This document shows, piece by piece, positions 1-64,000 of a stretch of 64,000 bases of DNA. Position numbers and translations under genes: made by a program. The notes below the pieces were generated by a model. It searched no databases, was not told the DNA's origin, and saw only the letters and a program-made list of their open reading frames with translations. How positions within the stretch are numbered: the first letter of the stretch is position 1; the number at the start of each line of letters is the position of its first letter. The stretch comes from Thermoplasmata archaeon (GTDB taxonomy: Archaea; Thermoplasmatota; Thermoplasmata; RBG-16-68-12; JAFNFQ01): assembly GCA_041489255.1 (NCBI GenBank), contig JBGPQV010000002.1, forward strand, positions 160,001-224,000. The letters are read 5' to 3'.

Positions 1-2
1 GA

Positions 3-1175
3 GTCCTCCGCGCGAAGATAGACATGGCCCACCCGAACCTGAACATGCGCGACCCGGTCATGTACAGGATACTTCACGCAAAGCATCACAACACAGGGGA
101 CGCATGGTGCATCTACCCCACGTACGACTGGGCGCATGGTCTTGAGGATTCGATAGAGAAGATAACGCACTCGATCTGCTCGTTGGAGTTCGAGGACCAT
201 CGACTCCTGTACGACTGGTTCCTTGACCAGCTTGGAGTCTATCATCCCCAGCAGATCGAGTTCGCCCGCCTCAACATGAGCTACACGGTGATGAGCAAGA
301 GGTTGCTTGTGAAGATGGTCAAAGAAGGAGTCGTGGATGGCTGGGACGACCCGCGACTATTGACCGTGAGAGGGCTGAGACGACGCGGATACCCGCCAAC
401 CGCCATCCGCACGTTCCTCGAAAGGGTCGGGGTGGCCAAAGTCAACAGCGTCGTGGAGATCGAGTTTCTGGAACACTGCCTCAGAGAGGAACTGAACAAG
501 ACCGCGCCCCGCTACATGGGCGTTCTCAGACCACTCCGCGTCGTGATAGAGAACTGCCCGGAGGGCAAGACGGAGGAGTTCGATGCGGTGAACAACCCTG
601 AGGACCCGGCTGCGGGGAAGAGAAAAGTGCCTTTCTCCCGCATCATATACATCGAGCAGGAGGATTTCATGGAGAACCCTCCGTCAAAGTACTTCAGGCT
701 ATCCCCGGGAAGGGAGGTCCGCCTGCGCTACGCCTATTTCATCACCTGCAAAGAGGCGGTGAAGGAGAACGGGAAAGTCACGGAACTAAGGTGCACGGTT
801 GATCCGGAAACGCGCGGCGGAAATGCGCCGGATGGAAGGAAGGTGAAATCCACCCTGCACTGGGTTTCTGCCGCCCACGCAATCGACGCGGAAGTACGCC
901 TGTACGACAAGCTGTTCACCGTCCCGGATCCACTCGCTCAGGAAGGCAAGGAATTCAAGGACCTTATCAACCCGAAATCGAAGGACGTTATTGCAGCCTG
1001 CAAGGCCGAGCCGGCCGTGCGGAGCCTCAAGCCATACGACCGGTTCCAGTTCGAGCGGATGGGATACTTCTGCGTGGACCCGGACACCACGAGCGACAGA
1101 CTGGTGCTGAACAGGACCGCCACCCTGCGGGACTCCTGGACCAAGATTCGAGAAGGCGGGGAAGTTACGAAGTGA
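3..1175 (+). CDS. glnS: Glutamine--tRNA ligase (GlnRS), 5'-truncated by the window edge
   Basis: GlnRS-type motifs [45 protein letters not shown] (KMSKS-like), [30 protein letters not shown]. Confidence 0.9.
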
Positions 1176-1279
1176 GAGGGGGTTTTCTCCGGCTCATCTG
1201 ATTTCCTCCGATGTCATGCATGACATGTCAGGGCAAGTGTGATAAACTCCCCGTGCATTGGTGGAAATGGAGGTTGAAG

Positions 1280-1888
1280 ATGGCCCCCCCTACAAATACA
1301 ATATTGCTGCTTGCCCTGATTGTTGTTGCCTGCCTCGTGATAATCCTTGTGGCATTGGCAATCTTTTGGCTGGGTCAGAAGGAACCTGCACCGAAGGGCA
1401 AGGTGCGGCAGAGAAGGGCCGTTGTGACAATCCTCGGAGCGGCCGTTTTCCTATCGTCGTTCTTCGCTGCGATCTACTCAGATCCTGGCACGCCGTGTTG
1501 CGGAATCAGCCTCAGAATGCGTGTGGTCGATTCGTCCGGTGGATTCACCATGGATGACTTTCTGGTGACTCTGGATCATTCCCCGGACAGGTACCTCAGC
1601 GTCGAAAGGAACAATGAATATGTGCTGATTGATGGGATTTCCAGCAGCGACATCCTTCCAATCAGGCTCGAATGCAGCCAATCACCAATCTTTTGGGGCA
1701 ACAGCAGTCTAACCCTGAACTCCTACGTGTCACACCATTTCTTCATCTTGACATACGCCAATTCGACAGGGGACTCCGATATGGTCACGTTGTATCTGAA
1801 TCATGATGACAATATTCATGTCTACCACTTCGGATTTGGAAACGAATGGGTGGACATCGAGGTTATGGTCTCAGAAAAGCAATATTGA
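1280..1888 (+). CDS. Hypothetical membrane protein (2 N-terminal TM helices plus extracellular domain)
   Basis: Two hydrophobic stretches; ATG at 1280 follows GGAGG; lower GC than the flanks. Confidence 0.6.
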   Translation: MAPPTNTILLLALIVVACLVIILVALAIFWLGQKEPAPKGKVRQRRAVVTILGAAVFLSSFFAAIYSDPGTPCCGISLRMRVVDSSGGFTMDDFLVTLDHSPDRYLSVERNNEYVLIDGISSSDILPIRLECSQSPIFWGNSSLTLNSYVSHHFFILTYANSTGDSDMVTLYLNHDDNIHVYHFGFGNEWVDIEVMVSEKQY

Positions 1889-2052
1889 CTACCGACTTCG
1901 GCGCACAATTGATGAAGCTAGTCCGTCTTTAAAGCGGTTCATCGGAGGATAGTTCCTTCTCAAGCGGACTGCCATCGAGTGCCATGGGATCGCCTCCCGC
2001 CCGATGGTGCATCAATAAATACCTCATCCGCTTTCGGTGCGCCGGGGATAGA

Positions 2053-2481
2053 ATGGTCCGAGAGGTTGACTATAAACCGAAGCCCATAGACGCCGAATTC
2101 CTGAACAAGCCAGGTGACTACCCTGTCACGGGCAAGCACCTCGAGCACGAGATCATGGCGGAGGGCAAGCAGCGCATGGACGCTGAGAACAAGCCCTACC
2201 CGACCAAGCTCGGCATCCACGGCCATCATGTGGCTGTCGATTTCGAGACGTGCGTCGCCGACGGAGCATGCCAGGACGTGTGCCCGGTCGATGTCTTCGA
2301 GTGGCTGCTGAACCCGGGGAACAAGGGGACCGGCAACGACAAGGTCCTGGAGAAGGGCTCGCCTGACTGGCAGAAGTACAGGACCGACAAGGCCGATCCC
2401 GTCCGAGAAGGCGACTGCATCGACTGCATGGCGTGCGAGACGGCTTGCCCCGTGCTGGCGATAAAAATCACGCCCGGCTGA
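2053..2481 (+). CDS. zfx: Zinc-containing dicluster ferredoxin (Thermoplasma type)
   Basis: YKPKPID...DYPVTGKHLEH...YPTKLGIHG N-terminal extension, CVADGAC...CP and CIDCMACETACP clusters; closely resembles the T. acidophilum ferredoxin as I recall it. Confidence 0.9.
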   Translation: MVREVDYKPKPIDAEFLNKPGDYPVTGKHLEHEIMAEGKQRMDAENKPYPTKLGIHGHHVAVDFETCVADGACQDVCPVDVFEWLLNPGNKGTGNDKVLEKGSPDWQKYRTDKADPVREGDCIDCMACETACPVLAIKITPG

Positions 2482-2738
2482 GCAAGAGTCATGGCGCTCT
2501 GGGCGCAGGACTCCTTCGCTGCGAATCGGCTTTGGCGAGTGCGACCGAGAAAGCTCCCTCGACCACTTTCACCTGACAATGTCCGATTTTTCCCAAATCG
2601 TTATCGCGGATGATATCCGCGCCGAAACCGGCTTGAGGAGTGGGTTGACCTTGGGTCTGCTATGGCGGTCGTTTTCACAGCCGGGGGAATAGCTGCGTCC
2701 TGCCATCTCGCTCCGCGGCATGGCGGTGACCGGCCTTG

Positions 2739-3182
2739 ATGCCCCTCACCAAGCGAGGGGTGAACAAGGTGCTCGGCTGCAGCCTGTTTCGAACGGGGGA
2801 AGAGGAGCCGATGACCGTCGTGTCCGAGATACTCAGACGGAGCGGCGTGAAGGTCGGGAAGGTCGATAAGAAGAGCAACCAAATCACGGGGAGAATCGGG
2901 TCGTTCTTCGACCCGTACGCCTGCAAGGTTACCGCCCACATATTCAATCAGAAGTCGATAAGCCTCATCGAACTCGTCTGCGAGGGAGCGTGGGGTAGAC
3001 CGGGGGAGAAGGTTCTGTCCGACTACCTCAAGATCCTCTGTCGCAACTTCAATGACCTTTCGCTCTCCGATATCGAGAATACGATCGACTGGGGGTGGAG
3101 CGGTTCGAAGGGGGAGGGATCCCACAAGGCTCGCACACAAGCCGTCGCGCTCATCAAGAACATCGAGGCTGAAATGAAGTAG
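2739..3182 (+). CDS. Hypothetical protein, probably co-transcribed with the downstream GTPase
   Basis: About 147-aa ORF with host-like codon usage; 18-nt gap to the next gene. Confidence 0.6.
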   Translation: MPLTKRGVNKVLGCSLFRTGEEEPMTVVSEILRRSGVKVGKVDKKSNQITGRIGSFFDPYACKVTAHIFNQKSISLIELVCEGAWGRPGEKVLSDYLKILCRNFNDLSLSDIENTIDWGWSGSKGEGSHKARTQAVALIKNIEAEMK

Positions 3183-3200
3183 AAACGGGGCTGCATACCC

Positions 3201-4016
3201 TTGATGGAGAAAACGGGCAAGACCAAGTTCAAGATTTGCATCGTCGGGGAAAAGTCGGTGGGCAAGACGTCGCTTCTCGAGAGGTATATCTTCGGCACCT
3301 TTGGCGGTGACTCAGGGGCCTCTTCCGGCACGAAGATGTCTTCGGTGAGTTCAAGGAACATCGAGGCGGGCGGCAAGGTGGTCGACGTTGATGTGGCCTT
3401 CTTCGACCTCATGGGTGCGACGGCGGTGAGGGACTCCTTCAAGGAAGTGTTGTTCTGGGGCGCGCATGGTTTCCTGGCGGTGGCGGACATGACGAGGTCG
3501 GACACGATCCGCGCTCTCCCTGCCTGGGTGAAGGTCGTGAGATCCGTTGCGGGGGAGATCCCGTTCCAAGTGCTCCTCAATAAAGCCGACCTGGCACTTG
3601 GAGGCGAATTAAATCTTGAGGACATTGGCTGGTTAAATTCACGGTTCCCCAAGACGCCGTATCATCTAGTCAGCGCAAGAAGCAGCATCGGAGTCGAAGA
3701 CGGCATCGACGCGCTCGTAAAGGACGTCATCGAAAGCATCCTCGCAAAAGCCGCCGTGAAGAAGGAGACACCCGTTCGAGTCGGCGAGATCAGCAGGAAG
3801 ATTCTGTCCTTCGCAAAGAGGAGGAGCCCCATAGGCGTCCCCAAGAAAGACCTCCTGATGGTCATCAAGAACGTGGACCACGATTCCTTGATGGCGGAGA
3901 TTGAAGAACTCAAGGAGAACGGGCTGGTGACGATAGAGTTGACCGGCCCGGCGTCATTCTTGGTCAAGATCACCAAGGAAGGCGAGAAGCAGCTCGAGCT
4001 GACGGCGGCTCACTGA
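3201..4016 (+). CDS. Ras/Rab-like small GTPase with C-terminal winged-helix-like extension
   Basis: G1 GEKSVGKTS, G3 DLMG, G4 NKAD, G5 SAR; C-terminal ILSF...LMAEIEELKENGLVTI...KITKEG wHTH pattern. Confidence 0.85.
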   Translation: MMEKTGKTKFKICIVGEKSVGKTSLLERYIFGTFGGDSGASSGTKMSSVSSRNIEAGGKVVDVDVAFFDLMGATAVRDSFKEVLFWGAHGFLAVADMTRSDTIRALPAWVKVVRSVAGEIPFQVLLNKADLALGGELNLEDIGWLNSRFPKTPYHLVSARSSIGVEDGIDALVKDVIESILAKAAVKKETPVRVGEISRKILSFAKRRSPIGVPKKDLLMVIKNVDHDSLMAEIEELKENGLVTIELTGPASFLVKITKEGEKQLELTAAH

Positions 4017-4021
4017 CAGAG

Positions 4022-4106
4022 TGCGGCGGCCAGGATTCGAACCTGGGGACTCCTTCGAGACGAGGACCTAAACCTCGCGCCGTTGGCCGAGCTTGGCTAC
4101 CGCCGC
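4022..4106 (-). tRNA. tRNA-Leu (anticodon TAG)
   Basis: Reverse complement folds as GCGGCGG acceptor, CGAGG-TTTAGGT-CCTCG anticodon arm, long variable arm, GGTTCGAATCC T-arm. Confidence 0.95.
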
Positions 4107-4130
4107 GGCCCGCCAATGAGGGCGTCCCGC

Positions 4131-4136
4131 TATAAA
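4131..4136 (-). promoter_or_regulatory. TATA box of tRNA-Leu(TAG)
   Basis: TTTATA about 25 nt upstream of the tRNA 5' end. Confidence 0.6.
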
Positions 4137-4272
4137 GCTCACTTCGCGATTCCATTGTGGACATATGTGGAATACGAAGGTCGCTTCAAATGCTGCCAAC
4201 GAGATGCGGATCTCGGTAGAGTATTAATAGACCGAACTGCACTCAGTCTCAAAATCGAGAGGAAGGCGTCAA

Positions 4273-4635
4273 ATGAGCGCACCACAGCCGCAGATGAGTC
4301 AGCTGCCGATGACTGCCGCATATGATCAAGGCCAGAATCCCGGGCAGACCTGGGGGCCTCCGATGATGAGCCAGCCGTTCATGGCACCGCCTCGGGTTGG
4401 GATGCCACCAAAGACTGGACATGTGCTCGTCCTCATCGGCAATATCCTCGTTGCGACAGGTGTGATAATCTTGGCGTTTTCATTGACAACGGTGACCTTC
4501 GCCATTCAGGACAATCCCAACCCCGACCAGGTTTCGTTAGGCATAGGAGCGATCTTCCTCACGCTCGGTGGACTGCTTGTCGGCATAGGCTTCCTCGTCA
4601 GAAGCTTCGGCGCGTACATGGCCGCAGTCCGGTAG
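4273..4635 (+). CDS. Small membrane protein with Pro/Gln/Met-rich N-terminus
   Basis: Two TM helices after a low-complexity N-terminus. Confidence 0.7.
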   Translation: MSAPQPQMSQLPMTAAYDQGQNPGQTWGPPMMSQPFMAPPRVGMPPKTGHVLVLIGNILVATGVIILAFSLTTVTFAIQDNPNPDQVSLGIGAIFLTLGGLLVGIGFLVRSFGAYMAAVR

Positions 4636-4790
4636 CTCAATGGAAGAACGTCGAGAATCAATCCGACAACTTATGATTGAGACGGGCGAGCAGACCGCTT
4701 GCCTTCGATTTGCTCGTTCACCGATGCCGGCAGCGGGGCATTGCCCTGCAAATCCTTTTGCGGCCGACCGCCTTCCCGCCACGGGAGAGC

Positions 4791-5705
4791 ATGTCTTTCC
4801 ATCCACTCGACTGGGACAAGTCGACACTTATCACTGACTCGGGCATGTTCAACACGGAAGAGTTCGGCGCCATCTACCTTATCGAGGACGACAAGGTAAC
4901 GATGGTGGAATCAGGCACGTCTTTCGATACCGAGCGCATACTGTCGGCGGTCAGGGAATTTGGTCACACGCCCGGCGACATAGACAACCTGATCGTCTCG
5001 CACATACACTTGGACCACGCCGGTGGCGCGGGCTTTTTATTACAGGAGATGAAGAACGCCAGGGTATTCGTCCATGAGAGAGGCTACAAGCACCTTGTCG
5101 ATCCGACTCGGCTGCTCGCGAGTGCGCGGGCGGCACTAGGGGCCTCCGCGAACGAATTCGGCACGATGAGACCGATACCTGCTGAGAGGCTCGTGGCGGT
5201 CAAGGACGGGGACAAGCTGGAGCTCGGCAAGCGGGAGCTTATCTTCTACGATTCGCCCGGGCACGCGCCGCACGAGCTCACGATATTCGACACTTACAAT
5301 AAGGGCATCTACACCGGGGACGCCGCGGGTCTCTATCTATCCAGGGACGAGGTCCTTATGCCGATAGCTCCAGCGCCTACGTTCAGCCTCGAAGACAACA
5401 TCAGGAGCCTGGACAGGATGCTCACTCTCCAGCCGCGCGCGCTTTTCTTCAGTCACTATGGCCCGCACACCAGCCCGAAGGCGGTCGTCACCATCCAGAA
5501 GATACAATATGCCGAATGGGCTGACTTCGTGCGGAGACGGAGAGGCCTGGACTCGGAGGAAATGATGACTGAGCAGCTGTTCAGGGACTATGGCATCCGC
5601 ATCAAAGCCTACGAGCCGGGTTTCGTCAAGAAGAGGATCAGGGACAGCGTCGAGGGGCTGATCGTCTACCACCAGAGGCTGGAGGATGCTGCCCGCAAGA
5701 TTTAG
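4791..5705 (+). CDS. Metallo-beta-lactamase fold hydrolase
   Basis: SHIHLDHAGG, PGHAPH, TGDAAG, HYG motifs. Confidence 0.92.
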   Translation: MSFHPLDWDKSTLITDSGMFNTEEFGAIYLIEDDKVTMVESGTSFDTERILSAVREFGHTPGDIDNLIVSHIHLDHAGGAGFLLQEMKNARVFVHERGYKHLVDPTRLLASARAALGASANEFGTMRPIPAERLVAVKDGDKLELGKRELIFYDSPGHAPHELTIFDTYNKGIYTGDAAGLYLSRDEVLMPIAPAPTFSLEDNIRSLDRMLTLQPRALFFSHYGPHTSPKAVVTIQKIQYAEWADFVRRRRGLDSEEMMTEQLFRDYGIRIKAYEPGFVKKRIRDSVEGLIVYHQRLEDAARKI

Positions 5706-6576
5706 ATCGCGGATGCACAGGATCGCCGCTGACAGGAAGTCCGGCGCGATCGAGCTCGCACTGGCGGTTGTCGAGGCCTTCGAGGGGTTGTCGAACTCAC
5801 GCCCGCTGCCGGAGAAAAAGGAGATGATGGCGGCGGTGAAGTTCCTCTCGAACTCCCAGCGATCAATGGTCCCCATCCGCAATTCGGCGGAGATGTGCGC
5901 GCGGATACTGGCGGGCGGCGGTGAATCGGCATTCCGGCTGGGACTTCTCTGGACACTCATCGAAAGCTCCCGTGAAAGGGTCGCGATGAATTCCCAGGCT
6001 ATCTTCGGCAATAAATCGGTGGTGCTCACACTCAGTCGAAGTTCAACGGTGCTACTTGCCCTCCAAGTCGCTGCGAAGTCGGGGAGGCTCGGAAAGCTAT
6101 TCATCATGGAGTCCAGGCCACGGCTTGAAGGAAGGTCGACGGCAAAGATGGTGGCCGAAATGGGAGTGGAATGCACATTGGTAGCAGACGCCATGGGGCC
6201 TTCGCTCGTCGAGGACGTGGACCTGGCGGTAGTCGGTGCCGACGCGATCCTCAAGGATGGCGGCGTGGTCAACAAGGTGGGGACCTATCCGCTTGCGCTC
6301 GCCTGCACCGATAATGGGAAGCCCCTCTGCGTGCTCGCCGAATCGATAAAGCTTGACCGGCGGTCCAGCTCGGAGACTTGGGCGGGGTCCGAGGAGAGAG
6401 ACGAATTCGAATTGCTCCCCCGACCGCCACGCAGCCTGAGAGCGCTCAACCGCTACTTCGACCTCACTCCCCCCGCCAACGTCAGCTGCGTCGTGCATGA
6501 GGATGGTATATCCAGACAAGGATGGGCGAAGATTATGGGGAAGATACTCGACCGTCTGACGGACGAGAGCGCATAG
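5686..6576 (+). CDS. eIF-2B alpha/beta/delta family protein (aIF-2B / sugar-phosphate isomerase-like)
   Basis: TLSRSSTV, ESRPRLEG, VGADAI..DG.VVNKVGTYPLA, YFDLTP. Confidence 0.88.
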   Translation: MLPARFRSRMHRIAADRKSGAIELALAVVEAFEGLSNSRPLPEKKEMMAAVKFLSNSQRSMVPIRNSAEMCARILAGGGESAFRLGLLWTLIESSRERVAMNSQAIFGNKSVVLTLSRSSTVLLALQVAAKSGRLGKLFIMESRPRLEGRSTAKMVAEMGVECTLVADAMGPSLVEDVDLAVVGADAILKDGGVVNKVGTYPLALACTDNGKPLCVLAESIKLDRRSSSETWAGSEERDEFELLPRPPRSLRALNRYFDLTPPANVSCVVHEDGISRQGWAKIMGKILDRLTDESA

Positions 6577-6643
6577 AGCAGGCTCAGGCTTACTTACAGA
6601 ATATAGTCAACCGTTATCTAGCCAGCTCGGGAAAACCCTCTCG

Positions 6644-7999
6644 ATGTCCGCTCTAGCTGCGAAGCCGAAACCGCGCCTCAACCCGGTGAGAGTCAAGGTC
6701 AAGGAAGTCGAGCCGAGCCAGAGGGTGAAGGGCTTCGGCGAGGTCATCATCCCCTATACGCGCGAGGAGGCGATCGCCGAGGCGCAGCGCTGCATACAGT
6801 GCGGCAAACCCTACTGCAACGAGGCGTGCCCGATCGGCCAGGACGCCCGCGGATACATCAAGCTCATGGCCCAAGGGAACTTCGACGAGGCTGCCGCCAA
6901 GATCGTCTGGGACAATCCCCTGGCCGAGTGCCTCGGCAAGGTGTGCTATCACTTCTGCGAGGAGGCCTGCACCATCGGAAAGAAAGGCGAGCCGATTGCG
7001 ATCAGGCAGCTCAAGAGGGCCGCGCTGGAGTTCGGCAAGACGCCCGCACCCTACGATGCCGTCCCCAAGAACGGGAAGAAAGTGGCCATTATCGGAGCCG
7101 GCCCGTCAGGCATAATGGCGGCATGGAGCCTCGGGAAGATGGGCTATGACATCACAGTGTTCGAGGGCACGAAGAACCTCGGCGGGCTCATGACCATGAG
7201 CATACCCGGTTACCGCCTGACGAAGGGCACCTTCCAGAAGGACCTGGAGCGCATGAAGAACATCGGCATCGACTACAGGGTCGGAGTCCGAATCGGCCGC
7301 GACAAGAACTTCGAGGACCTGTTCAATAGCGGGTACGACGCCGTTTTCGTGGCGGTAGGGACGATGGAGCCTCAGGGTATCAGGATCCCAGGCACACAGC
7401 TTCCCGGAGTGCTCACTGCACTCGACATGCTTATCAGCATCAACACCGGCCAGAAGGTAACAATGGGGAAGAGGGTGGCGGTGATAGGCGGCGGCGACGT
7501 CGCAATGGACTCCGTCCGGAGCGCCCTGCGGTTCGGAGCGGAGAAGGTGACCCTCGTCTACCGGAGGAGCCGCGAGGAGATGCCCGCCAGCGACGATGAG
7601 ATCGCGGAGACGCAAGCAGAGGGCATCGAGTTCATGTTCCTGACAGCACCGCTGGATGTCTTGGGGAATGACAGAGTCGCCGGCCTCAAGTGCCAGAAGA
7701 TGCAGCTGGGCGAACCCGACGAGAGCGGCAGGAGGAGGCCCGTCCCGATTCCGGGTTCGGAATTCGTACTCGACGTTGATACGGTCATCCTCGCGATCGG
7801 CCAGCAGCCCAGCCTCAAAGGGATACCGGACATAGGGATAGTCGTGAACAAGAAGGGAGTGATCGAGGGCGACCCCGAGACCGGCGGCACGAAGCAGCCA
7901 GGGGTGTACGCTGGCGGCGGTGCTTCCGTCGTCCATGCCATGGCGGCGGGGAGGAAGGCGGCACTGTCAATCGATAAGTTCCTGCGCCCCGCAAGCTGA
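6644..7999 (+). CDS. NAD(P)-dependent FeS flavo-oxidoreductase, GltD/SudA/NfnB family
   Basis: RCIQC.KPYCNEACP, CEEAC, GAGPSG, GGGDVAMD, YRRSREEMPA. Confidence 0.9.
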   Translation: MSALAAKPKPRLNPVRVKVKEVEPSQRVKGFGEVIIPYTREEAIAEAQRCIQCGKPYCNEACPIGQDARGYIKLMAQGNFDEAAAKIVWDNPLAECLGKVCYHFCEEACTIGKKGEPIAIRQLKRAALEFGKTPAPYDAVPKNGKKVAIIGAGPSGIMAAWSLGKMGYDITVFEGTKNLGGLMTMSIPGYRLTKGTFQKDLERMKNIGIDYRVGVRIGRDKNFEDLFNSGYDAVFVAVGTMEPQGIRIPGTQLPGVLTALDMLISINTGQKVTMGKRVAVIGGGDVAMDSVRSALRFGAEKVTLVYRRSREEMPASDDEIAETQAEGIEFMFLTAPLDVLGNDRVAGLKCQKMQLGEPDESGRRRPVPIPGSEFVLDVDTVILAIGQQPSLKGIPDIGIVVNKKGVIEGDPETGGTKQPGVYAGGGASVVHAMAAGRKAALSIDKFLRPAS

Positions 8000-8021
8000 G
8001 TGGACAGACCTCTCGAGACAC

Positions 8022-8888
8022 TCACATCGCTTCTTCGATCATCTCTTTGGGATCTGAGATTCCGAGCTTCTGCTTCAGCGGCATCCCCTGCTTGTACGCC
8101 GGCTCCAAGTCCTCGTAAGTGGGCACGCCCTCGGCGACATAGAAAATCCCGATCGGTATCCTCTCGCCCCATTCCAGCGCTTTCGTCCAGGCAACCCCTA
8201 TGTCCTTGGTGTCGTGGTTCTCCTTCTGAAGGTTGTAGACCTTCGGCCGGAAGTAGTCATAGGTGTTGTATTTGTTGTAGGTCACGCAGGGAGAGAACAC
8301 GTCGACAAGGGAGAAGCCCTTGTGCTTGATCCCAGCCTCGATGAGCTCGGCAAGGCCTTTCGGGTCCCCGGAAAATCCGCGCGATATGTAAGTCGCTCCA
8401 GAAGCGAGGGCGAGCGCGATCGGGTTGATGGGGTTCTCGATGACTCCTTCCGGCGTCGATTTCGTCTTCATCTCCTTCAGGGACGTGGGAGAGGCCTGCC
8501 CGGTCGTGAGACCGTAGATCTGGTTGTCCATCACGATGTAGGTGATGTCGAGGTTCCTCCTCATCGCGTGGATGAAGTGACCGGCGCCGATGCCGTACCC
8601 GTCCCCATCTCCACCGGTTCCGATGACCGTCAGCTCGGGGTTCGCCAGCTTCAGTCCGGTCGCTATCGGCATGACCCTCCCATGGATGCCGTGCACGCCG
8701 AATGCTGATAGGAAATGGGGTAGGTTCGACGAACACCCGATGCCCGAGACGATCGCCACCCGCCAAGGCTCCAGCTTCAGGTTCGTCAGCGCTTTGTGCA
8801 CCGCGTTCAGGACGGCGTAGTCCCCGCAACCGGGGCACCATGTCGGCTTCACACCCGACTTGAACTCATAGACCTCCTCGTCAGGCAA
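8022..8888 (-). CDS. korB: 2-oxoacid:ferredoxin oxidoreductase beta subunit
   Basis: WCPGCGD, SGIGCSS, HGR, GGDGD TPP motif, YGLTTGQ.SPT, SPCVTYN. Confidence 0.93.
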   Translation of the reverse strand: MPDEEVYEFKSGVKPTWCPGCGDYAVLNAVHKALTNLKLEPWRVAIVSGIGCSSNLPHFLSAFGVHGIHGRVMPIATGLKLANPELTVIGTGGDGDGYGIGAGHFIHAMRRNLDITYIVMDNQIYGLTTGQASPTSLKEMKTKSTPEGVIENPINPIALALASGATYISRGFSGDPKGLAELIEAGIKHKGFSLVDVFSPCVTYNKYNTYDYFRPKVYNLQKENHDTKDIGVAWTKALEWGERIPIGIFYVAEGVPTYEDLEPAYKQGMPLKQKLGISDPKEMIEEAM

Positions 8889-10635
8889 GCTTCATCACCT
8901 CCTTGATCTTCGAGACGATGTGGCGGGGCTCGAAAGGCTCGCCGTCGTACTTGCGCAGGTGATGGTTCATCTCGATGCTCGTCTCCGCCCTCAATAGGCG
9001 GGCGAACTGCCCTGTGTGGTTGCCCTCCACCGCCATCGTCGAGCTCGCGCTCTTCAGAATCTTCTTCGTTTCGTCCGAGTGGAACGGGAAGACGTAGCAG
9101 TATTCGAGCGAGTTGACCTTTACGCGGTTCTCCGCGTTCACCCTTGAGATCGCCTCTCTAAGAGCGCCTTGAGTGGCCCCCCAGCTCACAAGGGTGAGGT
9201 CCGCCCTCTCCGGCCCCCAGAGCTCCGGTCCGGGAGTGTCCTTGATGATGCCCTCGAGCTTCCTCATGCGCTTGTCGTGCATCTTCACCCTTCCCTTGAG
9301 GGAATCTGGCATTCCCGCCAAGACGTCGCTGATGAGCGTCCCGTCCTCCAGGTGCTCGTCGCTGCCTGCGATGTGCTCGAATCCCTTCTGGCCGGGGAAG
9401 GCGCGCGGAGAGACTCCGGAGTCGGTAACGAGGTACCTCTTGAATTCCTCGGGCTTCGATTCGTCCGCGATCATTCCGCGGTTGATTGGAACGTTGAAAT
9501 CGAATGTGCTGACCGTGCCGTAGCTCTCACTCAGCACAAGGTCCGTCATCAGGATGATCGGTGTCTGATAGACATCCGCCAGGTTGAACGCTTTCACCGT
9601 CGTGTCGAAGCATTCCTGCTGGTTCCTGGGGGCGATTATCGCGCGTGGCCAGTCCCCCTGCCCCGCGCCCATCGCGAGGTTCAGATCGCCCTGCTCGGTC
9701 TTCGTCGGGAGACCGGTGGAAGGCCCGCCGCGCTGTGCGAGCACTACGACCACAGGGACCTCCAGCATTCCCGCCAGTCCGAGCCCTTCGACCATCAGCG
9801 AGAAGCCGCCGCCTGAAGTCGCCGTCATGGCCCTGACTCCGCCCAATCCGGCGCCAATCGCCATATTGATGGAGGCCAGCTCATCCTCCGACTGCTTGAC
9901 CACCACGCCGTTCTTCGGCCCGTGGGCGGCAAGGTAATGGAGGATGCTGGACGATGGTGTCATCGGATATTGGGCGTGGAACTTCACTCCGGAAGCGAGC
10001 GCCCCCATCGCGATGGCTTCATTGCCGGTCACGAGCATACGCCGCTGCTTCGTATACCTGACCGAGTGCTGGAAGCTCCCTTTCCCCTTCGCGACGAAAT
10101 CGTGACCCGCCTTCGCCGCTCCGACGTTGGCGTCGATCACATCCTGCTTCTTAGCACCGAACTGGCTCTTGACGACGCTGACGAAGATGTCGAAGTCCAT
10201 GTCCAGGAGGCCCACGGCCGCGCCCAAGGCCACGGTGTTCTTCATGATCTGCGCAGTGCTGTAGGTACGAGACAATTCCAGAAGAGGGATCTCAACGAGA
10301 GTCACGCCTTTCTTGAGTTCGTTCTTCTCGACCTTCACGGCGTTCGAATCGACGATTATCGCGCCGCCCTCCGTCACATTCTTCGCGTGCAAGTCAGCGG
10401 TGTCCTGATTCAGGCAGATCAGGACATCGGGGTCCTCGCCATGGCAGCTAACCGGGGACTCGCTGGCCCGAACCTGGGTCCAGACGTGCCCTCCACGAAT
10501 TATGGACTGATAGAACGAATAGGTTGAGACGAAGAGGCCGCTCCTCGTGCAGGCCCTCGAAAACGTCTCTGCGCTCGAGGCGACCCCGTCGCCAGCCGCC
10601 CCGCCGATGCGGAATGATACCTCGCCTTTCTTCAT
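8881..10635 (-). CDS. korA: 2-oxoacid:ferredoxin oxidoreductase alpha subunit (gamma-alpha fusion)
   Basis: GGAAGDGV, YQSIIRGGH, YPMTPSS, EDELAS, TSGGGFSLM, QRGGPSTGLPT..EQGD. Confidence 0.93.
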   Translation of the reverse strand: MKKGEVSFRIGGAAGDGVASSAETFSRACTRSGLFVSTYSFYQSIIRGGHVWTQVRASESPVSCHGEDPDVLICLNQDTADLHAKNVTEGGAIIVDSNAVKVEKNELKKGVTLVEIPLLELSRTYSTAQIMKNTVALGAAVGLLDMDFDIFVSVVKSQFGAKKQDVIDANVGAAKAGHDFVAKGKGSFQHSVRYTKQRRMLVTGNEAIAMGALASGVKFHAQYPMTPSSSILHYLAAHGPKNGVVVKQSEDELASINMAIGAGLGGVRAMTATSGGGFSLMVEGLGLAGMLEVPVVVVLAQRGGPSTGLPTKTEQGDLNLAMGAGQGDWPRAIIAPRNQQECFDTTVKAFNLADVYQTPIILMTDLVLSESYGTVSTFDFNVPINRGMIADESKPEEFKRYLVTDSGVSPRAFPGQKGFEHIAGSDEHLEDGTLISDVLAGMPDSLKGRVKMHDKRMRKLEGIIKDTPGPELWGPERADLTLVSWGATQGALREAISRVNAENRVKVNSLEYCYVFPFHSDETKKILKSASSTMAVEGNHTGQFARLLRAETSIEMNHHLRKYDGEPFEPRHIVSKIKEVMKLA

Positions 10636-10777
10636 AGAGTGCCTCCTGATTCATCGACTGCTTGACCCGTTTCAAAGGCAAGGAAACTTAAATAGTTTCA
10701 CAATGGCGCGTCTCCATAACGCGAAGCCTTATGTCATGAATGGCGATTCGGTCGGCCGAAAAGAAGGAGGTTCAAAG

Positions 10778-11173
10778 ATGTCTCCAAAGAGCGCCCCCAG
10801 AATCGAAGGATACTACACGCCCCTCGGTCCATACTCGCACGTGGTCGCCGCCAACGGCTTCATTTTCCTCTCAGCACAGACCCCCCTGAAACCCGATGGC
10901 TCGTCGAAGGAGTTCATCGGCTCAGATGTCAAGGAGCAGACCCGCCAGGTCCTGTCCAACGTGAAGATGCTGCTGGAGAAGGCGGGCAGCTCCCTGGAAG
11001 ATGTGGTGAAGGTCACGGTGTACCTGACCAATCCGAAGGACTCGGGTGCCATGAACGAAGTCTATAGAGAGTTCTTCCCGAAAAACCCGCCCGTGAGATC
11101 CCTCGCCAGAATCGGATTGGAGCCGCCGGGCCTCTTGGTCGCGGTGGACGTCATCGCGGTCCAGAAGAAGTGA
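10778..11173 (+). CDS. RidA/YjgF family enamine deaminase
   Basis: GPYSH, SAQ.P, QTRQVL.N, VVKVTVYL, MNEVY.EFF...PP.R; AGGAGG before ATG 10778. Confidence 0.9.
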   Translation: MSPKSAPRIEGYYTPLGPYSHVVAANGFIFLSAQTPLKPDGSSKEFIGSDVKEQTRQVLSNVKMLLEKAGSSLEDVVKVTVYLTNPKDSGAMNEVYREFFPKNPPVRSLARIGLEPPGLLVAVDVIAVQKK

Positions 11174-11407
11174 TCAGAAGGCCATCCTCGCGAGCGTCTT
11201 CGTGGCCTTGATGCCCTCTATCGCCCGGACTTTGGAGACCACGATCTCGCCTATCTTGTCGTAGGTCTCCGCCTCGACCTTGGCGATCAGGTCGTACTCG
11301 CCGAAGAGCGGGTAGAGCTCCACCACCTCTTCGATCTTGAGGAGACGCTGGTAGACGTCTCTCTCCATGGAGGGCTCCACGCTTATGAGCACGAATCCTA
11401 CCGCCAA
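11174..11407 (-). CDS. Stand-alone Lrp/AsnC ligand-binding (RAM) domain protein
   Basis: GFVLISVEP...LYPLFGEYDLIAKVE...IEGIKATKTL; probable TTG start at 11407. Confidence 0.88.
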   Translation of the reverse strand: MAVGFVLISVEPSMERDVYQRLLKIEEVVELYPLFGEYDLIAKVEAETYDKIGEIVVSKVRAIEGIKATKTLARMAF

Positions 11408-11522
11408 ATCGTCACCGAATTTTGCGGATGCGTGGGCCGTAGTTAAGGTTGTCGGTATGGTTCCGATATGCGCTACCATAATATTCAGCCGGGGCTGGCG
11501 AGGTCTGACGTTGCGGTAGTCA

Positions 11523-13184
11523 TCAGCTTGTGTTGAATTCCTGACTGTACGTTGCGTAGCCCCAGAGCACGCTGATTTCGACCTTGTAGTTCGTCTGCGG
11601 ATTCCCGTGGAGTATGAAATAATCGCCAGAAGAAAGGAATCCATTTGCATCGCCGTCTATGAAGGTCAGGTTCCCGCCTGGGAAGTAGTAGATAGATCCG
11701 TTGACCAAGGCGCGGCTATCGAGGACCAGGGTCGAGTTTTCCCGGAGGGACACGTTGAGATGCTTGCTCAGGTTGAGCTCCTGATGCCACCAGGGCACGC
11801 TCACGTTTATCGTCAATGGCATCTGCGTATCTTTGGCTGTGAGACGAACACGAGGAATGTTGCCAATTATATGGCCATAGCCGGCAATCCATGTTGCGTC
11901 AATCGTCCATCCTCCATTGAGCTGGATTCCGAAAGATATTCCCGTCCTGTTTGCGATGCCGCCGATCGTGAAGCGGTCGCCTGCGTTGAGCATCCCGTTT
12001 CCATCAACGTCAGAGTAGCCTATCGTGACTCCATCAGTTGTAGTCACGGGCAAATCCGCCATCCGGCCCTGGAGTATTGTATCGTTTCCCGCCGAGTGAA
12101 AAGTGAAATTCATCTGGGAGAGCGGGAAATCTCCGGTGTGTCCGTGCTGCACTACTTCAATCGTCGAGGTGACATTCAGTCCGATTTGATCTCCAACGTG
12201 GCGAAGGTGCAATGTGCTGGAGTCACCATCAATGACCAATTGATATGGACCACGGTCATGATTCAGGACATACTTGATTCCGCAAATGTAGCCACAGTCT
12301 CTCATGCCGCCGCCAAACGACCATAGATAGGTCTGAAACCCGAGGCCGCTCATCTCGTCAAGATGCAAGCTGAACTGATCGCCGTCGTCGAGCAGGTTGT
12401 TGCCATTCAAGTCGAAATAGCGTATCGTCCCGTTCCGAGATGTCCCGTTCTTCAATGATTGCATCTCGTCCACGACTGGCATGCCCCAATATCCGCCTGA
12501 CAACGATACATATTCGATAGCCGCGATTATGATCCAAGTGGCAGCCGAATCGATCAATGGGGCAGCCGAATCGATCAATGGTATGCCCTGTAGATACGCC
12601 GGGATTTCATAGACTGCCTTGGTCAATGTGACATTCACAAGATTTATGGGGTATCCATCGCCGTCTCGCGTGAGCACCGTATAGGACATCCATCCCGTCT
12701 CGTTCCGTTCCCCAGGCATGAGGTAAACCCCCATCACATATGAGACCGCATCCATGACTACTCCAATCGACTGGAAGACCATTGGAGTCGGACAAATGAA
12801 TTCCTCTGCCCAGACGCCTTGCACGTTGTTGAAATCATGGGGCGTGAAATGGAGGGTCGTTCTGAATCGTTCTCCGACGGCGTACTGCTTATTGATATCT
12901 CCGCGGACTAGACCAGAATCATTGCCACATAAAGCGAATTGACCGTTGAGCTGCACGTACACCTCGCGGCCATAGGTCGTGTTGAAGTAGTTGACTTGCG
13001 TGATTATCCCTTCAACGTCTCTCACCTCACCGAGCTTCCAGTGCTCATGGAGGATAACCTCGTCCGCAGTGTATGGTCTGTAATAGATATGCCATAGGCC
13101 GTAGGATGCACTCGACACGATGGTGAATGCGACTAGAACGGCAATGTCCGCGCCCCACCGTCCAATCCGCAACCTATTCTTCAC
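11523..13184 (-). CDS. Membrane-anchored extracellular glycoprotein with DxDGNG Ca-binding-like loops
   Basis: N-terminal TM, many N-x-T/S sequons, three D.(N/D)..G.L..GD.F motifs; GTG start at about 13184. Confidence 0.75.
   Translation of the reverse strand: MKNRLRIGRWGADIAVLVAFTIVSSASYGLWHIYYRPYTADEVILHEHWKLGEVRDVEGIITQVNYFNTTYGREVYVQLNGQFALCGNDSGLVRGDINKQYAVGERFRTTLHFTPHDFNNVQGVWAEEFICPTPMVFQSIGVVMDAVSYVMGVYLMPGERNETGWMSYTVLTRDGDGYPINLVNVTLTKAVYEIPAYLQGIPLIDSAAPLIDSAATWIIIAAIEYVSLSGGYWGMPVVDEMQSLKNGTSRNGTIRYFDLNGNNLLDDGDQFSLHLDEMSGLGFQTYLWSFGGGMRDCGYICGIKYVLNHDRGPYQLVIDGDSSTLHLRHVGDQIGLNVTSTIEVVQHGHTGDFPLSQMNFTFHSAGNDTILQGRMADLPVTTTDGVTIGYSDVDGNGMLNAGDRFTIGGIANRTGISFGIQLNGGWTIDATWIAGYGHIIGNIPRVRLTAKDTQMPLTINVSVPWWHQELNLSKHLNVSLRENSTLVLDSRALVNGSIYYFPGGNLTFIDGDANGFLSSGDYFILHGNPQTNYKVEISVLWGYATYSQEFNTS
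12540..12581. repeat. Perfect 21-bp tandem duplication inside a CDS
   Basis: GGCAGCCGAATCGATCAATGG x2, encoding PLIDSAA-PLIDSAA. Confidence 0.95.
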
Positions 13185-13322
13185 CAGATACGATGATAAC
13201 CAATCGTCACCCTTAAAACTATTCTTGGGGCGAATGGCAGCCGTGTCAAGAATGATTATCACGGAAGACAACGCGGGAGCAACCATGAATACCTTGCACG
13301 CCAATAATCATGGTTCAAGACG

Positions 13323-13793
13323 ATGAGAAAAGAGACGCGCCACAAGAGATGCATGCAGAGCTGCGTCCCCTATCCGTTTGAAACGCTGAGACGCTGCTAC
13401 GTCACGTTGTTCGGCGGCGTCTCACCCGACCTGCAGGCATATCAGGTCGGAATCAATAGAGAGGCGCTCGCCGGCAACACAGAACTGGACGCCCTTGACA
13501 GGGTGGCGGTTGGTATCCTAGGCGAAGGTCGCACGCGCCCCTTCTTCATGGAGAGGCTCTACGACGTCACGGCTCTCGACGCCACGACGCCAGACGCGAT
13601 CGCGAAATCGGCATTCGGCGAGGCGGTGTTCTCGGTCGAGCTGGACATGGGAAGAAGGCCGTTCGACTCCCTCAGGGAAGGCCGTATGATCGTCCTCAGC
13701 GCGGTCTTGGCCGACCCTGAGGCGGAAGGCATGGGATGGCGGCTGGACCTGCTCGCCAAGGCCCTCCGCGAACTCCGCATACTCGAATCCTAG
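13323..13793 (+). CDS. Hypothetical protein
   Basis: 156-aa ORF with host-like codon usage; start uncertain. Confidence 0.55.
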   Translation: MRKETRHKRCMQSCVPYPFETLRRCYVTLFGGVSPDLQAYQVGINREALAGNTELDALDRVAVGILGEGRTRPFFMERLYDVTALDATTPDAIAKSAFGEAVFSVELDMGRRPFDSLREGRMIVLSAVLADPEAEGMGWRLDLLAKALRELRILES

Positions 13794-13847
13794 ACTCCGC
13801 GCGATTTCTGAAAAACCTTATCTCACACTCCCTTCTACTGATTGCCG

Positions 13848-14438
13848 ATGCGCATCGGAGTCGTTGGTCTGCAGGGAGACGTCAGCGAGCATGTCGAGGC
13901 GGTCAAGCTCGCGTTGAAGAAATCGGGTCGGCATGGCGACGTGATCCTCCTCCGTCGACCTGAGGACCTGGAGAAGGCCGACGCCGCCACGATTCCCGGC
14001 GGGGAGAGCACGACGATTTCGAAGCTGCTGATCAAGTCGGGTCTCTTCGAGCCGCTCAGGCGCAGAGGAAAGGAGGGCATGCCGATACTGGGCACCTGCG
14101 CGGGCTGCATCCTTCTTTCGAAGGAAGCGGGGAATCAGGCTGAGAAGACGAAGACCACCTTGCTTGCCCTGATGGATATGGAGGTCGACCGCAACGCTTT
14201 CGGGCGGCAGAAGGAGAGCTTCGAGGCCCCACTGACCATCGAGGGACTTGACGGGCCGTTCAAGGGGGTCTTCATCAGGGCCCCCGCCATCGTGAAGGTC
14301 TGGGGCGAATGCAGGGATCTGGCCAGGTTCGGCGACTCGATCGTGCTGGCCAGACAGGGAAACCTTGTGGGCGCCGCGTTCCATCCGGAGCTCGGCGGGG
14401 ACACGAGGTTCCATGAATGGTTCCTTAGCCTGATCTAG
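13848..14438 (+). CDS. pdxT: Pyridoxal 5'-phosphate synthase glutaminase subunit
   Basis: LQGD..EH, PGGESTT, GTCAG, RNAFGRQ.ESFE, FIRAP, FHPEL. Confidence 0.95.
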   Translation: MRIGVVGLQGDVSEHVEAVKLALKKSGRHGDVILLRRPEDLEKADAATIPGGESTTISKLLIKSGLFEPLRRRGKEGMPILGTCAGCILLSKEAGNQAEKTKTTLLALMDMEVDRNAFGRQKESFEAPLTIEGLDGPFKGVFIRAPAIVKVWGECRDLARFGDSIVLARQGNLVGAAFHPELGGDTRFHEWFLSLI

Positions 14439-16267
14439 GGGATCAGGAACAATGCCAGCAGGGAGAGCGCCACCGCCAGTGAGACGCTCAGGGCCAGGGC
14501 GGGCTTGAGGATGGCCACCGTGAGATTGATTCCTGTGGTCAACCTTGCAGAAGACTCAGGACCGAAGATACTCAGGTCGTCGATATGGCCCGTGGCGGCT
14601 GCTGACTGCGAGAATGACAAGTCCCGGACCGCAAGATCGGTCAATTCCTTCGCCTTATCGATGAGGCTGGTCCGGTCCATCTTCACACCGACGGGGTTGA
14701 AGCCGCCCATGGTCATGTTCACCGCGTGATCATCCGAGGTGAGGACCTCGGCGATGTCGACCATGCCCTTGACGGCCGCGATGATCTCCTCTCTCAGGCC
14801 GCAGACCATGTTGTTTCCGTCGAAGAGGATGTAGGCGGTCTTTTGGCCTCCAGCCTCGACGACGAGCACCTGTATCCCCAAGGGGCCGAGGCCGTCATCC
14901 GGATTGCCGGTGTACGGCATCGAAGCGTAACCTATGCCGATCGTGTCGAAACGAAGGCCCTTGGCAGACTCCACCGCCTTTCTTGACGCGGCGATGATGT
15001 CGTGCGACGCGCGGCTCCCGAAGTGCGTGAGGCCGCTGCCGACCTCCATGCAGTTATGCGCGTCCACGAAGATCGCGTCGGCGGCCCCGGCGGCCTTCGC
15101 CTCTTGGCGGGCGGCGTGGCCTGTCGCCGAGTCGATGTCGTCAGTCGGGTTCGGAGCGAGCGAGCAGAGTATCAGGGCGGTCTCTCCGAAGAACTGCGCC
15201 ATGGCGGTGGCCTTCCCGACGGTCGCCGTCGCCGACCTCGTGCCGCCGTGAAGCGACTTCGCTCCTTCGATGAGCCCCCTCACCTTGTCCCCGATCCTCC
15301 TGCACTCCGCCAGCGTCGAGATGTTCTGGTCGTGGGTGCAGGGTCCCTTGGGAACCATGACCGCAGGCGACAGTTCGAAGAGATAGTGCGCGAGCTTGCG
15401 CGGCAGGTCGCTCCCGCCAAGGGTGCCGAGCGGCCCGGGATGGGCAGACGGCACGATTATCACCGCCTTCATCCTCGAGGCAGAGGCGAACGCGATCGCG
15501 CCGACGTGCACCTGCGCGGGCATCGAGATGGACTGGAAGAAGCCCTCGACCTTGTCCTGCGAGGCCGAGCCTCTCTCGGTCATGTGATCCAGGAACTGGC
15601 TCATGAGCCAGAGGCCGTCGTAGCCGAAGCTCCTCCTCATCGGCCTGTTGGCGAGCTCTGCGAAGAGCATCGAGCTGCCGAGGAAGAATAGGAAGACGAG
15701 CACGGCGAAAGCCAAATCCCCGACGGTGAACGGCATCACGAGGGGCGTGAGCAGATACGCGGCCAGGGTCTGAATCGACGAGGGGAGCAGCGACCTGGAC
15801 GTCCTGCTCTCCGAGGTAGCGAGCATCACCAGATGCCTCAGCCACAGGGGGACCCCCCACGCTAGGATAGTCAGACGCTGCGGAGAGAGACTGCCGGAGA
15901 TCGAGGGCGCCGCAAGTCTCACAATAGCCTCGATCCCCCGCGACGCAGCTGCCACTCCGACCGCGAATGCAAGACCGGCGAGCGCGAGGAGCGCGGTCCG
16001 CCTGAAATATGTCCTGCCCCCGAAGAACTCTGCCAGAGGCTTCGTGAGAAAGGCGGCCAAGAGCGTCGGGATGCCGAAGAGTGCTGTCGAGTAGGCCACA
16101 ATCCACCAGTCGAGTCTGGGCGCTGCGACCAGGAACCCCCCGACGATCAAGAGGATGATGCAGGGTATTATCGTCACGCGCGGCGGCGGGGCCCAGAAGA
16201 GCCTCGATGTGACGCTCGTCGCATCGGAGTGATATTCCTGGGCCGTCTTCGGTTTCGCCGACGCCAT
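14435..16267 (-). CDS. DUF2070 family membrane protein (neutral-ceramidase-like fold predicted)
   Basis: Multi-TM N-terminus; HPGP.G..GGS.LP, THD.N, DAHNC, DGNNM..GLR, TSDDH motifs. Confidence 0.85.
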   Translation of the reverse strand: MASAKPKTAQEYHSDATSVTSRLFWAPPPRVTIIPCIILLIVGGFLVAAPRLDWWIVAYSTALFGIPTLLAAFLTKPLAEFFGGRTYFRRTALLALAGLAFAVGVAAASRGIEAIVRLAAPSISGSLSPQRLTILAWGVPLWLRHLVMLATSESRTSRSLLPSSIQTLAAYLLTPLVMPFTVGDLAFAVLVFLFFLGSSMLFAELANRPMRRSFGYDGLWLMSQFLDHMTERGSASQDKVEGFFQSISMPAQVHVGAIAFASASRMKAVIIVPSAHPGPLGTLGGSDLPRKLAHYLFELSPAVMVPKGPCTHDQNISTLAECRRIGDKVRGLIEGAKSLHGGTRSATATVGKATAMAQFFGETALILCSLAPNPTDDIDSATGHAARQEAKAAGAADAIFVDAHNCMEVGSGLTHFGSRASHDIIAASRKAVESAKGLRFDTIGIGYASMPYTGNPDDGLGPLGIQVLVVEAGGQKTAYILFDGNNMVCGLREEIIAAVKGMVDIAEVLTSDDHAVNMTMGGFNPVGVKMDRTSLIDKAKELTDLAVRDLSFSQSAAATGHIDDLSIFGPESSARLTTGINLTVAILKPALALSVSLAVALSLLALFLIP

Positions 16268-16268
16268 G

Positions 16269-17006
16269 TCAGTGCCCCTTCACCGCCTCCACTATGCGCC
16301 GGAGAACGGAGAAGTCGCCAGCCTCCTCGAGGATCGTGCCGGTCACAACGATGTCGGCTCCCGCCGCGGCGATAGCCTTCGCGGCCTTTGACGTCCTGAT
16401 ACCGCCGCCGACCACGAGCGGGATGCTTATCTCCTTCTTCACCGCCCTGATCATCTTCGGCGAGACCGGGAAAGGTGCTCCGGAGCCCGCCTCGAGGTAC
16501 ACGAGGTCCATGCCGAGGAACTGCGCGGCCAGCGCATACTGGACCGCCATGTCGGGGTCGTCCCTCGGAATCAGCTCGGCCCTCCCAACTTCCCCCGCCC
16601 TCATGCCTGGCCAGACCAGGAGGTAGCCCATCGATATGGTCTCGAGGCCCCATCGCTTGATCGTCCTGGAGGCTCGCCTTTGCTCGCCGACCACCATCCT
16701 CACATCATTCGAGTTGAGGAGGCTCATGAAGTAGACCGCGTCCGCGTACTTGCTCAGCCCCTCCTTGCTCGAAGGGAACAGGATCACTGGAACCGACGTC
16801 CTCGCCTTCATTGCCTTGATGGTCGCGTCGACCTTCTGGCGGGTGACGCCCGTCGAGCCGCCGATCATGATGGCATCGGTCCCGGCCTTGCAGGCGTGCA
16901 CCGCCAGCGAGGCGGTCGCCTTCGGCGGCTGCTTGTCGGGGTCGAGGAGGGTCATGTGGACCTTCTCCTCCCTCAGTGTCTCTTTAAGATTCTCGAGGAC
17001 CTTCAT
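16269..17006 (-). CDS. Geranylgeranylglyceryl phosphate synthase (GGGPS)
   Basis: HMTLLDPDKQ, IMIGGST, PVILFP, SLLNS, YLEAGSGA, VGGGIR; ATG overlaps the upstream stop (ATGA). Confidence 0.95.
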   Translation of the reverse strand: MKVLENLKETLREEKVHMTLLDPDKQPPKATASLAVHACKAGTDAIMIGGSTGVTRQKVDATIKAMKARTSVPVILFPSSKEGLSKYADAVYFMSLLNSNDVRMVVGEQRRASRTIKRWGLETISMGYLLVWPGMRAGEVGRAELIPRDDPDMAVQYALAAQFLGMDLVYLEAGSGAPFPVSPKMIRAVKKEISIPLVVGGGIRTSKAAKAIAAAGADIVVTGTILEEAGDFSVLRRIVEAVKGH

Positions 17007-17848
17007 AAGGCGCCTCCGACTAAGAAAGCGAACAGGGCAGCCACCATGCCGTACTTCGCGGCCCTGCTCGCCAGCGTCGGGTTTGCCGTTGAAATCCAAG
17101 CACAATAGATAAAGATGCCGTCTGCCAAGGTGACGACTGCTAGGTACGGCGCCCCTAGGACGTTCGTGACGAATGGCAATGGACTCAAGGCCACTCCGAA
17201 GACGAAGGCGGCGGATGCCATGAATCCGGCCTTATCAACTCCGATAACCATCGGCAGGGTCCTCCTGTCCACATCACCCGCCACATCCTCGATGTCCTTC
17301 ACTATCTCCCGCCCGAGAGTTGCAAGGAAGGCCAGAAGACCCATCCACGAGACCCTCGACAGAGCCTGCATGGACCCATTGTAAGCTGCTGCGCCGCCGA
17401 AGATGAACAGCGACGCGACCAGCCAACCTATGATCACATTGCCGCTCGACCCCTTCCTCTTGAAGCGCACTTCATAGGAGACCATTGCTGCCAGATCGAT
17501 GACGACGATAAGGAGGGCCAACCAACCCGCCAGGATACTGAGAGCCAGGGCGGTCACGAACAGTATGGCAGCGAACCTCAAAGCTCCGGGTGCGGAGACT
17601 CTGCCGGATGGAATCGGCCTTGCGGGATGATTTATCTTGTCGACCTCGCGGTCATAGTAGTCGTTCAGGGCGTTCCCCGCCCCGGTGAACAGGGCGCCGA
17701 CGACTGTCGCAACGGCGACCTGGATGGCGCTCCCGCCAAGGCCCGCGAAACCCACCGCAACGATGGCTCCAACCAATATCGCGGCGGCGGCTATGCAGCA
17801 GTTCAGTGGCCTTAGGAGGACAATGTACCCCCGCATTGAGGTCCGCAT
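17003..17848 (-). CDS. Digeranylgeranylglyceryl phosphate synthase (DGGGPS, UbiA family)
   Basis: RPLN, NDYYDREVDKINHP.RPIPSG, REIVKDIEDVAGD, multiple TMs. Confidence 0.93.
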   Translation of the reverse strand: MRTSMRGYIVLLRPLNCCIAAAAILVGAIVAVGFAGLGGSAIQVAVATVVGALFTGAGNALNDYYDREVDKINHPARPIPSGRVSAPGALRFAAILFVTALALSILAGWLALLIVVIDLAAMVSYEVRFKRKGSSGNVIIGWLVASLFIFGGAAAYNGSMQALSRVSWMGLLAFLATLGREIVKDIEDVAGDVDRRTLPMVIGVDKAGFMASAAFVFGVALSPLPFVTNVLGAPYLAVVTLADGIFIYCAWISTANPTLASRAAKYGMVAALFAFLVGGAL

Positions 17849-18042
17849 GATTGACCCGCCATATTATACTTTTAGAGAATACGAATTCGTGCGACTGGCC
17901 ATACTTGCTGGCTCGATACATTTTTATGCGTTGACTTTCATATCATTTAGGCCACCTACCATCGACGCATCCCCTCGCTTGGCCAAGGTTGAGTGAGGCG
18001 CGTCCATCGACGGGGTAGGGCACGGGGCAGGAAGGGCGGAGC

Positions 18043-19338
18043 GTGGCCGCGACAACGAAGAAGCACTTCGGTTTCTGGGGCGCCAAGACTCAGGCGATGG
18101 ATTCTCTCGCAAGAGCCGAGGGCCTCCTTGAGATGATGAAACTCTCCAGGGCGGATTTCGCGACCCCTCAGATGCTTCTCGAGGAAGCGAGGACTCTCCT
18201 GGCGCTCAAGGATTACCGCAAGTCCCTAGAGGCCGCGGAGCAGGCGGAAAGGCTCGCCGAGATCATCGAGGAGAGATACCGTGCCGCCAGGAAGGCCATG
18301 GGCATCCTCAAGTCTGAGATCAAACAGCTCGAGGAACTCGGTCTCAACGCGAGCGAAGCCCAAGCGGCTCTCGACCTCGCCAAGGAACGCATCATACAGG
18401 GGACGCTCGAGAACGGCATCAGGATACCCAATTACCTCGATGCGAGGTTGACCGCGGAGGATGCGGCAAAGCAGGCCAGAGGAATCATCATCAAAGCGAG
18501 GGAGGCCTCGGATGCTGTGTTTACCGCGCAGCTCGCGCTCGACGCATTGAGGGACATGGAAGGGCCGGTCACCCAGGAGCTGATGGACACGGTCGTCATG
18601 GCGCCGATGGACGACATGATGCAGAGGTCCACGGAACTAATCGCGAAGGGGGAAATGGAGGAGGCAATCGTTCTCGCGACCCAGGCCGAGGAGAAGGCGA
18701 ACGGGATCCGCGTGGACTACATGGAGTGCATGAGGAGCCTGGAGTCTTGTCAGGGCATCCTCAAGAACCTCACCGCCGAGGGCGTGGCGGTCGGCAGGGC
18801 AACACAGCTGCTCGATGGCGGGAGGAGCCTGCTCCTGACGGCGAAGGTCACCGGCGCACGGGATGCGATTTCCAGGGCTGAGAAGGAAGCGCTGACCGTC
18901 AGCAACCAGTACCGCAAGGCAGTCGCCTCGATAGAGAGCGCGGAGCAGGCCCTGAGGGAAGTGTCCAGAACGGGGATGGTGGACGCCGAAGCAGAGAAAA
19001 GGCTTAACGGGGCAAAGAAAGCCCTGGCGGACGGCAAGTACCTAAGGGCGCTCGACCTGGCCGATGACTGCAGGAAGAGTGCGAGCAAGAAAGTCGATGT
19101 CCACGAGGGCCTGGCGAAGAGCCTCCACGAAATGAGACAGAACCTGGAGAACCTCAAGCAAGAAGGGGTGCCCTTCGCGGACGATGTAGAAGAGATCTTG
19201 AGCAGGGCGGAGAGGGAGTACGAGGAGGGCGACTACGCAGGCTGCGGCAAGGACATGAAAATCGCATCGGTGCTTCTAGGCACGAGCGGTTCATCCGGCA
19301 AGGTCCCGCTGTACTTGATTAGAGAGAAGCGAGACTGA
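18043..19338 (+). CDS. All-alpha helical-repeat hypothetical protein
   Basis: Recurrent A..LL..A...L..G.Y..A helical units; no catalytic motif seen. Confidence 0.75.
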   Translation: MAATTKKHFGFWGAKTQAMDSLARAEGLLEMMKLSRADFATPQMLLEEARTLLALKDYRKSLEAAEQAERLAEIIEERYRAARKAMGILKSEIKQLEELGLNASEAQAALDLAKERIIQGTLENGIRIPNYLDARLTAEDAAKQARGIIIKAREASDAVFTAQLALDALRDMEGPVTQELMDTVVMAPMDDMMQRSTELIAKGEMEEAIVLATQAEEKANGIRVDYMECMRSLESCQGILKNLTAEGVAVGRATQLLDGGRSLLLTAKVTGARDAISRAEKEALTVSNQYRKAVASIESAEQALREVSRTGMVDAEAEKRLNGAKKALADGKYLRALDLADDCRKSASKKVDVHEGLAKSLHEMRQNLENLKQEGVPFADDVEEILSRAEREYEEGDYAGCGKDMKIASVLLGTSGSSGKVPLYLIREKRD

Positions 19339-19474
19339 GAGAGACGGCGTTTGTCGGCGTCATCCTGCGACGCGCTCAACGCGGCATCTCCTCCATTGCG
19401 GAATACTGTGCCACCTCGCAAGGTTGAAATAGTAATGGGTTCTTAGGCTCATCTCCAGTGCAGAGGACTCTCTG

Positions 19475-20071
19475 ATGGCCGAGGAAAAAGGGAAGAAGCA
19501 TGCTGAACCAGCCGCTCCTGCGGCTGAAAAGGCACGGCCAAAGCCGGCGAAGCCAAGCGAGCCACACTCGGCCGATTTCAGGTACATCATCCGGATTGCG
19601 GGCGCCGACCTGGACGGCAACAGGTCCGTCGTCTATGCGCTCACGGGCGTGAAGGGCATGGGCGTGCGCCTCGCGGAGATCGTCGCGGACCTCGCCGAGG
19701 TGCCCCGGAACGTCAAGATCGGAGACCTGCCGGAGGCCAAGGTCACCGAGATAGAGCAGGTCCTCCAGAGCCTCCCCGAATACACACCCCACTGGATCCT
19801 CAACCGCCAGAACGACTGGGAGACGGGAGAGGACCACCACGCATTCGGGTCCGACGTCGACCTCAGAATCAGGGACGACATCAACCTGATGAAGAAGATC
19901 AGGTGCTACAAGGGCATCCGTCACGAGCAGGGCCAGAAGGTCCGCGGCCAGAGGACGAGGTCGAACGGCCGGACCGGACTCACAGTCGGTGTCGTCAAGA
20001 AGCAAGCCATCGCAGCCGCCCAGGAAAAGGCGAAGGAAGAGGGCGGCAGGAAGAAGGAGAAGAAGGAGTGA
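19475..20071 (+). CDS. rps13: 30S ribosomal protein S13
   Basis: FRYIIRIAGADLDG, YKGIRH..GQKVRGQRTRSNGR. Confidence 0.97.
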   Translation: MAEEKGKKHAEPAAPAAEKARPKPAKPSEPHSADFRYIIRIAGADLDGNRSVVYALTGVKGMGVRLAEIVADLAEVPRNVKIGDLPEAKVTEIEQVLQSLPEYTPHWILNRQNDWETGEDHHAFGSDVDLRIRDDINLMKKIRCYKGIRHEQGQKVRGQRTRSNGRTGLTVGVVKKQAIAAAQEKAKEEGGRKKEKKE

Positions 20072-20075
20072 GTGA

Positions 20076-20663
20076 TTGGGCGACCCCAAGTTCTCCAGGA
20101 AGAAGTACGTGAGGCCGTCGAGCCCTTGGGAGGCCGAACGAATCAAGCTGGAGAACGAGCTCCTCAAGAAGTACGGTCTGAAGAACAAGAAGGAGCTGTG
20201 GCGCACGCAGTCTGTCCTGAGGCATTTCAGGCAGAGGGCGAGGATCCTCCAAGCCCTCGTGAGGGCCAGTAACAAACAGGCTGAGAAGGAGAAGGACGAG
20301 CTCATAAGCAAGCTCGGCAAGATGGGGCTGTTGCCTCTCGAAGGCGCTACCTTGGACGATGTCCTGGCACTCGATGTGGAGGCGGTCCTATCCAGGAGGC
20401 TTCAGACTCTCGCATTCGTCAAAGGATTGTCATTCACGCCCCGCCAGGCCAGGCAGTTCATCATCCATGGCCACGTTTCAGTTGGCGGGAGGACCGTCAA
20501 TGTCCCCGGCTACCTTGTGAACAGGGGAGAGGAGCCGACCGTGTCCTATGACGTGCGCTCGCCTATCTCGAGCGACCTGCATCCGGTTAGGCAGGCGCCG
20601 GCGGGAGAGAAGGCCCTCGGCGCGGAGGGTGGAGAAGAGAGCGCAGCTAAGAAGGAGGAGTAG
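20076..20663 (+). CDS. rps4: 30S ribosomal protein S4
   Basis: [38 protein letters not shown]; TTG start. Confidence 0.97.
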
Positions 20664-20665
20664 GC

Positions 20666-21049
20666 ATGGGCAAGTGGGGGATCGCGCACGTTTTCGCCTC
20701 GTTCAACAACATCATAATCACTCTCACAGACCTCACCGGTTCCGAGACTATCGCAAAGGCGACCGGCGGAATGGTCGTCAAGGCGGCAAGGGATCAAGCG
20801 TCACCCTACGCGGCGATGAAGGCGGCGGAGAGAGTGGCCGACCTCGCGAAGGAGAAGGGCATCGATTCGATACATGTCAGGGTCAGGGCGCCCGGCGGCA
20901 ATAAGTCGCAGTCACCAGGCCCCGGGGCACAGGCCGCGATAAGGGCCCTTGCCCGAGCTGGCCTCAAGATAGGGCGCATCGAGGATGTCACGCCTGTCCC
21001 GCACGACGGCACGAAGCCGAAGGGAGGGCGCAGGGGGCGCAGAATCTAG
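20666..21049 (+). CDS. rps11: 30S ribosomal protein S11
   Basis: [41 protein letters not shown]. Confidence 0.98.
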
Positions 21050-21889
21050 ATGAAGATCAAGGTTCTCGAGTCCAAGCCCACGTACATGAAGTTCATCATC
21101 GAGGAGACCGACCCGGCGACCGCCAACGCGATCAGACGGGCTCTGGTGGCAGACATCCCGAAAATGGCGATCGAGGACGTCGAGTTCCACCTGGGGCCGA
21201 TCAGGGGCGAGGACGGCAAGGAATACGAGAGCATCGCCCCTCTCTTCGACGAGATCATCGCTCATCGCCTCGGGCTGATCCCGCTTCCCACAGACCTGAA
21301 GCTTTTCGTGCGGAAGTCCGAGTGCAAGGCGTGCAACGGCGAGGGCTGTCCCTCTTGCACGATCATCTATTCGCTCAACAAGAAGGGGCCGTGCACGGTC
21401 ACTTCGGGCGACCTGGAGCCTATCGGCGATGTCAAGCTGAAGCCGATCGACCAGAACATCCCGATAGTCAAGCTTGGAGAAGGACAGGCGATGCTCGTCT
21501 ATGCAACCGCCGTCTTGGGCACCGCGAAAGAGCACGCGAAGTGGCAGGTGACGTCGGGAGTCGGATACAAGTACTATCCAGTCGTCGATATCGACAACAG
21601 GAAGATGACCCCGGCGAAGGCGCCGGTGGAGGTCTGCCCGGTCAAGATTCTTCACGTCAGGGACAAGAAGGTCGTCGTCGAGGATGAGGAGAAGTGCACT
21701 CTCTGCATGACCTGCGTGGAGAAGTTCGACCCCGGCAGCATCAATGTGCACGGCGACCCGTCCCGCATGATCTTCCATTTCGAGACTGACGGATCGATGA
21801 GCGCGGGCGAGGCGTTGAACACGGCGCTGGACCTCCTGGACAAGAGGTTCACGGACATAGCGGGAAAGGCGGATGCGCTCGTCATATGA
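21050..21889 (+). CDS. rpoD: DNA-directed RNA polymerase subunit D (Rpo3) with FeS-type insertion
   Basis: ANAIRRAL, DEIIAHRLGLIPL, HAKWQ, CP...CTLCMTC, FETDGS. Confidence 0.96.
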   Translation: MKIKVLESKPTYMKFIIEETDPATANAIRRALVADIPKMAIEDVEFHLGPIRGEDGKEYESIAPLFDEIIAHRLGLIPLPTDLKLFVRKSECKACNGEGCPSCTIIYSLNKKGPCTVTSGDLEPIGDVKLKPIDQNIPIVKLGEGQAMLVYATAVLGTAKEHAKWQVTSGVGYKYYPVVDIDNRKMTPAKAPVEVCPVKILHVRDKKVVVEDEEKCTLCMTCVEKFDPGSINVHGDPSRMIFHFETDGSMSAGEALNTALDLLDKRFTDIAGKADALVI

Positions 21890-21935
21890 GCAATTCTCTA
21901 AGAATGCGCATGATTGCCCTGCCAAGGGAATATGC

Positions 21936-24900
21936 CTAGATTGCTTTTCGCCTGGACTTTCTCCGTCTGGAGCCAAGTCCCAGACCTATGCATAGAACGC
22001 TCATCACAACGATCGTGACATCTCCATATTCTGGAACGTAGAGTATGACAACTCGACCTGCAACAATAGCGCCGCCGGGGAACTTCGGAGCTCCTATTGC
22101 GATGCGATAGTAGTCGTCGTTCGCGAACATGCCACCCGCAAGGCACGTGCCAAGAGCCTCGGTGTCCATGCTCCCGCTCTGAGTCTTTGCGGGAGTTGAA
22201 GAGGTGAGCGGCGCGTCGAACACATAGACTGATCCGCGGGCGCTTCCGCCCGCAGCTGCTGCAGGGGCACCGACCGCCACTGCGGGAGGAGAAGATGCTC
22301 CGAAGAACCTCCCTATCAGGACTGACTCCCCGAACCTTTCGCCGGTGCTCTGGTTATGCAGTTCGGCACTCGGTGTCTGACCTGTCGTTATCCCAGTCGC
22401 GGTGGCCAAATAGAGATAGACCTTTCCGTTGTTGCTGCTACTAAGCCCGTTATATGGTGCCCCAATGGCGACATCTTCGTAGCCATCAGCGTTGCTCAGG
22501 TTTCCCACCGCAACAGACTGGCCAAAGTGTTCTGTCTGCGTCGCCGTCCCAAGCAGGTTCGCGTTGGGCCTATGGAAAACCGGGCCCGTCATATAGCTTC
22601 CTTTGAAATAGCTCGCGCGTCCCTGATAGCTGTTGAACGCTGGCTCGCCCACCACTATGTCATAGCTGTTGTCGTTGTCGATTCTTCCAGAGGCGATTGC
22701 GTACCCGAAATTGCCGGTTACGTTCGTGGGAGGCACCAGGTTGAAGTTGGCATTCGTTACGGAGGACGAGAAGGGGCTGAGGAATACGTATGCAGTACCC
22801 GCCCCGGTATTATTATTGGGAGCGCCAATAATCACATCATCGTACGAACTGCCATCAACATTGCCCACGGCGACGGAGAAACCGAACCTCGAGGCTGGTT
22901 GAGCCGTCGAATGGTTCAGCGTGACATCTGCCTGAGTCAACACCCACGCAGGCCATGTCTGTCTTCCGTAGTACACGCAGCTGGAAATCAAGAACGTGGG
23001 GGAATATCGAGTCACCACGGCATCCCAATATCCATCATTGTTGAGCTTGCCAGCGGCGACAGCTTGGCCTAGTCTGAAACTCTTGTAAAGCCCGGGGATA
23101 TTGACATCGGGTGTCGTTTTATTCGCCGTGAGCGGCCCGAAATATATGTATGCGGCACCACCGGTCGTGGCGTTTTTCCCATTATTGTAGGCTCCCGCAA
23201 GCAAGTCAGCATATCCATCGCCATTGAAATCGCCAACTGCCACCGAGTTGCCCAACCACTCAGAGCCACCGCTGTTGGGCCCGGTGTTCTTAACCGTGTA
23301 GTTGACCCACGGATCCACATAGACCGGGAAGGTTGAACTCAATAGGTAGCTCACCGGAACATCGATCGACAGCGTCGGTCCGGATTTATCCCATGTATAC
23401 GGGACCTCCGTTCTTCTGCCGTTCGAATCCCACACGACGGCCGGAGGGATGGAGAAGCTCTCCGCCTGATCGCGCATGAACGAAATCGGCTTCGACGTCG
23501 TGATTTTCTCCTGCGGACCGCTTCCGTTAAGATAGACCATCAGGCTCGGGTCGACCTTCATCAAGAAGCTGAACCTCATCACGCCGTCTGGGAAGGACAA
23601 CAACGAGTCGATCGGGCTATTGATGACGAATTGCTCCTTCAACGATGTCTCACCGATTTGATAGGTTACATCAGTGTCAATCATGGCATAGGCGCCTTCA
23701 TACCTAGCACTGCCCTCCCCCGAAATCAGGGCCGTGGGCGATAATCCAGAGAGAGCGTAGGTATTCTGACCGTCCACGAGATTGATGCTTTCGGGGAGCG
23801 ACCACTCGAGGTAGTTCGAGTCCGCCACGAATCTGACAGTCTTTCCCGGCGACATCTCATTCGGGAAACTGACGCCGTACAGAGTCTCATAGGTCGTATC
23901 GTCCGCGCTCCTGGTCCTGCTTCTCACCGAGCTGACATCGGTCGTGTCGACGACCCTGCTCCAGCTGCTCGATTCGAATGCGACCTGCATCGAGTTGACT
24001 GTGATGCCGCTCAGGCTGAGGCCGATCTCCATGCGCCTCAGGTCATTCTCCGCGGTTGGAGCCCCTGCTTGCGGCAGCCATCGCCCGCCTGACCATCGGT
24101 AATACGCTCTGTTCGTGATCTTCCCGTTGAAACCCCTGATCTCAACCATGTAGTCTGCGCCGGGCAGACCGAGGACAGGATTCCCCTGGCCGTCCTGGGA
24201 GTCCGAATCGATGTAGACGCGGAATACGTCCTCCCCCCTCTTGGGCATCGGGGGCTGCGGCACTGATGGTGCGCCCTGAGATGGGGCGCTCTGCTGACGG
24301 ATCTGGACCGCCGATGTCCCTGTCATGATCGAGCCGCCCACATCGACATAGTAGAACGCGTCCGTCGAAGTCTTGTTCGAGGCGTACCGGCGGATGTCAA
24401 GGTTGGTCGGCCAGACCGCATTCGGATCGATATTGAAAAAGGTCGGATTCCAATCTGCGAAGACGCCGTCTATGCGCCACCCAGCAGGCACCGCTCCAAC
24501 ATATGCCCTCGCGGATTCGCCGAGTATCGTCACTGGCCTGTCAGCGTCGACCCCTGTGACTTCGAGCGTAAGGAAGTCACCGGCATTCGTGCCCTGCGTA
24601 TCGACCCTGATGTCTCTCGTCACGTTCTGCGAAGGGAATACATCCAGGTTCGTAGGTGAGTCGGATATGACCGTCTTCGGGGATTTCGCGAACTGCATCT
24701 GGTTGATATGGACCGGGCTCCCGACGGCCTCGAATGTGACTGTCAGGAGGGTCTCGACGCCCCCGCCATTCAGCGTCACAGGTCCCCCTTCCTGGTGGAC
24801 CAGCAGAGCGCCGAACGACGCGCCCGACTTCGCGACCGTGGTGGATGTGGTCCCCCTGTTGTCGTCGGAAACGATGTCGACCTCGAACTTGGCGGGGTCG

Positions 24901-26612
24901 AACGTGACTCTCGGCGATGCCAGTCTGCCGGCATCGACCTGGAACTCCAGATTCCTGCCTGATGCCGCGCCGATGACGCTGCCGACCCCCGACCACGCTG
25001 ACCAGTTGTCGTTCCCGCCTGGATTGTTGTCGTTGAAGGCCGAGAACGCCGAGATGTTCACGACGCCGTTCGCGCCACTGACCTCGATCATGAAGTCCGC
25101 GCCGAGATCGTGCAGGCGGTAGCCGGTCGTCTTCGAACCATCGCCGTCGATGAAGGCGTAAAAGGAGTCGAAACTTGTGGTGCCGCCTAGGGCTGTCCCT
25201 TCGACCTGCACCAGGAACGACAGCACATTGTCCTTCAGCATGGTCCTGTAGCCCGTGATGTTGACGTTGTCTGCCGGGACATACTGCGTTTGGCTGTAAC
25301 CCGGAACGCCCGACCAATCTGACGAATCGCCGTCAATGTCGATGCCTCCGATGGGTCCGGCATTTGGGGCCATCGGGACGCTGAATACCGTGACTATGAG
25401 AAGAATCGCCGCGATGGCGGGAATAATGCCCAGTTTCCATCTGCGGTACATCATCTCCCGTCTGAAACGCGAGGACCCCAGACCATTGGTGAAACCATTG
25501 CCGTCTGTCAGGCCGTTGGTCATGCCGCGCCTTGCGGCCTGCAAGCCGTTGACCAGCCCGTTGACGCGTCCTGCCCCGGCGACGCCGTTGACCCGCCCTC
25601 CGGCAGCAAGGCCGTTGACCAAGCCATTGACCCTTCCTTCCGTCGGCCTGAGCGCGGGCGGCCTCGTGACCTTCGGTTCAGTAGTGCGGGGCGCCGCCTG
25701 CCTCGGCGGAACCGTCCCCCTCTCCTCTGCCTTCTCCTTCGCGAGCCTCGCGGCCTCGCGCGCCAGGTCCTTTCCCTTCTCCTCGACGCGGGGCAGCAAT
25801 CGGCCCATGTCCGCCTCGACCCTCCAAATATTCATGGGCGCTTTCATCGCCTCGCGCAGACGGCTCACGTCTTCCTTGAAGCCGGGAACCTTGATGCCGT
25901 CCAGAGTCTCCTTCAGCAGGGCAATCTTCGCGACGTTCTGCTCGAACTGGAAGAACACCGTCCTCGCTTTGTAGGGCTCGTTATCTAGGACATGCTCGAG
26001 GGGGGAGACGTCGAAGCCTTGAGCGGCCCAGGCTTGGATCTTCGCGCGGTACTCCCGCGCCTCAGGCGTCATTTCCTCGGGGGTTTCCTCGACGGCGCCG
26101 AGCGTTTCGAGCTCCTCGAGGACCTCGGAGACTTCCTCAGTCGGCTCCTCCTCTTCCGCATGCGGCAGCTCCTCCTTGGCGGGCTTCTCCACGCCGACTT
26201 CCTTGAGCAATTGCTCGACGCTTTCCGGCCGCCCCATTCTCTTCTTGAACTTCTCATCGACCTGCGGACCGATATGCTCGAGGGCATTGCGGAGGGATTC
26301 GGCGGCCTCTTCGTCCCGTCCGAGTCTCCTGAGCACTTCCGCCCTCGCGTTCCATACGCCAGGATGGGCGTAATTGAGGGCGACCACCCGATCCATGCAA
26401 TCCAATGCCTCGTCGTTCCGCCCCATGTCCATCAGAAGCAGCCCGCGGGCGAACCAGACCCTCTCGTTTTTCGGGTCCTTCTCGAGCAGCTTTCTTTGCT
26501 TCTCGAGGATCGCGTCTTCAGGAGTGGACTCCTTCTCAGAAGTCCTGGAGTATTTCTCGGCGAACTCCTTCGTGAAGCGTTTTTCCTTGGGCTTCTCTTC
26601 CTCCTCAGCCAT
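21936..26612 (-). CDS. Giant membrane protein: TPR - NG repeats - TM - extracellular beta domains - FG-GAP propeller - PEF-CTERM-like tail
   Basis: TPR (WFARG..L..MGR.DEAL), central TM, GDFNGDGYADLLAGA-type FG-GAP repeats, C-terminal VPEY + TM + RRRK. Confidence 0.85.
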   Translation of the reverse strand: MAEEEEKPKEKRFTKEFAEKYSRTSEKESTPEDAILEKQRKLLEKDPKNERVWFARGLLLMDMGRNDEALDCMDRVVALNYAHPGVWNARAEVLRRLGRDEEAAESLRNALEHIGPQVDEKFKKRMGRPESVEQLLKEVGVEKPAKEELPHAEEEEPTEEVSEVLEELETLGAVEETPEEMTPEAREYRAKIQAWAAQGFDVSPLEHVLDNEPYKARTVFFQFEQNVAKIALLKETLDGIKVPGFKEDVSRLREAMKAPMNIWRVEADMGRLLPRVEEKGKDLAREAARLAKEKAEERGTVPPRQAAPRTTEPKVTRPPALRPTEGRVNGLVNGLAAGGRVNGVAGAGRVNGLVNGLQAARRGMTNGLTDGNGFTNGLGSSRFRREMMYRRWKLGIIPAIAAILLIVTVFSVPMAPNAGPIGGIDIDGDSSDWSGVPGYSQTQYVPADNVNITGYRTMLKDNVLSFLVQVEGTALGGTTSFDSFYAFIDGDGSKTTGYRLHDLGADFMIEVSGANGVVNISAFSAFNDNNPGGNDNWSAWSGVGSVIGAASGRNLEFQVDAGRLASPRVTFDPAKFEVDIVSDDNRGTTSTTVAKSGASFGALLVHQEGGPVTLNGGGVETLLTVTFEAVGSPVHINQMQFAKSPKTVISDSPTNLDVFPSQNVTRDIRVDTQGTNAGDFLTLEVTGVDADRPVTILGESARAYVGAVPAGWRIDGVFADWNPTFFNIDPNAVWPTNLDIRRYASNKTSTDAFYYVDVGGSIMTGTSAVQIRQQSAPSQGAPSVPQPPMPKRGEDVFRVYIDSDSQDGQGNPVLGLPGADYMVEIRGFNGKITNRAYYRWSGGRWLPQAGAPTAENDLRRMEIGLSLSGITVNSMQVAFESSSWSRVVDTTDVSSVRSRTRSADDTTYETLYGVSFPNEMSPGKTVRFVADSNYLEWSLPESINLVDGQNTYALSGLSPTALISGEGSARYEGAYAMIDTDVTYQIGETSLKEQFVINSPIDSLLSFPDGVMRFSFLMKVDPSLMVYLNGSGPQEKITTSKPISFMRDQAESFSIPPAVVWDSNGRRTEVPYTWDKSGPTLSIDVPVSYLLSSTFPVYVDPWVNYTVKNTGPNSGGSEWLGNSVAVGDFNGDGYADLLAGAYNNGKNATTGGAAYIYFGPLTANKTTPDVNIPGLYKSFRLGQAVAAGKLNNDGYWDAVVTRYSPTFLISSCVYYGRQTWPAWVLTQADVTLNHSTAQPASRFGFSVAVGNVDGSSYDDVIIGAPNNNTGAGTAYVFLSPFSSSVTNANFNLVPPTNVTGNFGYAIASGRIDNDNSYDIVVGEPAFNSYQGRASYFKGSYMTGPVFHRPNANLLGTATQTEHFGQSVAVGNLSNADGYEDVAIGAPYNGLSSSNNGKVYLYLATATGITTGQTPSAELHNQSTGERFGESVLIGRFFGASSPPAVAVGAPAAAAGGSARGSVYVFDAPLTSSTPAKTQSGSMDTEALGTCLAGGMFANDDYYRIAIGAPKFPGGAIVAGRVVILYVPEYGDVTIVVMSVLCIGLGLGSRRRKSRRKAI

Positions 26613-26859
26613 CAGATCGTCTCGCTACGGAAGCCGAGTATCCCTGCGGGGTATATATGGCTTATATGATGTCTGAACAGACATGTGCTGACGACCGCGT
26701 GGCACAGTAGCTCAAACAATTGTCGCGACCGTCACCGGCGGTAACGTCGCGGGAACGCTTGCGTGCGAATGCATATTTCCGGAAATAAGGGTGCCGAGAT
26801 GGCGAATCGCGTGGTTTCGGTGTACAACCCTGCGAATGATTCCTCGGCAGCGAACGGGG

Positions 26860-27078
26860 TCATGCTGCACGCTCCTTTGGTCTTTTCAGGTATGCGGTCC
26901 TCTCCTTGAGACGCAGCTTCCTCGCGGGTGCGTGCGCGGGCGTCTCTGTGTGCTCGAAGTCGAGTGACTCGTGAAGCTTCACCTCGTCGTACCGCCTGAC
27001 CATCTCGTCCAGGCTCTGGAACTCTTTCTTGCCGTCAGGCCGTTCGGTGCGCAGCTCCCGCACAACCGTCCCGAGCAT
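26860..27078 (-). mobile_element. Degraded IS481-like transposase C-terminal fragment
   Basis: FQSLDEMVRRYDEVKLHESLDFEHTETPAHA resembles the F.SL.E....YN..RPH.SL.....TPA.A end of rve-type IS481 transposases; the DDE core is missing. Confidence 0.6.
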
Positions 27079-27112
27079 CCTTTTAGCCTAACCGTTTGCA
27101 TCAGCGAACTGG

Positions 27113-27244
27113 ATGATGGCGGCGGTGGAGAAGAACAGCGAGTCGGCGAAGGTCTTCCAGCGCCTCCGGAGCAAGATCAGGCAGGCGGGGGATCAGACGG
27201 ATGAGAAGCCGCTGCCTGTCCCGGTCCAGGAAGCGACGCAGTAG
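27113..27244 (+). CDS. 43-aa ORF, probably the 3' remnant of a longer gene
   Basis: MMAAVEKNSESAKVFQRLRSKIRQ...; GC-rich third codon positions; followed by a terminator-like hairpin. Confidence 0.4.
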   Translation: MMAAVEKNSESAKVFQRLRSKIRQAGDQTDEKPLPVPVQEATQ

Positions 27245-27279
27245 TCTCCATTGGCGGTTGCGAAGCCATGTTTCCCTAA

Positions 27280-27318
27280 GCCCCCCGCCAAAGGGGGGCA
27301 TTTTTCTTTTTCCTTTTC
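27280..27318 (+). terminator. Hairpin plus T-tract terminator
   Basis: GCCCCCC-GCCAAA-GGGGGGC followed by ATTTTTCTTTTTCCTTTTC. Confidence 0.7.
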
Positions 27319-27550
27319 ATTCGAGGGATTCCTCTGTTGATTCTTTCCCGCCGCGAACAAGACCGGTCCTTCTGCAAGATTGTGGCAGATTCGGAAGAGC
27401 ATCTGCCAGCTCATTGGAATCTGCGTCTCAGCGATCCGCTTCCAGTCTCGGTCGACCCTCGCGGACCTCGAGAACACCCGACCGAATCTCCGTCCGCTCT
27501 GATCCCGTGTCCAAACGGTCCCGACGGATAGCGAGAAGACCCGAACGCAC

Positions 27551-27947
27551 CTCCAGCCGGTCCAATCCCTTATCCAGCCGGTCCAAGGCGAGTCCCAGAA
27601 AGTTGTCTGGAACCGCCAGACAGTCTTCTGACGGCTCCAGACGGTCCGCTGGAACCGCCAGACAGTCCGAAGCGAGTCCCAGACAGTTTTCTGGAAGCGC
27701 CAGAAGGCCTTTACCCCCCTCTGACAGCCCTCCGCGACCGCCAGAAAGTTGTCTGGAAGTCCCAGACAGTCGTCTGGAGGCATCAGACGGTCGTCTGGAG
27801 GTCCCAGAAGGTTGTCTGGCAGGTGATTCGGATCGTCCGGACCCCCATTCGGACCTCTGAAGGCCCAAAATGGTCGTCTAGGAACGCGAGACATCCTTCT
27901 GGAGGTCCCAGAAGGTTGTCTGGAAGCCCCAGAAAGTTGTCTGGAAG
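27551..27947. repeat. Degenerate 21-bp tandem repeat array (about 19 units), internally palindromic
   Basis: Consensus (T/C)CCCAGAAAGTTGTCTGGAAG with CCAGA/TCTGG inverted arms. Confidence 0.9.
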
Positions 27948-28389
27948 TGGGTTTTGACTGTTTTCAGGCAGCCATGGAATACGTGGAAGACCGTGCGGGG
28001 CGTCTGGCAAGTACGGCAAATCCTCCGATTGCGTCTTCAAAGAATATAGAGGGACGTGACGGTCATCCAAGAGCTTCTCCATCGGTGTCAAGGCGTTCCG
28101 CTATCCAGCTGGTTCCTGCGTTCTCCATCCACAGGACACATCACATTCGCCTCTGAGGACTTATTTCGGGTCAGAACTTGGTGATCGAGTGCACAGACTT
28201 GAGCCCGTTTTCATCGTGTCTATCATCCGTGCGACCCACCACTGCGCCAACCGAGACATGGGGGGCATTGCGATTTCTCCGATGAGGTAATCACTGTGTT
28301 TGACGTTGTCGCGATTTTGGCGAAGGCTTATGAATCGACATGGCGGTAGGCACGGTCGGTTGAACACCGACGCAACCGGTGCTGTGAGA

Positions 28390-29028
28390 ATGCGGTTTCC
28401 TAAGATATACGCCAAGTGGGGACTCTGGACCATGCTTATCATCTCGCTGATCTGGAATGTTTCGATGGTTCTCGCCCCCATGACCATTCCGCCTGGAACC
28501 GTCAGCGGCTTGTACGGCGGGGCGAACCGCCTGGACTACGGCGACCTGTGGTCGACCTTGCCGCCAGCCCAGGGCACGGTCTACATGCTCGGCGACATCG
28601 AATGCCACCAGATAGCTTCAAGGACGATATATGTCAACGGCAACGAGATGCCCGTCTGCGCGAGGGATGCCTCCCTGTTCCTGTTCCTCAGCTTCGGTTT
28701 CCTGATGGCGGCGGTCGTGAAGCCCGACATCTCCATCAGCAGGATGATCCTCCGATTCCTGCCGGCCAGGATGCGCGGCCGCCTGGAGAAAGGCATGAGG
28801 CCTCTGTTCTTCACGTTGTTTCTTGCATTCATTTGCCTCGCGCCAATCGCCCTGGATGGCGGGCTCCAGCTTGTGACTTCCTACGAGAGCACGAACGCGC
28901 TGAGGTTCATCACGGGCTTTCCCGCGGGCATCTTCTTCGGGCTGATCATCGGACTGATGATCCAGAGCCTGCAGCTGCCGATGGCGTCTAGGAGAGCGCC
29001 AGTTCTAGAAGCGCCGCCGCCGAGCTAG
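28390..29028 (+). CDS. DUF2085 domain membrane protein
   Basis: CHQIASR...GNEMPVCARD, DGGLQLVTSYESTNALRFITG. Confidence 0.88.
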   Translation: MRFPKIYAKWGLWTMLIISLIWNVSMVLAPMTIPPGTVSGLYGGANRLDYGDLWSTLPPAQGTVYMLGDIECHQIASRTIYVNGNEMPVCARDASLFLFLSFGFLMAAVVKPDISISRMILRFLPARMRGRLEKGMRPLFFTLFLAFICLAPIALDGGLQLVTSYESTNALRFITGFPAGIFFGLIIGLMIQSLQLPMASRRAPVLEAPPPS

Positions 29029-29410
29029 AAGACGGATTCGTGGTTCGGGGCTGGCACGCCAGACCTCGGGAGCAAGACTTCCGACTAGTGTTCAGAGCAG
29101 CCGGATTCGACGATTTCGGATTATTGACAATTAGTGTGACGCTGGTCCTCATCTTCGGGCCATGTGGTGCCATTCTGAAAATCCAATCCCATCTATTTCC
29201 GACGGCTGAACAGAGCCAGTCTCACGATCCGCGAGATGGAATCGGTATTGTGGTGGCGGCAGCTCGGTCGTCGCCCTCGGGCAGACCGCCTTCGGCAGTA
29301 GTTATTTATATGCGACATGGCCGTGATATACCGAAACACGCTTTCATCAGCAGTGGAGGCGCGGATGTTTCATGATGCTCAAGGGAGGAGGCTCAACGAG
29401 GGGCGACCAC

Positions 29411-32400
29411 ATGGAGCGAGTCGATTGGGTTGGTCGAAACGGCGGTCACCTGCGCGCCGTCACGTTCGCGTGCCTGCTCCTCTCGTCGGCCACACTCTTG
29501 GCTCCTGGGCTCACCCGGGACGCGGCAGCTCTGCAGATCCGATTCAGCAGACCCAACGTGCTGGTGGACAACGGCGGGGCAAACGTCGAAGGATCTCCGG
29601 CCGGAGGCCCTTCGATGGCCGTCGGCGTCGATGGCATTCTCCACGCCGTCTGGAGCGACAGCAGATCAATCACCGAGAAGGGCATCTACTACGCCCAGTC
29701 ATTCGATGAAGGGGCCTCCTGGACCATGAAGGCGCGAATCGACGGTTCGACCGGATCCAACAATGTGGCCCCCTCCATCGCGGTCGACACCTCGATGGGG
29801 GCTCACAGCGGCAACATCTACATCGTTTGGCAAAGGGGCGAGATGACGAGCGCCGACATCAACTTCGTCATGTCGGCCGATGGCGGCTTGACCTGGGTGA
29901 ACAGAAACAGGATCGACTCCGCCCCTCTCAACGTCCCGAGCATGTACCCCCGAATCACGGTCGATGGTCTCGGGACGGTGTACGTTGCCTTCATGGACGG
30001 GGGGGGCGCGAATGAGGACATATATTTCGCCAGGTCGGACACGGGCGGCTCCTCGTGGACGCCGGACACTCTTATTTCGAATGATGCCTCTGTCAATTTC
30101 TACCCAGCAATCTCTTCGTGCGGCACGCTCGTCGGGGTCGCCTGGGAGGAGAGAGACACTGCGGGAGTGAAGCTGCTCGTTGCGGTATCAAGCGACAAGG
30201 GCGCGACTTGGCTGAGGAACTCGATTATCTCCATTAGCTCTGGACTGGGGAACCTCGGTTGGGTTTCGCTCGCCGTGGACGACAAGGGCAAGCTTCATGC
30301 GTCCTGGACTCTCGTCGACCCATCCGGAATCCAATCGGTCGTCTACTCGCAGTCGGATGACAAGGGCGTCACCTGGTCCTCCCCCGTCCAGGTCAGCGAC
30401 AACTCGCCGAACCGCTCATACTATGCGGACAGCTCGACCGTTCTGGCCACCCCGAGCATCCTTTACGTTGTGTGGACCGACAGCAGGAACGGCGACTCCG
30501 ATATCTTTGCATCGTGGTCAATGGACAACGGAGCGACGTGGGGCGACGGGATTCCGGGCAACGATGTCAGAGTGGACGACACGGATAACAACGGCCCGTT
30601 GACGGACGACGCCACGATCCAGACCGCCCCTGGGGCAGCCTCATCGAGGTTCGGCCTTTACGTCATATGGTCGGACATGAGGGACGGGGCTTCCTTCCGC
30701 GCATACGCCGCGACTTTTCAGGTCGGAGAGGTACTCATCACTGAGGTGCGGGACGCACCTGATGGCGTGGAGAGCATCGAGTTCTTCAATCGCATGACGT
30801 ACATCATGGACGTCACCGGCTGGCATCTGGACATCGATGGCTCGCCTTTCTCGCTCAGCCCAATCGGCTCGATCCCGCCGGGGGGATACCGCACCGTGGG
30901 GGACGATCCTTCCTCGGACTTGCAGATAGACGTCACTCTCGATGACGAGGGCGGGACTCTGCAGCTCTTCGACCAGGCAGGTGTGCTTCGCGATTCGATG
31001 GCTTACGGGCAGAGGGGGCCCGCGCCAGACCCGCTCACCCTTGAGTCGGTCGCCAGGGTGTACCACGGCGGCGCATACCGCGAGTACTGGACCAGGGCGA
31101 AGTCGCCGACATTCAGGATGCAGAATGGCGGGTCCATCCCTGATTCGAGCTCGGGCGTCGTGATCAACGAGGTGTTCTACAATGCCGGCAATCCAGCCCT
31201 GCGGTTCGTCGAGCTCTATTACAGGGGAGACAGTTCCGCGGACATGACGGGCTTCGACCTTGTTGGCGATGCGACCTACACCCTCCCCGCAGTGACACTG
31301 AACACGACCAACCGGTACCTCGTGATCTCTCCGACTCAGGCACCAGGACTGTTCAGCGCCTTGGATGCAGCGGGAGACAACCTCTATCTGTACGATTCCG
31401 CGGGAGCTCTGGTCGACATGGTCGGCTGGACGGCGCCCCACTCGCAGGGCGAGAGCGCGTGCCGCGCCCCCGAGGGCTTCGGACTGCCGGAAGGGTACGA
31501 CGATGCCTCGTCGTCGGTTTCAGGCTGGCGGTTCGACTGCGTCCCGAGCCCGCATCTCATCGGCATAGGCCCCCCTGGCACGGTCCTCGCGAGAATGGGA
31601 GATACCGTTGAACGCAATCTCACCGTGGTCAACTTCATGGACGTGCCGGCATTGGTGGACCTCAGCTGGAATGCACCGCCCCCGGAATGGACCGTCGGCA
31701 TCTTCGCCTCCGACGGCGTGACACCGCTCGCGGACACGAACATGGACTCCTGGCCCGATGTCAGCCTCGGGAGATCCGGCACGGGAAGCGGAACGGTCAA
31801 GATTGTGGTGAGAATCGGGACCCGAGCCACCGCCGAATCAAACGACACCGTCCTGACGCGCGTTGTCGCCGTGGCCCAGCCGGAAGGCAGAGACAGCGTT
31901 GACCTTGTCACCGGCTTCTATCCGTACCTTGCCATCAACCGCTCCGCGAACCCGAAAGAGGTGTACGTGCGCGGGACGGGCTATGGTGAAGAGACGACGA
32001 TAACCCTGGATCTGAAGGGTCGGGGGATGAAGATCCCGGGGAAGGACGCGGGTGCGGCAGACGTGGTCTTCGTCATCGACGACACGGGCTCGATGGGGGG
32101 ATGGATAGATGCGGTGAAGAAGGACGTCGACGGGATAACTAACATCCTCGTGGCGAATATCACCGACATACGCTTTGGCCTTGTCAGTTACAAGGATGTC
32201 CCTGATATCGATCTTGACCTGGGCCTCACCAGCGATGTCGCGCTTTTCAAGTCGGCCGTATCCGATCTTACAGCGACCGGTGGAGCAGACGAGCCCGAGG
32301 ATCCAGACGTCGCCCTTGACCTTGCCGCCCATCTCTCGTGGAGGATGGGCGCCATACCGAAGGTCATGATACTTGTGGGCGACTCTCCCGCTCATGATAA

Positions 32401-34540
32401 CACGCATCTGGCCGAGGTTGCCGAGTGGGCGTACAACAACCTCAATATTCACACGAACGCGATCGGGTGCGGCGATAAAATCACGATGATCAAGGCCTTC
32501 CAGGCGGCATCGGCGGCGGGTCATGGGTTCTTCACGCAACTGGGGACGCCGGATGCGATGGCTGATGCCATAATCAAGGGCATAATGGACGTGATACCGC
32601 CGATAGACTACGCGGCCGAGGACACCGACGTCAGCGACGGAGACCCGATGGTGAGAGACGCCTTGCCGGCCTACATCGCGTTCGTCCCGGGCACCTTCAT
32701 GGACCCGGCCACAATGGCGCCCAAGCCCCCAGAATTCACAGGCACCGACTCTTTTGGCAACACAGTCCTTGAGTGGAATGTGTCGGTCCTCAAGGTGAAT
32801 AGCAGCTGGTCGGTCCAGTTCAACGTCACCTCCTCGCTCACAGGTGTGGTCTTGACCAACGTTTGGGGCCATTCCAGGGTGAGCTTCACGAATTGGAGCG
32901 GCGCGCACATCCTCATCGACTTCCCGAAGGTCTGGATTATCGTCTCGTCGCCTCAACCACTTCCGGACCTGACGCTGGCGACCTCGGACATCGTCATGTC
33001 CCCTCCTGCGCCCTATCTTGAAGGTCTCCCGCTCTATCTGAACGCCACGGTGCACAACGTAGGCCAGGGCATGTCTGAATCGACATTCGTCAGGTATCAT
33101 GATGGTTTCCCTCCTTCGCCCCAAGTCGGTGCCGACCAGCCAATCCCCCCCGTCGCAGTCGGCGGGACAGCCGCCGTGTCGGTGGTCTGGACGCCGACCG
33201 TCCCCGGCGTCCACAACATCTGCGTCGTGGTTGATCCGATGGACAGTGTCCGCGAGACGGACGAGACAAACAATCGCGCATGCGTCGTGATGACTGTGCA
33301 GCCGACCAAGCCAGACTATGTCCCGGTAAGCCCCCTGCCTTCCAACGCGGTCAAGATCGGCCTCTCACAGCTTCTGAAGCTGTCGGTTCAGGTGCTCAAT
33401 CAAGGTGACAAGAGCGCGAACGCGACCGCCACGCTCGCGTTATACAACGAGTCCGACCCGGCCAATCCTTTCGCGACATTCACGGTGCCGCCGCTGGATG
33501 GTTCGGAGACGTCCTCGCGCTTCACCGCCACATGGAGGTCTCCCGCCACTCCAGGCACACACAACGTCGCCGCCAATGTGGACTACCACAACAACGTCAC
33601 GGAGTCGAGCGAGACCAACAACGTGTTCGCGTGGACGGTGAACGTCGTTCCCGGACCGATCACCTCTCTCGTCATAGGCCGTCCCAATTACACATCCACC
33701 GCCACGTACGCCAGATCGTCCACCCCTCTCAGCTTCGAAGTCATGGACGAGAGCGGAATGGGCATCAGGGACACGACTTACCGGATTGACGGCGGCACGT
33801 GGGTCAACTATGCCGCCAGCGGGCAGTTCGACCTGACCGGGAAGGGAGAAGGGCAGCATGTACTCGAGTGGTTTTCGGAGGACTACGCCGGCAACGTCGA
33901 AGGCATCCGCCACAGCTCCCTCATCGTTGACGACACGCCACCGTCGACATCTATCCAGCCTGGAGATTCCAATGTGTCCGTCGACGCTTTGTTCAACCTC
34001 ACGGCCGATGACGGTCAGGGTTGCGGCGTGGCGGTTCTGGAATACAGGATTGATGGCGGTTCATGGGACGCCTACCTCGCTCCCTTCAGCTTGGCGGAGG
34101 GATGGCACAACATTACATACAGGTCATGGGACCACCTGAATAACTCTATCGAGAAGACGCACCCGGTGAAGGTGGTCTCCGCCGAGTTGCCGCCTGGCGT
34201 GCGGGTGGAAGTGAACTATAAGCCCCTCGTGGCGGTGATCTTCGCAATCATCCTGGCATTGGCGGGAGTCTGGTCCTCGAGGAGGAGGCCGTGGAAGGAT
34301 GGGAAAGACAAGATGGCGGTCCTGAAAGCTTTCACATTCACGTCGATGCCCTTCGTGCTGGCGGAGGCGGCGACTGGCGTCGTGTCTTTCCTCACCGGAC
34401 AGCTGTCGATACCGCCGCTGGTTGGAGTGGGCACTGCTGTTGACTTGGCGATTCTCTTGGCTGGATTGGCTGTCGCGATTCTCCGTGTGAGGACAGGACC
34501 ATCGGAAGTAGAGAAAACGAGTACACCGCAGAAGCGGTGA
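29411..34540 (+). CDS. Giant cell-surface protein: BNR/sialidase propeller, 2 lamin-tail-like domains, VWA, CARDB, Ig-like domains, 3-TM C-terminal anchor
   Basis: Signal peptide; S.D.G.TW repeats; VLITEV/VVINEVFY; VWA DVVFVIDDTGSM; CARDB VDP.D.V.E.DETNN; start may be 29372. Confidence 0.88.
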   Translation: MERVDWVGRNGGHLRAVTFACLLLSSATLLAPGLTRDAAALQIRFSRPNVLVDNGGANVEGSPAGGPSMAVGVDGILHAVWSDSRSITEKGIYYAQSFDEGASWTMKARIDGSTGSNNVAPSIAVDTSMGAHSGNIYIVWQRGEMTSADINFVMSADGGLTWVNRNRIDSAPLNVPSMYPRITVDGLGTVYVAFMDGGGANEDIYFARSDTGGSSWTPDTLISNDASVNFYPAISSCGTLVGVAWEERDTAGVKLLVAVSSDKGATWLRNSIISISSGLGNLGWVSLAVDDKGKLHASWTLVDPSGIQSVVYSQSDDKGVTWSSPVQVSDNSPNRSYYADSSTVLATPSILYVVWTDSRNGDSDIFASWSMDNGATWGDGIPGNDVRVDDTDNNGPLTDDATIQTAPGAASSRFGLYVIWSDMRDGASFRAYAATFQVGEVLITEVRDAPDGVESIEFFNRMTYIMDVTGWHLDIDGSPFSLSPIGSIPPGGYRTVGDDPSSDLQIDVTLDDEGGTLQLFDQAGVLRDSMAYGQRGPAPDPLTLESVARVYHGGAYREYWTRAKSPTFRMQNGGSIPDSSSGVVINEVFYNAGNPALRFVELYYRGDSSADMTGFDLVGDATYTLPAVTLNTTNRYLVISPTQAPGLFSALDAAGDNLYLYDSAGALVDMVGWTAPHSQGESACRAPEGFGLPEGYDDASSSVSGWRFDCVPSPHLIGIGPPGTVLARMGDTVERNLTVVNFMDVPALVDLSWNAPPPEWTVGIFASDGVTPLADTNMDSWPDVSLGRSGTGSGTVKIVVRIGTRATAESNDTVLTRVVAVAQPEGRDSVDLVTGFYPYLAINRSANPKEVYVRGTGYGEETTITLDLKGRGMKIPGKDAGAADVVFVIDDTGSMGGWIDAVKKDVDGITNILVANITDIRFGLVSYKDVPDIDLDLGLTSDVALFKSAVSDLTATGGADEPEDPDVALDLAAHLSWRMGAIPKVMILVGDSPAHDNTHLAEVAEWAYNNLNIHTNAIGCGDKITMIKAFQAASAAGHGFFTQLGTPDAMADAIIKGIMDVIPPIDYAAEDTDVSDGDPMVRDALPAYIAFVPGTFMDPATMAPKPPEFTGTDSFGNTVLEWNVSVLKVNSSWSVQFNVTSSLTGVVLTNVWGHSRVSFTNWSGAHILIDFPKVWIIVSSPQPLPDLTLATSDIVMSPPAPYLEGLPLYLNATVHNVGQGMSESTFVRYHDGFPPSPQVGADQPIPPVAVGGTAAVSVVWTPTVPGVHNICVVVDPMDSVRETDETNNRACVVMTVQPTKPDYVPVSPLPSNAVKIGLSQLLKLSVQVLNQGDKSANATATLALYNESDPANPFATFTVPPLDGSETSSRFTATWRSPATPGTHNVAANVDYHNNVTESSETNNVFAWTVNVVPGPITSLVIGRPNYTSTATYARSSTPLSFEVMDESGMGIRDTTYRIDGGTWVNYAASGQFDLTGKGEGQHVLEWFSEDYAGNVEGIRHSSLIVDDTPPSTSIQPGDSNVSVDALFNLTADDGQGCGVAVLEYRIDGGSWDAYLAPFSLAEGWHNITYRSWDHLNNSIEKTHPVKVVSAELPPGVRVEVNYKPLVAVIFAIILALAGVWSSRRRPWKDGKDKMAVLKAFTFTSMPFVLAEAATGVVSFLTGQLSIPPLVGVGTAVDLAILLAGLAVAILRVRTGPSEVEKTSTPQKR

Positions 34541-34926
34541 CAGGCGGGAGACCGACAGAGTACATCAACACATTGGATTGCACATCCTGATTGGTCAACA
34601 GGCCGCTGCGTTGCGTTTGTGAGATGCGCATCTATCACGTCAGGGACCGTCCCATCAGTTGGAGATTCTCCATCTACTTCACGACTAGCCTAGACGACTG
34701 CGCAAAAATGTAGGCGTTGCCGCTCGCAGAATTTGCTCGACCGAATTGACCGATCCTACAGGGAATCGACGATCACCTTCTCTCCAAGCGCCCGAAAGAG
34801 TCGGCGGAGGCGTGGCGAACGTCGGCTGCGAGTTGGATTCCTGAATCAGGTTCTCGTGCTGGGAAAGCGAGGGCATCCACAACCCCCGTCCTTCGTTGTC
34901 CGACAGAAATGGGAAGTTCCATGTTG

Positions 34927-34936
34927 CTATTAAATA
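34927..34936 (+). promoter_or_regulatory. Probable TATA box for the 2961-aa gene
   Basis: CTATTAAATA about 70 nt upstream of ATG 35007. Confidence 0.45.
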
Positions 34937-35006
34937 GGGCAATCGCCATGCGGCTCCTGTCGCGGCCGGTGGGTGGCCGAGTGACCGTTCGGAGGAGAAG
35001 AAGGGC

Positions 35007-38000
35007 ATGCGTTCTCTGGCAGCGAAGCTTGCGAGCGTGTTTTGCGTGGCAGTGATATTGACAGTGGCCTTCCAGCAGGTGCAGAAAGCGGGGGCCCCCT
35101 CAAGCGGACAGAGCATTGAAATGGACGAGGATTGGGAGTCTTCAAGGCCTGTCACGCTGAGCCGTGGGGACTCTATCGCCCCGTCTGCTCAGGCAGTCGG
35201 GAACGGCATGGTGCACCTCGCGTGGATCGACACTAGGACGGGTTCCGGTGCCGTGTATAACAAGAAGAGCACGGACGGAGGGGAGACCTTCACCTCGGAC
35301 AGGCGCATTTCTGAGGTTGGTTCTCAGCCCGGAGCGCCTTCCATTTCGGTATCCACGGATGGCAAGAACGTCGCCGTGGCATGGGATGCGGTGGTCGAGG
35401 TCGAGAATCAGACCGGGAGGGCCGTTCTGTTCCGCCAGTCCACAGATGGCGGGTCGAGCTTCGGCAAGACCACCATCGTCACATTTGGACGAACTCCTCA
35501 ATTGCAGTCCTACGGTGGCGACATGATCCTCTCATTCCTGCAGGAAGATAGGGCGAAGGGCGCGACCTACCTCAGGACGTTGCGCGTCCCGGCAGGAGTG
35601 AAAGACCAAGGTCCGGCGAATGAACTTCTCACGTTCGACACATCGGCCTCGTCATTGAAGACGACCGTTGAAGCCAGCATGGTCCATATCATCTGGGACG
35701 AGTGGATGCAGGGCCGCGAAACCATCCTCCACTCCTCCATCGACCTCAGCTCGGGGCGCGTCGAGGGCGCGCATCTTGTCGCGATTCCCAGTGGGACGCT
35801 CACCCCCGAGTCGATGACCCTCACCGCGTGGAACCGAAGAGTCGTCGTCGCATGGAGCGAGACGAAGGACGGAGTGGCGGGAGTCTATTCTGCGAGGAGC
35901 GGGGACATGGGTGTACACTGGGGTTCGGTCATCGCAGTCACCGACATGAAGAGCAACGCAGCGAACCCTGCCGTGATGATGAACTCTACCGGAGTCCTGA
36001 CCGTCGTGTGGCAGGACGACCTCAAAGGGCCTTGGCAGCTCTACGGGCGGACGTTCAAGGATCTTGGCATCCCGCTCAGCCCCGCGACGAGAATTACATA
36101 TGGCAGGGCGGACGCCATGAGGCCAGCGATGGCGGTTGATGGGCAGGACAACATCTATCTATTCTGGCAGGACAGGAGGGGCGGCAGAACTTCGGTCTAC
36201 ATGGACAGCGATCTCTCCCTCCACAGACCGGCCATCGGCAGCGTCCTAGTCTACGCGGGCAGGCTCCCGGCGTCCGCATATTCTTCGCCGGAGCAGAAAA
36301 GCAGAATGCTATTCTTGGACCTCCTCAATGATTTGCGGTCGTCGATCGTCCAGAGTGAGGAGCAGACGGCGGCCATGAAGATCAGGACATACATCCTCCC
36401 TAGGATGGATGGAAGTCTCGGCGGCACACCGAGCGACGATCTCCTGGTCGACCCCAAGGCGCAGGCTCATCTCGCATGGTCATTCAGGCTGATGCTGCGC
36501 GAGCTCGACCCGGACCAGTCCGGTTCCGGGAGAACCAGGAGCGGCAGCTCCCCGATCTCCGGTGAAGAGCCACTGCCCCCGGACACTCAGTTCTCATATA
36601 CGAATTATGCCCCGGTGTTCAACATCACCGTCTCGGACATCACCTCAACCACCGCCAAGGTCAGTTGGGAGACAAACCCGCCGAATGCTTACGCCACATG
36701 GCTCAATTGGGGAAAGAACACGACTATGGGCAACCAGGTTTTCGCGCCTTCCGGAAATCCATGGAATGTCACACTCAGCGGTCTCGAGGCGAACACGACA
36801 TACTATTACGGGATCCAAGCAGTCCTGCAGACGACGCCCCCGCCTCCCATGCACATAGCCTATGACAGTTTCTACACAGGGGTCATAATCGAGAATGTGA
36901 GCTACGAGGTCCTGTCAGCAAGCGAGGTCACGATCCAATGGAAGACGAACTTGCCTTCGACAAGTGTTGTGAGGTATAACACGACGGATGCATATGGGCT
37001 GGTTGCGACCGGCGATAATGACACATATCATTTCGTCGACCTGAGCAGCCTCGATCCTCGGCAGACATATCACTTTCAAGTAGAGTCCGTCGCTGAGTCC
37101 GATCCGATTCTATGGGCCACGTGTGCGGACCACGACTTCACCACCCACTTGGAGATACTCAACCTCACGACAAGATCATCTGTGTATGCATTTGGCGCCT
37201 ACCACATCACCCTGACTTGGAACACAACCAGAAACGCCACCTCGGAGGTGAGGTATGGAAATTCGACCCTGTACGGTCTCCAGAGCAACGGCACTCAAGG
37301 CCTCATCCACAACGTGACCTTATGGGAACTTCGCAGCGCCACGACCTACTACCTCCAGGCCAGGTCAGTCGGCCTTGATGATGAGAACGACACAGACGCC
37401 GAGGAAGGCGTCCCGTTCGCCACTCCGCCGATCAGCATCTATAACATCACGGTCGATGCCACCTCCAGTTCCGCCATAATCTCGTGGGAAACGAACTACA
37501 ACGGCACATCGGTGGTCCGTTGTGGCGAGACGGTCAACTACACTGACAACAGAACCAGCACCAACGGCACAATGCACTCGGTGACGATCGACAACCTCGA
37601 CACCTCCATGACCTACCACTTCCGGGTCGAGTCGACCTCTCTGAACAACGGGAACGACACTGCCATCGGCCTGGACAGGACGTTCACGACGAAAGGAATC
37701 CTCGTTTCCAACGTCCAGGTGACAAACATAGGCACGACAAGCGCGACTATCACATGGTCGACCGGCAACGATCAGGGCACAACGGTGCTGAGGTACGGGC
37801 GTGACTCGATCTGGGAGCATGTGGCGACTGGCGCCAATGGCACATCTCACTCGGTAACCCTCCAAGGCTTGCTGCCTGAGACTAAGTATTACTACCGCGC
37901 CGAGTCCTCGTCGCTTTCCAACCTCAATGACACGAACGTCTCCCTGACCAACTTCTTCAACACCCTCTATGCCCCCAACGACGCGGACAGCGGGACCGAC

Positions 38001-41000
38001 GCGGGGAACACCATTGGCATGGCCCTACCCGTGGAACCAGGCAATCACAAGGGTCGGGAGGAAGCGGTCGTGGATCGCAACGACTTCTACAGGCTCCGCG
38101 CGGGTGGCAACCAGACAATCAAAGCCCGTCTCGTCCCGCCCGCCAACATGGACCTCGACCTCTTCCTCTACGGACCCAACCAGCAGCTCAAAGCGTCTTC
38201 CCAGGCACGCGGCCTCGGGCTGCAGGAGTCGCTGGCCTACACCGCGAATATGGATGGCTTCTGGTTCATCGAGGTACGCCTTATCAGCGTCCAAGGGGGC
38301 TCGTCGGGCTATTACACACTGACGTTCAACGCCACCGCCGGTTCTCCTGAGAGGCTCGTCCTCGATGTAGGCGCGGCCAGCGACACGGACGTGGTCGGCA
38401 GAGTGCCGGGCCTGTCGATTGACGCGTCGACCGGATGGGGCGGCTCCACGCATTCGACATCCTCGTCGACCGCCACTTTCTGGAACATCGCAAACAACCC
38501 GTGGTACCGCCAGGCGGTGGCCGACAGCACGTTCTACCTAAGCCTCTACCGCAACTCGCCCGAGAAGTACACGGATTGGCTCGTCACCTTCCAATACTAT
38601 TGCTCTGAGGACGTGAACGTCTCCCTCTATAACGGGGCGGGCTGGGTCAACGTCACCAGGATGCCCGGGAAAGGCAACTGGTGGACATGGAACTTCATCC
38701 TGGAGCACACGCTGTTCTACGACTACCTGCCCAGCACGATCGGGATCAACGTGGCCATGCGCTTCTCCGATGTCGTAGATATCGACAACATCTCCGCCAT
38801 CGCGTACGGCTACGCCACTCATGTCGGTCACGGCAGCGACGACAACGACACCTTGTACCACTCCCCGGGCATGCTGACGGGCACCGGCTGGACTGACACT
38901 GGGAACGGTTATAGGAACGGCGCCAACTGCAGTGAACTCGTGATGAACATCCCAGACACGAGCGCCACCTACAACGTCGATTTCAGATTCAAGGGCGACA
39001 TCGAGAAGCTCCATGTCGAGCAGTATGACGGCCATGATTGGCTGCGTCTGGCCACTCTTGTCTCGTTCGGCATGGACAACTACTTCAACACGAACCAGAC
39101 CGCGTACTACGATGCATATCCTTTGATTCCCGGCATGAACCTCAGGATCAGGTTCGTCGCCTCCGCCATTCACGAGTTCACCTACGCCTCGATACACATC
39201 GTCCGCTGGTTCGACGAGGTCGGTGCATCAGGTGACAACTATCTCTGGTCGCATGAGCCGGGGATGAGCCTTTATCCGAACAGCCAGTGGGGGCCAATCG
39301 CCGCTATCGACGGGCGGCAAGTCAGATACGGGCAGAGGGACGCGGAAGTCTATCTCAACGCTCCCTTGATTGACTCCGATTACATTGTCTACCTCGCTTA
39401 CAAGGCATCAACTGCGGGCGGACAGGTGAAGCAAAGGAACGGCAATTCCTACCAGGTACTTGGGGACCTTCAGGGCGACTCACAGTGGCACACCGGGGTT
39501 TTCAGGACGAATCTCACGTTCTACAGGGACTGCTACGGTAGCGATCAATTGAACATCGTGCTTCACTTCACTGTCGCCCTGTACCTCGACCGCATGTGGG
39601 CGGAGCCAGATCAAGACAATGACCATATATCCGAACTCGGGGAGACGCAAACATACCCCGAGGAGGAATTGCCGAACGGCACGACTCCGCTGAGCTTCAA
39701 CTACTCCGGATATGCCTCCGGCTTGTTCATGATCTACGGCAATGCGGGGGGGAGCTGGATGCAGGGAGTCGATTGGCGACAGGAGGCGTATATCGACTTC
39801 TTCATCAACAACACGAGGGTCGGGCAGGTCTTCCGCTCGACCGGAAAGAAGAATTATCATCCAGAAAGCACGCCCTCCCAGCCTAAGGAGCTGAGAGTCG
39901 GACCGGACGGCATAGTCGTTCCCCGAGTCGACACATACGTCAATCCGGACTGGTCTGCGGACTTCGAGATCAAGTTCCCCCTCTGCAGCGGTCCGAAGAC
40001 GATAAAGGCGGAAAGCTACGGAAAGCCCATCAAGAACTCACAATGGATAACCTCGTGGCACATAGCGAGGCTCACGTCGCAGGCAACCAACAACGACACG
40101 GACGGAGACGGCCTTACAGACATGTACGAGGCATGTACCTCGCACACCTCCCCCCTGGCCCCGGACACGGACTATGACGGCCTCACCGACTACGATGAAC
40201 TCTATTGGTTCAACTACGCAAACAGCAGCGCAGGCGGCTACGAGGCGAATGTGACGATGAACATTACCGTAGACGCCTTTGCGAGATACTCGATCGCCAT
40301 GGAGACTACCGCGACGCCCTCCGGAGGACAAAACGTCTCGATGCAGGTTTACATGGATGGGCAATTGAAAGAGAGCAGGAACTGTACCGCGGGTTGGACT
40401 TTGGAGTTATCCGGTTTCACGCTCTCGCTGGCGAAAGGCATGCACAGCCTGCAGATAAACAGGGGAAGCTCGACCGGCAGCGTCAAGGTGTATCATGTCT
40501 GGGGATCGAGGTCTGACATCACGTCGCCTCTCGAGGAAGACGCGGACAGGGATTTCTTGCTGGATGGAGAAGAGGTCAAGGGCGAGATAGGTTGGTTCAC
40601 TGACCCGACAGAGCCCGACACGGATGGCGACTGGGCACCAGATGGATACGAGGTGCGAGCGCTCAAGTCTGATCCTATGAAAACGGACACGGATGGAGAC
40701 GGGTTCAAAGATTCCATAGACATCGATCCGCTGCATGACCTGACAGTCCAAGTCTGGCTGAAGGAACTGTGGATGACCGGCTGGGATCAGAGTAAGACAT
40801 ACTACTGCGAGGTGGGCATCAACGGCGATTTCACGCGCACTGCCGCCTCGAACGGGGATGACCCTGACCCGAGGGGGAATCACTTCATCTCCAAGAATGT
40901 CCCCGATGACAAGAGGGATGTCACGATAGTCATCAAGGCGTTCGACAACGGGCCGTCGGACAACGATATCGACATCACTCCGGGACCGGGCAAATCGCTT

Positions 41001-43892
41001 GTGGTCCACCTCAACCTCACCGACAACGTATGGGATGGCCACTCGAGCGGCACGGAAAACACTCATGGCGATGTGTATTACGAGATACGCACGGTGAAAT
41101 CCGGCAAGGTCAACACTCTGCTGATGACCCCCACCGACTGGTCCACCGTCCTGAACAGCTCCTCTAGTACACTTCATCGCTTCGTCGGCGAGCAGCGGTT
41201 CGCGGTCCTCAACGTGAATGTGGCGGACTCGACCGGGGCCGAGGCATACTGGAACACCCAGGGCTTCTCTGGGTCAGGGAACGACAAGTACTTCGAAGAC
41301 ATCACAGGTCATAGTCACAAGGCCCTCCAGAGGACTTCCGGTCCGGACATCGAGGTCACCCAGGGCTGGTTGGGGAAAGGACTTCGTCTTGAGAACAGTC
41401 AGAACCAGTACCTGGAAGTCCTGCATGACCCCAAGCTGGATTTCACCGGGGAGATGACGGTCTCGTTCTGGATAAACCCCGACAGGGACTACAATTCAGG
41501 TTGCTCCGTCGGCGATGACTGGGAATGGGCCGTAGGGAAGGATGACGGATGGTGGATCGGCTACTATTGCGGGTCGGTCAAGGGCATCAAGTTCCAGGTC
41601 TATGAGAGTCCGCAAGTCCAGCACGAGGTAACAAAAGCTGTCAACTTGGAGCAGGGCTCGTGGTATCATATAGCCGGAATCTACGATGGGACGAGCCTCA
41701 CGGTCCACATCGTGGACATTAACGGAGCAGGCGATTTGGTGCAGTCGTCTGCCACGGCGCCGTTCCTCATGAACATGAACGAGAACGACATCTGGATCGG
41801 CAAGCTCCGCAGTCGCTACTTCGATGGCCGTCTGGACGAGGTCGCCCTCTATGCGAGGGCTCTGAAATCGGAAGAGGTCACATCCGTGAACGAGAAGATG
41901 CTTGACCTGGACATGGATACGAGGACCCGGGATGTCTATGCTCGCCAATTTAAGGACCTGTCCGGTCACGGAAACGATGCTGGAGTCGGGGGAGGCACCG
42001 GGTCGATCGACGACATCATGACGATCGAGGGGCGTAGGGGACTGGCATTCGGGCTCAAGGGCGGCGCCAGCATGTGGGTCAGCGAGCCCGGTTTGGACGT
42101 GGACCGTCTGACGCTCGCGGTATCCTTGTGGTGGCGTGGCGGGACCGCCACCCAGTCGATCGCGCGCGGGGATGGCATGTACTCTTTGAGCATAGGGGGC
42201 GACGGAACGGTCATGTATGGTCTCGGGAGGCAGGGCGTCTCATACATGCCCGTATCAACAGGCTATAAGCTCCCACCGGGCGAGTGGCACATCGTCGCCC
42301 TCACCTATGACGGCATGAACGCGTATGTGTATGTCGACGGCGAGAAGGTGCACTCCAACGAGGGGCTTTCCGTCGACCCGATCGGCTTGTCCCACCCATC
42401 ATCACCGCAGTTATGCCTGTTCTACTGCACTGGCGGCACCCCATTCAATGGCTATATGGACGACCTCACGCTCTGGAACAGGTCGATGAGCCAAGGAGAA
42501 ATCCGCGCGCTCAACTACCTCGACAGAGGGCTGAACGGCATCGTCGTGCCGAGGGGCCTCTTCTTCCAGTCGCAGTTCTTCGTATCGCTGAATGATACGA
42601 GCACGTTCGGTTCCGGGAACCCGCTCATGGGATCCACAGCCATGGGCAACGGCAATCCTCTCGAATTGCACTCCAAGACGATACAGCAGCTGATAGCCGC
42701 CAACCTCACCCTGGCGCAGGCGTGGACGTGGATAGACCAGCTCATGAGGAACGAGTCCGGGAACGTGACGTCGTTCCCCCTCGTCGTCACGAAGGAGGTC
42801 TACACCATGGGCTTCGACTCCATGGTCATGAACGTCCTGCCCAACGTGACCGTCGAGAACAGCGGGAACCATTCGATGCCGCCGCCACCGGTCCGCGACG
42901 TGTCGTTCTGGGAGGCGGCGTGGAACTCATTCACAGGCATGCTGGAGGCCGCCTGGAACGCGGTCGTGGCGGTTGCCACGTTCGTCGCCAACGTCGCCCT
43001 GGCGGTGATCAAGTGGTGCATAGACTTCGCGGTGGCGATAGCGGAGGGGAGGGGGCTGCAGTTCTTCTACGACACGGTGGTGAAGCCGTTCGTGGAGGCG
43101 ATACTCGCATTCATAAGATGGGTGATTGACCTCATCAAGGCATTGATCACCTTCTTATTCAGCCCCATAATCCAAGCCGTCGAAGGCTACTTCAACAGTC
43201 TTCGACACTCAATCGAAACCGCCTTCGTTGAGATAAACGGAGGGAATCCGACTCGAGAAGAGGATGCCAAGCGTGCTGCAGAAATCGTGGGATGTCTGTT
43301 TCTCGGAGGGGCATTCCTGCTTTTCTGGGCCTTGGCCCTTGCGCTATTCGCAATCGATATCGTCTCAAAGCCGTTCACCATCTTTGCCGGCATGATAATC
43401 CCGATTGTGATAGGTGTCGCTTTGGGCTTGATCTTCGGAGCTACTCTCAGTGCTGCCATTCCAGTGAGCAACAATGATGCAAGCGGAAGTCCTGACAACA
43501 TCGATGCAATCCCGGAATTCGTCATCGATTACATACCCGCGGGGATATGGTGGGATGAGCGCGCGCCTCTTTCCGTCGGAAGATTCCTCACGACATTATT
43601 GGTCATGATTGCCAGGCAGACCATACTGGATGATCCTTTGTCTATAGGGGACAAGGTTACGGCGCTGGCTCTCTCCATAACGGGTTTAATCCTCTTCCTC
43701 ACCTCCCCGCTCATCGGCGGAGGTGCCGGCGTGCTCGGGACGCTTGCGGCATTCGGACTCTCCATCTTCGGTCTGCTCAAGGCTATGAGTGGAAAATTGA
43801 AGGATTTGGCCCCTCTGCTGCACAATGTTGTACTTGCGCTGGCGATAGCCTCTGTTGTCATGGGCCTGGGATCCGTATTGAGGCTTGGTTGA
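35007..43892 (+). CDS. Giant secreted multidomain protein (BNR, FN3 x5, PPC, DxDxDG Ca-binding repeats, LamG x2, hydrophobic C-terminal domain); putative polymorphic toxin
   Basis: Signal peptide; STDGG.TF; I.W.TN..S.V.YG...H.V.L..L...T.Y FN3 units; DFY...DLDLFLY PPC; DTDGDGLTD repeats; WYHIAGIYDG / WHIVALTYDG LamG; about 330-aa hydrophobic tip. Confidence 0.85.
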   Translation: MRSLAAKLASVFCVAVILTVAFQQVQKAGAPSSGQSIEMDEDWESSRPVTLSRGDSIAPSAQAVGNGMVHLAWIDTRTGSGAVYNKKSTDGGETFTSDRRISEVGSQPGAPSISVSTDGKNVAVAWDAVVEVENQTGRAVLFRQSTDGGSSFGKTTIVTFGRTPQLQSYGGDMILSFLQEDRAKGATYLRTLRVPAGVKDQGPANELLTFDTSASSLKTTVEASMVHIIWDEWMQGRETILHSSIDLSSGRVEGAHLVAIPSGTLTPESMTLTAWNRRVVVAWSETKDGVAGVYSARSGDMGVHWGSVIAVTDMKSNAANPAVMMNSTGVLTVVWQDDLKGPWQLYGRTFKDLGIPLSPATRITYGRADAMRPAMAVDGQDNIYLFWQDRRGGRTSVYMDSDLSLHRPAIGSVLVYAGRLPASAYSSPEQKSRMLFLDLLNDLRSSIVQSEEQTAAMKIRTYILPRMDGSLGGTPSDDLLVDPKAQAHLAWSFRLMLRELDPDQSGSGRTRSGSSPISGEEPLPPDTQFSYTNYAPVFNITVSDITSTTAKVSWETNPPNAYATWLNWGKNTTMGNQVFAPSGNPWNVTLSGLEANTTYYYGIQAVLQTTPPPPMHIAYDSFYTGVIIENVSYEVLSASEVTIQWKTNLPSTSVVRYNTTDAYGLVATGDNDTYHFVDLSSLDPRQTYHFQVESVAESDPILWATCADHDFTTHLEILNLTTRSSVYAFGAYHITLTWNTTRNATSEVRYGNSTLYGLQSNGTQGLIHNVTLWELRSATTYYLQARSVGLDDENDTDAEEGVPFATPPISIYNITVDATSSSAIISWETNYNGTSVVRCGETVNYTDNRTSTNGTMHSVTIDNLDTSMTYHFRVESTSLNNGNDTAIGLDRTFTTKGILVSNVQVTNIGTTSATITWSTGNDQGTTVLRYGRDSIWEHVATGANGTSHSVTLQGLLPETKYYYRAESSSLSNLNDTNVSLTNFFNTLYAPNDADSGTDAGNTIGMALPVEPGNHKGREEAVVDRNDFYRLRAGGNQTIKARLVPPANMDLDLFLYGPNQQLKASSQARGLGLQESLAYTANMDGFWFIEVRLISVQGGSSGYYTLTFNATAGSPERLVLDVGAASDTDVVGRVPGLSIDASTGWGGSTHSTSSSTATFWNIANNPWYRQAVADSTFYLSLYRNSPEKYTDWLVTFQYYCSEDVNVSLYNGAGWVNVTRMPGKGNWWTWNFILEHTLFYDYLPSTIGINVAMRFSDVVDIDNISAIAYGYATHVGHGSDDNDTLYHSPGMLTGTGWTDTGNGYRNGANCSELVMNIPDTSATYNVDFRFKGDIEKLHVEQYDGHDWLRLATLVSFGMDNYFNTNQTAYYDAYPLIPGMNLRIRFVASAIHEFTYASIHIVRWFDEVGASGDNYLWSHEPGMSLYPNSQWGPIAAIDGRQVRYGQRDAEVYLNAPLIDSDYIVYLAYKASTAGGQVKQRNGNSYQVLGDLQGDSQWHTGVFRTNLTFYRDCYGSDQLNIVLHFTVALYLDRMWAEPDQDNDHISELGETQTYPEEELPNGTTPLSFNYSGYASGLFMIYGNAGGSWMQGVDWRQEAYIDFFINNTRVGQVFRSTGKKNYHPESTPSQPKELRVGPDGIVVPRVDTYVNPDWSADFEIKFPLCSGPKTIKAESYGKPIKNSQWITSWHIARLTSQATNNDTDGDGLTDMYEACTSHTSPLAPDTDYDGLTDYDELYWFNYANSSAGGYEANVTMNITVDAFARYSIAMETTATPSGGQNVSMQVYMDGQLKESRNCTAGWTLELSGFTLSLAKGMHSLQINRGSSTGSVKVYHVWGSRSDITSPLEEDADRDFLLDGEEVKGEIGWFTDPTEPDTDGDWAPDGYEVRALKSDPMKTDTDGDGFKDSIDIDPLHDLTVQVWLKELWMTGWDQSKTYYCEVGINGDFTRTAASNGDDPDPRGNHFISKNVPDDKRDVTIVIKAFDNGPSDNDIDITPGPGKSLVVHLNLTDNVWDGHSSGTENTHGDVYYEIRTVKSGKVNTLLMTPTDWSTVLNSSSSTLHRFVGEQRFAVLNVNVADSTGAEAYWNTQGFSGSGNDKYFEDITGHSHKALQRTSGPDIEVTQGWLGKGLRLENSQNQYLEVLHDPKLDFTGEMTVSFWINPDRDYNSGCSVGDDWEWAVGKDDGWWIGYYCGSVKGIKFQVYESPQVQHEVTKAVNLEQGSWYHIAGIYDGTSLTVHIVDINGAGDLVQSSATAPFLMNMNENDIWIGKLRSRYFDGRLDEVALYARALKSEEVTSVNEKMLDLDMDTRTRDVYARQFKDLSGHGNDAGVGGGTGSIDDIMTIEGRRGLAFGLKGGASMWVSEPGLDVDRLTLAVSLWWRGGTATQSIARGDGMYSLSIGGDGTVMYGLGRQGVSYMPVSTGYKLPPGEWHIVALTYDGMNAYVYVDGEKVHSNEGLSVDPIGLSHPSSPQLCLFYCTGGTPFNGYMDDLTLWNRSMSQGEIRALNYLDRGLNGIVVPRGLFFQSQFFVSLNDTSTFGSGNPLMGSTAMGNGNPLELHSKTIQQLIAANLTLAQAWTWIDQLMRNESGNVTSFPLVVTKEVYTMGFDSMVMNVLPNVTVENSGNHSMPPPPVRDVSFWEAAWNSFTGMLEAAWNAVVAVATFVANVALAVIKWCIDFAVAIAEGRGLQFFYDTVVKPFVEAILAFIRWVIDLIKALITFLFSPIIQAVEGYFNSLRHSIETAFVEINGGNPTREEDAKRAAEIVGCLFLGGAFLLFWALALALFAIDIVSKPFTIFAGMIIPIVIGVALGLIFGATLSAAIPVSNNDASGSPDNIDAIPEFVIDYIPAGIWWDERAPLSVGRFLTTLLVMIARQTILDDPLSIGDKVTALALSITGLILFLTSPLIGGGAGVLGTLAAFGLSIFGLLKAMSGKLKDLAPLLHNVVLALAIASVVMGLGSVLRLG

Positions 43893-43893
43893 G

Positions 43894-44205
43894 ATGGCTA
43901 GCTCGATAGGCGACCGGGAAGCGGGACAAACACCGCATCGACGGAGCGGAGAGGAGGGCGAAAGGTTGCAGGGCAGATTGGACGCTTGGGCGGGCGTATT
44001 CCTCATTGCGGTTGCCTTACTCGAGCTTGCTGCAATCCTTAACGCGTTCTTTGGCAATGGTTGGGATCCGCTGGATATGAAAGGTGGATTCTCCAATGGC
44101 TTGAGCAGTGCATTTCTCGTTGTCCTTTTCATCGCTTGCATGGTGTGCGGTCCTTTTCTCATTCTGAGAGGGTTGCATCGAATGCGGGGCACCAGCCTGC
44201 GTTGA
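43894..44205 (+). CDS. Small 2-TM membrane protein; candidate immunity protein
   Basis: ATG 1 nt after the stop of the giant gene; two TM helices; same lower-GC codon style as the tip of the giant gene. Confidence 0.6.
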   Translation: MASSIGDREAGQTPHRRSGEEGERLQGRLDAWAGVFLIAVALLELAAILNAFFGNGWDPLDMKGGFSNGLSSAFLVVLFIACMVCGPFLILRGLHRMRGTSLR

Positions 44206-44219
44206 GGACTGCGACTGAC

Positions 44220-44609
44220 ATGACAGGAGAAATGGAACGAACGGAGCACATGCACAGGGAAATGACGAAAGCGATTGCTGGACGTATACCGCGCCTGCCA
44301 AGAACACTTAGGACGTTCGCGGGCAACGGTTGGCCCGTCACACTAGAGCTTCTCTCTCCTCCCGCCACAATCGAATCCCGCCGACATTTCAAGCTGACGG
44401 TCTGGCCCGCCTGCAGGTCGCTGCGATCCATGCGCGGCAGGAAGGTTAAAGGGATTCTCATTGAACCATATCTGAATGGACCTATTGCTCTGTCGATGCG
44501 AAGGCAGAAGACGAGTCTGCCGCCTCCGTTCCTCCAATTCGTTCTTTCTTTTCGTTCTGCCAGGAGCTATCTTTTTATGGACCAAGTCAGTACAGGCAAA
44601 CGTGGCTAA
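44220..44609 (+). CDS. Small hypothetical protein, paralog copy 1 (GWPxTLELLSPP family), possibly decaying
   Basis: Homologous to 46508-46846 with mainly synonymous differences; CPAC altered to WPAC. Confidence 0.5.
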   Translation: MTGEMERTEHMHREMTKAIAGRIPRLPRTLRTFAGNGWPVTLELLSPPATIESRRHFKLTVWPACRSLRSMRGRKVKGILIEPYLNGPIALSMRRQKTSLPPPFLQFVLSFRSARSYLFMDQVSTGKRG

Positions 44610-45258
44610 GAAGGCTCAAGATGCTGTGGTGGATGCCCTGAGCGCCAGATTTCCCATAGTCAGGAAATTCCGTGACCAGCCCCACCCGACGAATTGTATT
44701 GCAACATGTATCCATAATGCCCTTGTCGCTCTTGGTGACAAAACGCAGAGGCAGGATATCCAAAGAATCTCGATCAAGGAGATCAACAGGACGATAAGGC
44801 TAAAGAAGCAAATGATCCCAAATCCTCCATTCATAGTGCCCGCTTTCAACAATCACTTCGAGAAGAAGAGGTTGCGTGCTCACGAGGGCAAAGGACCGAG
44901 GATCGACATCACCGACTTGGAGAGAGTGTTGGGAAACCCGGTGGCGTCTCCTCTCATCGTCACGGTATCCCCCCATTTCTTTGAGGTGTACGGGGTCGAG
45001 GTTCCTCCACCTTTAATCGTGGCCGGAGATGAGTATGAGGTAGATCACGACATTCTCATCCTTGCCATTGACGATAAAATCTGGTTCCATGACCCTCTGG
45101 CAAACATACCGCCCCTCAGCCGGGCCAAAGCAAAACCACAAGGTCGAATGGACCTGCAGCGGTTCCTGGAGGTTTGGAAGGCGAAAGAAACAAATAGCTT
45201 CATGTGGATAGAATCGGTGTTACGTGGACCAATCGATAAATGGACACAGGAGGAGTAG
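44602..45258 (+). CDS. Peptidase C39-like (papain-fold) protein
   Basis: Q-x5-C(IATC), DHDILIL (His), HDP (Asp), F...W C-terminal pattern; GTG start at 44602. Confidence 0.75.
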   Translation: MAKKAQDAVVDALSARFPIVRKFRDQPHPTNCIATCIHNALVALGDKTQRQDIQRISIKEINRTIRLKKQMIPNPPFIVPAFNNHFEKKRLRAHEGKGPRIDITDLERVLGNPVASPLIVTVSPHFFEVYGVEVPPPLIVAGDEYEVDHDILILAIDDKIWFHDPLANIPPLSRAKAKPQGRMDLQRFLEVWKAKETNSFMWIESVLRGPIDKWTQEE

Positions 45259-45261
45259 CCG

Positions 45262-46218
45262 ATGACGTTCGTTAGTGTTTCCCGCTATCCGAGAGAGAAT
45301 GTCGAGTCTCGGTTGACGAAGTCGCTTGGACGATACGTCCGCAACGTGTTCATTGATGAAGTCGTGACGACACGAGAGGGAGTGCGCTTCGCTTCCTTGT
45401 GCGCTATACGACCGCTCTTCATCTTTGACGACCGTGAAGGAAAGGGAAGACTTCATTGGCAGGTCGCCCGCAAGTTCGACGTCGTTAAGCTCGCTGAGAG
45501 AGAAGGTAAGATTGGCTTTGAACTCGACAAGTTGACGAAATCTGACAGGAAACTGCCCAGGGTCTTTCTTGATGATTTCCTCAAGACGGAATCTGCAATG
45601 CTGAGAAGCATCGAACACCTTCTTGTGAGAATCGACCTCGTTCAAAACGCGATGAGTCCGATCACCAAACTCGTTTCCCATGTTATTGAGCACGGTCGCG
45701 TGAGACCCACGGATTTACATCACAAGAAGGGCATCATAAGAGCAACGGAGTATTGCGATTTCCTTGTGAGCTTAGGGACTTTGAGGAAGGAGAATGGTCA
45801 CTACGTTGAAGGGGGCAATTTCAGGAAAGGCGAGTTCAGGGAGATGACGGATTCCGAGTTGTTTGAAACCGTGCTTGCGGAGATCTATAAGAAAGGCTAT
45901 AATTACATGAGAACGAAGCTGCACCTGACGGGTGTCGTCCCATACCTGAATCTGTCCCATGCATACTATCGACCCAGCTCAGATTACGGCGAAATAGTCC
46001 GCGTCTCAGATGAGCAACTGTGGTATTGGTATGTGAATTTCTACGGCAAACGTCCCCCGCCGGCAACTTGCAGCGACAGGATTAGGAAGCTTTCATCGGT
46101 AGGAATCTGGGAAAGGCAAAGAGACCTGATTATAGGAAAAGAGGAAATTTTCGACCGATTCCAAGAGACTCTGGGGATTACGAATGCCACCACTGATGGT
46201 GGCCGAGCCTTGGCATAG
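45262..46218 (+). CDS. Hypothetical protein with winged-helix-like segments, coupled to the C39-like gene
   Basis: 3-nt gap and AGGAG SD; YCDFLVSLGTLRKENGHY and IRKLSSVGIWER wHTH-like patterns. Confidence 0.75.
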   Translation: MTFVSVSRYPRENVESRLTKSLGRYVRNVFIDEVVTTREGVRFASLCAIRPLFIFDDREGKGRLHWQVARKFDVVKLAEREGKIGFELDKLTKSDRKLPRVFLDDFLKTESAMLRSIEHLLVRIDLVQNAMSPITKLVSHVIEHGRVRPTDLHHKKGIIRATEYCDFLVSLGTLRKENGHYVEGGNFRKGEFREMTDSELFETVLAEIYKKGYNYMRTKLHLTGVVPYLNLSHAYYRPSSDYGEIVRVSDEQLWYWYVNFYGKRPPPATCSDRIRKLSSVGIWERQRDLIIGKEEIFDRFQETLGITNATTDGGRALA

Positions 46219-46507
46219 AATCCCTGACACGTATTTCGCTCCGAAATGAACGCGAGCGATGGACCGCTGATCGTCCGACGTCCGAGGAGGTCATGGTTGC
46301 CATTCTTAATCATTAAAACATCTCACGATTCCTGCATATACACACAGTCCGCGCGGAGCGACCGCCGTTTCGCCGTCCTTGTTATCCACACTTAGGTATA
46401 ACGGATGGGTGAGGGCGAGTCCCCGTGTATCGTCTTTCCTCATGGCGGCAGCAATCGCTTTATCCCCGTGATTCGTTCACCCCGAATGTGAAGGACTGGA
46501 GGTGACG

Positions 46508-46846
46508 ATGTCGTCCCGCCTTGATAGCCCGGAGTGGATTAAACGCAAGGATTCGACAACAGCAATGATGAGGAATCTCCCAGTGGAAAAAACGTCATCA
46601 AATAGGTTCAGAGGTTACGGCTGGCCCGCCACTCTGGAACTCCTCTCACCGCCAATCGGGAAGCCCGTAGATTCCCGCCAAACAGCCAAGATGAGTATCT
46701 GCCCCGCCTGCAAGTCGGTCCACGAGGACGGCGGTTACTACGTCTCCGGTCATGGAGACATGGCCTCGCTCATTTTCGACACTCCCGTCATCGTCGTGGG
46801 CAATGACAACTCAGGCGAGCTGAACTCAACTCTATGCAGTTCTTGA
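46508..46846 (+). CDS. Small hypothetical protein, paralog copy 2 (GWPxTLELLSPP...CPAC)
   Basis: GGAGGTGA SD before ATG, TTTATC box upstream, homology to 44220-44609. Confidence 0.6.
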   Translation: MSSRLDSPEWIKRKDSTTAMMRNLPVEKTSSNRFRGYGWPATLELLSPPIGKPVDSRQTAKMSICPACKSVHEDGGYYVSGHGDMASLIFDTPVIVVGNDNSGELNSTLCSS

Positions 46847-46959
46847 TGTGATTCATCTATCCAAAGTCGTCTATCATCGGTCTAGCGCCTGTCATCGTTC
46901 AGAGACGGTAATGGGAAGGACATTCTCAAGCGCTTGCGTCTTCAGGTTTCCTTGTTTCA

Positions 46960-47262
46960 ATGCTGATTCAGCACTCAAACCAAAGGCTCAAGAGTGCCTG
47001 GCGAGGTCGTGATGTCGATAAGGGGAACTCGGATGGCCTTTCACCGAAAAGGATCCTCGTGAGGAATGTCGTCCTCGAAGTATGCGAAACGATCTCCCAG
47101 CAGGCGTTCGATCGCGGGGAAGTCAGGGCGCTCCTGACGGCGCTCAAGACCCAATCTGCCAAGTCCGGCTAGCATACCAAGGCGGAACTGAAAACGAAGG
47201 TGGTCCTCCTCAAGCCCGCCGAGGGGGACTTCGGCGCCTGGGGCCTCCTCCGCGAAGATTAA
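46960..47262 (+). pseudogene. Probable remnant of an archaeal tyrosine-integrase N-terminal domain
   Basis: NQRLKSA...DGLSPKRI...FDRGEVRALL...SG*HTKAELK resembles the RRL..A...EGLS..RI...F....DI..LV...S..TK.DYK N-terminus of archaeal integrases; in-frame TAG; no catalytic domain. Confidence 0.4.
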
Positions 47263-47717
47263 GGGGGAGAACTCCCGAGGGTCAGGTTTCCCGTCCTCGA
47301 TTCGACCAGACCGACTCGGATGGCAATTCACAGCGACGCCCGCCACGGCTCCCAGAAACAGCTCCCGCCCAAGCGACAGCAGCGAAACCAGAGAGGCCTT
47401 TGAAAGCGTAGCCTGATCCGGCGAGACCTGCCCCCAAGTGCGTGGTCCCCCCGGCGACAGCGGTCCCCCCTCCTGCTGCGCCCGCCAAAGCCAAGCTCGC
47501 ACCGAACGTCAGTCCAGCCGAGAACCCAACTCCTTCCCCCGCCAACGCCGCCATGCATTCAATTTGCGCGTATTTTCGTCACGCAGGTTCGGATGATTCG
47601 ATTGACGAATTCAAAATGACCGTGGTTTATCGGTAATTTGCCGTGCTTAGCCCGGGACCCTCGTATATTTCGTGGATGCGGCGGGCACTAATACATGCAA
47701 GCTGCAATAGGGTTTCG

Positions 47718-48191
47718 ATGAAGGTGGACTACAGGCTGCACGACGAGGAGGCAGACCTGACTATGGCGGCGCCTTGCGGGCTCTATTGCGGCAACTGCTC
47801 GATCTTCCGCACCTACTTCGATCGAGACGGCAAGAAGGCCATGGCCCTCGCGGAGAGATTTCACTGCAAATCTGAGGACGTCAAGTGTTCTGGCTGCAGG
47901 GTCGATGCGAAGTTCTCATGGTCGTCCGATTGCGAGTTCAAATCGTGCACGCGGGAGAAGGGTATCAAGTTCTGCTACGAGTGCGGGGATTTCCCCTGCT
48001 CGAAGATAGAGGAGTTCGCCGCGTCCGCGCCCCACCACCGCCTGATCCACGACAACTTCGCGCGTATGAAAGCAGTCGGATGGCGGCAATGGCTGAAGGA
48101 ACAGGACGAGAGGTGGAGGTGCGGGGTCTGCCGGGCGAAGCTCGACTTCTACGACGAGAAATGCCCTACTTGCGGGACTCCGGCCAAGTGA
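47718..48191 (+). CDS. DUF3795 domain Cys-rich protein
   Basis: APCGLYCGNC, CSGCR, C.FKSC...KGIKFCYEC.DFPC; C-terminal zinc ribbon. Confidence 0.88.
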   Translation: MKVDYRLHDEEADLTMAAPCGLYCGNCSIFRTYFDRDGKKAMALAERFHCKSEDVKCSGCRVDAKFSWSSDCEFKSCTREKGIKFCYECGDFPCSKIEEFAASAPHHRLIHDNFARMKAVGWRQWLKEQDERWRCGVCRAKLDFYDEKCPTCGTPAK

Positions 48192-48230
48192 CCGCTGCGG
48201 GAAGATCCTGGGGTCGATGCACGATCCGTC

Positions 48231-49241
48231 TTACTGTGTCTTCTGCTCGGTCTGTTGCGCCGGCCCCTGCTTCCCCGGTTCAGGCGGCGGGACCGGCTGC
48301 TGCGGCACGACCGGTTGCGCGGGTGCGTATGGCGGGTACATGGGATATCCGGGCATCATCGGCACCACCTGCACAGGTATCCAGACAACCGGCGATGCCT
48401 GCGATGCCGGCGGACGCGTTGGCTTGAGCTGTCCTCCTTTGATCCGCGTCGATACGTTCTGATACAGCAGGAGGAAGATGATGAAGGTCACGAGGCCAAA
48501 AGCCCCGGCCATGAGCGTCGGCCAGCCCGTCGACGTGGTTAGATATGAGCTGGAATAGCTGTCGGTGAGCCTGTCGATGATACTTGGCAGCTGCAAGAAC
48601 GCGAACGCGGACACGATCCCCGGAGTGGCGGTCCCGAGCCCTGCCGCGAGATAGAGATGCCGATCGTATTTCTGGTCCACGAGCCCTTGCACAGGAAGGA
48701 CGATCGCCATTGCAGTGAAAGCAGCCACAAGAGTGCCCATCACGGCTCCAGCTGCGACGATACTATAGTAAGTCCCGGGGTCCGGATGACCGTAGTAGAA
48801 GAAGGAGGTCTGGAACTGGAGGGCCAGCGTGATGATTGAACCCACGACGGTGGTTACGATAGCTGCGATTATCAGACCCATCGCGACATTGACGTGCCGC
48901 GCATGGTTTGGGCTGAATTCATTCCGACCGCCATAGAGGTAGCCGAACCCGACAAGATAGAAGACCAAGACCAGGATTTCAAGGATTATGGTGATGGCGG
49001 TGTAGGCTAACACCATGATCATGGCGGAATAGTTGTAGTACGAACTCGTTGCCAAGCTATCGAGATTGACCGCACCCCAGACACCGTACACAATCTGCGA
49101 AATCAGCACTCCAAGGTAGATGGCGAATGCGATCGTGCACCACCGAATACCCTTCGGCGAGTTAGGTTCTTTCTGGAACGGAGCGCCAATCGGACCGTAC
49201 ATCGGATAAGTCTGCATCTGCAACCCAGCCTTGCTCTTCAT
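48231..49241 (-). CDS. Multi-pass membrane protein with Pro-rich C-terminal tail
   Basis: About 6 TM helices; start uncertain (49241, 49223 or 49217). Confidence 0.75.
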   Translation of the reverse strand: MKSKAGLQMQTYPMYGPIGAPFQKEPNSPKGIRWCTIAFAIYLGVLISQIVYGVWGAVNLDSLATSSYYNYSAMIMVLAYTAITIILEILVLVFYLVGFGYLYGGRNEFSPNHARHVNVAMGLIIAAIVTTVVGSIITLALQFQTSFFYYGHPDPGTYYSIVAAGAVMGTLVAAFTAMAIVLPVQGLVDQKYDRHLYLAAGLGTATPGIVSAFAFLQLPSIIDRLTDSYSSSYLTTSTGWPTLMAGAFGLVTFIIFLLLYQNVSTRIKGGQLKPTRPPASQASPVVWIPVQVVPMMPGYPMYPPYAPAQPVVPQQPVPPPEPGKQGPAQQTEQKTQ

Positions 49242-49341
49242 CGTTCCCCGGATATATAACGGTGACGAGGACATGTCGACGCAGGGATTGCACAGGTTAA
49301 TCAAACTCGGTTCGGTAGTCAAGGTCGAGGTCGCGTTCCAA

Positions 49342-50070
49342 ATGAAGATTGCAGGCGCGATGGACTTGACGGGGATGGCGGATCTTGACCGTGCGGTGGA
49401 GACGTTCAAGCGTGTGGCGGTGAAGTACAATGCACTGGGCGTCGACGTATCGCGGCCAATTGTGTTGGTTGTCGAGAACCTGCCCATCATGGGAGCGACT
49501 GAGCCTGCAGGCGATGCGTTCCGCCTCCACATAGGCATTCAGGCCATGTCGTCCGGGATGCTTGACGGGCTCATCGCGCATGAAGTGGGACACATGTATC
49601 GGATCCAGCAAGGACATCCTTCGCATTCTGCCGATGTGCACGGGCGTTTACTGAGCACCGTCGGCGTCCGAGGGAAGGGGGGAAGGGAGTTCCTCGGGGT
49701 CGCGCGCCTCGCGCTCAACCACGTCGAAGACATCTATGCGGATGACCTGGCGTTCGACGTGATCGGAAGCGAAAGAGCCCGAATGTTCTTCACGGACTGG
49801 ATCCGCCGTTCTACCGTGAGTCGTGGCAAGCGATGGGAGACTGTCGCGAACGAGGTCACGGTGGCGTTCGGCCTCGGAAACATGGAGCGACATGGAGTCC
49901 AACCGGAGGATATAGTCTTGCGGGAGACGCGGGAATTCTCCGGAAGAGCCGGGCTCAACCTTCTTCCGAAGCTTGTGGCCGCCTACCGGGACCTGCCGAA
50001 GACCGGCGATGTTGAGACCGCGATCCGAGAACTGCTCATCGATGTCAGGGACGAAGGCGCTGGTCGATAG
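49342..50070 (+). CDS. Zincin-like HEXXH protein (DUF5781-like)
   Basis: LIAHEVGHMYR...HPSH, NHVEDIYADD; start uncertain. Confidence 0.75.
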   Translation: MKIAGAMDLTGMADLDRAVETFKRVAVKYNALGVDVSRPIVLVVENLPIMGATEPAGDAFRLHIGIQAMSSGMLDGLIAHEVGHMYRIQQGHPSHSADVHGRLLSTVGVRGKGGREFLGVARLALNHVEDIYADDLAFDVIGSERARMFFTDWIRRSTVSRGKRWETVANEVTVAFGLGNMERHGVQPEDIVLRETREFSGRAGLNLLPKLVAAYRDLPKTGDVETAIRELLIDVRDEGAGR

Positions 50071-50156
50071 GATCCAGCTCGAGGAATTCCCTGCCCCTCC
50101 GTGCCATCCACATCACAGTCGCACTGCCCCAGATCCTCATTCAAGAAAAATACGGA

Positions 50157-50241
50157 TGCGTGGGCCAGGATTTGAACCTGGGAACCCCTTCAGGACCAGC
50201 ACCTCAAGCTGGCGCCTTTGACCATGCTTGGCAACCCACGC
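50157..50241 (-). tRNA. tRNA-Leu (anticodon GAG)
   Basis: GCGTGGG acceptor, CCAGC-TTGAGGT-GCTGG anticodon arm, variable arm, GGTTCAAATCC. Confidence 0.95.
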
Positions 50242-50250
50242 ATCTTGCGA

Positions 50251-50368
50251 CGCTGAGGGGGAGATCCCCGCCCCGCCGCAGAGCGCGACGGGGATTCGAA
50301 CTCCCGTGGGCCGTGTGACCCACCAGATCTCAAGTCTGGCGCGTTGGGCCTGGCTTCGCTACCTCAGC
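50251..50368 (-). tRNA. tRNA-Ser (anticodon TGA) with 30-nt intron in the T-loop (50265-50294)
   Basis: GCTGAGG/CCTCAGC acceptor, G73, CCAGA-CTTGAGA-TCTGG anticodon arm, long variable arm; T-arm GGGAG-TTCGAA^T-CTCCC interrupted by a BHB intron. Confidence 0.92.
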
Positions 50369-50390
50369 GCGAGTCATCAAGACCAAGGGT

Positions 50391-50406
50391 GTAATTTAAC
50401 TTTGCC
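50391..50406 (-). promoter_or_regulatory. BRE/TATA for the tRNA-Ser/tRNA-Leu pair
   Basis: GGCAAAGTTAAATTAC about 25 nt upstream of tRNA-Ser. Confidence 0.55.
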
Positions 50407-50443
50407 TCGCAGAGCACAAGCGCTGCGATGGTGCGAGGCCGGC

Positions 50444-52069
50444 TCATTTCGTCTCTTTCAGAACCGCCGCATTCAGCTCGAATGCCGCCACGGGATGGCC
50501 GAGACTGTGGGCTTCTAGGACAGCCGGCGCAATCTCGCCGAAGAGCCCCGCATTCCTCCCCGAAACCATCACCGCCGCACATCGGCCGGGGATGAAGTTC
50601 GGGTCGCTCGACGTTTCCAGATCGAATTCGCGGCCGAGGTCACGCATGATGCTCTGCACGAGAGACTTGACCTCGGTGAACGAAGCCTTTGCATGAATCG
50701 ATGCTCCCGCCAAGTGCCTTTCGTTCATCGCCCCCGCCAGGACGTCCTCGACCTCGAATACGCGCTGCGGCAGATCGCGATGGGTGTTCATCGTCAAGAT
50801 TCTCAGCAAAGATGGCAGCAGCGAACTCCTGAGCCCGCTCAATTCCGACGAGACGGGGTTGAGGATTCTCGGTCCGTCGGCGCCGCCCTTGAACGGCGTC
50901 TGCGGATCAACCATCGACAGCGACATGATTTCCTGATAGCCGTAGCCGATCATCATCTCCCTGAGCGTCTGCGAGAACAGAGTGATGCGCGCGGGCGCGC
51001 CAACGGTCGATTCGCGCGGCAGCCTGAGGGGAATCCGGTCATAGCCATGGCCCACCCCGATGTCCTCGATCAGGTCGACCTCGTGAAGCATGTCGACCCG
51101 GTAGGCGGGGATCTGCGCCTCTATCGAATCCCCCGTCACCCTGGCTCCGAACCGCATCTTCTCAAGGCAGCCCGCCGCCTCTTGCGGCGTGATCGACAGA
51201 CCCAGAAGCCTATTTGCGCTGGCGGTGCTGACGTTCCTAACCTTCGCGGCGAGGTCCGGCGTCCTCATCTGCCGGCCGGGCAGCTCGAGCACGATCGATT
51301 CGATCCTGCCTCCCCTCTCGGAGAGCGATGTGGATATGATATTCAACGCGGAGCTGACCGCCCCGAACTCGAGACCGGTGACGTCTATGAACAGGTTCCG
51401 CGTGTCCTCCGTCAGCGCAGTGGCCGTGCCGTTGATTATTGGCGGGAAGGATAGGACAGCGCCTTTTGCATCCTCGATGATCGGATAGAGAGCTTTGCCC
51501 TCCAGGATGTGACCGAACTCTCTGCCCTTCTCGTGCCTCTCGAGGATTTCGAGCAGGGTCAATTCGTCCGCTAGGCCCAGCGGGGTGAACCTGACGCTGT
51601 CAGGCTTCACGGCCCTGAACTTGAAAGGGGGCGTCACCTTGTCAACGTCGTGAATCCCGATCGCGACCTTCTTCCGCCTGCGGCCAATCGTCATGTGCAG
51701 CTTCTCTTGAAGGTCCATCAGAGACTTCACAAGTACGTCCGTCATCTCGACGCCGCGCACGAGCCCGCCAACGGCGTGCGGCCGGACCGCCTCGACGCTC
51801 TTCTCGATGATGAATCGCATGTCCGACTCATGCACATCGAACCGGGGCAGTCCCTTTTCGATATCAAGAACGCCCCTGAGCGCCCGCACAAGCCCCTCGA
51901 CCGAATACATGTCAGGGCGATTCGGGGATATATCGAAACTCAGCTTCTCTCCTTCGATTCCTTCGTCGGCACCGCCAATCATCGACGTCTTCGCCCTGAT
52001 CTCGTCGATCGAGAACCTCTTCCCAAGCAGGTCGATGATGTCCGAATACTCGAAGGATACCACTGTCAT
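50444..52069 (-). CDS. pheT: Phenylalanine--tRNA ligase beta subunit
   Basis: PNRPDMYSVEG, LQEKLH.TIGRRRKKVAIGIHD, SFPPIING, R.D.LHEVDLIED, LRSSLLPSLL. Confidence 0.96.
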   Translation of the reverse strand: MTVVSFEYSDIIDLLGKRFSIDEIRAKTSMIGGADEGIEGEKLSFDISPNRPDMYSVEGLVRALRGVLDIEKGLPRFDVHESDMRFIIEKSVEAVRPHAVGGLVRGVEMTDVLVKSLMDLQEKLHMTIGRRRKKVAIGIHDVDKVTPPFKFRAVKPDSVRFTPLGLADELTLLEILERHEKGREFGHILEGKALYPIIEDAKGAVLSFPPIINGTATALTEDTRNLFIDVTGLEFGAVSSALNIISTSLSERGGRIESIVLELPGRQMRTPDLAAKVRNVSTASANRLLGLSITPQEAAGCLEKMRFGARVTGDSIEAQIPAYRVDMLHEVDLIEDIGVGHGYDRIPLRLPRESTVGAPARITLFSQTLREMMIGYGYQEIMSLSMVDPQTPFKGGADGPRILNPVSSELSGLRSSLLPSLLRILTMNTHRDLPQRVFEVEDVLAGAMNERHLAGASIHAKASFTEVKSLVQSIMRDLGREFDLETSSDPNFIPGRCAAVMVSGRNAGLFGEIAPAVLEAHSLGHPVAAFELNAAVLKETK

Positions 52070-52226
52070 TATCGGCGGGTGAGCATGGCCGGACGGTATA
52101 AGAAAGTGCTTGTGGATTCCGGACAAGGGCCGATAGTATGGAGGTGTCGGGGGAGGCGATATCTTTACATGTAAAGAGAGCGGATATAGGTCGGGATAGC
52201 CGTCTCGGTTCAGGTGGCGAATCGCG

Positions 52227-54149
52227 ATGAAAGACATGTGGAAGGCGGGCATCGTCGTCATAGTGTGCTTGTCGATCGTTTTCGAGTTGAGCCCTCTGAT
52301 CTTGCTCAGGAATGGTTCTGATACTTCGGGGCAGAACCCGCCGAATGGTCAGGATCCTCCGGTGGTTCCCAATTTCGAACCGACCCAAGACTGCCAACAG
52401 TACACGGCGTTCACGTCTAGGTCGGAGATCGAGCAGCGGGTGACTGCCGATTGGAATGATCCGTCGAATCCTGCCGGGGGCGGCGGAATCGGCTGGTTTG
52501 GAGGACCCACGCTCGGATCGCCGCAGACCGATTCGTCCCAGATCGGGCTTGCGGGCGACAGTCCCACTCGAGACTATTCCGAGACCAACACGCAGGTGGC
52601 GAACGTCGATGAACAGGATATCGTCAAGACGGACGGTACCTACATCTACACGATTTCTGAATCCGAAGTGGTCATCTTGAGGGCGTATCCGACCGACCAG
52701 GCGGGTATCGTTTCCCGAATCCAGTTCGACGCGTGGCCGTTAGGTCTTTTCATCGACAATGACAGGCTCGTCGTGATCGGGGGCTATTCCTACGACAACT
52801 ATTGGGACGGCTACAACCGCTCATATGACAGCTCCGACACACACGTGTCTCTCTACAACATCGCCGACCGCGCGAACCCGGTCGCCGTGCAGGAATATGC
52901 GATAAGTGGCACTTTTGCCGGAGCACGCATGGTCGATGGTTTCGTCTACGTGATCACCACGGATTTCCTCTACGACTACGGGCAGGGCGTCTCGCTCCCC
53001 GCCATCACCGTCGGACCTCAGACCGAGGAGCTGCCGCCGGCCCAGATCGGCTACTTCGAGAACGAGACCTACGGCAATGCGGTGACCCTCATTCTTGCGA
53101 TCAACGCTGCTGGCGATGGCTCTTACTCGGCCGCAGGGTACCTGACCGGGGGCTTCGGCGTTCTGTACGTTTCGTACGACCACATGTACATCGCCGTAAC
53201 TTCCTATGAATACCTCAACGATGAAGGATACTACGAAATGCTGGAGAAGACCGCGATCCACAAGATTGCGTTCGAGGAGCTCGACACGAACTATGTCTGC
53301 ACCGGCGAGGTTCCTGGCCGCCTGCTGAACCAGTTCTCAATGGACGAGTACGCCAGCAATCTGCGCGTCGCGACAACAACAGGCCAGATGGGGTGGGGAG
53401 CCGGCAACCCCAGTAACAACATATATGTCCTCGACTCCGAGATGGCGCTCCTCGGCAAGCTGGAGGGCCTCGCACCTGGAGAACAGATATACTCCAGCCG
53501 GTTCTTCGGCGAACGCGCCTACCTCGTGACCTACATGAGAATCGATCCCTTCTTCGTGATCGACCTCTCCGATGCGGCGAATCCAAAGCTCGTGGGATCA
53601 CTCGAGGTTCCGGGCTTCTCCGACTACCTTCACCCCTATGGCGACGACCACGTGATCGGCATAGGTCAAGACACACTGGTTGACCCGAGTGGCGGCTTCA
53701 GCTGGTTCCAGGGGCTCAAGCTGTCCCTGTTCGACGTCACGGATGTCGGGAACCCGGTGGAGGAGGACAAGATCGTGATTGGCGACAGGGGGACTACCTC
53801 TGAAGCCCAGGATGATCACAGAGCGTTCATGTTCGACGAGGAGCGCGGAATCCTGGCGTTCCCGGTCAACCTCTATCAGGATGAGAGCAACCCGGACCCC
53901 AACGGCTGGAATTGGACATATGGCAGCTATGTCTGGCAGGGGGTCTGTGTGTACCAAGTCTCCCTGGATGGCGGGTTCCAGTACATCGGCCGGGTGACGC
54001 ACGGATCTGACGGACAGCCCTACTACTACGATACGTTGTATGTTCGCAGGTCGCTGTACATCGATGACGTGCTCTATACGATTTCGACCGGCATGGTCAA
54101 GATGAATGCGCTCAGCGACCTTGCCGAGATCGGCAGCATCGAACTGTGA
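52227..54149 (+). CDS. Secreted beta-propeller domain protein (Beta_propel family)
   Basis: YSETNTQVANVDEQDIVKTDG, LLNQFSMDE, LRVATT, GEQIYSSRF, DPFFVIDL, PGFSDYLHP, GLKLSLFDV. Confidence 0.9.
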   Translation: MKDMWKAGIVVIVCLSIVFELSPLILLRNGSDTSGQNPPNGQDPPVVPNFEPTQDCQQYTAFTSRSEIEQRVTADWNDPSNPAGGGGIGWFGGPTLGSPQTDSSQIGLAGDSPTRDYSETNTQVANVDEQDIVKTDGTYIYTISESEVVILRAYPTDQAGIVSRIQFDAWPLGLFIDNDRLVVIGGYSYDNYWDGYNRSYDSSDTHVSLYNIADRANPVAVQEYAISGTFAGARMVDGFVYVITTDFLYDYGQGVSLPAITVGPQTEELPPAQIGYFENETYGNAVTLILAINAAGDGSYSAAGYLTGGFGVLYVSYDHMYIAVTSYEYLNDEGYYEMLEKTAIHKIAFEELDTNYVCTGEVPGRLLNQFSMDEYASNLRVATTTGQMGWGAGNPSNNIYVLDSEMALLGKLEGLAPGEQIYSSRFFGERAYLVTYMRIDPFFVIDLSDAANPKLVGSLEVPGFSDYLHPYGDDHVIGIGQDTLVDPSGGFSWFQGLKLSLFDVTDVGNPVEEDKIVIGDRGTTSEAQDDHRAFMFDEERGILAFPVNLYQDESNPDPNGWNWTYGSYVWQGVCVYQVSLDGGFQYIGRVTHGSDGQPYYYDTLYVRRSLYIDDVLYTISTGMVKMNALSDLAEIGSIEL

Positions 54150-54158
54150 GACGAAAAG

Positions 54159-54263
54159 TGGGCCCGGCCAGATTCGGACTGGCGACCTCCCGGTTTCAGA
54201 GAGCCCCCTTTCTCCAGAGGATCCTATCAGCCGGGCGCTCCAACCATGCTAAGCTACGGGCCC
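54159..54263 (-). tRNA. tRNA-Ile (anticodon GAT) with 30-nt intron at 37/38 (54195-54224)
   Basis: GGGCCCG acceptor, CCCGG-CTGATA^A-CCGGG anticodon arm, T-arm GCCAG-TCCGAAT-CTGGC. Confidence 0.92.
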
Positions 54264-54418
54264 GTGAACACCACGTAAGTTAGGAATCCACTTAAACGTT
54301 ATTCCGAGGTCCCGCGGACCTCCCGCCACCTGGCCAGCATCGCCAACCCGTCCCAGCCCCAATAACCACAGGGAAAGCTTTTTATCGATAGCGCGGAATT
54401 CTGAAGTCCAGTGGAAGA

Positions 54419-54934
54419 ATGGAGGTCCTCGAGGCTGCCAAAGCCGTACGGAGCGTGAGCAAGTTCTTGCCAACGCCCGTGCCCGAGCAGAAGGTCCAGA
54501 CCGTCATGAACGCCGCAAGGCTGGCAATGTCGGTGGACAACCTCCAGCCGTGGAAGTTCATCGTCGTGAACGACGAGGAGCTCAAGAGACGGCTGGCTGG
54601 TGCATGCACGAACGGCCGGACGATGGCGGACGCGCCACTGCTCATAGTGGCTTGCGCTCGCATGGACGAGGCGGTGAGCATGGTCGGCGGGTACATGAAC
54701 TCGTTCCCGCTCGACCTCGGCGTGGCCATCGGCCACCTCACCATGGCAGCGACAGGCGAGGGGTTAGGGACCTCCTGGACTTTCGCCTTTAATGAGGACA
54801 AGGTGAAAGCCATCCTAGGCATTCCTCCGGATGCCAAGGTGCTAGGGTTGACGCCTCTGGGATTCCCGGAAGAGCTTCCACCGCCCGCCGGCAGGAAACA
54901 CCTGTCGGAGATCCTCAGCTACAACAAGTATTGA
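54419..54934 (+). CDS. Nitroreductase family protein
   Basis: RSV.KF, AARLA.S..NLQPWKFIVV, L..A...GLGT.W, LGFP. Confidence 0.9.
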   Translation: MEVLEAAKAVRSVSKFLPTPVPEQKVQTVMNAARLAMSVDNLQPWKFIVVNDEELKRRLAGACTNGRTMADAPLLIVACARMDEAVSMVGGYMNSFPLDLGVAIGHLTMAATGEGLGTSWTFAFNEDKVKAILGIPPDAKVLGLTPLGFPEELPPPAGRKHLSEILSYNKY

Positions 54935-54970
54935 AAGCTCCCGAGCTAGGAGCCCCAGAGGAAAGAAAGC

Positions 54971-56197
54971 ATGGCCCTCCGAGCCATCACCCCGAGCCAA
55001 GAAGCGTACTGCTCCAAGTGCCACGTTAAGCTCTCCCTCGAGGAGACGCGCTGCCCTGGCTGCGGCGAGGATTTCACCGGCGTGATCGACGCGGGCCTCT
55101 GCGGCGAATGTCAGGCCGTCGTGACCATGGACTCCGATAAATGCCACAAATGCGGGGCTGTGTTCAAACCGGTGAAGACCCAGGGCGGCCTCAACGAGAC
55201 TGAGTACCTGCGCAGGATGCTGCAATGGCGGGGACTTCAGGCTCAGAAGTTGAATGGCATCACCCCTCCGCCCACGCTGGATCCCGCGGTTATGATGGCG
55301 GCTACCGCCAGTTCCCCGCTCGGCCCGCAACCGGTTAATGTGCTCTACCAGCTAGCAGAGCCGCTGGAGAAGGTGCTCAAACTCCGAAGGAAGCGACTTG
55401 AACAGATGGACGAGCTCATAGCTGAGGCGAAGCAGCGCATCGATGAACTCGGAGAGACCAGCGACCCCATCAATCAGAAGGAGAAAACGAGGCTCAAACG
55501 CTGGATCGATGAGACACAGATGGAGCGCGAGAATCTGGCTACCATCGAAAACAGCATGATTGAGATGGAGAAGGTCTACAAGAACCTCCTAGCATTGCAG
55601 CAAGTGGAGATGCAGACAAAGGAGGAGAGCATCAGGATGCGACTCGATTCGGTCGGAGCCGAACTCGAGCACATGGAGAAGGAGAAACTCACGATTCAGG
55701 AGAGGGAGACCGAAATCAAGAGGAGGGAGGACGAGCTCCGCAAGATTCTCGAACGGATAGACGAGAAAGAGAAAGAGCTGTCATCCCTGGAACGGCTCCT
55801 GACAGGCAGGGTCAAGGAATCGGAGGAACACAAGAAGAGGCTTGACGACGCCGAGAAGCAACTCGAGAAAGACAAGTGGATGGCGGCCCAGAGGCAGCTG
55901 CAGTCGCAACTCATCGCGATGAAGACCGGGAATGCTGGCGGTGAGTCTGGCGAGAGACCGGGCGAGCGAGACGAGAGACTCAGCCAAATCGAGGAGCGAA
56001 TCAATAGGCTCACCAAGGAGAAGGACGAGATGCTCCAGGAGAAAGAAGAGACGAACAAGCTCCTCTCTGAAATAAACCGGCTCCTGAAAGTCCTGGACGA
56101 CCTCCTCGGACAGCTGCCCAAGAGTGTGATCAGTAAGTTCGCGAACAGCGAGGACTACAAGCTTTACGAGACAGTCCTCCAGAAGTGCGGGGTGTGA
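54971..56197 (+). CDS. Double zinc-ribbon plus coiled-coil protein
   Basis: Four CxxC pairs at the N-terminus, long E/K/L heptads, small helical C-terminal domain (LLKVLDDLLGQLP...F..S.DY.LYE). Confidence 0.8.
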   Translation: MALRAITPSQEAYCSKCHVKLSLEETRCPGCGEDFTGVIDAGLCGECQAVVTMDSDKCHKCGAVFKPVKTQGGLNETEYLRRMLQWRGLQAQKLNGITPPPTLDPAVMMAATASSPLGPQPVNVLYQLAEPLEKVLKLRRKRLEQMDELIAEAKQRIDELGETSDPINQKEKTRLKRWIDETQMERENLATIENSMIEMEKVYKNLLALQQVEMQTKEESIRMRLDSVGAELEHMEKEKLTIQERETEIKRREDELRKILERIDEKEKELSSLERLLTGRVKESEEHKKRLDDAEKQLEKDKWMAAQRQLQSQLIAMKTGNAGGESGERPGERDERLSQIEERINRLTKEKDEMLQEKEETNKLLSEINRLLKVLDDLLGQLPKSVISKFANSEDYKLYETVLQKCGV

Positions 56198-59100
56198 TTC
56201 CCACGGGTCTGAGGGACAAAGCCAGGGAATTGGCAGGAAATGAGGAGACGGAGGAGCAGAAGGCTGCCGTCCCGCCGACCGCCGACGATGTCTCAATTTC
56301 CGAACCCGACACGGTCACCGTGCCGCGCTCACAGCTCCAGAAGCTCGAAACCGGTTTAAGGGAGCTAGAGCAGAAGCTCAAGGACTCTCAGAAGGAAGCG
56401 AAAGATAGAGCCGAGCATCTAGGGCGAGAGTTGAAGCGAGCGGGGGAAACCCTGAACGCGAGAGAGAGCGAACTAGCTGACATGGGTGAGATGGTCGCCG
56501 AGCTGGAGAGAACCGGCAAAGAGCTGGCCAAGGAGAAGAAGGAGCTCGAAGCCAGACTAGCGCAAGAAGGCGAGACTGGCAAGAAGACGTCAAGGCTGAA
56601 GAAGGAGCTTGATGACACCAACGCATTGCTGAGGAAGAAAGAGGATGAGCTCTCGGACTTGCGCCAGGAACTTGACAGTCTGACGGGGGAAGTCGAAGCT
56701 TTCAGGATGGCCAGAGCCCTCACGGAGGACAGATTCAAGAAGGATCTGCAGCAGGTCAAGAGCAAGCTGGAGAACGCGGAGACACGAGGCCTCGAAATGA
56801 AAAAGGAGGCCGAGCTCGCAAAGACGCGAGAGGAATCCGCGAACGAGATATTGGAGGAAAAAGACAGACTCCTCAGGGCGGATCAGGAAAACCTTGAGAG
56901 GGAGAAGAAAGAGAACGCCGGCCTCAAAGAGATGCTGAGGCAGAATAGAGAGTCTGCAAAGTCGAGGGAGAAGGAGCTCAACGACAGCATGTCGGGACTA
57001 ATGGCCGAGCTCGCGGAGAGAAGGGGGGAGACGGAGAACCTCAGACTGCAGATCGACAAGTCCGGGGACATTTCGACCCGCGAGAAGCGCTTGCGCGACG
57101 AGGCGAATCGACTCGATTCGAAGGCGAAGGAACTGGGCGCCAAGGAAGCAAGTCTGAGGACGCTCGAGGAAAACCTCTCGGCAACGAAGAAGGAGCTCGA
57201 GAATGAGATCAACACGCTGGAGGATGCGAAGCGCGGAATCGAAGCATCGCGCGCGGAGCTAGAGCGTCGGGAGAGGGAAGCGAAGGCGACAGACAAGAAG
57301 CTTTCCGCCGCCAAGGATGATATCGACAAGCAACGCCTGACCCTCGAGCAAGAATCCGCCGCGCTCAAGTCCGAGAAGATCGCCCTCGATAGCACGATAA
57401 CGGAACTCGAACGGGAACGCGGCAACCTCGCTGCGCAAGAGAAGGAGCTGTCGAAGCGAGAGAAGAACCTCGCCAAGAAGCAGGGGGAACTGGACGAGAG
57501 GTTGCGCACCGCGCAGGACGAGAAGCAGGCTGTATCATCGGCAGCCAAGGCCGTCGAACGGGAGAAGGAAGAGATTACGAGCCGCAAGACGGAGATAGAA
57601 GCACTGGCGGCAGAACTGGCACGGCAAGAGGAGAACCTAGATGCGAAGATGGAGGGACTGCAGAATGAGCGAGAGAGGAACGAGACCGCATTGCGGGAAT
57701 TGGACTCACGCTACGAGGAGTTTTCACGGCGCGAACTCGCCCTGACGAAGCTCGACGCGGACCTGCAGAAGAAGAAGGCGTCGCTCGACGAACTGGGGCC
57801 GGAAATGGCGCAGGAGCGGGAGAGGCTGGATGGCGAGGGCAAGGAATTCCAGCGCAGAAGGGAGGAGCTCCTCGCGCTCGAGAGAAGCGTCTCAGAAATG
57901 CAGGCAGCATTCCAATCCAAACGCGAATCACTATCGAGGGAAGTGAAGGATCTAGAGGCCAAGAGCAAGAAAGAGGAGAAGAGGCTCTCAGCGCTCGAAG
58001 ACGATATCAAGGGTCGCGAGCAGGAAGTCTCGCGCATAACCGCGGAAATCAAGGTGAAACAATCCGCACTGGAGAACCTCGAGAAAGAGCTGAAGAACAG
58101 GGAAGCCGCACTGGAACGAAAAGATCAGGAACTGCGCGAGAGAGACATGGGAGTGCAAGCTTCATTCGTGGAGACGCAGGCGGAAAAGGAGAGGCTCGAA
58201 AGCCTGAGGGTCCAGCTCGAGACAGTGAAGCGAGATCTGGAAGAACAGGAGAGGAGCGTCGCCGCCAGCGCAAGTGAACTCGCGCGAAGGACTGCTCGCG
58301 TCGAAGAGGAGGAAGCAGAATGGCGCAACCGCAAGCAGGAGCTGGATGGGGAGAGAAAGATTCTCCAAGAGCAGGAGAGGGCGCTCGCGCGGCTCAAGGC
58401 GGGGGTCGAGAAGGAGAAGGCGGTGCTGGACGCCAGGGGGAATGCGGCCAATCAGAAAATCAAGGAAGATGCCAGGTCGGCAGAGAGACTGAAGGATCGG
58501 GAGAAGCGACTGGCCGACCTCGAAAGGGAATTGGTGGCGAAAGAGACTGTGCTCCAAGGCAGAATCAAGGAGCTTGAAGGGTTCGAAGGTCGGGTTTCCG
58601 AGAGAACTGGGGCACTTGACAGCAACCTCCGGGAGATTGGTGAAATCAGGCGCGATCTCGACCTCCGGGAACGCGATCTTGCGGCGGCGCTGGAGAGGGC
58701 TTCGGGGAGGGAGGGTACGAGCAAGGAATTGAAGATAAGGATTCAACACGACAAGGCTGAAATCGACCGGGAACGCAATGAACTCGAGAGGATGCGGACG
58801 GCGGTGAGGAAAGAGGCCGAGGACCTCGACAAGAAGGAGATGCGTCTCCGCCAGAGCGAGAGCCTTCTGGAAGCGAGGACCGCGGAGCTGCTCAAGATGC
58901 ACAAGTCCGTAGACGAGGACCGCAAGCAGCTCAGGACAACGCAGATGAAGATGCTCCAAGAGGTCGCCAAGGCGGAGAAGGAAGCGGGCAAGAAGCAAGC
59001 GCGGGCGTTCGAAAGAATTGAGCGCGAGCGAAGGGGCGTGAGCCTGGAGAGGGAGAAGCTGGCTGAGATGCTCAAAGCGAAATCCTCGCTTCGGGATGCT

Positions 59101-59550
59101 GAAGGCAGGCTGAGAGACAAGGAGACGAAGTTGAAGGAAGTCGTCGAAGAGATCGATTCACGCGGAAACGAGGTCGAAGGCGACGCAAACATGCTTAAGT
59201 CTGATAGAACCGAGCTTGAGAGATCATGGAAGGAATTGCAGAGGCAAGAGAAGGATGTCGCGGCTCTCAGGAAAGAAACCTTGGCGGCGAGAGACGCGCT
59301 AAATGCCAGGTTGAGGCGACTCGACGAGGAGAGAAAGGAATTAGGACGGAAACAGCGCGGAGCCGCCGCAAGAGCGCGCGAGGGATTGACCAAAGAAAGG
59401 AAAGCGCTTCAGAAGGCCAAGCGTGAACTCGACAAAGCATGGAGCGCCATTGCCGAGAAGGAGAAATGGCTGTCCATTCGCGCGAGAGAACTGGACTCGA
59501 AGGCGAAAGCAATCCAGCTGACGAAGCAGAGGCTAACAAGGCTGTTCTGA
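56194..59550 (+). CDS. Very long coiled-coil protein (about 1118 aa)
   Basis: Nearly continuous E/K/R/L/A heptads; GTG start overlapping the previous TGA; no Walker A or TM. Confidence 0.85.
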   Translation: MIPTGLRDKARELAGNEETEEQKAAVPPTADDVSISEPDTVTVPRSQLQKLETGLRELEQKLKDSQKEAKDRAEHLGRELKRAGETLNARESELADMGEMVAELERTGKELAKEKKELEARLAQEGETGKKTSRLKKELDDTNALLRKKEDELSDLRQELDSLTGEVEAFRMARALTEDRFKKDLQQVKSKLENAETRGLEMKKEAELAKTREESANEILEEKDRLLRADQENLEREKKENAGLKEMLRQNRESAKSREKELNDSMSGLMAELAERRGETENLRLQIDKSGDISTREKRLRDEANRLDSKAKELGAKEASLRTLEENLSATKKELENEINTLEDAKRGIEASRAELERREREAKATDKKLSAAKDDIDKQRLTLEQESAALKSEKIALDSTITELERERGNLAAQEKELSKREKNLAKKQGELDERLRTAQDEKQAVSSAAKAVEREKEEITSRKTEIEALAAELARQEENLDAKMEGLQNERERNETALRELDSRYEEFSRRELALTKLDADLQKKKASLDELGPEMAQERERLDGEGKEFQRRREELLALERSVSEMQAAFQSKRESLSREVKDLEAKSKKEEKRLSALEDDIKGREQEVSRITAEIKVKQSALENLEKELKNREAALERKDQELRERDMGVQASFVETQAEKERLESLRVQLETVKRDLEEQERSVAASASELARRTARVEEEEAEWRNRKQELDGERKILQEQERALARLKAGVEKEKAVLDARGNAANQKIKEDARSAERLKDREKRLADLERELVAKETVLQGRIKELEGFEGRVSERTGALDSNLREIGEIRRDLDLRERDLAAALERASGREGTSKELKIRIQHDKAEIDRERNELERMRTAVRKEAEDLDKKEMRLRQSESLLEARTAELLKMHKSVDEDRKQLRTTQMKMLQEVAKAEKEAGKKQARAFERIERERRGVSLEREKLAEMLKAKSSLRDAEGRLRDKETKLKEVVEEIDSRGNEVEGDANMLKSDRTELERSWKELQRQEKDVAALRKETLAARDALNARLRRLDEERKELGRKQRGAAARAREGLTKERKALQKAKRELDKAWSAIAEKEKWLSIRARELDSKAKAIQLTKQRLTRLF

Positions 59551-59560
59551 AAGCCCAAGC

Positions 59561-60202
59561 TCAAGTATCTTCAGCGGGAGCGATCACCGCGGCGTCGACC
59601 TCGGCTGGCTGGCTCAAGTAGTAGAGGAATATCGTACCGAAGATCGGGACGAATATCAGCGAACTGAGGATGTGCAGCAGGGTGAACGGCACCTGCATCC
59701 CCAGCGTTTGCCAGATCGATTGGCTGATCGGCGGTTTCCCTATTATCGTCAGCCACATTCCAGCAGCGGTCCAGATGTCGTAGAAGATCGTGAGCGGGAT
59801 GCTTATCGAGGTGAGAACGGCGATGGACTTGAGGCGGAACGCGAGATGGCGGCGGCGGGTGGCCGAGCCGATCAAGGAGATCATCACGTATCCGGAATAG
59901 ATGAAAAGGGCGAGCGCGGCGATGTCGCCGAGTGGATAGAACCCTGGGTATCGCGCGACATAGATGATCGCGTCTGTGGAGAGCATGATGGATATCGGGA
60001 CGATCACGACATACATCCCGCCAAGGTATGTGCCGGCAAGCAGCGATGCCACCAGAACCGTTTCGATGTTCGCTAGGTTCAGCAGAAGGAGTCGCCCGAC
60101 TATCCCGATGAGTATCAGCAAGAGAGCTGCCCTGAACTTCTTGTTGCCGAGCCTGAGCTCATGCAGACTCAGGGACTCCCCGATGCCTCTCCGAAGGTTC
60201 AA
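59561..60202 (-). CDS. ECF transporter S component (CbrT-like, probable cobalamin)
   Basis: GRLLL..LANIETV (PN.E.V-like), 5-6 TMs, PFTLLHILSS; TTG start overlapping the upstream TGA. Confidence 0.7.
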   Translation of the reverse strand: MNLRRGIGESLSLHELRLGNKKFRAALLLILIGIVGRLLLLNLANIETVLVASLLAGTYLGGMYVVIVPISIMLSTDAIIYVARYPGFYPLGDIAALALFIYSGYVMISLIGSATRRRHLAFRLKSIAVLTSISIPLTIFYDIWTAAGMWLTIIGKPPISQSIWQTLGMQVPFTLLHILSSLIFVPIFGTIFLYYLSQPAEVDAAVIAPAEDT

Positions 60203-60657
60203 GGCGGATATTGAGCGAAACGCCATTCCAGCACGTCTCCGTCGTTCAGGGCGGCGTGGTTCGCACCGACAGAGCCATAGACTCCGTCGATCCAATATTG
60301 CCACCACCGTCCGCTATCACCATTCACGTCACCGCCAATCGAGTGGACGAACACCGAGTCCGGCGGTACCGTCCAGTTCTGCCAGACCACCGAGAAGTGG
60401 AGGGCACGCGCAGCTTCCAGCAGGAAAGAGAAAGCGGTGTTGTTGCGGCTCGCGTTCGACTCGAACGAGATGCTCCACCCCCCGCCCGCAACGTCTAGCC
60501 TGAGATGGAGGCCCTCACTCGGCGGCGGAACCCCTTGCGAGAATGATGCATTCGCGAGCGCCCACACGCCAGCGACGGACGCAGTGAGGCATGCGGCAAA
60601 TGCGATGGCTGCAAGAACTGACCGCCGGTTGATATTCCAAGCCGCCTTGCGTTTCAG
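60199..60657 (-). CDS. DUF4430 (transcobalamin C-terminal-like) membrane-anchored protein
   Basis: TAFSFLLEAA, FVHSIGG..NG...WWQYWIDG.YG.VGA....L.DGD.LEW; TM lies upstream of the ORF-track start (60567), so a CTG start at 60657 is proposed. Confidence 0.8.
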   Translation of the reverse strand: MKRKAAWNINRRSVLAAIAFAACLTASVAGVWALANASFSQGVPPPSEGLHLRLDVAGGGWSISFESNASRNNTAFSFLLEAARALHFSVVWQNWTVPPDSVFVHSIGGDVNGDSGRWWQYWIDGVYGSVGANHAALNDGDVLEWRFAQYPP

Positions 60658-62321
60658 CGTTCCCGCCTCCTCACGAGGTAGAAACCGCCTGCAATCACCG
60701 CAACAACGACGAGCGGGACGATGACGAGTATGGCGTAGGTGAGAGCTGACGGGCCTTCGTTTCCCACTTCACTTGGACAGCCCAGCGCGTAGACGAAACC
60801 GTTGTCAGAGGCCATATAGACAATGCCGTCGGCAACAATCGGCGATGAGATTGTGTAGTTCACGGGCGTGGGCATGTACGTCCAAAGCGGATCGCCGCTG
60901 TTCGCGTCGAGAACGTACAGGGTGCCGTACGCCTCGTTCGTGGTCGCGAAGACCGCTCCGTCTGCATACACCAACGAGGACTGAACCGGTCCGCTCAGCG
61001 TCGTCTCCCACAGCTTTTGCCCGGTCATTGAGAGGGCAATCACATTCCCCTTCTGACCCATGATTCCGTCCGCCACGAACAATCTCGAGCCATCCGTGGC
61101 GGGAGATGATGTCGAATTCCCCATCGCATATGTCCACGCCTCGGTGCCGTTAAACCTCGCCGCGTGCACCGTCCCATCTCGGCTCGTGAAGAACACGAGA
61201 GAGCCGACGACCACTGGGGAGGAAGCCACCGATCCCGCTGTGGGCATGAACCACCGCTCCGACCCGTCGGAGATGTTCAATGCAAGCAGGCCGTATGGCG
61301 GGTTGAATGAGTAAGTCGAGCCGTCGAAGTGCCCCGCAACTCCGACATAGAGCGTGTCATCTCTGATGGCGGGAGTTGACAGGTGGATCGAGGGTGAAAC
61401 TTGCTTCCAGACTATCGCCCCGTTCCAGACGTTGACCGCGACGATCCCGCCGTCACCGCCGCTCTCGTTGAACAGACCCACGTAGACTCTATCCATGTAT
61501 TGCTTTGGCGATGATGCAATCCCTGTGAAAATCGGAGAGGGCACCAAACGCGTGCTCCAGATATCGGTGCCGTTGGAAGCGTCGATGTAGTGGAGATACC
61601 CATCTCGTCCGCCAACCAACGCTCCTCCGTTGAACACGGCAGGTGAAGACATACCGGAGATGTCCGACCTCTCCCGGACTGGGGCGCCGCTGTCCGCGTC
61701 CAGAATGAAGAAACCCGCCCACGTCGGCACCAGCAGCGTCCCGTAGGCAGCAGCCGGTGTCCCGCTGATCTCGAACGCCTGAGTGTCGAACTGCCATCTG
61801 AGCGAGTGGTCGCCACACAAGCTGCCGGAGTAATGTCCTGAGTTTGAGACGTCCTTCCTGAATGAGGTATATGGGTAGGGATGCAGCGGGGAGGGCACTG
61901 GTCTCGTGTTGACCAACGTGTCTGGATTATCCACGGCGAGGTACCACGCGATTATGTCCCCGGCACTGAGATTCAGCTCCGCGGCGCCCAGCTGAGAGAT
62001 TTCCCATCTGGAACCTGAATCGGTCCATTGAAACAGATGCCACCACAACGGATACGATGGATGGCGGTCACCGATATCCTGGACCATCACGCCGAATGAG
62101 AACCAGCGGTAGGTCAGGTTCAGACCTGATGCATCGGATGCTCTTGCGGTCATGTTGAAGGCCGTTCTGTTAAGGCCGACGTCTACTTCCGTCCACAGGT
62201 AAGTCCCGTCACCGAAATCAAACAGCACCTTCACGCTTGAATCGGCTCCGAGGGATGTTGGCTGCAGGGCAAGCGCTCCCAGAGCCACGATCGCCGCCAG
62301 CATTGCGGGGAAAATCCTCAT
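60654..62321 (-). CDS. Surface protein: DUF4430-like domain plus PQQ-type beta-propeller, C-terminal TM
   Basis: Signal peptide; FDFGDG...FG.MV..I....WWHLF.W...W..S..GA..L.L..GD.IAW; repeated SSP..DG / G..W blades. Confidence 0.85.
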   Translation of the reverse strand: MRIFPAMLAAIVALGALALQPTSLGADSSVKVLFDFGDGTYLWTEVDVGLNRTAFNMTARASDASGLNLTYRWFSFGVMVQDIGDRHPSYPLWWHLFQWTDSGSRWEISQLGAAELNLSAGDIIAWYLAVDNPDTLVNTRPVPSPLHPYPYTSFRKDVSNSGHYSGSLCGDHSLRWQFDTQAFEISGTPAAAYGTLLVPTWAGFFILDADSGAPVRERSDISGMSSPAVFNGGALVGGRDGYLHYIDASNGTDIWSTRLVPSPIFTGIASSPKQYMDRVYVGLFNESGGDGGIVAVNVWNGAIVWKQVSPSIHLSTPAIRDDTLYVGVAGHFDGSTYSFNPPYGLLALNISDGSERWFMPTAGSVASSPVVVGSLVFFTSRDGTVHAARFNGTEAWTYAMGNSTSSPATDGSRLFVADGIMGQKGNVIALSMTGQKLWETTLSGPVQSSLVYADGAVFATTNEAYGTLYVLDANSGDPLWTYMPTPVNYTISSPIVADGIVYMASDNGFVYALGCPSEVGNEGPSALTYAILVIVPLVVVAVIAGGFYLVRRRER

Positions 62322-62412
62322 TCAAGTTCACTTTACAAAATTACAGAACACTTTAATGCATATAAAGCTTAAGGCGCGCATATTTATCAGGACGGAGTGA
62401 TACGAGTCCCCC

Positions 62413-63207
62413 ATGAGAGTGCTGCGGGACGTGCGAGAGTCTACGAAGCTCCTGATTCTCAAGGAACTCACGGCGCGCCGACACTCTAGATTGCGCACCG
62501 TCGCTGAGCGGCTCGACATCACGGTGCAGGGCGTCTCCGAGTACATGAAGCTCATGAGCAAGGAAGGACTGATCCGGAATGTGGACGGAGACTGGAGGGC
62601 GACAAGGAAAGGGGTCGAGTTCCTCCAGGCGAACTTCCTTGCGCTCAAAGAGTTCGTAGAGTCGTCCGTCAAGGAGATGAGCATAGTGGACATCGCCGCC
62701 GCTGTCGCGGGCACCGAAATCAAGGAGGGCGAGAAGGTCGGGCTCTTCATGGAAAAAGGCGAACTCGTGGCATATCCAGGAAAAAGCTCGACATCGCGCG
62801 GAGTCGCGGTCCATGCGGCATCGAAGGGAGAGGATCTCGGAGTGAGAGAGCTGGAGGGCATAGTGCGGCTTCATCCGGGCAAGGTGACGATCCTGCGGAT
62901 ACCGTCGGTCCGCGACGGCGGGACCAGACGGCTCGATTCGGGGAAGGTGGGCCGCATCGTGAAACGACGTTCAACTGAGGTCGTGGCGGCCGTTGACCTG
63001 GTCGGCAGAGTCATGGCTCGCAGAATCGGGCTCCCTGTGGACATTTCATTCTCGGCGCTCCCCGCCACCCTCGAGGCCGCACAGCACGGACTGGACGTCC
63101 TAGTGCTCTGCCCAGAGGACCGAGTCGCGGAGTTCATCGGAGGAATAGAGGAAACCAACTCCCGCCTCGAAGAGAAGATTGCCTACGAGACGGTCAGCGC
63201 GACCTGA
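62413..63207 (+). CDS. Winged-HTH transcriptional regulator (COG1497-like)
   Basis: VAERLDITVQGVSEYMK.M.KEGLI...W..T.KGVE; A.A...IK.G.KVGLFM..G.L.A; AA.HGLDV. Confidence 0.8.
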   Translation: MRVLRDVRESTKLLILKELTARRHSRLRTVAERLDITVQGVSEYMKLMSKEGLIRNVDGDWRATRKGVEFLQANFLALKEFVESSVKEMSIVDIAAAVAGTEIKEGEKVGLFMEKGELVAYPGKSSTSRGVAVHAASKGEDLGVRELEGIVRLHPGKVTILRIPSVRDGGTRRLDSGKVGRIVKRRSTEVVAAVDLVGRVMARRIGLPVDISFSALPATLEAAQHGLDVLVLCPEDRVAEFIGGIEETNSRLEEKIAYETVSAT

Positions 63208-63209
63208 TT

Positions 63210-63998
63210 TCATTCCAATATCGAGACATCGTCGAGCTTCCCGTCCCCGTCTCTGTCCAATCCAAGGACGACTTTGTAGAACTCTGCCTCCCCGTGGTAG
63301 TCATACAGAACCTTCTCGCTGAGCTGCGTCACGCCGAGTATGGTCGCGAGAGTGCCCATATAATGCAAACCCCAGAGCAGCAGCATCTTCTTCTCTGTGC
63401 GCCAAGGATTCGGGACCTTGGCAATCAACCCGGAATATTCCTCGGAATATGTCCGACCCGTGATCGAGGATTGAATCTTCCAAGCATCCCGCCACTCGAA
63501 ACGCACTTTAAGATGCTCGTTCGCGTCCATCGAGACGATGTTCGCCACTGGCCCCCCGACCAGCATCATGTTCGATCTCTCGAGGCCTTCGGCCTTGACT
63601 TCGGTGTCTAGCCTGACCGAGATGCCTTTTGGCGGCGCGAAAAGTTGACCCAGCCTGAGGCCCAGCTGGACAGCGTAAGGGGAATCGCGGGCCACGGTCA
63701 GGAACGGACCGTGCGGATGGGGAGAGCCGACGACAACATAACCGTCCAGGATACCGTCGCGGGAGAATTCCCCAAGGAATTCCCTCAGCTTCGCGGGCGC
63801 GGCGCCCGGACCTGTAGTGACTGGCGTCCCATTCCCACGCAGCTGCACGCCGAACGCATCCGCCACGGGGGCATAGTAGCGGCACAAGCCACCCCGTCTC
63901 TGCTCTTGCCTGACGACTTTGAGCATTCCAGCCGCCGCGAGACGCCTGATGTGGTAGTAGACCTTCTGTTCGTGGACATCAAGCTTCTTCGCAAGCGA
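63210..63998 (-). CDS. ArsR-like HTH regulator with C-terminal ligand-binding-like domain, 5'-truncated by the window edge
   Basis: LAKKLDVHEQKVYYHIRRL..AG.L; VVGSP.PHGP...ARD; LDTEV; N..LVGGPVAN. Confidence 0.8.
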   Translation of the reverse strand, partial: SLAKKLDVHEQKVYYHIRRLAAAGMLKVVRQEQRRGGLCRYYAPVADAFGVQLRGNGTPVTTGPGAAPAKLREFLGEFSRDGILDGYVVVGSPHPHGPFLTVARDSPYAVQLGLRLGQLFAPPKGISVRLDTEVKAEGLERSNMMLVGGPVANIVSMDANEHLKVRFEWRDAWKIQSSITGRTYSEEYSGLIAKVPNPWRTEKKMLLLWGLHYMGTLATILGVTQLSEKVLYDYHGEAEFYKVVLGLDRDGDGKLDDVSILE

Positions 63999-64000
63999 GC

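Follow-up and report, generated by a model that had tools for sequence, protein, structure and literature searches.

The systems that most resemble the locus described here come from bacteria and from a different group of archaea. The CDI ionophore toxins, as presented in PMC11630599, make up a single large and polymorphic family of membrane bundles, for which five helices are predicted; every toxin has its own CdiI, a short and hydrophobic protein that is just as polymorphic and gives protection against no toxin but the cognate one. The orphan cdiA-CT/cdiI and rhs-CT/rhsI modules, in the account given in PMC3150448, are spare combinations of tip and small gene that lie in tandem downstream of the main gene or away from it, and the conserved stretch that they retain would permit recombination into the main gene. 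The VARTIG proteins of Thermococcales are large secreted archaeal proteins in which recombination has made the C-terminal part hypervariable, and variable small genes, mostly for membrane proteins, come after them; the authors liken the module to polymorphic toxin systems (PMC8416519). Bacterial PH-domain proteins with two TM helices are described beside membrane-active antimicrobials in leaderless bacteriocin loci, where they are implicated in small-peptide transport (PMC8657885).

We analyzed a 64,000-nt window (positions 160,001 to 224,000 of contig JBGPQV010000002.1) from a Thermoplasmata archaeon, an uncultured, methanogen-related host, in which a gene for a giant surface protein is followed directly by a small membrane-protein gene (Table 1). 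We consider that this locus is probably a polymorphic membrane-targeting effector/immunity system that would act in the manner of the CDI ionophore toxins, built without CDI, Rhs or MuF parts.

Table 1. Features of the locus, in window coordinates.
Feature	Position	Strand	Basis
Variable island of 18.5 kb: two giant surface-protein genes and cassette remnants	29027..47551	.	Synteny against G001
Giant exported protein gene, 2961 aa	35007..43892	+	ORF and translation; signal-peptide-like start, stalk, pre-tip, tail
Signal-peptide-like N-terminus, aa 1-30	35007..35096	+	Hydropathy; cleavage site placed by reading
Two LamG (concanavalin-like) domains	41397..42416	+	Pfam and identity profiles
Conserved pre-tip, aa 2538-2708	42618..43130	+	8-copy alignment, database matches, GC3, AlphaFold2
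Variable tail with about 6 hydrophobic helices, aa 2709-2961	43131..43889	+	Identity profiles, hydropathy, GC3
Gene for a small membrane protein with two helices (103 aa); candidate cognate partner/immunity protein	43894..44205	+	Position, hydropathy
Degenerate orphan-cassette leader (GNGWPVTLELLSP...), Cys/His motif decayed	44220..44453	+	tblastn, alignment
Pair of ORFs (260 and 318 aa) that match no known family; GC3 0.58; between two leader remnants	44476..46218	+	
Orphan-cassette remnant: leader GYGWPATLELLSP...CPxCxxVHExGG and first pre-tip residues GNDNSGEL, then stop	46502..46846	+	
DNA element of 55-65 nt	46835..46899	+	blastn, alignment

The giant ORF is unbroken through 2961 codons. 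An earlier note, made from the letters alone, had described a signal peptide, adhesin-type modules and a helical, hydrophobic C-terminus, and this description held. Residues 4-22 form a hydrophobic core behind a basic start (Kyte-Doolittle hydropathy and reading), as in a signal peptide. Laminin_G_3 (aa 2131-2291 plus a second stretch, E 7.8e-37), FN3-type modules (Pur_ac_phosph_N in 4-5 stretches and fn3 in 3-4) and calcium-type TSP3_bac repeats were all above the Pfam threshold, while the BNR and PPC modules are plausible at scores below their curated cut-offs (BNR_2, E 4.5e-4, 20.1 bits vs 31.4; PPC, E 3.8e-5, 24.9 bits vs 25.9). Laminin_G_2 also matched at about aa 2404-2452. Within the stalk, the LamG region varied most, at 35-47% identity compared with 56-85% in the adjoining parts. 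Domain searches found no RHS/YD, TPS/FHA or MuF domain in the stalk, in keeping with the proposal that it differs from those of RHS, CDI and MuF proteins. The last ~330 residues (A 13.9%, L 13.3%, I 10.6%, V 8.8%, G 8.8%) show hydrophobic helices on the hydropathy plot between about 2654 and 2958, the AlphaFold2 model of the C-terminal piece was all-helical (pLDDT 68.6, pTM 0.32), and an ending of a single TM segment plus basic tail was absent, again as described. The ORFs, the DNA sequence and hydropathy likewise bore out the adjoining two-TM gene: the giant gene stops with TGA at 43890-43892 and the small gene opens with ATG at 43894, leaving a gap of 1 nt. By hydropathy, the C-terminus of the adjacent giant protein (29372-34540) also consists of several hydrophobic helices.

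Ahead of the tail lies the conserved pre-tip (about 176 aa), in which a soluble part with an invariant V-E-N-S-G-N-x-S and a proline run leads into a conserved hydrophobic helical hairpin. In the AlphaFold2 model it has helices at residues 105-150 and 154-216, counted along the piece that was modelled, and it ends in ...VVKPFVEAILAFIRWVID (residue 2708). Since the conserved helices are likely stop-transfer segments, the tail would be expected to lie in the producer's own membrane; neither a release site nor a delivery machine for it was identified. Beyond residue 2708 the sequence changes abruptly. Compared to P0005, a 2949-aa relative, identity was 60-85% across most of the stalk and 76-79% at aa 2501-2700, with ~60 nearly identical residues ending in RWVID, and beyond residue 2708 it was 21-27%. 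The in-genome paralog B (contig C16) gave 70-72% and then 19-30% past the same junction, and three copies in genome G011 showed 88-98% identity before it and 12-30% after. The GC3 of the 2961-aa gene was 0.90-0.94 in the pre-tip and 0.55-0.61 in the tail, against a stalk mean of 0.77 (sd 0.06), and both paralog B (0.84 to 0.56) and the orphan on contig C8 (0.90 to 0.64) had the same kind of drop at the junction. The nearest tails were those of locus L023 (36% identity across 250 aa), an orphan of locus L018 (38% across 164 aa) and the C8 orphan (27% across 193 aa).

The product of the small gene consists of an N-tail followed by a two-helix hairpin, as judged by hydropathy, and is without the soluble C-domain present in most of its counterparts in the family; an alternative start (TTG at 43885) would give 106 aa. 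Among 5.8 billion proteins, no homolog of this ORF was found save a shorter call of the same ORF; Pfam, NCBIfam, PADLOC and PHROGs gave no match, and BLAST detected no similarity to the small genes that accompany the three tails closest to that of the window. The case for it as a real gene is therefore its location and layout, which agree with the rule found in 30 of 32 related cassettes. The GC3 of the ORF was 0.58, compared with 0.61 and 0.48 in the other two frames. Contigs with the identical locus sequence were present in four further sediment runs, and one of them spans 43714-45812 with 0 differences.

We surveyed pre-tip matches, of which there were 223 among database representatives at E<=1e-3, topping differing stalks of LamG/FN3 or PKD arrays. 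Among the 150 matches listed of these 223, the pre-tip end was reached by 112, and 88 of the 112 had a tail of 230-310 aa with at least 3 hydropathy helices. An ORF with at least one hydropathy helix followed 30 of 32 complete tails, at -68 to +37 nt, and in 29 cases the ORF had at least two. In the 351 pairs formed by 27 unique cassettes, tail and small gene were both similar in 16, the tail only in 8, the small gene only in 1 and neither in 326, a co-variation that simple linkage of adjacent genes would also give. Pre-tip identity was no predictor of tail similarity among representatives clustered at 50% identity, a step that removes pairs sharing both. The comparison of homologs set out beforehand in the earlier note thus yielded the expected picture, in that the stalk is conserved, identity breaks at the junction, and the small gene is linked to the tail and varies in type with it.

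Among the five largest clusters of tails, three were homologous nearly full-length (hhalign probability 92-97%; reversed controls <=4.3%), and the remaining two matched only at the N-terminal ~90-100 columns (87% and 69%). Many tail types thus fall in one divergent membrane-domain superfamily and do not represent many toxin folds, which would be compatible with a structural anchor as well; textbook polymorphic toxin families have many unrelated tips. For the tail of the window, Pfam, NCBIfam, PADLOC and PHROGs contained no matching toxin or pore-former family, Foldseek of a model with only pLDDT 68.6 and pTM 0.32 gave 0 matches in the PDB at E<=0.001, the best PDB sequence profile was a designed helical bundle (E 0.0086), and scores in the protein Atlas comparison were <=0.82. 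A soluble toxin domain was recognised in no tail of the family. For the likeness to colicin-type pore-formers that the earlier note had suggested, these searches gave no fold or sequence link, nor one to any other known pore former, and the note's interpretation of the locus as a toxin/immunity pair is, as a whole, partly supported.

Additional tails with their small genes occur in tandem arrays as orphan cassettes, which open with a CCHC leader. These orphans are complete ORFs with start codons, and their conserved C-x2-C-x3-H-x5-C leader, missing from the main genes, is fused to the conserved region at several differing points. The G011 array contains a main gene, small gene, 839-aa orphan, small gene, 817-aa orphan, small gene and truncated third leader; L018 has three tails and three small genes, and ten more loci have two pre-tips. 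On contig C8 of the same genome as the window, an orphan tail, a small gene and a truncated second fragment were found. Orphans of this genome begin past the LamG domains and comprise pre-tip and tail only, while those of the G011 type comprise both LamG domains plus the tail. In the window, the ORF at 46502 matched the leader at 44220..44453 by tblastn (36% over 81 aa, E 1.7e-9). The short DNA element recurs at the downstream edge of the genome's other two cassette loci (C8, 85745-85802; C16, 40204-40254, opposite strand); it was missing from 58 other loci compared and had no Rfam match. Silent CDI/Rhs orphans are not known to have intact frames, start codons and a leader of this kind, and the intact ORFs and CCHC leader of the archaeal orphans are not accounted for by an effector/immunity model.

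Small genes also stand alone. One small-gene family combines two TM helices with a PH-like domain (model pLDDT 84.9), a fold assigned from one AlphaFold2 model whose Foldseek matches were PH domains at only E 0.02 or worse; Pfam bPH_6 was just under its cut-off in one member. Homologs of this family stand alone in genomes G003, G006 and G018 (95, 84 and 87% complete), where the pre-tip had no match. G018 carries a tandem triplet of them, and a further one lies on contig C12 of G011. Orphan immunity genes have this pattern.

Genome G001, from the same genus, lacks the island at its syntenic site, where C82:10068-10784 corresponds to window 28310-29026 and C82:10821-13432 to window 47552-50172, with 36 nt between them; no pre-tip was found in that genome. 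In the class, the pre-tip was present in 23 of 301 sampled genomes and in 16 of 88 genera.

Set against the CDI ionophore toxins (CdiA-CT of E. coli EC93 and relatives) as they are described, the locus shares a huge surface-exposed protein that ends in a bundle of membrane-spanning helices, the membership of these bundles in a single large family of high polymorphism, an equally polymorphic short ORF of hydrophobic character directly downstream, and a fixed peptide landmark between conserved and variable sequence; cognate specificity is a CDI feature and a candidate one here. The archaeal protein differs in having a Sec signal peptide and an FN3/TSP3/LamG stalk, and in having no TPS domain, FHA repeats, CdiB partner or VENN motif. 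Its sole resemblance to VENN, the invariant VENSGN, lies ~75 residues upstream of the junction and is therefore not a junction marker. The tail is longer than the five-helix bundle described for CDI (about 250 aa, about 6 helices) and follows conserved hydrophobic helices; most small partners have two TM helices and a PH-like domain, the searches with the tail detected no similarity to the CDI toxins in sequence or fold, and the host, an archaeon, has no outer membrane. The orphan cassettes recall those of cdiA-CT and rhs-CT in their tandem arrangement and retained conserved stretch, and differ from them, as described, in being complete ORFs with the CCHC leader and several join points. VARTIG is similarly an archaeal large secreted protein with a recombining C-terminus and variable small genes next to it; however, in the published description it varies an Ig domain and ends in DNNxxxGG behind one hydrophobic stretch (PMC8416519), whereas what varies here is a membrane tail of several helices that follows the conserved pre-tip, with other stalk domains and in another lineage. 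The PH-domain proteins of bacteriocin loci share the two TM helices and PH-like domain of most partners, although the 103-aa product of the window is without that domain.

Other explanations have to be weighed. The tail and its partner could form an identity barcode, read where the membranes of wall-less cells make contact, for self/non-self recognition without killing, which would control adhesion, fusion or exchange and not depolarise a target; Proteus IdsD/IdsE and Myxococcus TraA would be parallels. The junction, cassettes and co-variation fit this equally well, the near-full-length homology of tail clusters looks as if one scaffold had diversified, the conserved hairpin would be expected to keep the tail in the producer's membrane, and self/non-self discrimination is among the three hypotheses that the VARTIG authors offer for a comparably organised locus (PMC8416519). 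We nevertheless think it unlikely: stand-alone small genes, including a tandem triplet, are expected for protection and less obviously useful as an identity tag, and low-GC3 cassettes with a patchy, island-borne distribution are typical of conflict systems, although compatible with recognition too.

It is equally doubtful that the tail is an ordinary multi-pass anchor that fastens an adhesin, with the small protein as an assembly or stabilising partner. Diversity would then stem from weak constraint on lipid-facing helices and from paralog recombination, which in some lineages would vary the exposed LamG domains, for instance to evade viruses. The uniform tail length and helix number, the homology among clusters, the lack of a recognisable toxin-like domain and the similar ending of the adjacent giant protein are all consistent with an anchor, as are the LamG domains, which are the most variable region of the stalk and travel with the tail in G011-type orphans. 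Drift, however, does not make identity fall from ~80-98% to ~20% over a few residues, with GC3 stepping by 0.3 at that very place, and exchange of the same-genome orphans would alter only the membrane-embedded part, hidden from viruses. Nor would an anchor be expected to come with a partner gene of its own for every tail, as hypervariable as the tail itself, or with partner genes standing alone in genomes without a pre-tip match. Finally, the pairing in the window might have decayed, the 103-aa ORF being a chance or degenerate frame in a remnant with eroded cassettes. Its lack of homologs and of a soluble domain, its unremarkable GC3 and the two truncated leader remnants downstream agree with this, but we regard it as very improbable, given the intact giant ORF, the position of the small ORF exactly where 30 of 32 cassettes have theirs, with the same N-tail and hairpin, and the unchanged sequence in the further sediment runs.

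Under the effector/immunity model that we favour, a Sec-exported, giant adhesin-like stalk bears the conserved pre-tip and a swappable hydrophobic helix bundle of 240-300 aa. The stalk would attach to a neighbouring cell, the helical tail would insert into the neighbour's membrane and the ion gradient would be lost, as with CDI ionophore toxins, while the cognate small protein would block the tail within the membrane, in the producer and its kin. What the sequences show is the layout of the locus, the abrupt junction, the cassettes, their co-variation and the setting in an island; from this scheme we infer that the tail would leave the producer's membrane and be toxic, and that the small protein would bind it and confer immunity. 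Spare cassettes of tail and small gene may be kept downstream or elsewhere and swapped through homologous recombination in the pre-tip, so that each tail would pass on as a unit with its own small two-helix gene. The swapping of a tail with a small membrane-protein gene as a cassette is a hallmark of bacterial contact-dependent toxin/immunity systems, and the locus represents a candidate system of this kind, undescribed to date, in Thermoplasmata archaea.

The giant gene of the window, P0001, is an intact frame of 2961 codons whose product begins with basic residues and then a hydrophobic stretch (residues 4-22), read from the sequence as resembling a Sec signal peptide. Above the Pfam thresholds it carries FN3-type modules, TSP3-type calcium repeats and two LamG domains, and it ends in about 330 residues of hydrophobic helices, approximately eight in all, that matched no Pfam family (E<=1). 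A gene of 103 aa with two hydropathy helices starts with its ATG 1 nt past the TGA of the giant gene. The earlier note, which described an exported giant protein with a hydrophobic-helix end and an adjacent two-TM gene, was therefore correct in outline, and its FN3, calcium-type and two LamG calls stand, while BNR_2 and PPC fall just under the Pfam threshold. It was also right that a standard single helix with a basic tail is missing: PGF-CTERM anchors consist of one hydrophobic helix and a basic tail behind a PGF-type motif, and an archaeosortase/PGF-CTERM-type ending of this kind is absent from P0001, which had no NCBIfam match.

Searching with the tip region (aa 2601-2961) revealed two further copies in the same genome, a full-length paralog of about 2980 aa on contig C16 and a 592-codon frame on contig C8. 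P0001 and the C16 paralog share 50-75% of residues along most of the stalk, 70-72% within aa 2501-2700 and 19-30% beyond. Against P0005, a metagenomic relative of 2949 aa, most of the stalk is 60-85% identical and aa 2501-2700 are 76-79% identical; about 60 near-identical residues lead up to ...VVKPFVEAILAFIRWVID (residue 2708), and from there to the end identity is 21-27%. Similarly, G011, a genome from another family of the same order, holds three near-identical copies of the region preceding this boundary, the pre-tip (88-98%), followed by tails that cannot be aligned (12-30%). The boundary is also marked by codon composition: in the window copy GC3 runs at 0.90-0.94 through the pre-tip and 0.55-0.61 through the tail, with 0.58 for the small gene and a stalk mean of 0.77 (sd 0.06). 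The C16 paralog steps likewise from 0.84 to 0.56, and the C8 copy from 0.90 to 0.64. Such a change of both identity and GC3 within a few codons is expected from recombination of a foreign cassette; relaxed constraint gives no such joint step. The conserved stalk with a variable C-terminus expected by the earlier note was thus confirmed, with identity falling at residue 2708 in the P0005, C16 and G011 comparisons alike.

The extreme GC3 of the pre-tip, well over that of the stalk, would fit repeated gene conversion among the copies. Two patches of the stalk, aa 1601-1700 and 2101-2400, reach 31-47% identity against 55-85% around them in both full-length comparisons, and the latter patch, which spans the first LamG domain, may be a variable receptor-binding part. 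Contigs from four other sediment runs covering window positions 33000-50000 carry the same sequence, with 0 differences in the long pieces; none contains a joint of cassette switching, although contigs cannot show its absence. Two of these contigs end at 43095, inside the conserved pre-tip, and one loose end resembles the C16 paralog, which is most simply explained by an assembly branch at a repeat. Many loose ends and alternative continuations were also seen in contigs of other sediment runs at the C-terminal helices of the neighbouring 1722-aa protein, whose multi-helix end may be common to paralogs or likewise variable.

A word-indexed search with the tip region returned one relative only, reflecting the limited sensitivity of that method, and it was superseded by an exhaustive HMMER search of 1.84 billion representative proteins with a 176-aa pre-tip profile (A1) that includes the window copy among its seeds. 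This search identified 223 proteins at E<=1e-3, of which 39 remained at E<=1e-30, and every match with a source name is called "hypothetical protein". Among the 150 matches listed, 112 reach the end of the pre-tip; 88 of these continue into a tail of 230-310 aa with at least three hydropathy helices, the rest having shorter tails (16, mostly cut proteins), longer tails (7) or, in the single case of P0126, a non-hydrophobic one. The window copy fits the family so defined, with its pre-tip, a 253-aa tail of six helices and the small gene 1 nt past the stop. The module sits on different stalks, long PKD arrays included. Of 301 genomes sampled from the class, 23 (16 of 88 genera) contain the pre-tip, often as several copies side by side; the same-genus genome G001 had no match. 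P0126 (1946 aa) combines a PKD array and the pre-tip with a 292-aa tail of no known family, which may represent another type of tip. Through its Trp-periodic helical portion the profile also matched the phage tape-measure proteins P0092 and P0113 (Pfam PhageMin_Tail) in 5-9 repeated stretches at E of about 1e-8 to 1e-7. We did not accept these weak repeated matches, possibly due to Trp-periodic amphipathic helices, as homology; they may represent convergence of membrane-inserting amphipathic helices.

An AlphaFold2 model of aa 2530-2961 is all-helical and of modest confidence (pLDDT 68.6, pTM 0.32). The conserved part forms a long hairpin at modelled residues 105-150 and 154-216, after which come six to eight shorter helices. 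Foldseek with this low-confidence model gave no PDB match at E<=0.001, only helical matches at chance level, and the best PDB sequence-profile match was a designed helical bundle (E 0.0086). Scores in a protein Atlas comparison (<=0.82) were below use, and PADLOC and PHROGs had no match for the tip, the small gene or the neighbouring ORFs. Pore-forming colicins are ten-helix globules with a hydrophobic hairpin, and the likeness to pore formers entertained in the earlier note was not supported, since neither Pfam (E<=1) nor Foldseek on PDB with the low-confidence model detected a colicin pore-forming domain. By BLAST, 97 tails fell into 35 groups, none matching a known toxin family. Profile-profile comparison of the five largest groups, in which reversed controls stayed at or below 4.3%, found three of them, including the largest and the window's own, to be homologous near full length (probability 92-97%), and the remaining two, including the C16-type, to match over the N-terminal 90-100 or so columns only (87% and 69%). 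Many of the tails thus belong to one fast-diverging superfamily of membrane domains.

We found an ORF with at least one hydropathy helix between -68 and +37 nt from the stop in 30 of 32 cassettes with complete tails, at least two helices being present in 29; the two exceptions are an 88-aa ORF lacking a helix and a contig end. The usual product starts with a short charged N-tail, continues with a hairpin of two helices and also carries a soluble domain, 60-180 aa long. One family, comprising five cassette-linked and six further members, gave a confident AlphaFold2 model (pLDDT 84.9, pTM 0.74) with a pair of TM helices and a beta-sandwich that a helix closes off, for which the Foldseek matches were almost all PH domains, but at E 0.02 or worse; in another member, Pfam bPH_6 was just under its cut-off. 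The small proteins of different cassettes are mostly without sequence kinship, yet they track the tails. Among the 351 pairs formed by 27 unique cassettes, both tail and small gene were similar in 16, the tail alone in 8, the small gene alone in 1 and neither in 326, counts to be read with the caution that the cassettes are kin and that linkage alone makes adjacent genes co-vary. Tail similarity was not predicted by pre-tip identity, in a representative library whose 50% clustering drops pairs sharing both pre-tip and tail; the within-genome comparisons (P0001 against C16, and the three G011 copies) are free of this bias. The linked and co-varying downstream gene proposed earlier thus holds across the family, and for the window's own pair it holds in position and architecture and not in homology. 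The window's small protein retrieved only itself in a word-indexed search and lacks the soluble domain usual in its counterparts, and tblastn found no remnant in the window of the PH-type small gene that accompanies the most similar tails. By eye only, a WDP/DPW loop motif is possibly common to this protein and those of C8 and L018, the contig of P0005.

A search profile built on the five cassette-linked members of the family modelled above also detected homologs standing alone, away from any tail, in four genomes: a tandem triplet between housekeeping-type genes in G018, encoding two TM helices and a PH-like domain, single genes in G003 and G006, and one more on another contig of G011. No pre-tip was matched in G003, G006 or G018 (95, 84 and 87% complete, respectively). 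The G018 triplet looks like an immunity-gene island, and by analogy the stand-alone genes match the appearance of orphan immunity genes in bacterial conflict systems.

Orphan cassettes occur at several loci of the family. The C8 copy opens with an unrelated leader, and its homology to P0001 sets in precisely at DLTLWNRS, the final strand of the second LamG domain; the frame is followed by its own small two-helix gene and a truncated second fragment. G011 has a main gene of 2888 aa, a small gene, an 839-aa orphan, a small gene, an 817-aa orphan, a small gene and a truncated third leader, while among metagenome contigs L018 carries as many small genes as tails, three of each, and two pre-tips apiece were seen at ten further loci. 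Downstream of its small gene the window retains only decayed cassette remnants, and neither of the two ORFs lying between them was matched by Pfam, NCBIfam, PADLOC or PHROGs. Each orphan is a complete ORF, and 13 of 15 aligned starts open with a C-x2-C-x3-H-x5-C leader that the main genes lack; in this genome GYGWPATLELLSP precedes the motif, and the leader is joined to the conserved region at several different points. The motif may be a zinc knuckle. A lipobox signal was ruled out because no hydrophobic signal region lies ahead of the cysteine. Each of the genome's three cassette loci has a DNA element of 55-65 nt at its downstream edge (84-94% identity between copies). The element was not found in 58 other loci and had no Rfam match; it may be a cassette-boundary mark or a terminator.

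Positions of the features discussed (C1, C8 and C16 are contigs of the window's genome; L numbers are other loci)
Feature	Sequence	Positions	Strand	Remark
1.5-kb repeat	window	~26820-28310
ORF of the repeat	window	27193-27894	-
Neighbouring 1722-aa protein	window	29372-34540
C-terminal helices of neighbour	window	34097-34455
Giant gene P0001	window	35007-43892	+	2961 aa
Stalk patch	window	39807-40106		aa 1601-1700
Stalk patch	window	41307-42206		aa 2101-2400
Pre-tip	window	42618-43130		GC3 0.90-0.94
Small gene	window	43894-44205	+	103 aa
Degenerate orphan-cassette leader	window	44220-44453
ORFs between leader remnants	window	44476-45258, 45262-46218		260 and 318 aa; GC2 0.38, GC3 0.58
Leader joined to first pre-tip residues	window	46502-46846
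55-65-nt element	window	46835-46899
tRNA-Leu	window	50154-50242
Leader copy	C8	83054-83209
Leader copy	C1	378345-378641	-
Leader copies	L010	10908-11100, 13944-14130, 17951-18060
Leader copy	L012	7903-8331	-
55-65-nt element	C8	85745-85802
55-65-nt element	C16	40204-40254	-
Tandem small-gene triplet	L056 (G018:C13)	851-2468

In G001, the homolog of window 28300-29028 is separated by 36 nt from the homolog of window 47552 onward, indicating that about 18.5 kb, including the two giant genes as well as the cassette remnants, represents an indel that distinguishes two congeneric species. The repeat just upstream of this island is not at the syntenic G001 site and has 23 matches elsewhere in G001; its ORF had no Pfam match, and the repeat probably represents an insertion element that has not been catalogued. 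In the cassette region, Rfam and tRNA scanning detected only the tRNA-Leu.

Polymorphic toxins, as defined by Zhang, Aravind and co-workers, have a conserved secreted stalk, a sharp boundary, a variable tip, a downstream small gene and orphan tip-plus-immunity cassettes. The present system shares the signal-peptide-like start, the conserved stalk, the boundary and the variable tip, as well as a small gene right after each tip that varies with it (by position and architecture only for the window pair) and orphan cassettes in G011, L018 and C8, with truncated remnants only in the window. The tips of textbook polymorphic toxins have many unrelated folds, whereas here no known toxin was matched and three of the five largest tail clusters are homologous near full length. 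The stalk is unlike those of RHS and CDI systems, as the earlier note had stated: the TPS domain, FHA repeats and VENN-type motif before the CT that characterize CdiA are not found in P0001 by Pfam or NCBIfam, its neighbours are unrelated to CdiB, and no Pfam match to the YD/RHS repeat shell, which in Rhs/YD toxins goes with a PxxxxDPxGL-type boundary, was obtained. A closer match is offered by the CDI ionophore toxins (PMC11630599). These make up a single large and polymorphic family whose members are membrane bundles of five helices, and every toxin has a CdiI partner that is short, hydrophobic and specific for its cognate, much as the tail superfamily pairs membrane bundles with a small partner. 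The nearest archaeal analogue is VARTIG of Thermococcales, where the Ig domain is the varied part (PMC8416519). By analogy, the system may work like polymorphic toxin systems, and most of all like the CDI ionophores. Our literature search returned no paper tying polymorphic toxins to Methanomassiliicoccales or Thermoplasmata, an in-silico listing in the 2019 mBio survey (Makarova et al.) being possible.

The comparisons establish a giant exported stalk, a pre-tip that is a recombination junction, a swappable tail with its own small gene, spare cassettes and a patchy, island-borne distribution. To explain this arrangement we lean slightly towards an effector and immunity pair, in which the tail would be delivered upon cell contact and act on a membrane, and the small protein would neutralise it there. 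Several points weigh on this reading: no step by which the tail would be released or delivered is apparent, the tail should be held in the membrane of its own producer by the conserved hydrophobic hairpin, and complete orphan ORFs with a conserved C-x2-C-x3-H-x5-C leader are left unexplained. Complex prediction for aa 2629-2961 (with alignment) and the 103-aa protein gave scores of 0.40, 0.18 and 0.13 against a mark of 0.32.

The same architecture could serve as a non-lethal barcode of self and non-self, which we regard as unlikely, and an ordinary but recombining anchor with a partner seems no more probable. If the small protein were only an assembly partner of such an anchor, stand-alone small genes in genomes with no pre-tip match would be hard to explain, and an anchor under relaxed constraint would not give the joint step of identity and GC3. 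The small gene of the window, an ORFan lacking the soluble domain, counts against effector and immunity functions here; that the pair in this particular window has decayed appears very improbable. A more specific form of the effector reading, which is tentative and rather doubtful, would be an archaea-native contact-dependent inhibition, in which a Sec-anchored giant adhesin hands a hypervariable ionophore-like bundle from membrane to membrane between wall-less Thermoplasmata, a cognate two-helix (often PH-domain) protein protects, and the CCHC-led orphans are translated as independent short forms and are not silent spares.

Little is known of conflict between archaeal cells or of how they recognise kin, and the comparators identified are in-silico surveys or deal with other machines such as haloarchaeal contractile injection. 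The locus defines a sizeable family, with 223 database representatives, that has the genomic hallmarks of a polymorphic effector/immunity system but a new stalk, junction, membrane-tail superfamily and cassette leader. If the tails proved non-toxic, the family would still stand out as a hypervariable membrane anchor that co-evolves with a partner. Were the contact-inhibition reading true, it would constitute a self-contained weapon and kin-recognition code built of parts unrelated to CDI, Rhs, MuF or T6SS/T7SS effectors. If the tail is toxic and the small gene protective, membrane-targeting, cassette-swapping contact weapons would have arisen independently in archaea, and the family would also provide a toolbox of orthogonal membrane protein pairs.

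Follow-up and report, generated by a model that had tools for sequence, protein, structure and literature searches.

The window analyzed here, a stretch of 64,000 nucleotides from an uncultured Thermoplasmata archaeon, carries a tRNA-Ser(UGA) gene whose T-loop is interrupted by a 30-nt insertion. Two questions follow: whether a serine tRNA gene broken at this point can be functional, and which enzyme would restore its transcript. Passages in reviews describe α4 and α′2 endonucleases as cutting a strict bulge-helix-bulge (BHB) at the canonical position (PMC4090602, PMC4033280, PMC3239211), and they tie non-canonical or relaxed introns to the (αβ)2 and ε2 enzymes (PMC5829648, PMC4033280). For Euryarchaeota, one of these accounts gives fewer than 10% of tRNA genes as interrupted, with one canonical intron each (PMC4090602). 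Against this background, we regard the locus as very probably a functional intron-containing tRNA-Ser(UGA) gene, the splicing of which we infer from sequence.

Organization of the tRNA-Ser(UGA) Locus

All elements of the locus lie on the minus strand, which an earlier note on this DNA had not named:

50251..50368, minus: precursor tRNA-Ser(UGA) gene of 118 nt, with acceptor G1 at 50368 and discriminator G73 at 50251
50295..50368, minus: 5′ exon, tRNA positions 1-59, with the class-II variable arm and U54 U55 C56 G57 A58 A59
50330..50332, minus: anticodon UGA, decoding UCA (and UCG)
50265..50294, minus: intron, 30 nt, between tRNA positions 59 and 60
50251..50264, minus: 3′ exon, with U60, T-stem strand CUCCC, acceptor strand CCUCAGC, and discriminator G
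50392..50399, minus: box TTAAATTA, rich in A/T, preceding the tRNA-Ser 5′ end by 24-31 nt
50157..50241, minus: tRNA-Leu(GAG), separated from the upstream tRNA-Ser by 9 nt; a T5 run follows at 50146-50150

Class-II serine tRNAs are recognized by three features, namely a serine anticodon, a long variable arm, and G73 as the discriminator. The gene has all three, with the variable arm GGGUC-ACAC-GGCCC, the anticodon UGA, and a discriminator G at 50251. The remainder of this class-II tRNA is equally well formed, with an acceptor stem GCUGAGG/CCUCAGC, U8, a 3-bp D-stem, and an anticodon stem CCAGA/UCUGG closing the loop CUUGAGA. In a DNA search, the 5′ exon matched its orthologues over query positions 1-79. 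On reading the sequence, no CCA is encoded at the 3′ end of the gene.

The upstream box TTAAATTA is likely an archaeal TATA-type promoter element; nine further tRNA genes of the same genome are preceded, at a distance of ~23-40 nt, by TTTAA/TTAAA boxes resembling it. Because tRNA-Leu(GAG) begins 9 nt after tRNA-Ser and ends before a T5 run, the two genes would probably be transcribed as a dicistronic precursor. The Ser-Leu tandem is also present in relatives belonging to families f3, f5, and f2 of the order.

A Bulge-Helix-Bulge Motif Built on the T-Arm

Read 5′ to 3′, the interrupted T-arm consists of GGGAG, UUCG, AAU, CCCCGUCGC, GCUCU, GCGGCGGGG, CGGG, GAU, and CUCCC, which can be assigned to the parts of a BHB motif as follows:

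50297..50300, minus: central helix, exon strand UUCG, tRNA positions 54-57, pairing with 50267-50270
50267..50270, minus: central helix, intron strand CGGG
50294..50296, minus: bulge 1, A58 and A59 plus the first intron base U, with the 5′ splice site after A59
50264..50266, minus: bulge 2, intron G and A plus U60, with the 3′ splice site before U60
50271..50293, minus: intron hairpin h′, formed by CCCCGUCGC (50285-50293), the loop GCUCU (50280-50284), and GCGGCGGGG (50271-50279)

The motif is of the strict hBHBh′ type: two 3-nt bulges lie on opposite strands with a 4-bp helix between them, and an outer and an inner helix flank the whole. Its topology is also correct: in the 5′ to 3′ direction, bulge 1 follows the exon strand of the central helix, and bulge 2 follows the intron strand. 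The central helix UUCG/CGGG contains two G-U and two G-C pairs, and the 9-bp intron stem eight Watson-Crick pairs and one U-G pair. The earlier note had given the same precursor string, 5-bp T-stem, central helix with two G-U pairs, 3-nt bulges, and 9-bp stem, and every one of these details proved exact when the minus strand was read. In the canonical case, as described in PMC4090602, anticodon bases 34-35 are part of the central helix, and a bulge is made by bases 36 and 37 and the first intron base; the T-arm motif mirrors this arrangement, and position 59/60 is thus the T-arm equivalent of 37/38.

Chance rarely produces such a fold. Among 200,000 mononucleotide shuffles of the 30-nt intron, 677 gave a complete (4/4) central helix with at least four stem pairs, and 22 gave a 4/4 helix with at least nine consecutive stem pairs in register. 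Energetically, the BHB is not the optimal fold of the T-arm plus intron: constrained to the BHB, this segment reaches -26.5 kcal/mol, 4.5 kcal/mol less stable than the MFE of -31.0 kcal/mol, which uses a register-shifted helix, AUCCCCGUC/GGCGGGGAU, instead. The shifted helix arises from two copies of GGCGGGG that overlap by two bases in the 3′ half of the intron (window 50264-50279, minus strand). In the six other T-loop introns of this genome (described below), the BHB is the MFE fold in three and lies within ~3 kcal/mol of it in the other three.

Two variants, in which a genuine intron is cleaved at 60/61 or a neighboring phosphate, or in which a relaxed-motif route acts on the register-shifted MFE helix, seem to us very unlikely. 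In their favor, U occupies both position 60 and the start of the intron, which means that cleavage at 60/61 would yield the same mature sequence as cleavage at 59/60, and the computed MFE fold, not being the BHB, speaks for the shifted helix. Against a 60/61 cut, however, a motif of 3-4-3 geometry is cut behind the second base of either bulge, according to the rule given in PMC4090602. The shifted helix itself is judged by its conservation, and the relaxed-motif route by the architecture of the endonuclease, both of which are considered below together with the reading that we prefer, namely removal of the intron at 59/60 through the strict BHB.

Recognition by tRNA Callers and In Silico Splicing

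The earlier note had foreseen that standard callers would miss or truncate the gene, and they do. ARAGORN, which finds two tRNA-Leu genes in the window, did not call the precursor, either by default or in intron mode, and the Rfam tRNA model gave it 23.9 bits, below the gathering score of 29, its alignment failing across the T-arm and the 3′ strand of the acceptor stem. Once 50265-50294 was removed in silico, ARAGORN returned a canonical tRNA-Ser(tga) of 88 nt with the T-loop UUCGAAU, in agreement with the earlier note, in which removal of these 30 nt restores UUCGAAU. The sole UCA-reading tRNA found in the genome is thus invisible to both ARAGORN and the Rfam tRNA model, and since the callers are blind to such a gene, annotations of such MAGs will lack tRNAs unless they are made with a BHB-aware caller.

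The intron mode of ARAGORN was rejected as a genome inventory: it made 51 calls, many with implausible introns (hundreds to ~1900 nt) and wrong isotypes. A tRNA-Ile(GAU) gene in the window (54158-54263, minus strand), which has an anticodon-loop intron of ~30 nt, was mistyped in this mode as Ser(gga).

A Sole Copy in the Genome

The failure of the callers, taken by itself, would also fit a pseudogene, i.e., a tRNA-Ser(UGA) killed by a 30-nt insertion while UCA is read by another gene. The genome under study is 96.5% complete, and the 3.5% that is unassembled could hold another Ser(UGA) copy. Yet a DNA search with tRNA-Ser(UGA) gave one match, and the 45 Infernal rows of the genome contain one Ser(UGA) candidate, which is the sub-threshold hit at this very locus. 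The earlier note had made a pseudogene conditional on the lack of a spliced product together with an intact intron-less tRNA-Ser(UGA) elsewhere; neither this DNA search nor the Infernal rows revealed a second Ser(UGA) gene in the 96.5% of the genome that they cover. The remaining serine tRNAs have the anticodons GCU, GGA, and CGA, none of which decodes UCA, and TCA accounts for 6.1 of every 1000 codons in the 1401 open frames that reach 300 codons or more. Both exons are intact, folding into a perfect cloverleaf, and a second genome of the same genus (G001) keeps the gene, intron included, at 98% identity; the sole change in the intron is a U-to-C replacement at the U-G pair of the stem.

The one RNA dataset that matches the locus is a metatranscriptome run, X24 (0.05 of sampled words shared), in which no spliced RNA was seen, a result that by itself would suit a pseudogene. 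Its contig, ~92% alike and covering 50286-50546, contains the upstream region and the 5′ exon and stops 9 nt into the intron, with no splice joint; it stems from a relative, may represent carried-over DNA, and speaks neither for nor against splicing. Given the sole copy, the use of TCA codons, and the compensatory changes by which the BHB is kept across four families (see the next section), we hold a pseudogene to be extremely improbable.

An assembly artefact, or a chimera of the metagenome bin, deserves virtually no weight. The assembly consists of 41 contigs and has 2.7% contamination, which leaves some room for such an error. However, two further DNA runs, from other samples, yielded contigs that cover 48596-50657 and 49654-50937, both including the intron, with 0 differences and no gaps. 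This agreement between independent contigs rules out an assembly artefact, and the same gene in G001 also speaks against one.

Conservation and Covariation across the Order

A DNA search covered 41 genomes, i.e., the genome under study and 40 others of the same order, and found the gene in 30, all of whose loci were read. An insertion at the same T-loop site is present in 15 of the 30 loci, distributed over family f1 (the genome under study and G001), f7 (six), f5 (one), and f2 (six); the other 15, in f4/genus g8 (six), f3 (seven), and f6 (two), have no interruption. A survey of relatives, which the earlier note had proposed, thus places the intron of the Ser(UGA) orthologue at one and the same site in four of the seven families of the order. 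The f2 genes additionally carry an anticodon-loop intron. When an uninterrupted orthologue served as the query against the whole order (79 genomes), 28 genomes of g8 matched over positions 1-88 with at least 95% identity. One Ser(UGA) gene of this otherwise intron-free genus (L126, in genome G064) has an insertion of ~30 nt beside the anticodon stem.

The intron sequence varies between families, and the central helix is complete (4/4) in 14 of the 15 interrupted genes, with 3/4 pairs in the remaining one (L011). Its strands differ as follows:

f1: UUCG/CGGG
five f2 genes and L012 of f7: UUCG/CGAA
four f7 genes: UUCG/CGGA
f5: UUCA/UGGA
L032 of f2/genus g10: UUCA/UGAA

Covariation was assessed on a MAFFT alignment of the 15 intron-bearing loci (14 distinct), taking the T-stem, the central helix, and the first four pairs of the inner helix. 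BHB pairing holds in 97.3% of the cells of the alignment, a figure that drops to 30-72% once the 3′ partners are displaced by 1 to 3 columns. Compensatory changes on both sides occur in four BHB pairs, and the observed covariation score was reached by 0 of 500 shuffles. By element, the central helix is 98.2% paired across the 14 distinct orthologues, with G57-C replaced by A57-U in two rows, and the four inner-stem pairs nearest the bulges are 92.9% paired, with both-side changes in three of the four; the stem pair adjoining bulge 1 is mismatched in three f7 genes.

The rival MFE helix fares differently: it is 52.4% paired on the same 15-locus alignment and is not conserved, while the helices of the BHB are, which argues against processing from the shifted register. 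The GGCGGGG duplication and the register-shifted helix are common to the genome under study and G001 and are absent from the other families. As to its history, the T-loop intron of the order may reflect one ancient gain followed by losses, or repeated gains.

Other tRNA Introns in the Genome and in the Class

A scan of the genome for the 59/60 design returned 35 candidates, nine with a 4/4 central helix, and seven of these nine are tRNA genes. The other two (C11:56644-56782 and C23:21377-21525) were discarded as chance hits in non-tRNA sequence. Besides tRNA-Ser(UGA), the T-loop genes are:

C1:136794-136896, plus: tRNA with a CAU anticodon, 59/60 intron, 4/4 helix
C1:264975-265089, minus: tRNA-Leu(UAA), 59/60 intron, 4/4 helix
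C1:59704-59878, minus: tRNA-Lys(UUU), three insertions, i.e., a 59/60 intron plus D-loop and anticodon-loop insertions
C6:74486-74592, plus: tRNA-Arg(CCG), 59/60 intron, 4/4 helix
C9:2905-3027, plus: tRNA-Ser(GGA), 59/60 intron, 4/4 helix
C29:5065-5190, plus: tRNA-Lys(CUU), 59/60 intron plus an anticodon-loop intron

The T-loop introns of these six genes are 23-38 nt long. ARAGORN called one of the seven T-loop genes before the insert was removed and all seven afterwards, one of them mistyped: tRNA-Lys(UUU), because two inserts were still in it.

Insertions in the D-arm were found as well, two of which are:

C17:18123-18223, plus: tRNA-Val(UAC), D-arm insertion of ~28 nt
C8, ~47.45-47.6 kb, minus: tRNA-Pro(UGG), D-arm insertion of ~28 nt

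The latter gene, for which neither ARAGORN nor Infernal made a call in this genome, was located through a 23-nt blastn-short match to tRNA-Pro(GGG). A tally made by hand from several listings, without a dedicated caller, gives ~47 tRNA genes, ~17 of them interrupted by ~20 introns, half of which lie outside the anticodon loop; at least seven of the ~47 genes have a 59/60 intron and three have D-arm introns. Elsewhere on contig C1 (151194-152582), two tRNA-Arg(UCU) genes with equal Infernal scores lie 1.3 kb apart and enclose a tRNA-like fragment of 57 nt (C1:151798-151854); this arrangement may have been left behind by an integrated element or by a duplication.

Transposition among the seven T-loop introns was looked for in 21 pairwise local alignments, each compared with 500 shuffles, and none was convincing after 21 tests; the pair formed by the introns of the CAU-anticodon tRNA and tRNA-Ser(UGA), matched by 5 of 500 shuffles, was the only one to stand out.

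Beyond the order, 151 genomes of the class were sampled and 17 regions read. Six genomes of family f15 have T-loop insertions in tRNA-Ser(CGA) (L114-L119; UUCA AAR ...). In these f15 genes, the partner strand of UUCA makes at most 3/4 pairs at the 59/60 register, so that the motif may be relaxed or the intron 1-2 positions off. In family f13, the T-loop of one Ser(UGA) gene (L113, genome G146) is interrupted after UUCGAA and its 3′ part does not return within ~100 nt, which could represent a long intron or a split gene, and another Ser(UGA) gene (L128, genome G158) has D-loop and anticodon-loop introns and an intact T-loop. With these f15 and f13 sequences, non-canonical intron positions are thus widespread in the class.

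The Splicing Endonuclease and Ligase

The earlier note had advised determining the architecture of EndA, the splicing endonuclease, and this could be done, since the genome has one EndA open frame (C5:121794-122591), in which PF02778 and PF01974 each match twice. Neither a separate β subunit nor a second PF01974 locus was found in the genome, both PF01974 matches falling within this single frame. Its best relatives among solved structures are the fused EndA of Methanopyrus kandleri (5x89) and the two-unit EndA of Archaeoglobus fulgidus (1r0v, 2gjw), and its closest sequence relatives come from Thermoplasmata, Methanomassiliicoccales, and "Methanobacteriota archaeon" MAGs (165 of 203 candidate stretches confirmed, the best 98% identical). 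By its domain composition and alignment, the protein is a two-unit, α′2-type EndA.

Alignment to the A. fulgidus and A. pernix enzymes shows that the 10-residue crenarchaeal loop is missing; such a loop, inserted between the YYG motif and the LSLIE strand and carrying a conserved Lys, marks the broad-specificity (αβ)2 and ε2 enzymes. In the catalytic unit, the gap from FYG to LSLIE is eight residues both here and in A. fulgidus, versus 18 in the A. pernix α subunit. Conserved between the C-terminal unit and A. fulgidus are FRAY/FRVY, the His of HHAKYL/HSEYL, and VKKEILF/VRKRMVF, and we take the Tyr, His, and Lys aligned in these segments to be the catalytic residues of EndA. The genome also encodes the ligase RtcB (C17:11564-12871, 595 bits), so that both a splicing endonuclease and a ligase are present alongside the interrupted tRNA-Ser(UGA).

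According to PMC3239211, α4 and α′2 enzymes need the strict 3-4-3 hBHBh′. Since the T-arm motif is strict and only its position is unusual, cleavage at 59/60 by the loop-less two-unit EndA of this genome would be expected from motif logic. For the same enzyme, the relaxed-motif route raised above is disfavored, as the loop that this EndA lacks is the one tied to relaxed-motif cleavage (PMC5829648). If cut as expected, the lineage would be a counter-example to the link between enzyme and intron position, though not to that between enzyme and motif strictness.

A Proposed Route from Precursor to Mature tRNA

The preceding observations can be combined into a plausible sequence of events. The tRNA-Ser(UGA) gene would probably be transcribed from its own A/T box, together with tRNA-Leu(GAG). 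In the precursor, the T-stem GGGAG/CUCCC would serve as the outer helix, and the 4-bp central helix would arise from pairing of U54-G57 with the CGGG toward the intron's 3′ end. One 3-nt bulge would consist of A58, A59, and the first base of the intron, the other of the last two intron bases and U60, while the 9-bp intron hairpin would provide the inner helix, yielding a strict hBHBh′ that is a T-arm copy of the anticodon-arm motif. The single two-unit EndA would then cut after the second base of each bulge, and RtcB would join the halves into an 88-nt class-II tRNA with the T-loop UUCGAAU, to which CCA would finally be added.

Whether such introns do anything for their hosts is a separate matter, and we think it unlikely that the T-loop introns of this Thermoplasmata lineage are kept by selection and are not neutral passengers. 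Were they so kept, the T-arm, with its 5-bp stem and UUCRAAU, would pre-form half of a strict BHB and could thus be a second "canonical" site for a loop-less two-unit EndA. The interruption of the segment from the T-loop to the 3′ end might shield sole-copy tRNA genes from integrases that target that segment, or the interruption of the T-loop might order T-loop modification. It would also follow that endonuclease architecture limits the strictness of the motif and not the position of the intron, in which case the textbook co-evolution of enzyme and position would need revision.

Comparison with Known Systems

A full-text literature search found no paper on non-canonical tRNA introns, in the T-loop or elsewhere, in Thermoplasmata or Methanomassiliicoccales, and neither group is mentioned in a 2026 preprint with an Asgard census. 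The tRNAscan-SE 2.0 supplement lists a 139-nt tRNA-Lys(TTT) newly found in Candidatus Methanomassiliicoccus intestinalis, so that such genes are probably already in GtRNAdb. Introns at 59/60 are documented in ARMAN-2 and listed for Crenarchaeota; the mechanism is therefore not new.

In ARMAN-2 (Candidatus Micrarchaeum acidiphilum), 59/60 introns are described in pre-tRNA-Pro(GGG), with a strict hBHBh′, and in pre-tRNA-Cys(GCA), with a relaxed hBH (PMC3239211). These introns enter the T-loop at the same point as the one described here, the T-stem likewise acts as the outer helix with T-loop bases in the central helix, and removal is by EndA, as we propose for tRNA-Ser(UGA). The enzymes differ: the ε2 EndA of ARMAN-2 has three units and a specificity loop and tolerates relaxed motifs, whereas the EndA described here is of the two-unit α′2 type, lacks the loop, and is paired with a strict 3-4-3 motif. 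The tRNA isotype and the lineage differ too.

Crenarchaeota offer a second comparison. Position 59/60 is among their known non-canonical intron positions (PMC4090602), and multiple introns are also on record (PMC8450103). As in Crenarchaeota, especially Thermoproteales, the genome has several BHB introns at non-canonical positions, and as many as three introns share one gene, tRNA-Lys(UUU). Unlike Crenarchaeota, which combine an (αβ)2 EndA and its specificity loop with many relaxed motifs, the present genome is that of a Thermoplasmata archaeon in which all seven T-loop introns have a 4/4 central helix.

The closest enzymatic parallel is the α′2 EndA of A. fulgidus (1R0V/2GJW) acting on 37/38 introns, which shares with the system described here two tandem units, the missing loop, the 3-4-3 hBHBh′, and the cut after the second bulge base. 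In contrast to the canonical 37/38 motif, however, the one in tRNA-Ser(UGA) is built on the T-arm, with its 5-bp stem and 7-nt loop, and not on the anticodon arm; its 4-bp helix therefore uses U54-G57 in place of positions 32-35.
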